A stretch of 64,000 nt of DNA from Callorhinchus milii (Eukaryota): assembly GCF_018977255.1 (NCBI RefSeq), contig NW_024704778.1, forward strand, positions 620,001 to 684,000, read 5' to 3'. Under the pieces are notes generated by a model. That model saw only the letters and a program-made list of their open reading frames with translations, did no database searches and was not told where the DNA came from. A program made the position numbers and the translations under genes. Positions 1-64,000 of the stretch are shown piece after piece (position 1 is the stretch's first letter; each line of letters begins with the position of its first letter).

Positions 1-189
1 TTTGTGGGGACATCACTCACAAAACACACAGTCACTGCACTTTACAGTATAATCTGTGAAGCGCTTCGAGATGTCTCAACGACGTGATGAGGCACTGAGA
101 TCAAATGACAGGATTATTATTATTATCTAACCACCCTCTCTCTCCTCCCTCTCTCTCTCCCCCCCCCCACCCCCCCCCCCTCCTCGCAG

Positions 190-2606
<2,417 letters not shown>

Positions 2607-3933
2607 AGCCAGCGATTGATTTTATCTGTCGGCCAGGACACCGGGAGAGAGAGAGGGAGAGAAACTCTCTTGTCTTTCCCCCCCCTCATCGCTTCGTAGC
2701 AATGTCTCAAAGGTTTCACAGGATGCACTAAAGTGTAGTGACTGTGTGTGTGTGGGCGGGACGTGGCAGGATTCTGATTTGGAGGCAAGAGACCGAGCTG
2801 GGCTGACAAAGGAGTATTGTGCCGTGGAGAATCTTCTCTCACACGGCTCCACAGACAAGGATTGTTATTTGTGATATTAAGGACAAGTTGCGGGTCAAAC
2901 AATAAAGATTTTCACGTCAAAGTCATCACATTATTCAACCACTTGGGTATCTCTCAGCTTCTCTAACCCAACCCCACACGTGTACAGGCTGACACACTAA
3001 CAACCAGCTTGCGATCTCTCCTCTCGTGATTATCGGAATTAGGCGCCTGTGTTTCCCCGGATTAATGTTTTGTTAAAGAGGCTGAACAATTGTCGTCACC
3101 TCTCTCTCTAAGCCTGGCTAATGAGGCCCCAAAACACAGCCCGTGTTGTGAACCTCCCAGCGCTGTGTAATCTGTACCTTGCTCCGCTTAACCCTGAAAC
3201 ACGCTGCCCGAAAATCTGTCCATTTATAGGAACACAGGAACAGGAGCCCCTCGAGCCTGTTCTGCCATTCTAGAAGATCACGGCTGATCTGTACCTCAAC
3301 TCCAATTTCCCGCCTTTGCCCCATTTCCCCTGATCCCCGGCCTCACAAACATTTCCATCCATCTCAGTCTGGACAATGTGAATGGATCCACAGCCATAAT
3401 CCACAGCCTCTTGGGGGAGGAAGGAAGGGATTCCCACTGGGCTTTGGGTGAAAAACTGCCCAAATCCTCTCCTAAATGGCCTCGGCTCTAGATTGTTGGA
3501 ATGGAATGTTCTCTCCCTCTCTCTTTCCCTGGAGGGACACCCCCCCCCCGCTTACCTAATTCCAAAGAGTATTAGGCGCAGGTTGGTGAGAGCCAAGGCT
3601 TGCGTTGGAAGTCTAACCAGCTAAAAAAAAATCACAGCCAGAGTCTGATGTGAAGTGGTTGTGGGACGGTGGGGGTTAACCTGAAAGGAGGGGGAGTGGG
3701 GGGAGGGGAGACTGAATTCAGGGATTTAAATAGGACCGCGATTTTGGACCAGATTAAATTGTCTGGGGTGGAAACGAGAGAGAGAGAGAAGCTGGCACAA
3801 TTGGTGGTGGTCAGTCAGTTGGTGTCTCTGCTCCTCGCTGTGTTGTGGTTGGGAGAGGAGGTTGTGGAGAGATTGGGAGGGAAAGTTGGGGAGAGGTTGG
3901 GAGGGGAGATTGGCTAGAGATTGGGAGGTGGCC

Positions 3934-6900
3934 ATGGGATTCTCAGAGGTTCTGGAGCAGGTGGGAGGGATGGGGAGATTCCAGGTTGTCCAGTTGGCTC
4001 TGTTAGCCATTCCCATCTGCCTGATGGCCAGTCACAACCTGCTACAGAACTTCGTGGCTGCCGTTCCTGATCACCGCTGCCGTAGCCGTGCGGACGCCCT
4101 CGGCAACACTTCCCGGCAAAGTCCTGGGAACGTGACGGGCAAAGTGCCGGCCGAGGAGCTGCTCCTGCCGGTGTTCATCCCCCTGGACAGGGAGGGCCGC
4201 CCGGAGAGGTGCCGGCTGTTTGCTGAGCCTCAGTGGCAATTCCTGGATTCCAACCGCACCCACGAGGACGGCAGCTCCACCACACGGCCATGTACGGACG
4301 GATGGCTGTACAGCCACGGGGACGTCACCAGCACCATCATCAGTGAGGTGTGTGTGTCCGTGTGTGTGTCTGTCTGTCTGTGTGTGTGTTTGTCTGTCTG
4401 TGTCACCACCACCATCATTACCAAGGTAGGAGAGAGTGTCTGTGTCATAATAATAATCATTACATTAGTTACAGCGTCTCATCACATCGTTGAGACGTCA
4501 CGAAACTCTTCACAGAATATGCACACACACTGAGCCGGTCTGACACACACACACTGAGCCGGTCTGACACACACACACTGAGCCGGTCTGACACACACAC
4601 ACACTGAGTCGGGTTGACAGACTGAGCCGGTCTGACACACACACACACTGAGTCGGGTTGACAGACACACACACACACAGAGCCGGGCTGATGTAATGAG
4701 GAGGGTGAGAAGGTGACCTGACAGAATGATCCCTCTCTCTCTCTCCTGCAGTGGGACCTGGTCTGCAGTCACAAGGCCCTGAAACCTCTGGCCCAGTCTG
4801 TGTACATGGCGGGGGTGTTGGTGGGAGCCCTGGTCCTGGGAAGTCTGTCTGACAGGTAGATATCAATCACATTGTTGTTGGCGGTGTCGGTGTTGACGGT
4901 GTCGGTGTTGATGGTGTTTGCTGTGTCCAGGCTGGGCCGCAGGGCTGTGCTGCTGGGGTCCTGTTTGTTGATGGCAGTGGCCGGCTCGTGCGCCGCGCTC
5001 TCCTCCTCGTTCTCTCTGTACTGTTTGTGGAGGTTCCTGACTGGAGCAGCTCAGTCAGGCATCGTTCTCAACGCTTTCTCCTGGAGTAAGTGTGAAGGGG
5101 GGGAGGGTTGGGATGAGGGGGCGGAGGGTTCTGGATGAGGTGGGGAGGGTTCGGAATGAGGTGGGGAGGGTTGGGATGAGTTGGGAGGGTTTGGGATGAG
5201 GTGGGGAGGGTTGGGATGAGGTGTAGAGGGTTGGGATGAGGTGGGGCGGGTTGGGGGAATGTTGGGATTAGGTGGGATGAGTTGGGGAGGGTTGGGATGA
5301 GTTGGGCAGGGTTGGGATGAGTTGGGATGAGTTGGGGAGGGTTGGTATGAGGTGGGGAGGGTTGGGATGAGGTGGGGAGGGTTGGTATGAGGTGGGGAGG
5401 GTTGGGATGAGGTGGGAAGCAGTTGGGGGAGCTGTGGAGACCGGGAGCAGACTGATTGCTGTTGCTGTCTCTCTGTAGCGGTGGAATGGTTGCCCACAGA
5501 CATGAGGAGCTCAGTGGTCATAGTGAATGGCTACAGCTACGCGGCAGGTCAGCTGCTCTTGGCCGGGTTGGCCTTCACCATTAGGCACTGGCGATGGCTC
5601 CAATTCACCATCTCCGCTCCCTACTTCATCTGCTTCCTGTACTCCTGGTAACTCAACACTTCACGCCTGTGCTCCTGATAACTCGACACCGTTCAGAGCA
5701 TGAGCTCGACAGCAAAACTATCCCCTTCAGCAGTCTAATAATAATAATAATCGTGGTGTTTGACCCGGCGCCTCATCACATCTTCAAGACGTCGCAAGGC
5801 GCTTCACAGGACACACTGTAAAGTGTAGTGACTGTGTATCTTGTGGGCAAAACACGGCAGCCAATTGCTCACAACGACGTCCCCACAAACAGTTGTTGGA
5901 CACTGTTGTTGTCGTTGCTGTCGTCGTTGTTGTTGTTGCTGTCGTCGTTAACCCCTCGATCCCCGGCAGGTGGTTCCCGGAGTCGGCACGGTGGCTGATA
6001 ATGAACGACAAAGCCGATGTGGCCGTGAACCAGCTGAAGCGAGTGGCCAGGCTGAATGGCAGGGAGGCCGAGGGCAGCAAACTCACAGCCGCGGTGAGTC
6101 GGTGGGTGGGTCGGTGTCACAGCAGTTACTTTCCTCAATTGGAACTCTTGAGTAGACTGACACTCCAGCCCAGAGCTGAGGGGAGTGAGAGACTGCGAGA
6201 GACAGACAGAGACAGACAGACAGACAGAGAGACAGACAGAGAGACAGACAGAGACAGACAGACAGACAGAGACAGACAGACAGAGAGACGCTGCTTTGTC
6301 GGAGATTCCATCTGGTTTTTGATGGACGTTAAACATCTAATGGTGAAGATCTCAAATTGGCGTTGGGGTACAGATGAGCCATGATCTAATAGATTGGAAC
6401 AGGCTCAAGGGGTTGAATGGCCTCCTCCTGTTCCTATAGTTCCTATGGTGCTGATCAAAGTGATCCTCTGTGTCGGTCTCTGGTCTGGTTCCGGAGTCAG
6501 GTGGGTCCACAAGGCGAAGTGACTGTGTGATGGGAGTTCCAGAGGGTGGGGGCAGAGAGGCTGAAGGCCTGACTGTGGATGGTGGGGAGGCCTGGGCTGG
6601 GGTGGGCTGGGGAGGGCGGGGGACGTGGAGCAGGCCGGAGCCCGCCGAGCGTATGCACGTGTGTGAGCTCCAGATTACTGCGATGACGTTTCTCTCGTCA
6701 CTGTTCGCTGGTTGAAGTTCAGACGAGTTGGTGACGTGTGATGTGATTCGCTGCAGACACTGAGAGCCGGTCTGGGGAAGGAGGTCCTGGTCACCGGGGG
6801 GTCCCACAGTCTGATCGACCTGTTCCGTACCCCTCTCATGAGAAGGAATATTTTCTGTACCATGTGTGTGTGGTAAGTCCTGTAGCTCAGTGGTTATATC

Positions 6901-9023
6901 CTTCGCCTCGCAAGCCAGAGGACCCGGGTTTGATTCCATTCCCAGTCAGGTCAGGTCAGGGCAAAACCTAAGGCAAGTTTCCTTACTCCACACACACACA
7001 CACACACAGACAGACAGATATACACACAAACAGATAAACACACACACACACACGCACACGCGCCTGTGTCCCCAGCAGTCAGTAGGAACCCGGTTGTCAG
7101 GCGATTGGGGGATCATTTTCTGGGGGTAATAATCACTTCAAAATAATAATAATTTGTTCACTCAATCCCCGGCTGTTTGTGGGGACGTCGCCGGGCGCGA
7201 TTGGCTCCCGCGTTTTGCCCGCAAAACACACAGTCACTACACCTTACAGTGTATCCTGTGAAGCGCTTTGAGATGTCTCAACGACGTGATAAGGCGCTGT
7301 ATCGAATGCAAAGATTATTATGAAGGATTAATGTCGGAACAGGCTGGAGGGGCTGAATGGCCTCCTCCTGATCCAGTGGGACAGACACACAGTGCCTCTC
7401 TCCCTCTCTCGCCAGGTTTGCCTGTAACTTTGGTTATTATGGGCTGGTGATGGAGCTGCAGGGGTTTGGGGTGAACATGTATCTGCTTCAGGTGATATTC
7501 GGGGCTGTGGATTTTCCTGCTAAAACCCTGGCAGCTCTCGGCATCACTTACCTCGGCCGTCGCTGGACACAAGCCTCGACTCTCACTCTAGCCGGTGCCG
7601 TGATCCTCATTAATGTCTGCATCCCCACAGGTGAGGGTCAGCCTCCCCCCTCTCCCCCCTCCGACTTCCCCCCCTCCGACCCTCCACCATCTCCCCCCCC
7701 ACAACCCTCCCCCGTCTGATCCTCCCCCATCTTCCCCCTCCGACTCTGGGCGGGTGTCTGACACACACACGGAAACCCGTCACCGTGACCAGTCGGGTGT
7801 CTGACACACACGATGATGTTAATGATTATGATGTCCCAGCGCCTTGGGACGTCCTCCCGACGTGAAAGGCGCTCTATAAATGCAATCTTGTTGTTGTTGA
7901 TGTCTTATTGTGTGCGTATGTTTGTGGGAGATGTTTAACGATCGGTGTTTAACCCTTTCAGAGCTGCAGTTAGTAAGGACAGGGTTGGCTGTGTTTGGTA
8001 AAGGCTGCTTGTCGGCATGTTTCTCCTGTGTCATGTTGTACAGTGGAGAGCTTTACCCCACAGTGCTCAGGTCAGTGAGCTCCCTGTACATTATTATAAT
8101 AACAATAATATTATAACAATAACAATAATGATAAAAATGACGATACCGATAATGTTGTTGTTGTCGTCGATGTTGTTGTTGCTGCTGTTGTTGTTGATGA
8201 TGTTGAAGTGGTTGATGTTGATGATGTCTCACAGACAGACGGCCTTTGGTTTGATGGCCACGATGGCGAGGGTGGGGGGGCTAGTTGCCCCCTTGGCCAG
8301 GCTGACCGGAGAGAGGTACCCACTGGTGCCTGGGCTGCTGTACGGAGCTGTGCCTGTCCTGGCGGGAATCCTGGCCACCCTCCTCCCAGAGACCCGTGGA
8401 CTGGCCTTACCAGACACCATCCCTGACATCGAGAGCAGGTCAGTCTCCAGCACAGCCCTTTGGCTCAGACACATACACACACAGCCCTTTGGCTCTGACA
8501 CACACACACACACAGCCCTTTGGCTCAGACACACATTGTCGAGACGTCTCAATGCACTTCACAGGAGACACTTTAAAGTGTAGTGACTGTGTGTATTTTG
8601 TGGGCTAATCGCGGCAGCCAATTGTGCACAGCAGCGTCTCACAAACAGTCGTGGATTGAGTGACCAAATTATTATTCATTTGGAGAGATTATTACCCCCA
8701 GAAAGCGATCCCCCAATCGACTAACAAACGGTTCCTACTGACTGCTGGTAAACAGAGTGTGTGGAGTAATGAATCTTGGCTAAAGTTTCACGCTGACTCG
8801 CCTGGGAATCAAACCCAGGTCCTCTCCGTTGTGAGGCAAGTGCTCTAACCGTTGAGCTACAGGATACCTGCTGCTCCCCCCCCCCCAAACCCTCCCTCTG
8901 TGTGAGTCTCTCCTGGTCTCCCTCCACAGGACGGTCACAGGGCTGGTGGGCAGCGAGGAACAGAAGAAACAAGAGATTTTATTGCCGGAAACTCACATCT
9001 CACTGCTGAAACACACCGTCTGA
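3934..9023 (+). CDS. SLC22 organic anion transporter (OAT1/SLC22A6-like), paralogue 1, ~567 aa
   Basis: Ten exons, all GT-AG with continuous frame: 3934-4347, 4752-4855, 4931-5085, 5479-5647, 5970-6093, 6757-6872, 7416-7630, 7962-8070, 8235-8438, 8930-9023. OAT hallmarks: MGFSEVL..VGG.GRFQ, HNLLQNF, EWDLVC, DRLGRR, PESARWL, ELYPT.LR, LPET. Exact orthology not resolvable by eye. Confidence 0.93.
5105..5415. repeat. ~20-bp G-rich minisatellite (GGTTGGGATGAGGTGGGGAG)n in OAT intron 3
   Basis: Direct tandem repeat visible. Confidence 0.9.
6878..7322 (+). mobile_element. tRNA-derived SINE, full length, just downstream of the exon 6 donor
   Basis: GTCCTGTAGCTCAGTGGTTA head through CAAAGATTATTAT tail. 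Confidence 0.85.
8535..8865 (-). mobile_element. tRNA-derived SINE (antisense)
   Basis: Reverse complement of family head (GAGCTACAGGA at ~8860) and body. Confidence 0.8.
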
Positions 9024-9439
9024 CCCCTGACTCCAGCCCCTGACCCCCAGCCCCTGACCCTAGCCTGGGTGCGATGGGTGGGGGGGTAAGTGCCGGGGTT
9101 GGTGGCCATGAACACGGGCGAGAGACACAGGAGCCATTTCATCTTGTCCAAGACAGGACAGGACAGGGTGTCCACAAAGTCTTGCAAGGCCTTGAGACGT
9201 CCTTCTGATGTGACAGGCTACAGAGGAGCTGATATAATAATAGCTTAATAATAATAATAATCCTTAATTTGATACAGCCCCTCATTGCGTCTTTGCAACG
9301 TCTCAAAGCGCTTCACAGGATGATATATATTTTCTGAGCAAAACACTGCAGCCAATTGGGCCCAGCGATGTCCCACACTCGATCGTGGAATCCGGAGAGT
9401 ATCAGGCATTGTATCAAATATAAAGATTATTATTATTAT

Positions 9440-9860
9440 TAACTAATTCCAGGGAGTATTAGGCATAGGTTGGGTGTGAGCCAAGGCTGGGGGGCGGGGG
9501 GGGGGGGGGGGGAACAAGTCCAGATTGTGCTTTGGGGGTAACTGCTGGGTTCTAACTAGCTAAACCCACACACAGCTCGGCCATCGAGAGAGAGAGAGAG
9601 CGAGAGATGTCTGGCAGCTTTCCCGCTGCTTGTCCAGCTGGGACCCCCCCTCCGCGCGAGTTAGTTAGTTGGGGCTTTGGCTGTGGGGTTACCAAGAGCT
9701 GAGGGGGAGGATTCTCTGCCCCCAGTGACTGGTCGGCCCTTTCCAGGTCCTGCCCAAGTCTGAGCCGGGCCGGGCCGGGCTGCCATCAGCAGTGAGTTCC
9801 CTGGGACCCTGCGGCCCCTCCTGGCTCAGGAACCGGGGGCTCAAGATCGTCAGAGTGGGG
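9440..9860. repeat. Unclassified dispersed repeat; related segments at ~3530, 11070, 15550, 21060, 33510, 44330, 51450, 60240, 63760
   Basis: Shared blocks CTAATTCC..AGTATTAGG, GGGGTAACTGCTGG..CTAACCAGCTAAA, GCTTTCCC.CTGCTTGTCCAGCT, GGAGCTGAGGGGGAGGATTCTCTGCCCCCAGTGACTGGTC, GCTGCCATCAGCAGTGAGT. Confidence 0.75.
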
Positions 9861-10339
9861 AGGGGGGCTCGAGAGAGAGAGAGAGAGAGAGAGAGACCAT
9901 CGGGGGGTGGGGGGCTAGATATCCACATTCCATTGGCTGGCAGGTCACCTTGGAGCCAGTTCTGAGGTGATATCAAGGATGATTATAATTGACACGGGCA
10001 TAGGAGGAGACGGGAGAGGGAGGGAGGTGATGGAGATTGGGAGGGGTCGGGCGAGTGGGTGGGAAACAGGTTCACAGAGCTTTTTTCTCTTCCACAATTG
10101 GAGCATTTTGTCACAGACTTTGTCGAGGGCAAAGTCTCAACATGTGTTGGTTAGGAAATAACGTTAAAGATTAAAACATTCCTGATTCCTAATGATCGTT
10201 GTGTAAAGCTGATGTGTTGCTATGGTTTTCTCTCTACGTGATCCAAAGTCAAGCCCCCTCCCTCTCGCCTCCTAACCCCTTCCTCTTCCGCTCTCCCCCC
10301 CCACCCCACTCTGAGGTGGAGATGTTTGTGGGTCAGGGG

Positions 10340-11030
10340 ATCAGGGGAAACGGGGCAAAGGCGGGTAAATGGAGTTGAGGTTCAGACCAGCCACGATCTC
10401 ATAGAATGGCAGAACAGGCTTGAGGGGCTGACTGGCCTCCTCCTGTTCCTATGTTCCGCCCCCTCCCTCCCTCTCCGACGCCTCTTATTCCTGCTTAACT
10501 CTGCCTTTTATGTATTTTATCATAGAATCGTACAGCACAGCAAGAGGCCATTCGGCCCATCGTGCCTATACCAGCTCCTTGAAAGAGTTACCACAAGTCC
10601 CACTCCCCCGCTCTTACCCCAACTAGTCCCACTCCCCCACTCTTACCCCAACTAGCCCCCACTCCCCCCGCTCATACCCCAACTAGTCCCACTCCCCCCG
10701 CTCTTACCCCAACTAGCCCCACTCCCCCGCTCTTACTCCAAATAGCCCCCACTCCCCCCGCTCTTACCCCAACTAGCCCCACTCCCCCGCTCTCAGCCCA
10801 TAGTCCTGCACGTGTTTCCTTTTCAAATACCCATCCAATTCCCCTTTGAAAGCTATTATTGAATCTGCCCCTTGCCGGCCTTTCAGGCAATGCATTCCAG
10901 ACCGTAACAACTCTCTGTGTAAAAAACAGTCTCCTCGTCTCCCCTCTGGTTCTTTTGCTATTTATCATAAACCTGTGTCCTCTGGTCACTGACCCGCCCG
11001 CAGAGGAAACAGTTTCCTCCTATTCATTCT
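10340..11030 (-). mobile_element. CR1-type LINE 3' fragments with an internal ~29-bp minisatellite (10595-10800)
   Basis: Minus ORF TRGHRFMINSKRTRGETRRLFFTQRVVTVWNALP resembles the CR1 ORF2 C-terminus; (CCCAACTAGCCCCACTCCCCCGCTCTTAC)n inside. The 10340-10450 piece is a plus-orientation 3'-tail fragment. Confidence 0.8.
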
Positions 11031-11834
11031 TGATGTCTTTCTGCAAATCTTATCCCCTCTTTCTGCTGATGAGCCGGGCCGGGCTGTGCTGCCATCAGCA
11101 GCGAGTGCCCCGGGATACTGCAGACCTTTCTGGCTCAGGAACCGGGACTAAAGACCGTCATAGAGGGGGGTCTCGATTGCCACGTTCGAGGAGACCCCGA
11201 TTACCCTCTCCCCACGCCCCAAGAGGACAGTCACTAGTTGGTCGTTTGGCACCCGACAAGTGTGGGTTTGAGCCTAACTCAGGGGACGGCAGGTATGAGT
11301 TTCTCAATGGACAACACGGCTCAGTGTGAGAGCTTTGCCACCATCTTGCTGTCAGCAGCTCAGACACATGGTCCGTCCCATTCGGCCATGGTTCCACCAG
11401 TTGGAGGGGTGCAGTTTAAGCAGAAGCTGCTGTTGTCTCCGCAGCCAAACCAGGTGGGTTCAAGCGCTGGACGTGTTTTCACAAACTCAGACTCGAGCCA
11501 ACGCCTTCCAGCAGCCACTGCCCGAAACCCCAGTTTCTTCACCAGCTGCAATATTATTAATATGATTGATTATCTGCCCAGTTTCTACCTCTTCCTCGTA
11601 GACCTTCGATCGTCTCTCAGATACACATCCTCGGCCCCACCAACCACATCTCAGCTTCCTCCCCTCCGCTGCCTCCAGAAGAGAATTCCATGCAAACCAG
11701 GTTTAGGATTGAGATAGCCAGAGAAAGATAACTAGTGACTGATGTGTGGCGTCCAGATTATCCATTGCTTCTCTCTCTCTCTCTCTCTCTCGGAGTGCAG
11801 TGTCCCTCAGTCACACTCTCTCTCTTTCTGTCAC

Positions 11835-12310
11835 AGGGGCTGTGGGGTGTGAGGGGAGGGGTCTAACCCCTGAGCTACAGGGGCTGTGGGGTGTGAGGGG
11901 AGGGGTCTAACCCCTGAGCTACAGGGGCTGTGGGGTGTGAGGGGAGGGGTCTAACCCCTGAGCTACAGGGGCTGTGGGGTGTGAGGGGAGGGGTCTAACC
12001 CCTGAGCTACAGGGGCTGTGGGGTGTGAGATGGGGTCTAACCCCTGAGCTACAGGGGCTGTGGGGTGTGAGGGGAGGGGTCTGACCCCTGAGCTACAGGG
12101 GCTGTGGGGTGCGAGGGAGGGGTCTAACCCCTGAGCTACAGGGGCTGTGGGGTGTGAGGGAGGGGTCTGACCCCTGAGCTACAGGGGCTGTGGGGTGGGA
12201 GGGGAGGGGTCTAACCCCTGAGCTACAGGGGCTGTGGGGTGCGAAGGGAGGGGTCTAACCCCTGAGCTACAGGGGCTGTGGGGTGTGAGGGAGGGGTCTA
12301 ACCCCTGAAC
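11835..12310 (-). repeat. ~43-bp minisatellite built from the SINE tRNA-like head
   Basis: Unit GGGGCTGTGGGGTGTGAGGGGAGGGGTCTAACCCCTGAGCTACA, about 11 copies; reverse complement contains TGTAGCTCAGGGGTTAGA. Confidence 0.9.
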
Positions 12311-12353
12311 TCAAGGCCTCCACAGAGTGTGGGGGCGCAGTCACACAAGGTGG

Positions 12354-12385
12354 TGCAGTGCGATAGCTGACCAGCAGGTGGCGCT
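12354..12385 (+). promoter_or_regulatory. CTCF binding site (core plus upstream motif)
   Basis: CCAGCAGGTGGCGC at 12371-12384 matches the CTCF core consensus; TGCAGTG at 12354-12360 lies at the upstream-motif position. Confidence 0.7.
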
Positions 12386-12454
12386 GTGTGTCTACACCTG
12401 GTTTCAATAGACAACAGCAACAACTCACATTTACGTTTCTATATTTATGTTTGT

Positions 12455-12990
12455 GCGCGGGGGGGGGCAGTGCGGGGGGGGGGGCAGTGCGGGGGGGGGC
12501 AGTGCGGGGGGGGGGCAGTGCGGGGGCAGTGGGGGGGGGGCAGTGCGGGGGGGGGGGGGGGGCAGTGCGGGGGGGGGGCAGTGCGGGGGGGGGGCAGTGC
12601 GGGGGGGGGGGCAGTGCGGGGGGCAGTGCGGGGGGGGGCGTGCGGGGGGGGGCAGTGCGGGGGGGGGGCAGTGCGGGGGGGCAGTGGGGGGGGGGGCAGT
12701 GCGGGGGGGCAGTGCGGGGGCGGGGGGGGGGGGTGCGGGGGGGCAGTGCGGGGGGGGGGGCAGTGCGGGGGGGGCAGTGCGGGGGGGGGCAGTGCGGTGG
12801 GGGGCAGTGCGGGGGGGGGGCAGTGCGGGGGGTGGGGGGCAGTGCGGGGGGTGGGGGGCAGTGCGGGGGGGGGGGCAGTGCGGGGGGGGGCAGTGCGGGG
12901 GGGGGGGCAGTGCGGGGGGGGGGGGGGGCAGTGCGGGGGGGGGGGGCAGTGCGGGGGCAGTGCGGGGGCAGTGCGGGGGGGGGGGGGGCG
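12455..12990. repeat. G-run minisatellite (CAGTGC-Gn)n, G-quadruplex-prone
   Basis: Dozens of CAGTGC units separated by runs of about 5-16 G. Confidence 0.9.
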
Positions 12991-13098
12991 GCCATGTCAG
13001 TCAGTGAGGGGAGGAGTTGTTTAATGAGGGTTTGAGCGGCTGTTCAGCGGCGCTGTGTGTGTGTGTGTGGGTCAGTGTCGGGGGGGGAGGGGTCAGTC

Positions 13099-13905
13099 AT
13101 GTCCAGTGACGAGGAGGAGAAGCGGCGGCGGGAGGAGGAGGAGGAGGACGAGGAGGCGGCGGCGGCGGCGGAGTCCGGGGCTGTACTCGAGCCCGAGGCT
13201 TTGGGGCCTAAACTCCAGCAGCTGCGGTTGGAGCCCGAACCCGCAGGAAAACCCGCGGCTTCGCGGCCTACACCGGAAAAGGCGGTCGGGCCCGCGGGCC
13301 GGAGGACACCGAGCGGCGGGAGGAGACCGGCAGGAAAGCCCGAGGCCTCGCGGGCCGCCCGGGGCCCGGGGCCGGAGCTGGACCCGGGGCCGGCGGGGCT
13401 CGGGGGGGAGGCGGCCGGGATCCCGCTGCTCCGCGAGGCCTCGGGGCCGCGCTCGGGACCGGCCGCCTGGGCCCGGCGGCTGCGGGAGGAGTACGCGGCG
13501 CTGATCCGCTACGTGGAGCTGAGCCGCGAGGCCGCGGGCGGGGCCTCGGGCCCGGGCGGCGGGTGGTTCCGGCTGGAGGCGAGCGCGGACGGGACGCGCT
13601 GGTCCGGGCGGTGCTGGGCCGTGCACCGGCTGCTCCGCTACGGCTTCCGGCTGCAGCTGACGGTACCCGCGGCCTATCCCGCCGCCGCCCCCGAGCCCGC
13701 GCTCCCGGGCCTGGACGGGAAGACGGCCAAAATGTACCGCGGCGGCCGCGTCTGCCTCTCGCGGCACTTCCAGCCGCTCTGGGCCCGGCACCAGCCCCGC
13801 CTCGGCCTCGCGCACCTCCTGGCCCTCGGCCTCGCGCCGTGGCTCGCCGTCGAGGTGCCCGAACTCGCCGACAAGGGCCTCATCGCCCCCGGGGACGAGG
13901 ACTGA
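13099..13905 (+). CDS. UFC1: Intronless UFM1-conjugating enzyme (UFC1-like) with ~100-aa N-terminal extension, 268 aa
   Basis: Single ORF; the C-terminal ~160 aa follow UFC1 throughout: IPLL...GPR...W..RLREEY.ALIRYVE, WFRLE...DGTRW.G.CW, YP..APE.ALP.LDGKTAKMYRGGRVCL..HF.PLWAR..PRLGLAHLLALGL.PWLAVEVP.L..KG.I. Catalytic Cys codon at 13753-13755; AATAAA at 15031. Confidence 0.9.
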   Translation: MSSDEEEKRRREEEEEDEEAAAAAESGAVLEPEALGPKLQQLRLEPEPAGKPAASRPTPEKAVGPAGRRTPSGGRRPAGKPEASRAARGPGPELDPGPAGLGGEAAGIPLLREASGPRSGPAAWARRLREEYAALIRYVELSREAAGGASGPGGGWFRLEASADGTRWSGRCWAVHRLLRYGFRLQLTVPAAYPAAAPEPALPGLDGKTAKMYRGGRVCLSRHFQPLWARHQPRLGLAHLLALGLAPWLAVEVPELADKGLIAPGDED

Positions 13906-14600
13906 GGGCGAACGGATCGATAATCGCCGATCACCTCCATCGACCGGGACTGAGGAGGGGGTGTGGGGGGTGGGGGGGGTTTGGGGGGTAATCGATATTC
14001 ACCCTCTGCTCAACCACTGATCGATACCCCGCAGTTAAATCATCGATGAGGACTGAGGCTGCGGATCAATATTCATCCCCTTCTCTATGACTGATCGATA
14101 CACCCAGAGGCTGATCAATACCCCCCACTCCTCACCCCCAGCGACAAGGACTGAGCCGGGCTGATCGATAGATACTGATCAATATTTCCCCCGCTATCTC
14201 CTCCTGATCACGGATCAATACTCCCCCCCCACCCTCCCTCTCTCGCCCTGATCACACGCAGCAGCAAGGACTGAGGGTGGGGGAGGGAGAGGCTGATCCA
14301 TATCCATCCCCTTCTATGCCCCCAATCAATCATCAATACTTTCCTCTGATCATTGATCAATACTCCCCTCAACCACTGATCAATACCTTGCTAGAAATTG
14401 ATTAATACTGACCCGGATCACTGATCAATACTCCCTTCCCCAAGAGGCTGATCACAGATCAATACCGGCAAACACTAATCAGTACCCCACCCCTCATCGC
14501 TGATCAATCCCCCGATCATCGATGCGGATGTGGGAGAGAGCTCCGGAGACTGATCAATACTCTGATCACTACAGCCCTTAGTTACTGATCACTGTCCCTG
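13894..14600 (+). repeat. Degenerate tandem repeat in UFC1-like 3' region, rich in ATC(A/G)AT
   Basis: Recurrent GGACTGAG and (C)TGATCAATAC / GATCGATA motifs. Confidence 0.7.
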
Positions 14601-14639
14601 GCAACAGTCTTGGTGGCTGTGGTACCAGTCCTGGTCTCC

Positions 14640-14945
14640 CCGGCGACCCCCCTCCCTGGCGACCCCCCTCCCTGGTGACCCCCCTCCCTGGCGACCCCCC
14701 CCTCCCTGGCGACCCCCCTCCCCGGTGACCCCCCTCCCCGGCGACCCCCCCCCTCCCTGGCGACCCCCCTCCCTGGCGACCCCCCTCCCTGGCGACCCCC
14801 CCTCCCTGGTGACCCCCCCTCCCTGGCGACCCCCCTCCCTGGCGACCCCCCTCCCTGGCGACCCCCCTCCCTGGCGACCCCCCTCCCCTGGCGACCCCCC
14901 CTCCCCGGCGACCCCCCCCTCCCTGGCGACCCCCCTCCCTGGCAG
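14640..14945. repeat. ~16-19-bp minisatellite (CCCTGGCGACCCCCCT)n
   Basis: Direct tandem repeat. Confidence 0.9.
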
Positions 14946-15179
14946 CCCCCACCCCCGGCAGTAAACCATGTCTCTGTGGTATCGATCGCTGTGTCTGTGT
15001 CTCTGTGGAAAGACTCAATATTTCACCTTCAATAAACGATGAACTGCCAACAGTGAATGGCCTCCCTGTTCCTCCTGTTTGTGTCCCCCCCCCCCCCCCA
15101 CCCCACCCCCCCCCCCCACCCCCTCCCCCCCATGTCTCTGTGGCCTCCTTGTTCTTCCCGTATGTCAAGGAGTTTGCAT

Positions 15180-15450
15180 AGTCAGGATGTTATGAACTCG
15201 TGTTTGAGGGTCTCGGGGGCCTGTGATATGAGACAGCGGTGGAGACGGGCGATGCTGGGGAGGTGGGGGAAGGCAGAGCGGGTCATGGACCAGATGTGGG
15301 GTAGAAAGGATGGCTGAGGGTCAAACAAGACCCCAAGGTTCGGGACTGGCTTAGCGCGGTGGAGTGAGCGGCCATGGATGGTGATGCTGTCAGCGCCTGA
15401 GGTGAGGAGGCGCTGGCGGGAGCCTCGGTCTTGTTGACGTTGACTTTAGG
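15180..15450 (-). mobile_element. L2-type LINE ORF2 fragment
   Basis: Near-identical to part of the L2 fragment at 56930-57100 (GACCCCAAGGTTC.GGACTGGCTTAGC, GATGGTGATGCTGTCAGCGCCTGAGG). Confidence 0.7.
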
Positions 15451-15699
15451 TAAGTACCAGGAACAAGCTACGTGGTGGGCAACACAGGTCAGTGTGAGAG
15501 CACTGCCACCTCCTTGCCCTGTGTAGCTAAGTGGCATTTGGTTTCAACTGGGTAGACTCCAGCAGTTACCCCAACACTGGGCTCTTGCCAACCTGCGCCT
15601 AATACTCTCCGGAATTAGGTAGACAGGAGGCGCCCCTCCAAGGAGAGAGAGAGAGAGAGAGCGCATTCCATTCCAAACAGCCAAATATCCGATGGTTTA

Positions 15700-15990
15700 T
15701 CATAATAATCCTTGCATTTGATGCAGCGCCTTATGTTGTTGAGACGTCTCAAAAGAGCTTCAAGGACACACAGTAAAGTGTAGTGACTATTTTGTGGGCG
15801 AAACGCGGCAGCCAATTGCACACAGCGAAGTCCCCACAAACAGTCGTGGATTGAGTTACCAATTTTATCTTTTTTTGGAGGGATCATTAACCCTGGAAAG
15901 CGATCCGTCAATCGACTAACAATCCTACTTACTGCTGCTAAGTTAACTTGCCCGGGAATTGAACCCATGTCCTCGCTTGTTCTCGCTTTC
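15700..15990 (-). mobile_element. tRNA-derived SINE (antisense)
   Basis: ATAATCCTTGCATTTGAT tail and family body in reverse. Confidence 0.8.
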
Positions 15991-16879
15991 CACGTGTTTA
16001 ACTGACTTAACCGTATGTAAACGTGTCGAATGAGCACGTGTTAGGGCAGCTGTACAAGTGTCAATGGCTTGTTTACAAAGTTCTGTTTCAAACTTAACCA
16101 ATTATTGTGTAATCGTGCACTTGGGTTAAGTGGAATGTTCGAAAGGTTCATATATGGATCATCCAGAACTCTGCAGCTCGTGTCCTCTCCTGCTCCGTGA
16201 CCCCATGATTATACACATGAGAAAGAGGGGAGCGAGAATGTGGGGGGGGGGAGGTGGGGAGGGGAGCGAAGGTGAGGGGGTTTTATTGTTTCTAAGTAGA
16301 AAAAACCATAGCAACACATTAGCGTTACACAAGGAGCAGGAATGTTTTAATCTTTAACGTTATCCCTAACCAAACAAAACTGATCATTAAAGTCCTGTAA
16401 ATATGGATCACAGGTCAGAGGGAGCCTGGCTCGGTCACTGGTGCTTTTACCTCCAACTCGGAGACAGTTTGTGGGTTCAACCCACCCCCCACGTCAGCAG
16501 CTCCAGCTCACAGTCCGGGCTGACAACAGCGACTTGTACTTATAATAATAATAATCCTTGTATTCAATACGATGACTTCTCATGTCGGAACTACGTCTCA
16601 GGATACACTGTGACACAAAGGAGACTGTATTCCGTGGGTGAAACGCGGCAGCCGACTGCACACATCAGTGTCCGCAAACAGCCACATGTCCCATAAACAG
16701 AACTGGATGGAGCCCGGTCCTCTCGCTTGCGAGGCGGGAGCTCCAAATACTAAAGGACTTCAAATTGCATCATATCATGTTGACCCAGACAGTCTCTCTC
16801 AGAGGCTGATAACAGTCACGGACAGTTATAAGTCCTCGCGATAACGTTAGCTCATGATTGTCTCTTGAGAGGATTTGGA

Positions 16880-17210
16880 CAGACATCGATGGACCTGGAT
16901 TTCTCACCCAGTGCTGGTGAAACTTGAACCTTTGACTGTCAGTGAGAACCACCCTCTGCCCCACCAACCCCAACTCCCCGTCCTGTCCTCTGCTGCCTCC
17001 AGGAACATTCAAGACAATTCCATTAATGCTAAAGTTTAGCTGAGATTCCGAGAGAAAAGTAACTGTGTGACGGCGAGATTAGCCATTGCTTAAATCCAAC
17101 AATTCTCCGAAAAGCCAAATACACACACACAACGTCTCGGCCAATAAGTCTCTGTAACCTGCTCCGTCACTCAGTCAACACCGACTCTCAGCCTCTCTCT
17201 CTCTCTCTCT
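16880..17210 (+). promoter_or_regulatory. Duplicated ~330-bp putative promoter block A (upstream of OAT exon 1A)
   Basis: Nearly identical to 19332-19659; contains CCAAT box (GGCCAATAAG); promoter role inferred from position. Confidence 0.6.
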
Positions 17211-17299
17211 CTCTCATTCACCGACTCTCAGTCCACAACAGTCTCTCGGTCATCAACAGCCTCGGAGTTAGTAAGTCTCTCTCTCTCTCGGTAACTGTC

Positions 17300-18130
17300 T
17301 CTGTCAGTAACTATTTCTTTAAGTAACAATCTCTCTCTCAGTAACAATCTCAGTAACAGGGTCTCTCAATAAGAATATCTCTCAGTAACAATCTCAGTAA
17401 CAATCTCAGTAATAATCTCTCTCAGGAACAATGTATCTCAGTAACAATCTCATTAACAATGTCCCTCAGTAACAATGTCTCTCAGTAACAATCTCTCAGT
17501 AACAATCTCTCTCAGTAACAATGTCTCAGTAACAATGTCTCAGTAACAATCTCTCTCAGTAACAATCTCTCTCAGTAACAATCTCTCAGTAACAATCTCT
17601 CAGTAACAATGTCTCTCAGTAACAATCTCTCCCAGTAACAATGTCTCTCAGTGACAATGTCTCTCAGTGACAATGTCTCTCAGTAACAGTGTCTCTCAGT
17701 AACAATGTCTCTCAGTAACAATGTCTCTCAGTAACAGTGTCTCTCAGTAACAGTGTCTCTCAGTAACAATCTCTCAGTAACAATGTCTCTCAGTAACAAT
17801 CTCTCCCAGTAACAACGTCTCAGTAACAATGTCTCTCAGTAACAGTGTCTCTCAGTAACAGTGTCTCTCAGTAACAGTGTCTCTCAGTAACAATGTCTCT
17901 CAGTAACAATCTCTCTCAGTAAGTGTCCCTCAGTAACAATGTCTCTCAGTAACAATGTCTCTCAGTAACAGTGTCTCTCAGTAACAATCTCTCAGTAACA
18001 ATGTCTCTCAGTAACAATCTCTCAGTAACAATGTCTCTCAGTAACAATGTCTCCCAGTAACAGTGTCTCTCAGTAACAATGTCTCTCAGTAACTATCTCA
18101 CTCAGTAACAGTGTCTCTCAGTAACAATCT
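17300..18130. repeat. ~14-16-bp minisatellite (CAGTAACAATGTCTCT)n
   Basis: Direct tandem repeat of ~830 bp; second copy at ~29720-30580. Confidence 0.92.
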
Positions 18131-18177
18131 CACTGATGCTCTGTTCTGTTCTGCCGCTGACGCAGAGGTTTTCCACG

Positions 18178-18591
18178 ATGGGATTTACTGACCTGCTGGA
18201 GATGGTGGGGAGCACTGGAAGGTTCCAGATGGTTCACGTCACGTTGCTGGCGCTGCCGGTGTTAATGATGGCCAGTCACAACCTGCTCCAGAACTTCGTG
18301 GCTGCCGTTCCTGATCACCGCTGCCGTATCCGTGCGGACGCCCTCGGCAACGCTTCCCGGCAAAGTCCCGGGAACGTGACGGGCGAAGTGCCGGCCGAGG
18401 AGCTGCTCCTGCCGGTGTTCATCCCCCTGGACAGGGAGGGCCGCCCGGAGAGGTGCCGGCTGTTTGCTGAGCCTCAGTGGCAATTCCTGGATCCCAACCG
18501 CACCCACGAGGACGGCAGCTCCACCACACGGCCGTGTACGAATGGATGGCTGTACAGCCACGGGGACGTCACCAGCACCATCATCAGCGAG
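18178..18591 (+). CDS. Alternative first coding exon 1A of SLC22/OAT paralogue 2
   Basis: 414-bp intact exon MGFTDLLEMVGSTGRFQ...STIISE with phase-0 GT donor; no exon 2 before exon 1B. Confidence 0.8.
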
Positions 18592-18709
18592 GTCTGTGCG
18601 TGTCCGTGTATGTATCTGCGTGTGTCTGTCTGTGTCACCACCACCATCATCATCACCGAAGTCTGTGTGTGTGTGTGTCTATGTGGCAGCCACCATCGTC
18701 ACCAAGGTA

Positions 18710-19150
18710 GGCGTGTCTGAGTCAGAAAGTTGTGGATTCAAGCCCCCACACCTGGACGTGGAAACACACAGCCTAAGCTGATGCTCTAATGCTGGGGGAG
18801 GGGGGTGCATTGTCAGATCTACTGTCCTTCGGATGAGATGTTAGACCCACTCCCTTGGCCGACTGTTCAAGTGGACACTGAAGATCTTCTGCGGCGTTAT
18901 TCGAAAAGAGAATTGAGTTTCTCTCTCTTTCTCTCTCTCTCTCCCAGTGTCTGCCCAACAATCTCCCAAATAAAATTGCTCATTCACTCCACAACTGTGT
19001 GTGGGGACGCTGCTGTGCACAATCGGCTGCCGCGTTTCGTCCACAAAATACAGTCACTACACTTCACTGTATATTCTGCAAAGTGCTTTGAGACGTCTCG
19101 AAGATGTGATGAGGCGCCGGGTCAAATGCAAGGATTATTATTGCTACTAT
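18710..19150 (+). mobile_element. Deu-domain-type SINE
   Basis: GCATTGTCAGA...GTCCTTCGGATGAGATGTTA core resembling the Deu domain, followed by the shared L2-type tail; antisense relatives at ~20690-21010 and ~27480-27870. Confidence 0.65.
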
Positions 19151-19331
19151 TACTATTGTTGGCTTGTAGGTACTTGTGTGTGTGTGTGTGTGTGTGTGTG
19201 TGAGCCTGGCTCAGTTATTAGTAAAGAAACCTTTCACTTCTAAGTCAGGATGTTACAGATATGTTGACCTGCACACAATGATAAAGTGTCCGCTAGTTAA
19301 CAATATCTAGCGATGTTTAACCTGAAGGAAT

Positions 19332-19659
19332 CAGACATCGATGGACCTGGATTTCTCACCCAGTGCTGGTGAAACTTGAACCTTTGACTGTCAGTGAGAA
19401 CCACCCTCAGCCCCACCAACCCCAACTCCCCGTCCTGTCCTCTGCTGCCTCCAGGAACATTCAAGACAATTCCATTAATGCTAAAGTTTAGCTGAGATTC
19501 CGAGAGAAAAGTAACTGTGTGACGGCGAGATTAGCCATTGCTTAAATCCAACAATTCTCTGAAAAGCCAAATACACACACACAACGTCTCGGCCAATAAG
19601 TCTCTGTAACCTGCTCCGTCACTCAGTCAACACCGACTCTCAGCCTCTCTCTCTCTCTC
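19332..19659 (+). promoter_or_regulatory. Duplicated ~330-bp putative promoter block B (upstream of OAT exon 1B)
   Basis: Nearly identical to 16880-17210; ends ~190 bp before ATG 19849. Confidence 0.6.
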
Positions 19660-19848
19660 TGTCTCTCTCAGCGACTGAGTTAGTCTCTCTCACTCACATG
19701 CTCTCTCTCTCACACTCAGTCCTTCTCTATCAGTCTCACACACACAGACACACAGACAAGTACACACACACACACACACAGACGCAGACACACACATTCT
19801 CTCTCAGCGTCTCTCAGTCTGTAGCAGCTGAAGCTGAGTGACAGATCG

Positions 19849-27270
<7,422 letters not shown>

Positions 27271-28001
27271 CCCTATGTGACCTCTCTATTTCACACTCTG
27301 AGCTCTGTCCCCCCGTGACCTCTCTCTCTCTATCTCTCTCTCACTCAAAGCTGCCTGGTCACATTTCACAGCTCGACACACAAATACCAATCGCACTTTC
27401 TATCCCAAATTAATAAATCACTGAGTATCTAAACATTAATATCACTGTTTATTATTAATAAAAAATCTATGTATTTGACACAGAGCCGTAACGGGTTCTT
27501 GAGACAAACTCAAAGCACTTCACAGAATATATTGTAAAGTGTAGTGACTGTATTTGGAGGTAGGTACGACAGCACAATGTGTACACAGCAGTTTCCCACA
27601 AATACCTATGGAGTGAGCGACAAATTTTATTTGGGGGATTATTGACACGGGGACGAGAGAGAGACAGAGAGGGAGAGAAACTCCCTTCTCTATTCCAATA
27701 GTGCCGCAGGAGATTTTTAATGTCCACCTGAACATGCAGGTGGAAGCTCGTTTTAACGTCTCATCTGACGGACGGTGTCTCTGACAAAGCAACACCGTCC
27801 AGCACTGCATTGGATCGTCAGCTTCAACTGTGATTCCAAGTCTTGACATGGGGACTTGAAAATAGAATAACTCACACAAACACACAAAAGGAAATCATTG
27901 ATTTGTTGTCAGTTTCAATAGATATTTCCACACCCGAGGCCAGGCTGATCTTGCTGTTCCACACAATGAGCAGAAACGGGTCTTTCAGCCCAGATGTGAC
28001 G

Positions 28002-28148
28002 TCAGAATCCTTTCTCCATCAGCCACGATTTCAGCTCGGAATCAAAGTAACCTTTAATGCGAATGTTCATCGTCACTTCATTGACCTGAACCTGAGGTGG
28101 TTTCCCTGTCATTGTTGTGAGGAACTCAGTGATGTCTTTTTCTAGCTC
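28002..28148 (-). pseudogene. MRPL49: Orphan duplicate of MRPL49 last exon, cut off by the gap; probably assembly redundancy
   Basis: [10 protein letters not shown]...WLMEKGF* identical to 40459-40605; upstream exons absent before the N gap. Confidence 0.7.
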
Positions 28149-28441
28149 CTGATCAATAATAATATAATAACAGTAATAATAGTAACAATAATATAATAAC
28201 AGTAATAATAATAATATAACAGTAATAATAACAATAGAATAACAGTAATAACAATAATAATAACAATAATATAACAGTAATAATAACAATAATAATATAA
28301 CAATAATAATAACAATAATAATATAACAATAATAATAAACAATAGAAATGGTAATAATAACAGCAATGATAATAATCCTTGCATTTGATACAGCGCCTTA
28401 TCATGTTGTCAAGACGTCTCAAAGTGCTTCACAGAATATAT

Positions 28442-28471
28442 NNNNNNNNNNNNNNNNNNNNNNNNNNNNNN
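28442..28471. other. Assembly gap (30 N)
   Basis: Run of N at the duplication junction. Confidence 1.
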
Positions 28472-30623
28472 TTATATATTCCACTGCGTTCTGCTGAGTA
28501 TCGTTTCGTAGAGAATATGTCATGCCGCGCTCTAGAAGCGCATGTTCGAAAGTTCATATATGGATCATCCAGAACTCTGCAGCTCGTGTCCTCTCCTGCT
28601 CCGTGACCCCATGATTATACACATGAGAAAGAGGGGAGCGAGAATGTGGGGGGGGGGGAGGTGGGGGAGGGGAGCGAAGGTGAGGGGGTTTTATTGTTTC
28701 TAAGTAGAAAAAACCATAGCAACACATTAGCGTTACACAAGGAGCAGGAATGTTTTAATCTTTAACGTTATCCCTAACCAAACAAAACTGATCATTAAAG
28801 TCCTGTAAATATGGATCACAGGTCAGAAGGAGCCTGGCTCGGTCACTGGTGCTTTTACCTCCAACTCGGAGACAGTTTGTGGGTTCAACCCACCCCCCAC
28901 GTCAGCAGCTCTCCAGCTCACAGTCCGGGCTGACAACAGCGACTTGTACTTATAATAATAATAATCCTTGTATTCAATATGGTGACTTCTCATGTCGGAA
29001 CGACGTCTCAGAACGCTTCACAGGATACACTGTGACACAAAGGAGACTGTATTCCGTGGGTGAAACGCGGCAGCCGACTGCACACATCAGTGTCCGCAAA
29101 CAGCCACATGTCCCATAAACAGAACTGGATGGAGCCCGGTCCTCTCGCTTGCGAGGCGGGAGCTCCAAATACTAAAGGACTTCAAATTGCATCATATCAT
29201 GTTGACCCAGACAGTCTCTCTCAGAGGCTGATAACAGTCACAGACAGTTATAAGTCCTCGCGATAACGTTAGCTCATGATTGTCTCTTGAGAGGATTTGG
29301 ACAGACATCGATGGACCTGGATTTCTCACCCAGTGCTGGTGAAACTTGAACCTTTGACTGTCAGTGAGAACCACCCTCTGCCCCACCAACCCCAACTCCC
29401 CGTCCTGTCCTCTGCTGCCTCCAGGAACATTCAAGACAATTCCATTAATGCTAAAGTTTAGCTGAGATTCCGAGAGAAAAGTAACTGTGTGACGGCGAGA
29501 TTAGCCATTGCTTAAATCCAACAATTCTCCGAAAAGCCAAATACACACACACACGTCTCGGCCAATAAGTCTCTGTAACCTGCTCCGTCACTCAGTCAAC
29601 ACCGAACTCTCAGCTCTCTCTCTCCTCTCTTCTCTCATTCACCGACTCTCAGTCCACAACAGTCTCTCGGTCATCAACAGCCTCGGAGTTAGTAAAGTCT
29701 CTCTCTCTCTCGGTAACTGTCTCTGTCAGTAAACTATTTCTTTAAGTAACAATCTCTCTCTCAGTAACAATCTCAGTAACAGGGTCTCTCAATAAGAATA
29801 TCTCTCAGTACAATCTAACAATCTCCAGTAACAATCTCAGTAACATCTCAGTATAACTCTCTCAGGAACAATGTATCTCAGTAACATCTCATTAACAATG
29901 TCCCTCAGTAACAATGTCTCTCAGTAACAATCTCTCAGTAACAATCTCTCTCAGTAACAATGTCTCAGTAACAATCTCAGTAACAATCTCTCTCAGTAAC
30001 AATCTCTCAGTAACAATCTTAGTAACAATCTCTCAGTAACAATGTCTCTCAGTAACAATCTCTCCCAGTAACAATGTCTCTCAGTGACAATGTCTCTCAG
30101 TGACAATGTCTCTCAGTAACAGTGTCTCTCAGTAACAATGTCTCCTCCAGTACAATGTCCTCTCAGTAACAGTGTCCTCTCCAGTAACAGTCTCTCATAA
30201 CAATCTCTCAGTAACAATGTCTCTCCAGTAACAATCTCTCCAGTAACAATCGTCTCAGTAACAATGTCTCTCAGTAACAGTGTCTCTCAGTAACAAGTGT
30301 CTCTCAGTAAACAGTGGTCTCTCCTCAGTAACAATGTCTCTCAGTAACAATCTCTCTCAGTAAGTGTCCCTCAGTAACAATGTCTCTCAGTAACAATGTC
30401 TCTCAGTAACAATGTCTCTCAGTAACAATCTCTCCAGTAACAATGTCTCTCCAGTAACAATCTCTCAGTAACAATGTCTCTCAGTAACATGTCTCCCAGT
30501 AACAGTGTGTCTCTCAGTAACAATGTCTCTCAGTAACTATCTCACTCCAGTAACAGTGTCTCTCAGTAACAATCTCAACTGATGCTCTGTTCTGTTCTGC
30601 CGCTGACGCAGAGGTTTTCCACG

Positions 30624-31037
30624 ATGGGATTTACTGACCTGCTGGAGATGGTGGGGAGCACTGGAAGGTTCCAGATGGTTCACGTCACGTTGCTGGCGCT
30701 GCCGGTGTTAATGATGGCCAGTCACAACCTGCTCCAGAACTTCGTGGCTGCCGTTCCTGATCACCGCGCCGTATCCGTGCGGACGCCCCTCGGCAACGCT
30801 TCCCGGCAAAGTCCCGGGAACGTGACGGGCGAAGTGCCGGCCGAGGAGCTGCTCCTGCCGGTGTTCATCCCCCTGGACAGGGAGGGCCGCCCGGAGAGGT
30901 GCCGGCTGTTTGCTGAGCCTCAGTGGCAATTCCTGGATCCCAACCGCACCCACGAGGACGGCAGCTCCACCACACGGCCGTGTACGAATGGATGGCTGTA
31001 CAGCCACGGGGACGTCACCAGCACCATCATCAGCGAG
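30624..31037 (+). CDS. Alternative first exon 1A, duplicate copy (with compensating -1/+1 indels)
   Basis: Same as 18178-18591 except [11 protein letters not shown] reads HRAVSVRTPLG at ~30767-30790. Confidence 0.7.
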
Positions 31038-32295
31038 GTCTGTGCGTGTCCGTGTATGTATCTGCGTGTGTCTGTCTGTGTCACCACCACCATCATCATC
31101 ACCGAAGTCTGTGTGTGTGTGTGTCTATGTGGCAGCCACCATCGTCACCAAGGTAGGCGTGTCTGAGTCCAGAAAGTTGTGGATTCAAGCCCCCACACCT
31201 GGACGTGGAAACACACAGCCTAAGCTGATGCTCTAATGCTGGGGGAGGGGGGTGCATTGTCAGATCTACTGTCCTTCGGATGAGATGTTAGACCCACTCC
31301 CTTGGCCGACTGTTCAAGTGGACACTGAAGATCTTCTGCGGCGTTATTCGAAAAGAGAATTGAGTTTCTCTCTCTTTCTCTCTCTCTCTCCCAGTGTCTG
31401 CCCAACAATCTCCCAAATAAAATTGCTCATTCACTCCACAACTGTGTGTGGGGACGCTGCTGTGCACAATCGGCTGCCGCGTTTCGTCCACAAAATACAG
31501 TCACTACACTTCACTGTATATTCTGCAAAGTGCTTTGAGACGTCTCGAAGATGTGATGAGGCGCCGGGTCAAATGCAAGGATTATTATTGCTACTATTAC
31601 TATTGTTGGCTTGTAGGTACTTGTGTGTGTGTGTGTGTGTGTGTGTGTGAGCCTGGCTCAGTTATTAGTAAAGAAACCTTTCACTTCTAAGTCAGGATGT
31701 TACAGATATGTTGACCTGCACACAATGATAAGGTGTCCGCTAGTTAACAATATCTAGCGATGTTTAACCTGAAGGAATCCGACATCGATGGACCTGGATT
31801 TCTCACCCAGTGCTGGTGAAACTTGAACCTTTGACTGTCAGTGAGAACCACCCTCTGCCCCACCAACCCCAACTCCCCGTCCTGTCCTCTGCTGCCTCCA
31901 GGAACATTCAAGACAATTCCATTAATGCTAAAGTTTAGCTGAGATTCCGAGAGAAAAGTAACTGTGTGACGGCGAGATTAGCCATTGCTTAAATCCAACA
32001 ATTCTCTGAAAAGCCAAATACACACACACAACGTCTCGGCCAATAAGTCTCTGTAACCTGCTCCGTCACTCAGTCAACACCGACTCTCAGCCTCTCTCTC
32101 TCTCTCTGTCTCTCTCAGCGACTGAGTTAGTCTCTCTCACTCACATGCTCTCTCTCTCACACTCAGTCCTTCTCTATCAGTCTCACACACACAGACACAC
32201 AGACAAGTACACACACACACACACACAGACGCAGACACACACATTCTCTCTCAGCGTCTCTCAGTCTGTAGCAGCTGAAGCTGAGTGACAGATCG

Positions 32296-35200
32296 ATGGG
32301 GTTTGATGATCTGCTGGACGATGTTGGAGGTTTTGGGAAGTTCCAAATCACATACACTTTGTTGTCATTATTGCCGGCTTTGACCAGCATGAGTCATGTC
32401 CTGCTCCAGAACTTTGTGGCTGTCGTTCCTGATCACCGCTGCCGTATCCGTGCGGACGCCCTCGGCAACGCTTCCCTGCAAAGTCCCGGGAACGTGACGG
32501 GCAAAGTGCTGGCCGAGGAGCTGCTCCTGCCGGTGTTCATCCCCTTGGACAGGGAGGGCCGCCCAGAGAGGTGCCGGCTGTTTGCTGAGCCTCAGTGGCA
32601 ATTCCTGGATCCCAACCGCACCCACGGGGACGGCAGCTCCACCACACGGCCGTGTACAGACGGATGGCTGTACAGCCACGGGGACGTCACCAGCAGCATC
32701 ATCAGCGAGGTGTGTGTGTGTCTGTGTGAGTGTGTGTCACAGTCACCACCATCATTACCGAGGTAGGAGAGAGCATCTATGTTCAAGGTCTTCATGAGTT
32801 CCCTGCAGATCAGTGGCTCACATCACAAGCGAGAAGATCTGGGTTCAATTCCCGGGCATGTCAGCGCCAAACATTGGGCAAGTTTCCTTACTCCACACAC
32901 CCACACCACTCGCAATAAGTAGGAACCCACTTGTTAGTCAATTGACAGATCGCTTTCCTGGTGTAATAATCTCTTCACAATAATTGATAGTTTGGTCACT
33001 CAATCCACGACTGTTTGAGGCATCTCAAAGGCACCATATCAAATACAAGGATTATTAATAGTAGTAGTTTAAGGCTGAGGACCCAGTTTATACTGTTATC
33101 ACAGGATACACTGCGAGGTGTAGTGACTGTGTGATTGCAATTTCCCACAAACAGCCATGAAGTGAGTGACCAATTTGTATCTGGGGAATGTCGGCCAGGA
33201 CACTGGGAGAGAGAGAGAGAGAAACTCCCTTCTCTTTTCAAGCAGTCGCCGTGGGAGATCTTTAACAACCACCCAACTCGGCAGACGGGGAAAGTTTAAA
33301 GTTTAAAGCCTCACCCGAAGGACGGCGTCTCTGACATCGCGACACCACCCGCCCCAGCACGGGGTTGGAGCCTGGGCTTAGACTGTGATTCCTGGCGTGG
33401 AGGCTCAAACCTTCTGACCAGGAGGCGAGAGTGTGAGTGACTGAGCCAGGCTGACACACAAAGTCTTTGTTATCACATAGAGAACATGTACAAGTGATCA
33501 GATTTGACAGGTCGGGTGGTTCCAGCTGGACAAGCAGCGGGAAAGCTTGGCCAGACAGACAGCACTCTCTGACCCTCTCTCTCTCGATGGCCAAGCTGTG
33601 TGTGGATTTAGCTGGTTAGACCCCAGCAGTTACCCCCAATGCACAACCTGCACCTAATGCTCTCCGGAATTAAGTAAGCAGGGGGGCGTCCTATCTCTGG
33701 CATTTCTATGTGTAGGTGGGATGCATGGAATTTTCAGTTGGGTTTGGAGTCTCTTTAACCACAGTGCTGGGTTTCCACGTGTGTCAGACACCCGGCTGGT
33801 CAGTGATGGGTTTCCGTGTGTGTGTGTGTGTCAGACACCCGGCCGGGCAAAAGAAAAGCGATCAGGTGATTGTTCCTCACCCAGTGTGTAAGACTGTTGT
33901 GTTGTCAGTGACTCTGAGCCGTTCTCGCCCCGACAGTGGGACCTGGTGTGTGATCAGCGATCTCTGAAACAGATGTCACAATCTATCTACATGAGCGGAG
34001 TATTGGTGGGAGCCATCGTAATGGGCCAAATGTCTGACAGGTGAGCACCAGGCAAGTGCTCTAATCACGACACTCCGCAATGTGACCGTGTAAACAGGGG
34101 AAGGCGAGGTGGGAACCCTGGCCTCTCTCGCTGACGTGTTGTCGTGTTTCTCCGCAGGTTTGGACGCCGCCCTATCCTGCTCTGGTCTCACTTACAGCTG
34201 GCGATCACCGGAACCTGTGGCTCCTTCTCCTCGAGCTTCCCCCTGTTCTGTTTCTGGAGGTTCATGTGCGGAGTGGCTGTGTCTGGACTCATCCTCAACT
34301 CGTTCTCTCTCAGTGAGTAAAACTCGCCAATCGTTTACCTGGTTTGTGGTGTTAATCATAATAATAACCTTTACGTTTGACACAGTGCCTCATCACGTCT
34401 TTTGAGACATCTCAAAGCGTTTCGCAGAATTCATGACAATTGGACAATCCCTCCAAAAATAACAATAATAATGTGGTCACTTCAATCCACGACTGTTTGT
34501 GGGGACGCTGCTGTGCGCAATTGGCTGCCGCGTTTCGCCCACAAAATACACAGTCAATTACACTGTAACCTGTGAAGCGCTTTGAGTTGTCTCGAAGATG
34601 ATAATATAATAATCTTTGCGTTTGATATAGCGCTTTTCACGTCTTCGAGACGTCTCAAAGCGCTTCACAGAATATACTGCAAAGTGAATTGACCGTATAT
34701 TTGTGGGCGAAATGATAAGGCGCTGTAACAAATGCAAGGATTATTATTATTATAATTATTATTAATAACGCTTTCCTGATTTCCTGAACTCCCGACAGCG
34801 GTTGAATGGATTCCAACTAAAGTGCGGACGTCTGTGGCAACGCTGAATAATTACAGTTACACGATTGGGCAGTTCCTCCTGGTTGGCTTGGCGTACGCAC
34901 TAAGGAATTGGCGTTGGCTACAGTTCGCAGTGTCCGCCCCCTTCTTCATCTACTTCCTATACTCCTGGTAATGTCAGCCATTAACACTGCCTCTCACCGC
35001 AGGTCGCCAAGACCCTGATCTGTGGTTTCATTACTTCCCGGCTTGACTACACCAACTGCCTGCTCACTGGACTTCCCAACTCTTCCCTCCATAAGTTGCA
35101 GATCATTCAGAACCTCTGCAGCTCGTGTCCTCTCCTGCATCAGGCTCCGGGAGACTATCAACCCCGTTCTTGCCCGGCTTCACTGGCTCCCCATCCCACA

Positions 35201-38200
35201 GAGAATTAAGTACAAAACCCTTGTTCTTATCTTCAAGAGCCTTCCAAGGTCTTGCTCCCCCCACCTCTCTGACCTAATCATCCCAGATCAGCCTGTCTGC
35301 TCCCTCTGCTTGGCGGACACCAGCCTGTTTCAGGTCCCCGCACTTCCCACCCCACCATTGGTGGTCGGGCATTCAGCATCTCTGCCCCCAAACTCTATCC
35401 CGCAATCCCTTGCATTACCCCCTCTCTTGCCACCTTTAGGTCCTATCTGAATACCCTCTTCTTCGATGGTGCCTTCGGCCACCCTCCTACCCCCAACCGC
35501 CTGCCCCCACCCTCCTGCTCCCACCTTCCTATCTCCCCACCCACTTGCCCCCACCCTCCTACCCCCACCCTTCATGCCCTCCACCCCCCCGGGTACATTT
35601 TTCTGATGTAAAAGGAGTTGTGTAGATGTCTGTTGTTGTTGTTGTTGGGGGAGAGCAGCCTAATCTCACTCAGCAATAACTAAAACTCACGGACACCCAT
35701 CATGGAGCTTCAGGGTCTCCAAATCCAACTGAGAATTCCATAAAACCGGCGATGGTGGAATGGAGAGCGCGAGAGACAAGCAGGAGGCTGGAGCCAGCTG
35801 AACGGGAGCAGTGGGTAGTGGGTAGGGGAGTAAGGAGGTGGGAGAGGTAGGGAGGTGTCCTGTGTCTGTGCCTTCGTTGTTAACCCCTCGATCCCTGGCA
35901 GGTGGTTCCCGGAGTCGGCACGATGGCTGATAATGAACGACAAAGCCGATGTGGCCGTGAACCAGCTGAAGCGAGTGGCCAGGCTGAATGGCAGGGAGGC
36001 CGAGGGCAGCAAACTCACAGCCGCGGTGAGTCGGTGGGTGGGTGAGTGGGTGGGTCGGTCAGTCACGTTTCGCATTCCTCTCCTGCTTCCAGCATCTAGC
36101 ATAGTGATCAGAGCATAATTAAAGCGAGAGGACCAAGGTTCAATTCCCAGTAATAATCCTACCAAAATTAATAAATAATAATAATGTGTTCACTCAAACC
36201 GCAACTGGAATTGTGGGCAAATTTGTTAACCAGCAGTAAGTAGGAACCTGGTTGTTAGTTGATCGACGGACCGCTTTCAAATAAATGTTGATCACACAAT
36301 GTCCTTCCAGGCAGGGCGAAAGCTTCAGGGGCTGAGAGCTTCAGGGGCTGCGAACTTCAGGGGCTGAGAGCTTCAGGGGTTATTATAGTGATGTAAATCT
36401 ATCTGTATTATCTGCTTCAATTGCCACTTGTGGGAGTGAGTTCTGCATAGTGCTGCCCTCTGTCTGAAGAAGTTCCTTCTAAATTCTCTATTTAGAGAAT
36501 TCAATCCTCAATCCTCCAGTCACTGTCTTATACTCGTGTTTCTCCGTGAAGTCTCGGTCACCAATAGGAACCACCTATTTGAGCTGTAAAACCGTGTTGT
36601 ATTGGTTTCACTTGTGGTATTGCAATCAGTGCTGTAGCTCAGGTGGAGTCCTGTAGCTCAGTGGTTAGAGCACTCGCTTTGCAAGCGGAGACCTGGGTTC
36701 AATTCCATGCGAAACCTTGGCAAGTTTCCTTACTCCACACAGAGCCTAATAATAATCCCTCCAAAACAAAACAATAATAAATTGGTCATTTTTAATCCAC
36801 GACTGTTTGTGGGACACTGCTGTGCGCAATTGGCTGCCGTGTTTCGCCTATAAATATTCTGTCAATTCACTTTACAGCATATTCTGTGAAGTACTTTGAG
36901 ACGTCGAGAAGATGTGAAAAGCGCTATATCAAATGCAAGGATTATTCTTATTCTTATAACTGTTCGTGGGACACTGCTGTGTGCAATTGGCTGGTGTGTT
37001 TTGCCCACAAAAAATACACAGTAAATTTACACTTTACAGTGAAGCACTTTGAGATGTCTCAATGACACTATATCAAATGCAAGCATTATTATTATTATTA
37101 TATGATGGTTGTATTTCCCCACAGATTGTTAAGTCACATATGGAAAAAGAACTTTCAAAATGCAAGACTGGTTACAGTGTGACCGACCTGTTCCACACCC
37201 CCGTCATGCGAAGGACGGCCTGTTGCACGATGGTAGTTTGGTAAGTTGTTGGCCTGAGAACATAAGAATTACTAGACAAAAGAAGACAAGTTCCATCCAG
37301 TTTGCCGTCCACTATCCTGGCAGTCACGAGACATGTCGTGTCCCAAACTATAATAATTATAATAATAATCCTTGCATTTAATACAGCACCTTATCACATC
37401 GTTGACATGTCTCAAAGCGCTTCACAGAATATACTGTAAAGTGTAGTGGCAGTGTTTGCACAGCAGTGTCCCACACACAGTCGAGCATTGCGTGACCAAC
37501 ATTTATTTGAAGGGTTTATTATCTCCGGAAAGCGATCCGCCGATCGACTAAACCAGGTTCCTACTTACTGCTGGTAAACAGAGGCGTGTGTGTGCAGTAA
37601 GGAAACTTGCTTAAGGTTTCGCCCTGACCCGCCTGGGAATCAAACCCGGGTCCTCTCACTAATCACTATACTACAGGACTCCATTGTTTGGGACACATTT
37701 CAAGCAAAGGCTAGGATAGTGGAGATGGTCCTTGGTCTTCTTTCATCTTACGTTCTGTTCTCCACCCAGGTTCTCAGTGAGTTTCGCCTATTATGGATTA
37801 TCCATAGACCTGCAAGGTTTCGGGGTGAACATTTATCTGATTCAGATGATCTTCGCTGCTGTTGATATTCCAGCTAAATTGGTTGGTGTCGCTACCATGA
37901 GTCTGATTGGGCGACGGTTTACTCAGGGCTCGTCTCTCATCTTGGCCGGCACCATTATCATCATCAACATCTTCATTCCTCAAGGTAGGGGGTCACGCTC
38001 CCTCCCTCCTCCCTCCATCTTCACTCCCTCCTCCCTTCATACTCCCTCCACCCATCCATCCTCCTTCCCTCCACCCACCCTCTCCCTTCATTCTCCCTCC
38101 CTCCATCCACTACCTTCTCTTCTTCCTCACAAGAGGCTGAGGGTGTTCAAATTGGCTGCTGCGTTTTGCCCACAAAATATACATTCACTACACTTTACAG

Positions 38201-39727
38201 TGTATCCTGTGAAGCGCTTTGAAACATCTCAAAGATGTGATAATGCGCTGGGTCAAAAGTCAGGATTATTATTACTGTTGTTATTGTTATTATTGCCAGT
38301 TATGCTCATTGTCCTTGTGCAGTCCTGTAGCTCAGTGGTTAGAGCACTCGTCTTGCAAGCGAGATACCTGGATTCAATTCCGGGCAGAGGGCGAAACCTT
38401 GGGCAAGTTTCCTTACTCCACACGCCTGATAATAATCACTCCAACAAAACAATAATAAATTGGTCATTTTTAATCCACGACCGTTCGTGGAACACTGCTG
38501 TGCGCAATTGGCTGCCGCGTTTCGCCCACAAATATTCAGTCAATTCACTTTACAGCATATTCTGTGAAGCTCTTTGAGACATCGAGAAGACGTGAAAAAA
38601 AGCGCTATATCAAATGCAAGGATTATTATTATTATATTATTATTATTGTCCATTTCTCCTCCAGAAATGAGCAATTTACGCACCTCATTCGCTGCGATTG
38701 GGAAAGGATGTCTTGCAGCTAGTTTCAGCTGCGCCTATTTACACGCAGGAGAACTGTACCCTACTGTGGTCAGGTGTGTAGCCGTGTCCCTATCACACAC
38801 TAACTCCTGATAACAAGACACATGGCGCTGTCGCACACTAACTCCTGATAATAAGACCCCATCTTAAGACAGGGTTGAAGACATGATAAAGTGCTTTACC
38901 AAATGCCAATATTATTATTGTTATTATTGTTTGACTAGTGGGTTAATAGATTGACTGACTGATTGATTGATTGATTATATTGGGCACGGCTGCAGGCAGA
39001 CAGGGATGGGGCTGGTCAGTTCGATGGCCAGGATTGGATCCATGGTGGCCCCGCTGGTGAAGATGACTGGTGATTACGTTTCCTTTTTGCCGATGGCAAT
39101 ATACGGTGGAGTTGCCGTCCTCGCTGGGATTGTGGCCTTTTTCCTCCGGGAAACGTTGAACATTCCTTTGCCAGAATCGATTGAGGGGGTGGAGAGCAGG
39201 TATGTGAGACATAGAACAGGAGGAGGCCAATCAGCCCCTTGAGCCTGTTCCACCATTCTATAAGATCATGGCTGATCTGTACCTCAACTCCAATTACCCG
39301 CCTTTGCCCCGTATTCCTTGACAACCTGACCTAACAAACAAATCCCAACGAAATTCCTTCAAAAAAATGTAAAACATTAATCTGTACAATGTAGATGGAT
39401 CCAGCCATAATCCAAAGGCTTCCATCCCAACAATCTATCTCTGGGATTTCCAAGCGTAGATGGGATGAATGGAAATCTCAGTTGGGATTGGAGACTCTTG
39501 AAGCATGGAGATTGGTTTCCGTGTGTGTTAGACCCCCGGGTGGCCAAATAAACTGCTCCTGACATTGCTGACCGCTGAACATGAGTTGCCATACCATAAC
39601 GAGGTATCAATCTTGTGATTTCCTCTCCAGCTGGAAAAAAAAGATGCAAAAGGAAAGCGAGCCCAAGAATGAGGAGATCTCTCTGCGGGAAACACCTCCC
39701 CCCTCGCTGATGACACAGACTATCTGA
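32296..39727 (+). CDS. SLC22/OAT paralogue 2, copy 2
   Basis: Exons 32296-32709, 33937-34040, 34158-34312, 34799-34967, 35902-36025, 37125-37240, 37770-37984, 38665-38773, 38996-39199, 39631-39727; essentially identical to copy 1. Confidence 0.9.
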
Positions 39728-40458
39728 CCCTATGTGACCTCTCTATTTCACACTCTGAGCTCTGTCCCCCGTGACCTCTCTCTCTCTATCTCTCTCTCAC
39801 TCAAAGCTGCCTGGTCACATTTCACAGCTCGACACACAAATACCAATCGCACTTTCTATCCCAAATTAATAAATCACTGAGTATCTAAACATTAATATCA
39901 CTGTTTATTATTAATAAAAAATCTATGTATTTGACACAGAGCCGTAACGGGTTCTTGAGACAAACTCAAAGCACTTCACAGAATATATTGTAAAGTGTAG
40001 TGACTGTATTTGGAGGTAGGTACGACAGCACAATGTGTACACAGCAGTTTCCCACAAATACCTATGGAGTGAGCGACAAATTTTATTTGGGGGATTATTG
40101 ACACGGGGACGAGAGAGAGACAGAGAGGGAGAGAAACTCCCTTCTCTATTCCAATAGTGCCGCAGGAGATTTTTAATGTCCACCTGAACATGCAGGTGGA
40201 AGCTCGTTTTAACGTCTCATCTGACGGACGGTGTCTCTGACAAAGCAACACCGTCCAGCACTGCATTGGATCGTCAGCTTCAACTGTGATTCCAAGTCTT
40301 GACATGGGGACTTGAAAATAGAATAACTCACACAAACACACAAAAGGAAATCATTGATTTTGTTGTCAGTTTCAATAGATATTTCCACACCCGAGGCCAG
40401 GCTGATCTTGCTGTTCCACACAATGAGCAGAAACGGGTCTTTCAGCCCAGATGTGACG

Positions 40459-42714
40459 TCAGAATCCTTTCTCCATCAGCCACGATTTCAGCTCGGAATC
40501 AAAGTAACCTTTAATGCGAATGTTCATCGTCACTTCATTGACCTGAACCTGAGGTGGTTTCCCTGTCATTGTTGTGAGGAACTCAGTGATGTCTTTTTCT
40601 AGCTCCTGATCAATAATAATATAATAACAGTAATAATAGTAACAATAATATAATAACAGTAATAATAATAATAACAGTAATAATAACAATAGAATAACAG
40701 TAATAACAATAATAATAACAATAATATAACAGTAATAATAACAATAATAATATAACAGTAATAATAACAATAATAATATAACAATAATAATAAACAATAG
40801 AAATGGTAATAATAACAGCAATGATAATAATCCTTGCATTTGATACAGCGCCTTATCATGTTGTCAAGACGTCTCAAAGTGCTTCACAGAATATATTGTA
40901 AATTGAATTGACTGTGTATTTTGTGGGTGAAACACGGCAGCCAATTGCGCACAGCAATGTCCCACAAAGAGTAGTAGATTGAGTGACCAAATTTTCTTTG
41001 AGGGATTATTACCTCCGGAAAGCGATCTGCCCTCACACACGTACAAACACATATCACTGCACCCCCCCCCCACTCCACACACATACACAATTGTTTATGA
41101 TCAGATGAGGCAGACAGAGCAGACAGACAGGAAGTGGTCCTTACCCAAATATCTCCCTCAATTTTCCTGATGATGGTCATCTTCCTGTTGCCGTGGGTGA
41201 TGTCTGTGTAAACGGGGACATTGTGCATCCGGGATCTCCTCACAGTGTAGGGCAAGTCAGGGAGCGGGTCTGAGGAACGCAACACACAGTGGTCAGTGTA
41301 GGGCAGGTCACACACACACACACACATACACGCACTGAGCCGACTGACACATAGTCACTACATGGGTTCTGACCTTGTGGGGGCTGCCAGCCTGAGGGGG
41401 TGGGGTAGTGGCTGTGATGAGGGGGGGTGGGTACGGTGGAGGCCGGGATCAGCCTCTCCACAAACCGAAATTCTTCCACAGACTCCACGATCCCGGGATA
41501 GACCGGTCCAGTCAGCGAGCGGCTCCATGTCTGTAACAACAACAGCTGGATTTATACAGCGCCCCTCACTGTGTAAAGGGGTGTGTGAATATGGAGTGTG
41601 TATGGGGTGTGTATGGAGTGTATATGGGGTGTGTACGGGGTGTGTACGGGGTGTGTAGGGTGTATAATAATAATAATAATCCTTGCATTTGATATAGCGC
41701 TGTTCACGTCAGGAGGACGTCCCAAAGCGCTTCACAGAACACACTGTAAAGTGAATTGACTGTATATTTGTGGGCGAACGCGGCAGCCAATTGCGCACAG
41801 CAATGTCCCACAAACAGTCGTCGATTGAAAATGACCAATTTATTATTGTTTTGTTTTGGAGGATTATTATTAGGGCTCTGTGTGGGGTAAGGAAACTTGC
41901 CCAAGGTTTCGCCCTCTGCCTGGAATTGAACTCAGGTCTCTCACTTGCAAAGCGAGTGCTCTAACCACTGAGCTACAGGACTCCACGGGGTGTGTTTAGG
42001 GTGTATATGGGGTGTGTGGGGGGTGTGTAGGGTGTATATGGGGTGTGTGGGGGGGTGTAGGGTGTATATGGGGTGTGTGGGGTGTATATGGGGTGTATAT
42101 GGGGTGTGTGGGGGGTGTAGGGTGTATATGGGGTGTATATGGGGTGTATGGGGGTGTATATGGGGTGTATAGGGTGTATATGGGGTGTATATGGGGTGTG
42201 TGGGGTGTATATGGGGTGTGTAGGGTGTATATGGGGTGTATATGGGGTGTGTATAGGGTGTATATGGGGTGTGTGGGGGGTGTAGGGTGTATATGGGGTG
42301 TGTGGGGGGTGTAGGGTGTATATGGGGTGTGTGGGGGGTGTAGGGTGTATATGGGGTGTGTGGGGGGTGTAGGGTGTATATGGGGTGTGTGGGGTGTATA
42401 TGGGGTGTGTGGGGGGGTGTAGGGTGTATATGGGGTGTATATGGGGTGTGTGTAGGGTGTATATGGGGTGTGTGGGGGGTGTAGGGTGTATATGGGGTGT
42501 GTGGGGGGTGTAGGGTGTATATGGGGTGTATATGGGGTGTGTGGGGGGTGTAGGGTGTATATGGGGTGTGTGGGGGGTGTAGGGTGTATATGGGGTGTGG
42601 GGGGGGGTGTAGGGTGTATATGGGGTGTGTGGGGGGTGTATATACATTACTTACCGGGAAGCGGGTGTATACGGAGCTCAGCTCCGGGAGGAGACGGCTC
42701 CAGTTCCGCGCCAT
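40459..42714 (-). CDS. MRPL49: Mitochondrial ribosomal protein L49 (mL49), ~162 aa
   Basis: Exons 42714-42655, 41530-41374, 41269-41145, 40605-40459; motifs [70 protein letters not shown]. Confidence 0.95.
41665..41982 (-). mobile_element. tRNA-derived SINE (antisense)
   Basis: CTAACCACTGAGCTACAGGAC (reverse head) at ~41961-41981. Confidence 0.85.
41990..42642. repeat. (GGGTGTATATGGGGTGTGTGGGGGGTGTA)n minisatellite in MRPL49 intron 1
   Basis: Direct tandem repeat. Confidence 0.92.
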
Positions 42715-42910
42715 TTTCCCCGCGGCATTAGAAGGTGGCGTCCTGCGTCATCACGTACTGGAAGCCCTGGGTGACGGCGTCCTCGTCATCGCGTGGTGTC
42801 CTACCTACGTCAGGATCGTTTAGTGTGTGACGTCATCGGAGGGGGAGGTGACATCATTGGTGGGCGGGGGAGGTGACGTCACTGGTGGGTGGGGAGGTGA
42901 CGTCATCGGT
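42705..42910 (-). promoter_or_regulatory. MRPL49 CpG-island promoter with CRE cluster and YY1-type motif
   Basis: TGACGTCA at 42828, 42874, 42898 plus TGACATCA at 42849; AAAATGGCG overlapping the start codon. Confidence 0.65.
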
Positions 42911-43838
42911 GGGGGGGGGGGTGAGAGCCAAACCCAACACAGGAGCCTCTCTCGCTCGCCCCCGAGGTCCTGTCAACGCTCCGCAGACCCAGTGCAGTGG
43001 TCCGTGCGCTCGCCTCGCCCGCAGCTTCCATCCCCGGGCCACGGCAAATCTTTGGTAAGTCTCCTTCCTCCACACGAGCCTCGGTCAGCAGGAAATCCGC
43101 TGGTCAGTTCATTGGGAGAATCACTTTCCGGGGGGTGGGGGGGTAATAATTGCACTATATAAAAAAATTGGTCACTCAACCCACGACTGTTTGAGGGGAC
43201 GTCATTGGGCGCAATTAGCTGCCGCGTTTCGCTAACCAAACACACAATCATTACACTTTACAGTGTATCCTGTGAAGCGCTTTGAGACGTCTTAAAGTGA
43301 TAAAGGCGCTGTATCAAATGCCAGTAGTATTATTATTATTAGTGGAGAGACACACACTTTGATAATGTAATCGTCTCATCTCAGGGAGTGAGAGAGAGAG
43401 ACACAGTGAAGGAGGGAAAGAGAGAGACAGAGCGAGGGAAAGAGAGAGAGAGTGTCTAACCTGGGTCAGGCTTCACATGACCATCCTACACTCTGTGTAG
43501 AATCTTCTTTACATTTTATTATAATCTTTACAACATTCAACAAAGACAAAGCACAGGAATAATTAACACCAAGACTCTGGCTCATTGCCCTTCGTTCCCA
43601 CCCCAAAAATAAATAATTTGGTCACTCAACCCACGGCTGTTTGTGGGAAACTGCTGCGCGCAATTGGCTGCTGTATTTTGTGGGCAAAACACGGCAACTA
43701 ATTGCAGTTCAACGCTTTGAGATGTCTCGATGACATGATAAGGCGCTGTAAGGATTATTACAATGTGATCCTTGGCCCATGACCCCAAGCCGAGACCCTA
43801 GAGCTGTGACTCCTGTCCCTGTGCCCCCTGCCCACGCC

Positions 43839-46800
43839 CTAACCCCGCTCACAGATGACTTCGATGACGCTCTGCTCCATGGTGACGGGGTCGATGCAGC
43901 GATGGGCTGAGCTGCCCACGATCTCATCCAGGAGGAAGTGGACAAGGTTCTCGTCAGAAACAAAGTGCCAGAGGTAAAGCTGCAGGTAATGGCAGTCCAC
44001 CTGGATCTGCTGTAAACCATAACGGCCAAACGTCCTCAGCCGCACACACTCCAGGAAGGTCTTCAGACTGATCTTAATGATCCCCGTGAGTACCGAGACC
44101 TGCAGCCGGGAAAATAGGCACACAATCAGCCACACCCACACAGTTACAACAACAACAAGATTCCATTTATAGAGCGCCTTTCACATCAGGAGGACGTCCC
44201 AAGGCGCTGTTATTCACTCACACTGACACAAACCTTCACACATACACAGACAGTCACGGTGACCGTTTTCCGTGTTTTTTCTGTCGGGCTGGGTGTCTGA
44301 CATACGCACAAACCCGTCACTGTTGCTTAAGAGTTTCCAAATCCAACTGAGAATTTCCCACATCCCACCCATACCTGGAAACCCCAGAGATGGATTGTTT
44401 GAATGGAATGCCCCCTCTCTCTCTCTCTCTCTCTGGAGGGACGCCCCCTGCTTACCTAATTCCGGAAAGTATTAGGTATAGGTTGGGTGAGAGCCAAGAC
44501 TTGGGGGGAGCCCAGAGTATGGGTTGGGGTAACTTCTGGGGTCTAACCAGCTAAACCCATATAGCTTGCCATTGAGAGAGAGAGAGAGAGAGCGCTGTCT
44601 GGCAAAGCTTTCCCACTGCTTGTCCAGCTTGGACCCCCCTCCCCGTTAGTTAGTTAGTTAGTTAGGGTTTTGGCTGCAGGGTTAACTGGAGCTGAGGGGG
44701 AGGATTCCCTGCCCCCAGTGACTGTTCAGCCCTTCCAGGTCCTGCCAATGAGCCTGGTCGGGCTGGGCTGCCATCAGCAGTGAGTGCCCTGGGAGCCTGA
44801 GGCCCCTCCTGGCTCCGGCCTCGCTCTTCTCACCTTGTTGAACTCCACAGGGCTGAAGATGTCAATTCTCTCAGAGAAAAGCTTCTGGATGTTGCTGAGG
44901 AGGTTGGTGTCCATCGGCGCACTGGGGGGGCAACAGCACAGGGTCAGTGCAGTGGAGAGACCCACTCACACACACTGGGGTTAGAGGCCGAGCGGAGCGG
45001 GGCTGAGCGGTGGTGGTGGGGGGTTTTGGGACTAGGAGGGTACATTTCTCGGGGTGTAGCTGTGGGCCGGGGGCGGTTGGGGGGGGGGTTTGGGGGGGGG
45101 GGGCTGGTGGGGTACCTACCTGGGGGTGTAGCTGTAGCGCGTTGGCTGACGGGAGCAGCTGTAGCTGTAGACGGAGAAGGTTCTTTTGCTGGAGTCACTG
45201 CTGTGGGCTTTCCTCACCCCCTCCTCATACAGCAGCCCCACCTGGCAAGAGAGTGTCACATAGCAAAGGCACCCCTAGCAACTACCTGCCCCTGGCAACC
45301 GTACCCACTGGGAACCACCTGCCCCTGGAAACCACATTCACCCCAGCAACCACTGCCTCCCTCGGCAACCAGAAGCTGACGGTGATGAGGAAGGGAGCAG
45401 GTTTAGGGATAGGGGGTAGAGGCTGACGGTGATGGGGGTGAAGGGGCTGACAGTGATGGGGAGGGGGGGAGAGGCTGACGGTGATGCGGAGAGTGTTTGG
45501 GGAGGGGGAGAGGCTGACGGTGGTGGGGAGGGGTGTTTGGGGAGGGGGAGAGGCTGACGGTGATGGGGAGGGGTGTTTGGGGAGGGGGAGAGGCTGACGG
45601 TGATGGGGAGGGTGTTTGGGGAGGGGGAGAGACTGACGGTGATGGGGGGGGTTTGGGGAGGGGCTGATGGTGATGGGGAGGGGGGTTTGGGGAGGGGGAG
45701 GGGCTGATGGTGATGGGGAGGGGGTTGGGGAGGGGCTGATGGTGATGGGGAGGGGGGTTTGGGGAGGGGGAGGGGCTGATGGTGATGGGGAGGGGGGTTT
45801 GGGGAGGGGGAGAGGCTGACGGTGATGGGGAGGGGTGTTTGGGGAGGGGGAGAGGCTGACGGTGATCGCTGACCTGCACGTCGATGGCTGTGATGTCCTC
45901 CACGACCCTCTTCATGACGGCCCTGACATTACGAGGTTCCATGGTGCTCACCCAATCCCGAGTCTCCACGCTTTTCCGCAGCATCTGAGAAATGTTCAAT
46001 CCCTGAACCTTCACCTGGTGGTTCAGCAGCTTCTGGGCCGTGTCCCGGGCGTCAGCGCAGAGAACGGTCACCGGTGTAACGGGGGAGGCGTCCTGGAGGG
46101 TATACACACACAGCACTGTCACCGTGGTAACCAGGGAGGGGGAGAGACAGACAGACACAGCGTCACAGCATCACATTACATTTACACGGAGCCTTTCACA
46201 TCGAGAGGACGGCCCGAGGCGCTGGACAGTCAGGGGTTTGGACCTCAGCTGCGGGTTGGGATCAAGAGGGGTGGAGGTAGGAGGGTGATGGAAGGTGTGA
46301 TTGAAGAGGAGGTTCCTAAAAGGAGGTGAGGCAGGGAGTTGTGTAAATGTAAGTTGTTGGTGATGTTGTTGTTCAGTGTCACACTGGGCAGACACACATA
46401 CACTGAACCGGGCAGACACACACATACACACACTGAGCCGGGCAGACACACACACACTGAGCCGGGGAGACTGACCTGGCCCAGGAACTGCTCATCAGTC
46501 AGGGTGAGAATGTAGGAAATGGTCGATGTCTCGTAATCCAGGCAAAGCCGCGACAGGATGAGGAGCAGGGCTGGGGGGGTGGCTCCTCTCTCTCCCCCCG
46601 ACTCACAGAACTGCCTCGCTGTCTGGCACAGGTACCGGATAAATGCCACGATCAGCCCCTCCCTCACCCCCTGGCTGCAGAACTCACCCTACAATAATAT
46701 AATATATTAATAATTATCCTTGAATTTGACACAGCGCCTTATCACGTTGTTGAGATGTCTCAAATCGTTTCACAGAGTATATGGTAAAGTGTAGTGACTG

Positions 46801-49800
46801 TATATTTTTGTGCCCGAAACACGGTAGCAAAATGCACACAGCAGTATCCCACAAACAGTTGGGGATTGAGTGACACAATTATTATTATTTATTTGGAAGG
46901 ATTATTACCCCCGGAAAAGTGATCCACCAATCGACTAACAACCGGGTTCCTACCCACTGCTGGTAAACAGAGGCGCACGCATGTGTCTATGTATGTATGT
47001 GTGTGTGTCTGTGTCTGTGGACTATGGCTTGCAAGGCGAGGGGTCGAACCCCTGAGCAGGACTCCGCTCGGCCCGATTACCTTGAAGTAAGTCTTGCTGG
47101 AGAAGGTGATGTCTTTGGCTGTGAACAGATGGACGTAGGCAAGGACTGACTTGATCTGGTTGAGGACGGCAGTGGAGACGGAAGTCAAGAGGTCAGCCAG
47201 ACTGGGCTGGTCTTTACCTGGGAGACGTGGAGCCGCCAGGGCCTGACGCACGTCGGTCAGACAGTCAGTGAAGAAGCTCCTCATGGCGAGCAGGTACTGA
47301 CTGAGCCGCTGCTTGGCCGCTCTTACCACGATAGCCGTGCCCTCGGCAGCCACGCCAGATCCTGGAAGCAGCTTAGCCACAGCCTGCAACCGCCGGTGAA
47401 AGCGATCAAGCGACCGGACGAGCAGAGAGTTGTCTCCCAGACTCTTCCTCTCCAGCGTGATTCTGCGCTCCACCAGAGAGAAGTAAGTGGCCATCAGTCC
47501 GTCCACAAAGCCCACGAGCTTCCCCTGTGCCATGGCAGACACCGGGCCTTGAGCCGAGCGGCTGATAAACAAGTCCTGGTACGAGGCCATCACCAGGCAG
47601 GTGTTGCTGACGAAGCCGTTACAGCCTTTGTCAGTGAATTCCAGGACATCACTGAGAGGCCCCGCGTCTCCGCCCAACTCCCGCTCCAACAACAATAGCT
47701 CGTCTGTCAACCGGCGCTGGGCGTGAGCCAGGAATTCATCACACAACTCCTCAGCCGGCTCCTCCAGCTGCAGTAACAGCTCCACACACTCGGCCAACTC
47801 CTGGGGGCTCGAGCCTCCGTCACTGTCACACACAGTCACCAGCCGTGTTACACACAGAGACCGTCCCTGTCACACACACGCGCAGTTGCACACACACGCA
47901 CTCTCACACACAACGTCAGCGGGCTCCGGGATGCTCCATGTCCCCAGCCCATCCCACCATCAGAGGTTGATCCTTCAGCCTCTCTGCCCCAACCCTCTGT
48001 AACTCCATCCCACAATCCCCCTCCCTCCCCCACCCCCCCTTCAAGGCCCATCTCAAAAGCCTCCCCTTTAACCAAGCCTTCGGTCACCCTCCACACCTCC
48101 TGATCTCAACCCGCAGCTCAGGTATAAATCGCTGACTGTCCAGCGCCCTGGACGCTGTGTAAATGTCACCTGTTGTTATTAAATATTGAATACCTGAACC
48201 TGTCTCTCAGGGTGAGAGCCAGCGAGGCCATGATCAGCTGGCAGTCGTGTTGGATGCCGTGGAAGGAGGGCATGTGCTGGTATTGGTGTAACACACAGCG
48301 AGCTTTACTGTAATATCGCACCGCCTGCCCAAAGGCTCCCAACTCCACACAAGTGTTCAGCCGTGATGGCAGCTCAAACAGGAACTGTAGCTTCCTCAGC
48401 AAGGTGTGCACACCTATAACAGGCAGAAATACACTGTCACGCACACTCACACACTAACACACACACACTAACATGCACACTCACACACACACTAACATGC
48501 ACACTAACATGCACACTAACATACACACACACTAACACACACATACTAACATACACACTCACACACTAAGATACACACTCACCCACTAACATACACACAC
48601 TCAGCAAGGTGTGAATGCCTGTAACAGGCACAGACACAGTCACACACTGTAACACACACTCACATGCAGGTGTGGGCTGCACGGTGCTGCACTGGAGTTT
48701 AGTGATTTGTTAGTGGTGGTACATGTGTTGGTGACTCGCTGGCACTGGGCGATGCGTGTGTTGGTGACTGGCTGGCGCTGGGCGGTGTGTGTGTTGGTGA
48801 CTGGCTGGCGCTGGGCGGTGTGTGTGTTGGTGACTGGCTGGCGCTGGGCGATGTGTGTGTTGGTGACTGGCTGGCGCTGGGCGGTGTGTGTGTTGGTGAC
48901 TGGCTGGCGCTGGGCGGTGTGTGTGTTGGTGACTGGCTGGCGCTGGGCGGTGTGTGTGTTGGTGACTGGCTGGCGCTGGGCGGTGTGTGTGTTGGTGACT
49001 GGCTGGCGCTGGGCGGTGTGTGTGTTGGTGACTGGCTGGCGCTGGGCGGTGTGTGTGTTGGTGACTGGCTGGCGCTGGGCGGTGTGTGTGTTGGTGACTG
49101 GCTGGCGCTGGGCGGTGTGTGTGTTGGTGACTGGCTGGCGCTGGGCGGTGTGTGTGTTGGTGACTGGCTGGCGCTGGGCGGTGTGTGTGTTGGTGACTGG
49201 CTGGCGCTGGGCGGTGTGTGTGTTGGTGACTGGCTGGCGCTGGGCGGTGTGTGTGTTGGTGACTGGCTGGCGCTGGGCGGTGTGTGTGTTGGTGACTGGC
49301 TGGCGCTGGGCGGTGTGAGTTACCGGAGAGCTTGGTGATTTGCCGGTGCTGGTGCTGGAGGGTGTGGCTGATTCGGGCACTGAACTCGGTGATTGCCGTC
49401 ATGTTTGTCGTCAAACAATCCATCTCATCCTCCATTTTCTTAAAGTCGTTCTTCATCTTCCTGATGGTGTCTGAGAGGGGAGTGGGCTTGGGTCAGAGAG
49501 CGGACCCCAGCCCCAACCCCATCGACCCAACCTCCCCTCACACCCCCAGCCCCCACCCCCCAACACACATCCAGCCCCAACCCTCCCACACACCCCCACC
49601 ACATCGTACCCCATCCCCCTCAACCCCCAACACGCACCCAGGCCCTACCTCTAACTCCAAGCACCAACCCTTCCTTCCCAGCCCCAGTACAGTCCGGTGT
49701 AGTGACTGGTGAGCGGTGCCCAGAGGGGCTGTACCTGTGGCTGATATGAATTTGTTGTAGTTTTCATAAACCAGAGTCTGCATATCACTGTCCAGAGCCC

Positions 49801-51029
49801 GAATGTGCTTCACCATCTCAGCCTCACTGTCCATGAGCTCTGCCAGACTGCACTCGCTCCTCAGCTACACCGGGAGGGGGGGAGGGGGGGGGGGGAAGAC
49901 ACACACCGTCAATAACCCACACACCCCCCCACACCGTCACTAACCCCCACACACCCCCACCCACACCGTCACTAACCCACACACCCCCCCACCCCGTCAC
50001 TAACCCACACACACCCCCTCCCCCACACACCACAACAACAACAACAACAACAACAAGATTCCATTTATAGAGCGCCTTTCACGTCAGGAGGACGTCCCAA
50101 GGCGCTGAACAGTTGGGTCATGACCCGAGCATTGGGGGGGAATGGTCAGGGTGAGGGGAGGGAAGGGAGGGAGAGAGGAGGGGGGAAATGGTGAGGGGAG
50201 GGAAGGGAGGGAGCGAGGAGGGGGAAGAGAGTCGAGAGGGGAGCTGAAGGCACGGTCAAACCCACACTAACCCACACACAACCCCACCCACACACACCCC
50301 CACACACCGTCACTAACCCACACACACACCCTCCCCCACACACCCACTAACCCACACACACTGTCACTAACCCACACACACCCCCACCCACACACACCGT
50401 CACTAACCCACACACACCCCCACCCACACACCCACACATGGTCACTAACCCCCACACACCGTCACTACACGGCCCACACACACCAGTGACAGAGACACCA
50501 ATGAGTTAGTGACTGGTCAGTGAGTGAATCAGATACCCGCTGGTCAGTTAGTGACAGAGACACGGGTTAGTTAGTGACAGAGACACGGGTTAGTTAGTGA
50601 CTGAGACACGGGTTAGTTAGTGACAGAGACACGGGTTAGTTAGTGACAGAGACACGGGTTAGTTAGTGACAGACACGGGTTAGTTAGTGACAGTGACACG
50701 GGTTAGTTAGTGACAGTGACACGGGTTAGTTAGTGACAGAGACACGGGTTAGTTAGTGACAGACACGGGTTAGTTAGTGACAGACACGGGTTAGTGAGTG
50801 AGACACTGACTTTGTTGAGGTAAATGTCGGGGTTGAAGTTGGCGCCGTCGATGTCTGTCGGTCCCCGCGGGTCTCGAGCCTCAGTGATGCCGTAATACAG
50901 TCTGAGCAGCCCCCGGGCCGCGCCGCCTCCCCCCCGGCCCGGGCCTCCCTCCCCCCGGCCCGGGACACAACCCGAGTCCGAGGCTTCATCCCGCACGAGG
51001 CCCGAGGCCTCCTCGGCCGCTTCCGCCAT
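43839..51029 (-). CDS. VPS51: Vacuolar protein sorting 51 (GARP/EARP subunit), ~786 aa
   Basis: Ten exons with continuous frame: 51029-50811, 49864-49735, 49470-49324, 48413-48194, 47822-47081, 46688-46476, 46092-45874, 45241-45120, 44921-44834, 44099-43839. Motifs [71 protein letters not shown]. Confidence 0.96.
44330..44815. repeat. Longest copy of the unclassified dispersed repeat (VPS51 intron 9)
   Basis: Contains all blocks seen piecemeal elsewhere, from CCAAATCCAACTGAGAATT to GCTGCCATCAGCAGTGAGTGCCCTGGGA. Confidence 0.75.
45375..45866. repeat. G-rich minisatellite (GAGGCTGACGGTGATGGGGAGGGG...)n in VPS51 intron 7
   Basis: Direct tandem repeat, unit ~39-40 bp. Confidence 0.88.
48720..49318. 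repeat. 33-bp minisatellite, ~18 near-perfect copies, VPS51 intron 3
   Basis: Unit GTGTGTGTGTTGGTGACTGGCTGGCGCTGGGCG. Confidence 0.95.
50545..50800. repeat. 21-23-bp minisatellite (GACACGGGTTAGTTAGTGACAGA)n in VPS51 intron 1
   Basis: Direct tandem repeat. Confidence 0.92.
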
Positions 51030-51174
51030 GAGAGACACAGAGCGAACAGCTCACCCTCAGAGACACTAACCGTCACAGAGCGAACAGCTCACCCTCAGAG
51101 ACACTAACCGTCACAGAGACGGAGGGGAGCGTCACTCACTGACAGGGCGGAGCCAAACAGGACAGCGGGAGACA

Positions 51175-51312
51175 GAGACACGTGACACACAGAGACACGT
51201 GACACACAGTGACACGTGACACACTCACGTCAGACACAGCGACACGTGACACACTCACGTCAGACACAGCGACACGTGACACACTCACGTCAGACACAGC
51301 GACACGTGACAC
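51175..51312. promoter_or_regulatory. E-box (CACGTG) tandem array upstream of VPS51
   Basis: Six GACACGTGAC copies; the last three units are 30-bp repeats that also carry TCACGTCA. Confidence 0.55.
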
Positions 51313-51994
51313 ACGGACCCAGACCGGGAGGGGGGGCACTGCGGGGGGTCCAACCGGATAGACCCCCCACACCGCTCGGCCACAGAGAGAGCGCGAGGGC
51401 TGTCGGGCAGCCATGACCCCCCCCCCCGCCCCCCCCCCCGCCAGTCAGTCAGTGGGGGCTATGGCTGTGGGGTTACCAGGGGCTGAGGGGAGGATTCTCT
51501 GCCCCAGTGACTGGTCCTCCCGTGTCTGGGCCGGAGCGCCATCAGCAGCGAGTGCCCGCGGGGACCCCTCGGCCCCTCCGGGCTCGGGAACCGGGGGCTC
51601 GATCCCTACGCTCCGTTGTCAAACATTGGAGCTGAGAGGAGCCCCGGAGACCACTCACTCTCCCCCGAGGAGGACAGTCACCGCTCAGAGACCCTGAGCC
51701 ACGGACCACCTCTGGAATCGGTGGAACCAACACGTTTATTGCTTCACAAATGGCCATAATTCCCATTTGATGTCACGAGTTCTGTTGCCATAAAAACAAA
51801 ACCCGAGTACAATTCTCAGCCGTCTTCCTCCCCACCTCGGGAAGTCCTGCCCCACCCACCTTCCTCCCCACCTCGGGAAGTCCTGCCCCACCCACCTTCC
51901 TCCCCACCTCGGGAAGTCCTGCCCCACCTCGGGAAGTCCTGTCCCACCCACCCGATCGGGGAGAGCGTGCGATTCCCAACATTGTATCGGCCTC

Positions 51995-52345
51995 TCGCGT
52001 AGTGGTTGGAGCACTCGCCTCGCAAGTGAGAGGAATTGGGTTGGAATCCCAGTCAGGGCGAAACCTCAGGCGAGTTTCCCGGCTCCACACACGCACACGC
52101 CTCTGTTTATTGGCAGTCAATAGGAACCCGCGTGTTAGTCGATTGTCGGATCACTTTTCAGGGGTAATAATCCCTTCAAAATAATAATTTGGTGACTCAA
52201 TCCACGACTTTGTGGGACGTCGCTGAGTGCAATTGACTGCGGTGTTTTGCCCACAACACATTCACACTTTAGTTTCCTGTGAAGCGCTTTGAGATGTCTT
52301 GAGGACGTGATGAAGTGCTATATCAAATACAATGATTATTACTAT
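51995..52345 (+). mobile_element. tRNA-derived SINE (diverged), ending ~60 bp before the TMEM262 ATG
   Basis: GTGGTTGGAGCACTCGCC head, family body and tail. Confidence 0.8.
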
Positions 52346-52406
52346 ACTGTTATCCCACAGGATTGGAGACTCGGGATAAACCCTGGGAATCAGGATAAAC
52401 CGGGGA

Positions 52407-54083
52407 ATGTGTTTCAAGAGGAAGTTATGGTGGTATGGGATCGAGAAGAAGATGATGTTGACGGGTTTGTCGGTGATTTTCCTGCTGCTTCACACCGTGG
52501 TTCTAATGATTGATATCGTTTATCACACAGTGGCCGAGAAGCTTCGTTTCTTTAGTGGCAATCACACCGTGGCTCTGCTCGTGAGTCACCACTAGTCATT
52601 AGCTCAGCTGCAAGGCAGTGAGGGATAATGGGGCAAAGGCAGGTAAATGGAGTTGAGGTACAGATCAGCCACGATCTAAAAGAATGGCCTCCTGTTCCTA
52701 TACAACATTTACACAGCGCCTTTCACTTCGGGAGGATGTACCAAGGCGCTTCAGTGTATACTGTAAAGTGCAGTGACTGTATTTTGTGGGCCGAACGCGG
52801 CAGCCAATCGTGCACAGTAGTGTCTAAAGTTTTGCCGTGTCAGGGAATCGAATCCGGGTCCCCTCGTTTGCGATGCAGTTGCTCTAACCGTGATTCACTG
52901 CAGTGACTCGGCCTTTGTGTTATTTGCAAATGTGGCAGACGGTTTGCGCAGCAACTTCCCACAAACAGCCGCGTGAACCAACAAGTTTATCTGGAGGGTT
53001 GTGGGAGAAACTCATGGCGGGGTGTGGTTTAAAATCCAACAACGAGAATAACTTATATCACCTTTCACGTCGGGAGGACTTCCCAAGGCCCTGTGCACCT
53101 GAACAAGTGCAGACGGGAGCTCGGTTTATTGAATTGCCTCGTTCGATAATGCAGTTTCAGATACTCTTTCACACAGACATCAGCAGCTGCACTCAAACAC
53201 ATTTTTATTTAAAATGCAAAGACAAGAAAGGTTTATTGAATTATATTTATATATTATTTATAAAAACAGGCAGACTGAGGAAAGGAAATAAACGTCAGAT
53301 CCGGGAATTAGAATCTTTTAATGAACTGAGACACCGTTATCGCTGTTTCTGGAATCACTTTGCTGGCTTCTGAACTGCTTTATTTATAACAATTGCAATT
53401 GATACTGCGCCTTATCACATCGTTGAGACTTATCAAAGCGCTTCACAACTGTGAAGTGCAGTGATTGTATATTTTGTGAGTGAAATGCAGCAGCCAATTG
53501 CACACGCCAGTGTCCCCCACACAGTCGTGGATTGAACAACCAAATTATAATTTATTTTGAAAGGATTATTAGCGATCCACCGATCGAATAACAACCGGGT
53601 TCCTACTTACTGCTCGGGAAACAGAGACGTGTGTGTGAGTAAGGAAACTTCCCTAAGGTTTCACCCTACTTGGGAATCGAACCGGGGTCCTCTCGCCTGC
53701 GAGGCGAGCGCGCTAACCACTGAGCTACAGTCCTCGTTTCCCGCTGAGCGTGGAGAGCGAGGGCACGTGAGAGCGCAGACAAGGTCACTGTCTGTGCTTG
53801 TTTACAGCTGTCGCACGTGATGAGCTTTTACTGGGCTTTGCTGGGCACCATGTACTGTGTGCAGTGCGAGAACCAGTGGCTGACCAAAGTGTCTCTAGTG
53901 TCTATGGGTAAGTGTCTGTCAGGGTCTCCACACATCCTTGTTTCTCTCTCTCCCCACCCTCCCTCTCTCTGTCTCACTGACTCCCTCGTTCTCTCTCTCT
54001 GTCTAGGTCTGAATTTCTGCATTTTTGTCGGACGCATCTGGTTTGAATTTAGTGTTATTCACTTCAGGGAGGAGAAGTATTGA
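52407..54083 (+). CDS. TMEM262: TMEM262 / CatSper channel auxiliary subunit eta, 116 aa
   Basis: Exons 52407-52580, 53808-53907, 54007-54083 join in frame. Motifs MMLT..vifllLH, HTVALL-LSHVMSFYWALLG.MY and LN..IF..RI.FEF..I.FREE resemble mammalian TMEM262 as recalled. Lies between VPS51 and ZFPL1 on the opposite strand, as in human; ATTAAA at ~54258. Confidence 0.85.
53390..53732 (-). mobile_element. tRNA-derived SINE (antisense) in TMEM262 intron 1
   Basis: CTAACCACTGAGCTACAG reverse head at ~53713-53730 plus body. Confidence 0.82.
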
Positions 54084-54683
54084 TACCCCCGGCACTGACA
54101 CAACGCACCGCTCCCACTCTCAGCCCTTCCCCTCACTGCTCTGCGGCGGGGGGACAAGATGGCAACAGGACCCCCTGCCCTCTCCCTGGCTGCCTCTGTG
54201 TCTGTCACAGCCTCGATCCTATCCCCCCGAGTGGCCTCACACACACGTTGTGAATCACATTAAAGTGCAATTTATCTGTTTAAGTCGTCTCCTCACTAGT
54301 GCTCTGCTCATACACCCCTCCCCACTCACTGACCCCACCCACCTAACCCTAACCAGGGTAATAGCTACGCTCACTCACACAAGGGAACCAGATTCCATTA
54401 CCCACCCACCCCCACGTCTCCATTTACACTATTTACAGCCAGAGAGCGAGCGAGACTGAGAAAACGAGGAGCGATTCTCATCTCATCTCTCTGGGGACAG
54501 AGAGGGGGAGGGAGTCACGGTGGACCAGTCCCACTCTCAGCCCCTCCCCTCACTGAGCCCCTCACCCAACCACTCCCACATTCACTGGGCCCCACCCTCT
54601 CCCTGGACCCCTCCCTCACTGGGGTCTGCCCCTCATTGGACTCCTCCCCCTCACTGGGCCCCACCTCTCCCCGGGCCCCGCCC

Positions 54684-57600
54684 TCACTGGGCGCCCACTT
54701 GCACGTGTGGGTTCTGCATCAGGTCCCAGTTGGGGTCGTTGTCGCTGGCCGAGCGGCTGAGCCGGGACATGACGATAATGAGTGTGAGGAAGGCAAGAGC
54801 GGCCAGGACCAGGATTACAGTCACTCTCTGCAGCCGGGAGGCCGGGGGCTTCTGGCTGCCCTGGCGGCTCCTGGGGAGACAGAGGAGGCGAAGGGTTAAC
54901 AGCGGAAACCAAGCCACGAAATCCAGACCAGAGACAACGAGGATTCACAGTGTGTCACATGGAGCCCAGACCAGGAACCACTTTACACTGTCAAGACACG
55001 GCTCAGGGTAACATAGTCACAGAGAGATAGAGGGAGGGCGGGGGGGGGACAGACAGACACACAGTCATAGAGAGAGAGGGAGGGGGGGGGGAGGGACAGA
55101 CAGACACAGAGAGCAAGAGAGAGACAGACAGAGAGAGAGAGGAACAGACAGAGAGTGAGAGGGGGACAGGCAGATACACAGAGTGAGAACGAGTGAGACA
55201 CAGACACACACACGAAGAGGCTCTGCTGGATGGAGTATTTACTCACTTGAACCACCGAGCGAACCAGCCGAGGGCCGAGCGGCGCCGATATTTGTCATCA
55301 TCAAAGTCGATCAGTGTCACCGGGGCTCGATCCCCACCTCGTGTCAGTGTGTCATATACCTTCCGGGCCGAGGGCGCCTGTGTACTGCCTGGGGGGGGGG
55401 TGAGAAAAGAGTCGCACACACACAGTCGCACGTGCGCACACAGTCAGAGAGATTCACACACGCCCACAGAGTCACACAAATGTCAGAGTGACACACTTAC
55501 TGACCTGAGGTTAGTGACATGGCCTCACTGTCCTGGGTGACCATGTTGACCACAGTCTGGCTGTTGGTGGTGTTGCTGTTACTGTAATCCCGCCTGGAAC
55601 CCGAGCCCGACTCCTCCTCCCTGCCCTGGCCTGTAGCAAGAGATACATCACCATAGCAATCCCGACACCCATCAGCATAGCAATCCAGACCCTCCCCGCC
55701 CTGTAGCCAGAGACACGTCATCAAAAGTAATAATAATAATCCTTATATTTCTTACAGTACCTGCACAACCCCATCTCACTCGGCACCGGTCAGTGTCTCA
55801 GTCACACCCCACCCGACCCCTGCCCTGACCACTCACCACTGAAGTTGGACCAGTCGCTGTAGTCAGTGACATCCGCAGCCACTGAGGTTTCTGATTCCTC
55901 GATCTGAGTGAGAAGTGAGAACAATATAATAACATAACATAATAACATAACAGTATCATAGAATTATACAGCACAGAAGGAGGCTATTTGGCTCATCGTG
56001 CATGTGCCGACTCTTTGAAAGGAGCTATCCAATTCAATCCCACTCCCCCGTGCTCTCCCCATAGCCCTGCAAACTTGTCCTCCACAAATAATTATCTACT
56101 TCTCTCTTAAAAGTTGTTATCGAATTGGCTTCTACAACCCTTTTAGACAATGCATTCCAGATCCCAACAACTCCAAACAATGAATATATTAATAAAATAT
56201 AATAATCCTTACATTTGATATAGCACCTTATCACATTACTTCTCAAAGCGCTTCACAGAATATAACAACACAATTACATTTGTAAAACGCCTTTCATGTC
56301 GGGACGACGTCCCAAGGGGTCTGGGCAGACAGAGTTACGGACAAAAACTGAGGGTCAGGGTGGGGGAGGGCAGGAGGGGAAGCAGGGAGATCGAAAGCAC
56401 GGTCAAAGAGGAGGGTCTTTAGGTGGGTCTTGAAGGTGGCGAGGGAGGGGGCAAGACGGAGGGACTGCGGGATGGAGTTCCAGAGGATGGGTGCAGAGTG
56501 GCGGAAGGCCTGCCCACCGATAGGGCAAGCGAGGCGAGGCATGCATGAAGCAGGTTGGAGCCCGCTGAGCGAAGGGAGTATACAGGGTGGTAGAGGGTTA
56601 GGAAGTCGCAGAGGTTGGGGGGAGCAAGACCGTGGAGGGCTTTGAAGGTGAGGACCAGGATCTTGAGCTGTATTCTCTTGTGTGATGGGAAGCCAGTTGA
56701 GTCGGGTGAGGATGGGGGTGATAGGGTTGCGGAGCCTGGTGCAGGAGTACACAGGCAGCAGAGTTCTGGATGATCTATAGCCTATGGAGGGAGGAGTTGG
56801 GGAGGCCGATAATCAATGAGTTTGCATAGTTGAGCCTCGATGTAATGATGGTTTTGCCTGCCTGCAGTGCGAGACAGTGGTGGAGCTGGGCAATGTTGCG
56901 GAGGTGGGGGAAGTCAGAGCGGGTCAAGGCACAGATGTGGGGTAGAAAGGATAGCTGAGGGTCAAACAAGACCCCAAGGTTCTGGACTGGCTTAGCAAGG
57001 TGGAGTGAGCGGCCATGGATGGTGATGCTGTCAGCGCCTGAGGTGAGGAGGCGCTGACAGGAGCCAATCAGGAGAGCCTCGGTCTTGTTGATGTTCAACT
57101 GAAGAAAATTAGCTCTCATCCAGGACTTGATGTCTGACAGACATTCTGTCAGGACAGCAGTGGGTCCTGGAGTCAAAGGTGGAGGCAGAGAGGTAGAGTT
57201 GGGTGTCATCTGCACACATGTGGAAGTTGACCCAATGTCTGTGGATGATGTCGCCAAGAGGGAGCAAATAGATGTTGAAGAGGAGGGGACTAAGGACAGA
57301 GCCCTGGGAAACGCTGCACGAGACAGTACAGTAAAGTGTAGTGACTGTGTGTTTTATGGGTGTAACGCAGTAGCCAATTGTGTACAGCAGTCCCCCACAC
57401 ACAGTGGTAGATTCAGCGACTAGATTATTCTTATAATTATTACCCCCGGAAAAGTGATCCGGCAGTCGACCAACAAGCAGATTCCTACTTACTGCTGGTA
57501 AACAGAGGCGTGTGTGTGAAGTAAGGAAACTTACGTAAGGTTTCCCCCAGGCCAGGAATCGAACCTAGGTCCTCTCGTTTGTGAGGCGAGAGTTCTAACC

Positions 57601-58929
57601 ACTACACTATAGGACTGCACAATGCGCAATGTGAGATGTGCTTCCTTTCCCCGCACATCGGGAGGCCAGGCGCTGGGGGGGATAGCGAGGCGCTCTCTCT
57701 CTATCTCTCACCAGCGGGAGCCCCAACCCAGCTCGGGCCCAGTTGACAGTGGCCAGCTTTTCTTGCAGGATATTGGCCACAGGGCTGACCATATTGGCTG
57801 GTGGGAAGATTCCTCCTGAGCAGCTCGGGCACTGGTAACCGGCCGGCGCAGTGTTCATCGGCAGTTTAGCTGCTGTCTCATTCAGGCAGGACCAGTGAAA
57901 GAGGTCTGTGAGGGTCAGAGACACAGCAGGAGGGTTCAGAGATGCGGCGTGAGGGTCAGAGACACAGCAGGAGGGTCGGGGACGCGGCGCGCGAGGGTCG
58001 GGGACGCGGCGCGCGAGGGTCGGGGACGCGGCGCGCGAGGGTCGGGGACGCGGCGCGCGAGGGTCGGGGACGCGGCGCGCGAGGGTCGGGGACGCGGCGC
58101 GCGAGGGTCGGGGACGCGGCGCGCGAGGGTCGGGGACGCGGCGCGCGAGGGTCGGGGACGCGGCGCGCGAGGGTCGGGGACGCGGCGCGCGAGGGTCGGG
58201 GACGCAGGGTCAGTGATTGACTTTCGGAGTGTAGTGGCTGAAAGCGTGGCTGCTGGTGCTGGAGCTGAAGGAACTTGAATACTGCTCCCCCAGACGGTCG
58301 CTACACCTCGCTCCCTGCTCCATCTCCAGCACCGAAGCAGCGAGAGCGCGAGTTCCTAACTGACGAGAGCCTCACCGTAACACACCAGTCGGATGGTCTC
58401 TTTGGAGGCGAGCGGGACATGGCAGAGCCGGCAGTTTGGGTTGTAGTCACTGTCCTGGAGCCACTGCAGGTAGGACTGGACAATACACTGTCGAGAGACA
58501 CATGTGTATATATATATCTACATACATACATATATATGTTGGGGTAGCTCGATGTTAGCTCGGGGGGGGGGGGGTGGGGATACTGATATTTGGCTGTGAC
58601 GGGACACGAAACAATGCTCACAGATAGTGTGTTTGTACGTGTGTGTAGTGGTGAGGCTGTGTGTGTGTGTGTGTGTGGGGGGGGGAGGGGGTGGCGGGGC
58701 TGTGTGTGGGGGGGGAGGGGTGTGTGTGGGGAGGGCTGTGTGTGGGGAGGGTTAGGCCTGAGGCAGTTATTTGGGGGGTTGTGGGGGTGTTGTGGGGTGT
58801 ATCCCGCGGTTGGCTGACACTCTGTACCTGGCTGTGGCGGGAGACCAGACAGTGCTCACAGACGTTCACTCGATGCTCGAAACAGAACAAATTGGTGACT
58901 TTCCGTTTCGGACATTTACACAAACCCAT
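54684..58929 (-). CDS. ZFPL1: Zinc finger protein-like 1 (cis-Golgi), ~309 aa
   Basis: Exons 58929-58828, 58487-58376, 57905-57712, 55903-55837, 55630-55505, 55388-55247, 54870-54684. Motifs [73 protein letters not shown]-terminal TM helix. Confidence 0.96.
55955..56175 (-). mobile_element. CR1-type LINE 3' fragment
   Basis: [29 protein letters not shown] on minus strand. Confidence 0.75.
56285..57312 (-). mobile_element. L2-type LINE, ~1-kb 3' fragment with degenerate RT
   Basis: [15 protein letters not shown], (Y>C)[37 protein letters not shown]; several frameshifts. Confidence 0.88.
57325..57616 (-). mobile_element. tRNA-derived SINE (antisense)
   Basis: Reverse family head and body. 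Confidence 0.8.
57970..58210. repeat. 22-bp CpG-rich minisatellite (GAGGGTCGGGGACGCGGCGCGC)n in ZFPL1 intron 2
   Basis: About 10 perfect copies. Confidence 0.93.
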
Positions 58930-59230
58930 CGCCACCGCCGCCGCCGCGTCACCTCCAGATAGTTTCCGGCGCACAATTGTGACGTATATCCGGTATCTCG
59001 CTCTACTCCGCCCAGAAGCCAATTAACAAGCACAACAATTTATATATATATTATTTACACTCACGCGGCACCGTGTGGGGGGGGCGAGGTGTCGGGGGGG
59101 AAATGCGGCGGCTCTGACAATGATAATTATAAATAAACCCGAATAACTGCGTGTGGGGTGACGTCATCACACCCCGCCGCCGCCCGCGCTCTTTCCGGTT
59201 CCGGTTCCCGCGCGGCAGATTCAAAAGAAG
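58930..59230. promoter_or_regulatory. Bidirectional ZFPL1/CDCA5 promoter
   Basis: Head-to-head starts ~300 bp apart; CRE TGACGTCA 59159-59166, tandem ETS-type TTCCGG at ~59193-59204, CHR-type TTCAAA at 59220-59225 preceded by CGCGG. Confidence 0.72.
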
Positions 59231-62200
59231 ATGTCGACTGTGAACGGTTTGTGAGAGAGAGAAATAGAGAGATGGAAATAGTGAGGGAACGAGAGAGAGA
59301 GAGAGAGAGAGTGTGAGACCGAGGGTTATAGATGGCGGGGGGTGGGGGAGAGTGTGTGAGTGGAGGGTGATGACATCCCAGGTTTTGCTGTGTTATGTTC
59401 GGCTGTGACTGGAGCTGAAGCAGTTGATGTTCTGTCTGTTTACAGATGTGTCTCAGTCGGTCCGGAGGCGCTCAGAGCGACTGTCAGGAGCCAAGAAAAA
59501 CAAAGCGTCTCCGGAGAGGGAGGGAGGCCCTGGTCCGGCTCCAACCTCACAACTTTGCTCCTCAGGGATGGAGAAGGGTGTGGAGGGAATGAGGAGGGTG
59601 AGAGCTAAACACCACCACTGACTGTTGGCGTGTGTGGCTAACACTGTGTGTGGGCATCACAGACAATGTCCCAGTAACCAGAGTCTTACCATCAGAGGTT
59701 GTAATGAACTGACACTAACCGTAACCCCTTCTCTCCCTCTCCATTTTGTTTCACCTCTTTTCTCTGTCTCCGTGTTCATCACTCTCTGTTTCTGAGCCTC
59801 TTTCATGCAGATGATATTTGTGGTGTATCCGATCTGTTGTAAACAGTTATTCTGAATGTTTCTGAGAGAAGATTCCTGCAGACCATTCGCAAAGTCGTTC
59901 TTTAATCCCTTATCCCTGAAAAAACCCTCTCTCTGGGGAGCAGTTCTGATGCAGTTGATGTTGAGATAGTTTTCTCTGATGTGTTAGTTTGTGTTAGAGA
60001 TGTTTGTCTGGATTGCAAGCCAGTTTCTAATCAGTGTTCAGTGCTGTTAGTTGCTGTGTTGCTCGGTCACTGACGTGTGTTCCTGTGTGTGCAGGTGGCT
60101 GTAGTGAAGCACTCCATTGTTCTGAAGAAGATCGAGCCTGAGAGACGGCTGGTGAGTAACAACAACAATAAATTTTATCTTTGATTTCGCTATTTGGCAG
60201 TGGAATGTCAGAATCGAGCCTCTCCTCTGTGATGGTCTCTAGTCCCGGTTCCCGAGCCAGGAGGGGCCGCAATATCCCAGGGCACTCACTGCTGATGACA
60301 GCACAGCCTGGCCTGGCTCATTGGCAGGACCTGGAAGGTCTGACCAGTCACTCGGGGCAGAGATTCCTCCCCCTCAGCTCAGTCTTACAAACAGCCATGA
60401 AAGTGACCGGTGTTATCTGGGGATTGTTAGCCGGGAAAATCTGAGCTTTTCCAATCATGCCGTGGGAGATCTTAACCATCCACCTGAACAGGGAACAGAC
60501 AGGGATTGTATTGGGGCATCAGCTTAGACCGTGTGTGAGGTCAAAATCCCCGACGTGGGGGTTTGAACCCACAACCTCCTGCCTCGGGGGTGGGGAGAGT
60601 TTCCCAGACTGACGTGTGATTTTTTTTCTCTCTCTTTCTGCAGTTGAAAAGGGTTTCAGGGGAAGCAGCTCACAGCCACGGGGTAAGTTTGATAGATTGT
60701 CAGGATATTAAGGGATATGGGAAGAAACAGGAAATTGGAATTGAAAGGATTGGTTGAGGTACAGATCAGCCATGATCTAATTAAATAACAGAACAGGCTC
60801 GAAGAGCTGAATGGCCTCCTCTTGTTCCTATAAGTTACTTTCCGCTCAGCAGGCTCCACCTGGCGCTCTACAAATGTAATTTGTTGTTGTTGTTGCTCCA
60901 CCAGCAGCTCTCACTCTGTGGCTGTGGTAACTATGCTCTTTACCCTCAGGACTCACAGATCAGCAAAGCCCTGAGACGCAGCCCTCGGGTGAGTAACACC
61001 TGGTGTCACAGTGACTACACAGGTAACCCGGTTGGGGGGGTTGGGGGGTGCTGTGTGAGGTGAGGGGGGGGAATGGGCTGTGTGTGTGGGGTTTGGTTTG
61101 TGTGTATTGAGGGTTGAAGCCTCCTCCAATGCCAACTGTGAGGAGATACTGGACTTCCTTGAAACCAAGCCGAGAGGATCCGCTCAGCTGCCTCTACCCT
61201 TCCGACCACTATCCCCTCCCCATCCTTCCCTCCAACCCCGGCCCCAATCCATCGCTCCCTCCAACCCTGGCCCCTACCCATCCCTCACTTCAACCCTTTG
61301 AACCTGTCTCCCACTCCTCTGTCATCACAATCAAAACAACAACAACAATAAAGTTACTTTTGTATAGTGCCTTCCATGTCCGGAGGACGTCCCAGGGCGC
61401 ATGAAACCGACCACCTGCTCCCTCGATCCCATCCCTACCCCTTTCCTTCCTCTCAGCTCCACCTCCTTTCTGCCCTACTCACAGATATCATAAACCTCTC
61501 CCTGTCCACTGGTGCTGTTCCCAACCCTCTAAAAATGGCCATAATCACTCCTATCCTTTTTAAAAAAATCTTCCCTGGACCCCCTACCAAGCTGCTCGCT
61601 CCCTCTGCTCAGCAGGCTCTAGCCTGATTCACATCCCCTGCTTTGCCCGCCCCACCATTGGCGGGCAGGCCTTCCACCACTCTGACCCCACCCCCTGGAA
61701 CTCCATCCCGCAGTCCCTCCACCTCGCCCCCTCCTTTGCCTCCTTCAAGACCCAGCTCAAGACTCTCCTCTTCAACCATGCCTTCGGTCACCCTCCCACC
61801 CCACCCTCCTGATGTCACCCCCCAGCTCGGGTCCGAAACACTGATTGTCCAGGGTCTTGCGACGTCCGCCTGACGTGAAAGGCCTTTACACGTGTCATTT
61901 TGTTGTTGTCGAAGTGACGCTGTGTGTTTACGTTTGCAGATCAGTAACCAGTCAGTGAAGGAAAATGTGGACGTGCGTGAAGCAGAGCCTGCGGTGACCG
62001 GGGAGGTGGGGCCTGGGAGGGGAGAAGCCACAGAGCGGAGCGGGGCAGAGAGAGGCCACTTGTCCCCCGTCGCCCTGAACAGCCCCAACCCCCGGGAGCT
62101 GCTCATGTCCCGCAAAGTGCGTCGCTCGTACAGTCGTCTTAGCCCCGCCCCCAGCGATGCCCTCACTGTGCTCGACTCCATCCACACCTCCACACCAGAC

Positions 62201-62924
62201 GCTCCCCCTAGGAAGCGCTGCTCCTTGTTTGGCTTTGAGCGGCTGCTGCATGGGGAGGGGCTGAGTGGGGAGGAGGAGGGGCTGTGCGGGGAGGGGCTGG
62301 GGGCGGTTTCTCCAGTGATGGGGCCCTCGCTCAGCATGAAGCCCCCAGTGAAGCCGCCCTCGGACCGGGGTCCGCCCATTTCCCCTGACGGGAACATTCC
62401 CGGCATCGCAGTCGGCAAAGAGAAGAGGAAGAGACGGAAGATTCCGCAGATCCAGGTACTTGTAGTGTAGTGACTGTGTATAGAGGAAAGTCCCATAAAC
62501 GGCCCTGGGGTGAGCGACCAAGGGTTAGGCCTCTGTTTCCCAGCAGTCAGTAGGAACCTGCTTGTTAGGCAATTGGCGGATCACTTTCCGGGGGTAATAA
62601 TCTCTTCAAAATAATAATAATCCGGTCACTCAATCCATGACTTTTTGCGGGATCCTGTTCTGTGCGATTGGCTGCACTTTTTACTTTACCGTCCCCTATA
62701 GTTGACTCTCTTCCCCCCACAGGTCTCGGAGTTGAGGGGCGGTGTAGAGCGCGAGGAGGTGAGGGGGAGGGGATGTACAGCTGCAGTGGGATTGGGGGGC
62801 ATGTGTGTGGGGGGCTATAGTTGACTCTCTCTCTCCCCGGCAGGTCTCGGAGCTGGAGGAGTGGGCCGCACAGATGAACGCGAGTTTTGATGAGGCAGAG
62901 CGCTTCCCGCTGCTGGTGGAGTGA
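59231..62924 (+). CDS. CDCA5: Sororin (cell division cycle-associated 5), ~299 aa
   Basis: Exons 59231-59246, 59446-59597, 60095-60151, 60644-60682, 60950-60988, 61940-62455, 62844-62924. Motifs RRRSERL, IVLKKI, RRSPR, KEN box, MSRKVRRSYSRL, LFGFE, basic patch KEKRKRRK, ELEEWAAQMNASFDEAERFPLLVE; AATAAA at 63271. The 5' small exons are less certain than the last two. Confidence 0.9.
61420..61890 (+). mobile_element. L2-type LINE fragments
   Basis: IINLSLSTGAVPNPLKMAIITPIL followed by an L2 3'-end similar to 22880-23040. Confidence 0.7.
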
Positions 62925-63337
62925 TCGAGCGGTGTCCCTGAGAAACTCCGGCCTCTCCCTAACCTGTGAACCTCCATGAAGGAATTTCCTCCCAGGACAA
63001 TAGCCCGGCCAACGACTGCCCCCGCCCGGCACAGTGTATAGTGAGTGACTGCCCACGGATACAATGTATAGTGAGTGACTGCCCACAGTCTATAGTGAGA
63101 GGTTAGTGACAGTGCCCAGCTCTATCTGTAAATACTGTTTGTTGTGATGTTTGGGGACTATGCACTGGGGGGCGGGCGAGCTTTATACCTGACACTGTCT
63201 GCTCTTCCCCTTGTGCCCAGCCTGTGGGACTCTGTGACCTGTTACTGTAAGTGTTGATCATCAAGTTAATAATAAACTAACTAGCTGTTGTTTATACTGA
63301 AACTCATTGTCTCCTGCTGAACGTCCTGTGTTTACAG

Positions 63338-63682
63338 TGTAGCTCAGTGATTTGAGTGCTCACCTCGCAAGCAAGAGGACCTGGGTTTGAGTCCCGGGCG
63401 GGTTGGGCGAAATCTTAGGCAAGTTTCCTTACTCCACACACATGCCTCTGATAACCTAGAACCTGCTTGTTAGTCGATTGGTGGATCGTGTTCCGATGGT
63501 AATAATCCCTCCAAATAACAATACGATCACTCAATGCATGACTATTTGAGGGCACTGTTGTGCGCAATTGGCTTCCGCATTTTACCCACAAAACAGTCAC
63601 TCCACTTTCATATCCTGTGAAGCGCTTTGAGACGTCCCAACAACTTGATAAGGCACTATATCAAATGGAAAGATTATTCTTA
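63338..63682 (+). mobile_element. tRNA-derived SINE
   Basis: TGTAGCTCAGTG head, body and tail. Confidence 0.8.
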
Positions 63683-64000
63683 TCTCAACTTCCAATATTG
63701 TTAGCCAGGTGTCTGACATATGTGGAAACCCATCATTATGCTTAAGTCTCTAACCCAAACTGAGATTTCCATGCCTCCCACCTACACATGGAAGTCCCAG
63801 AGACAGATTGTTGGAATAGAATGCTCTCTCTATCTCTCTCTCTCCCTCCCTGGAGGGACTAATTCAAAGGCACGGGTTGGCAAGAGCCAAGGCTTGGGGG
63901 GAGCCCAGAGTATGTGTTGGGGTAACTGCTGGAGTTTAACCAGCTAAAGCCACACATAGCTTGGCCATTGAGGGACAGTGCTGCCTGGCTAAGCTTTCCC

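Follow-up and report, generated by a model that had tools for sequence, protein, structure and literature searches.

Human UFC1, the E2 of the UFM1 pathway (structures 2Z6O, 7NW1, 7OVC, 8C0D), is the closest described system to the gene analyzed here. The functional roles assigned below to conserved UFC1 residues come from excerpts of PMC6022668, PMC10702826, PMC8481289, and PMC12032130, the first of which describes the UFM1 pathway as essential in mammals and the third of which credits the N-terminal helix, alpha0, with giving the enzyme stability. According to the available portion of PMC9627666, deletion of alpha0 raises lysine discharge by human UFC1 and abolishes inhibition by CDK5RAP3, and an excerpt of PMC10937380 reports that D50A impairs both aminolysis and ribosome UFMylation.

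The window, the whole 64,000-nucleotide stretch of Callorhinchus milii DNA that was analyzed, spans positions 620001-684000 of a 702-kb contig (C37). It holds an intronless UFC1 gene whose product, hereafter shark UFC1, resembles the engineered delta-N form of the human enzyme (PMC9627666, in part) in lacking alpha0 next to the core. In shark UFC1, however, the loss occurs in nature, with a charged helix tethered ~80 residues further upstream and changes at other residues, all of this being read from sequence. UBE2E-type E2s, mentioned in the same excerpt, carry a disordered inhibitory N-terminal extension, and shark UFC1 likewise has a disordered front, although these are different E2 families and the likeness is one of analogy, with no sequence similarity claimed. 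Orphan retrogenes such as amphioxus SYCP1 (PMC5803294, in part) offer a genomic parallel, since there too a single-exon copy sits at a new locus and no multi-exon parent was found; for shark UFC1, loss of the parent is read from one assembly. The absence of introns, the intact catalytic and E1/E3-binding residues, the selective constraint, the GC-directed substitution, and the want of a second copy together lead us to regard 13099-13905 as, on balance, probably a working and sole UFM1-conjugating E2, a processed copy that has taken the place of a multi-exon parent now lost.

The open reading frame and its UFC1 core

A stop-free frame of 268 codons runs from 13099 to 13905 on the forward strand, as a first-pass annotation made from the sequence had reported, and it matches the Pfam UFC1 family (PF08694) over residues 107-262 (E 9e-59; 198 bits against a cut-off of 25). 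The match covers positions 7-154 of the 155 in the model, which places the product in the family. The features of the frame and its core are as follows.

13099..13905, + strand: single-exon UFC1 open reading frame, 268 aa (open frame and Pfam match)
13414..13884, + strand: UFC1 core, residues 106-262 (Pfam and alignment to human UFC1)
within 13414..13884, + strand: core landmark R118, human R23 (alignment)
within 13414..13884, + strand: core pocket L128/Y132/L135/I136/V139/R143/F157/R158/L159 (alignment)
within 13414..13884, + strand: core landmarks TAK 209-211, Y213, C219, F224, W248, E252 (alignment)

The solved human protein aligns to residues 106-263 with two gaps only, at ~55-61% identity. 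The DGKTAKMYRGG and GLAHL/PWLAVE stretches and the catalytic cysteine, residue 219, all lie where the first-pass annotation had placed them. Cys219 is the equivalent of human C116 and stands ten residues past the TAK motif (T209-A210-K211), which takes the place of HPN. By alignment, the equivalents of human R23, Y36, I40, R55, Y110, F121, W145, and E149 are retained, as are those of L32, Y36, L39, I40, V43, F54, R55, and L56 in the pocket shared by UBA5 and UFL1; V29 and K47 of that pocket are replaced by Ala and Arg, and six of the seven hydrophobic residues that contact UBA5 are kept. Compared with canonical UFC1, shark UFC1 thus shares the Cys, the TAK motif, and the R23, Y110, F121, W145, and E149 equivalents but differs in carrying Arg for D119 and Gln for K122, in its single exon, ~105-residue front, and extreme GC content, in lacking D50 and D52 (replaced by a loop with seven additional residues), and in lacking alpha0 before the I-P motif. 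As judged by alignment, the product is UFC1 by domain and catalytic features and a variant by architecture; it was filed as a variant, not as canonical, because alpha0 does not directly precede the core.

Human UFC1 is a six-exon gene, and the continuous frame found here lacks all of the parental introns, in agreement with the earlier description of the gene as intronless. The protein is already an automatic entry in NCBI and UniRef; no publication on it was found within CC-licensed PMC and bioRxiv.

The N-terminal extension, the loop, and their predicted consequences

Ahead of the core, residues 1-~105 are of low complexity. Together with the altered loop inside the core, they comprise three features.

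13099..13176, + strand: predicted charged N-terminal helix, residues ~3-26, with an E/R tract and poly-Ala (pLDDT 85-94)
13177..13413, + strand: predicted disordered P/G/A/R linker, residues ~27-105 (structure prediction)
13518..13563, + strand: loop replaced by a local copy of 13425-13470 (repeat comparison and alignment)

The AlphaFold models of the whole protein were poor (pTM 0.36), and nothing but the predicted disorder and N-terminal helix was taken from them; a fold search with the first model reached a TM of about 0.45, and Atlas's own model of the protein matched UFC1 clusters at a TM of 0.80-0.89 by target. That ~100 residues replace the normal N-terminal helix, as had been proposed, held up, since alpha0 is absent at its usual place: the N-terminal family profile aligns to the frame only from model position 11, leaving alpha0 unmatched, whereas in 246 of 250 homologues a sequence pattern of our own finds alpha0 immediately ahead of the core. 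The duplicated PAGKP(A/E)ASR unit that had been noted is likewise real, with 24 of 28 nucleotides shared between 13239-13266 and 13326-13353, a likeness reached by none of 500 codon shuffles. Two candidate origins of the extension, a duplicated UFC1 N-terminus and MSSDEEEKRR as a split alpha0 (suggested by a MAFFT alignment), were rejected as not significant: 1290 of 1442 scored shuffles reached the profile score, and pairwise p was 0.67-0.77. A database variant (P0003) has the same sequence from about residue 24 onward, but its first residues lie in another frame and it has no Met; the read-contig comparison passed over 13106-13183 as repeat. The reading frame given here for the first ~25 codons is therefore that of this assembly only.

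An insertion in the core had also been reported. It is real, and corrects to a local copy of LLREASGPRSGPAAW DNA: 13518-13563 matches 13425-13470, 93 nt upstream, at 34 of 46 nucleotides (0/500 shuffles), with a net gain of seven residues, and a further one-residue insertion follows GPR. The resulting loop is Gly-rich and has lost the residues corresponding to human D50 and D52, sites conserved in 87% and 97% of the family, respectively. Judging from the alignment, the canonical contact of Asp50 to UFBP1 Arg265 would thus lack its residue in shark UFC1.

The kept pocket and active site, the lost alpha0, and the lost D50 together predict an E2 that is chargeable and looser than its human counterpart. 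UBA5 is predicted to use the retained pocket to charge Cys219. With alpha0 gone from its usual place, UFM1 would be discharged faster and CDK5RAP3 would restrain the enzyme less; lacking Asp50, the enzyme would in turn be activated less by UFBP1, which would offset the loss of alpha0 in part. The tethered helix at residues 3-26, itself a modelled feature, may or may not substitute for alpha0. The altered regulation that the first-pass annotation had suggested is therefore a reasonable prediction.

GC-directed change and selective constraint

The UFC1 core has GC contents of 0.80, 0.60, and 0.97 at the first, second, and third codon positions, the last of which compares with 0.74-0.76 in three neighboring exons and 0.93 in one. 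Relative to catshark UFC1, 63 of 154 aligned sites differ; 32 of these differences lead into Gly, Ala, Arg, or Pro and four lead out, whereas none leads into Phe, Tyr, Met, Ile, Asn, or Lys and 30 lead out. A GC3 of 97% and the 32 to 4 imbalance bear out the shift to GC-rich (Ala/Gly/Pro/Arg) codons that had been read from the sequence. Biased gene conversion is the presumed cause of this push.

The change is not evenly spread. At sites where catshark and loach agree, shark UFC1 keeps 61 of 71 highly conserved residues as against 25 of 60 others (p 1e-7), and with Gly, Ala, Arg, Pro, and Trp sites excluded it still keeps 30 of 40 as against 17 of 51 (p 1e-4). This site-specific constraint points to purifying selection and agrees with the proposal that the copy was retained under selection. 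Three of 11 ancestral lysines remain, two of them invariant (the K105 and K108 equivalents), and the codon for the latter is AAA, one of five A/T-ending codons among 163. In the available text of PMC12032130, human UFC1 with K108R is inactive.

Eleven of 73 near-invariant sites are nonetheless altered, including the D50 and D52 equivalents, as compared to a maximum of seven and a median of one in 103 homologues, which is surprising in a sole essential gene. In a tree of 40 rows the shark UFC1 branch measured 2.09 against a median of 0.048; its biased composition drew it to the GC-rich sequence of hake, so its placement is uninformative. Besides P0003, no close full-length relative came up in three word searches (near, shorter, longer) or in a HMMER scan of 1.84 billion representatives. 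Among the best 120, 120, 5, and 150 matches, respectively, there was no orthologue from which to take a dN/dS or a date.

Another reading is that of a decaying processed pseudogene, its frame open by chance. In neutral GC-biased simulations, which ignored indels, the frame stayed open in 25% of cases at this divergence, making an open frame weak evidence when taken singly. The losses of alpha0 and D50 and the other-frame start of P0003 also fit decay. Against these stand the site-specific constraint (p 1e-7), the strong codon-position pattern, the undecayed CpG, two insertions that both keep the frame, and the lack of another UFC1 to do the job. Neither a disrupted frame nor neutral change, the marks of a processed pseudogene, was found, and we consider decay the least probable of the readings.

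The sequence around the frame contributes four further features.

13000..13999, no strand: CpG island over the whole open reading frame (CpG observed/expected 1.01; window median 0.55)
12455..12990, no strand: G-rich minisatellite upstream, possible promoter region (sequence and repeat inspection)
12994..13035, + strand: 13-codon upstream open reading frame in the same frame, its TGA 63 nt before the main ATG (sequence)
13906..15036, + strand: likely 3' UTR with a putative 3' end; first AATAAA at 15031

Undepleted CpG over 13000-13999 is what would be expected of an unmethylated island. A read contig covers 12985-13069, the region of the upstream open reading frame, which would lie inside the transcript only if transcription starts further upstream and could then dampen translation. 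The 3' flank consists of degenerate GATC-rich repeats to 14620, followed by a 16-nt minisatellite (14620-14990). Between 13879 and 14620 GATC occurs 24 times in 715 nt, where the window as a whole has about 3 per kb, and there are four copies of a motif that resembles the last 28 nt of the frame. A sequence at 12370-12385, between an SLC22 gene and the G-rich repeat, resembles a CTCF site, and no Rfam matches were found in 11500-17500.

Of 15 listed sequencing runs, 14 contain the stretch; none is on record as RNA, and ten of them, from three studies, are guessed to be RNA. Contigs from three guessed-RNA runs cover most of the frame, at 13233-13948 (X1), at 13184-13403 and 13440-13965 (X3), and in parts (X6), and reach the 3' flank to about 14590-14630 without joints. 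These contigs show no splicing, and their cover would be at most a weak sign of transcription, given that the RNA status of the runs is a guess. Over 13590-13919, at 80% likeness, each of X1, X3, and X11 has one contig and X6 has no cover; a single contig per run was not counted against a parent, since contigs show presence, not absence.

The parent search and the presumed old UFC1 neighborhood

The first-pass annotation favored a candidate second UFMylation E2, and this was not supported: four whole-assembly searches, with the core itself, catshark UFC1, PF08694, and a degenerate motif allowing one mismatch, found no other UFC1. Two weak extra matches (E 0.2 and 4.3) contained stops and were not UFC1. 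UFM1 is present in the assembly, and the same search detected two of its exons, of 19-24 aa, at ~25 bits. Exon-sized pieces of catshark UFC1, cut at presumed exon boundaries, all scored 31-57 bits against the family profile (6 of 6). Since short exons are detectable, a canonical multi-exon UFC1 in the assembly should have been found. Nor did a profile scan of the fetched loci, 165 in all and totalling 1.14 Mb, show another UFC1 exon. The alternative that the annotation had offered, a sole UFC1 after intron loss and relocation, is the better reading, as only one UFC1 is present, and the observation named beforehand as speaking against a second E2, that the genome has no other UFC1, was made for this assembly. 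The sole status is provisional: with no intact SDHC found, genes may be missing from the assembly.

In mammals UFC1 lies beside USP21, as three fused gene models attest, and in lizard UFC1 and NDUFS2 are on contigs of the same size. The amniote neighborhood also takes in PFDN2, NIT1, PPOX, and SDHC. Shark UFC1 is flanked instead by a Spin-doc zinc-finger gene and an Img2/MRPL49 gene, both identified by Pfam, which supports the claim of relocation relative to the amniote arrangement; nearby translations read as probable SLC22, VPS51, ZFPL1, and CDCA5, genes of human 11q13. Four of the five genes of the amniote neighborhood that were tested are in the assembly, on four different contigs. PFDN2 (one spliced exon identified; C18 at 147 kb) is near FAM110, UBX, and syntaphilin genes. 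An NIT1-like gene, identified from one exon, its last (C27 at 111 kb), is near citrate synthase and CNPY-like genes; we presume NIT1 rather than NIT2 because its best PDB match was NitFhit. PPOX, with several exons, is near a ubinuclein gene (C31 3.517-3.520 Mb). None of these three 200-kb neighborhoods holds a UFC1 exon. That PFDN2, the NIT1-like gene, and PPOX keep introns in three unrelated settings suggests either that a block was taken apart or that the ancestral order was different, and the spread of neighbors over four contigs argues against one missing block that held them all.

SDHC, an essential gene of the same amniote block, was not found intact. The only copies seen, at C3 56.53 Mb and C30 1.37-1.41 Mb, are a processed pseudogene and two decayed partial copies that contain introns and are inverted relative to each other; none of the four matches of a motif search, which gave three in a control, was SDHC. 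The searches may have missed the gene, or the assembly may be gapped. This gives the main support to the view that shark UFC1 is a functional second copy, a freer and possibly tissue-restricted E2, with the multi-exon UFC1 in an unassembled GC-rich segment. Genes on GC-rich microchromosomes are often missed in assemblies (compare PMC9021737, on chicken). The many near-invariant changes (11/73) and the long branch would also fit relaxed constraint. One-directional GC change explains the rate without a second gene, however, the separately assembled neighbors give no sign of one missing block, and no canonical holocephalan UFC1 was seen among 120 of 339 database matches or among the listed cluster members (at most 15 per cluster), a point of little weight. 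We consider a second copy possible and rather unlikely.

NDUFS2, from the same old neighborhood, is present as three tandem, intact, intronless copies in a 12-14 kb unit (C1 38.56-38.59 Mb), and the encoded protein is identical to named Callorhinchus milii database records. The 25 assembly matches include no multi-exon NDUFS2 and many processed fragments. Four of five processed copies compared run into the same repeat-bearing 3' flank, with ends within about 30 nt. NDUFS2 is likely a second parent-replacing retrogene. This bears on whether the sole gene instead moved as DNA with its introns and then lost them all in place by recombination with cDNA, as the apparent relocation of PFDN2, NIT1, and PPOX with introns might suggest. 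No poly(A) remnant or target-site duplication was seen at the UFC1 locus, whose flanks are minisatellites and where the event looks old. The simultaneous absence of all introns and new flanks on both sides are more simply explained by one retroposition, and NDUFS2 and its many processed copies attest to retroposition in this genome; a move as DNA is thus very unlikely.

On the preferred reading, that of a sole retrogene, UFC1 mRNA would first have been copied into the SLC22/MRPL49/VPS51 block, and the parent would have been lost as its old neighborhood broke up. With the gene lying wholly in a CpG island and GC-rich DNA, biased gene conversion would then have pushed its GC content up as selection held the active site, and slippage and local duplication would have built the disordered front and the loop. 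A bolder extension, which we hold to be doubtful, is that the whole of UFMylation in chimaeras runs on a rewired retrogene E2. Having shed the inhibitory alpha0 and the aspartate that contacts UFBP1, this enzyme would be under weaker control by CDK5RAP3 and the E3, with the tethered helix as a new brake, and its gene would belong to a set of housekeeping genes (with NDUFS2, PFDN2, NIT1, and PPOX) that left, one at a time, a small chromosome segment as it was taken apart. Nearly all UFC1 proteins examined carry alpha0, which in vitro restrains the human enzyme; if shark UFC1 is the sole copy, it would be a natural test of whether an animal can live without this helix, of how far GC-biased substitution erodes an essential enzyme, and of the co-evolution of UFL1, UFBP1, and CDK5RAP3.

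Elsewhere in the window, 16135-28441 and 28542-40896 form a 12.4-kb tandem duplication at 99.0% identity, with SLC22 genes and the last MRPL49 exon, which is either recent or an assembly artefact. In each unit, one SLC22 first exon is immediately preceded by an extra one (18109-18720 and 30570-31166), to which no further exons could be assigned. Outside the window, long frames at C30 1.379-1.382 Mb, amid TRIM, zinc-finger, and GPCR clusters, may resemble stonustoxin-type fish proteins.
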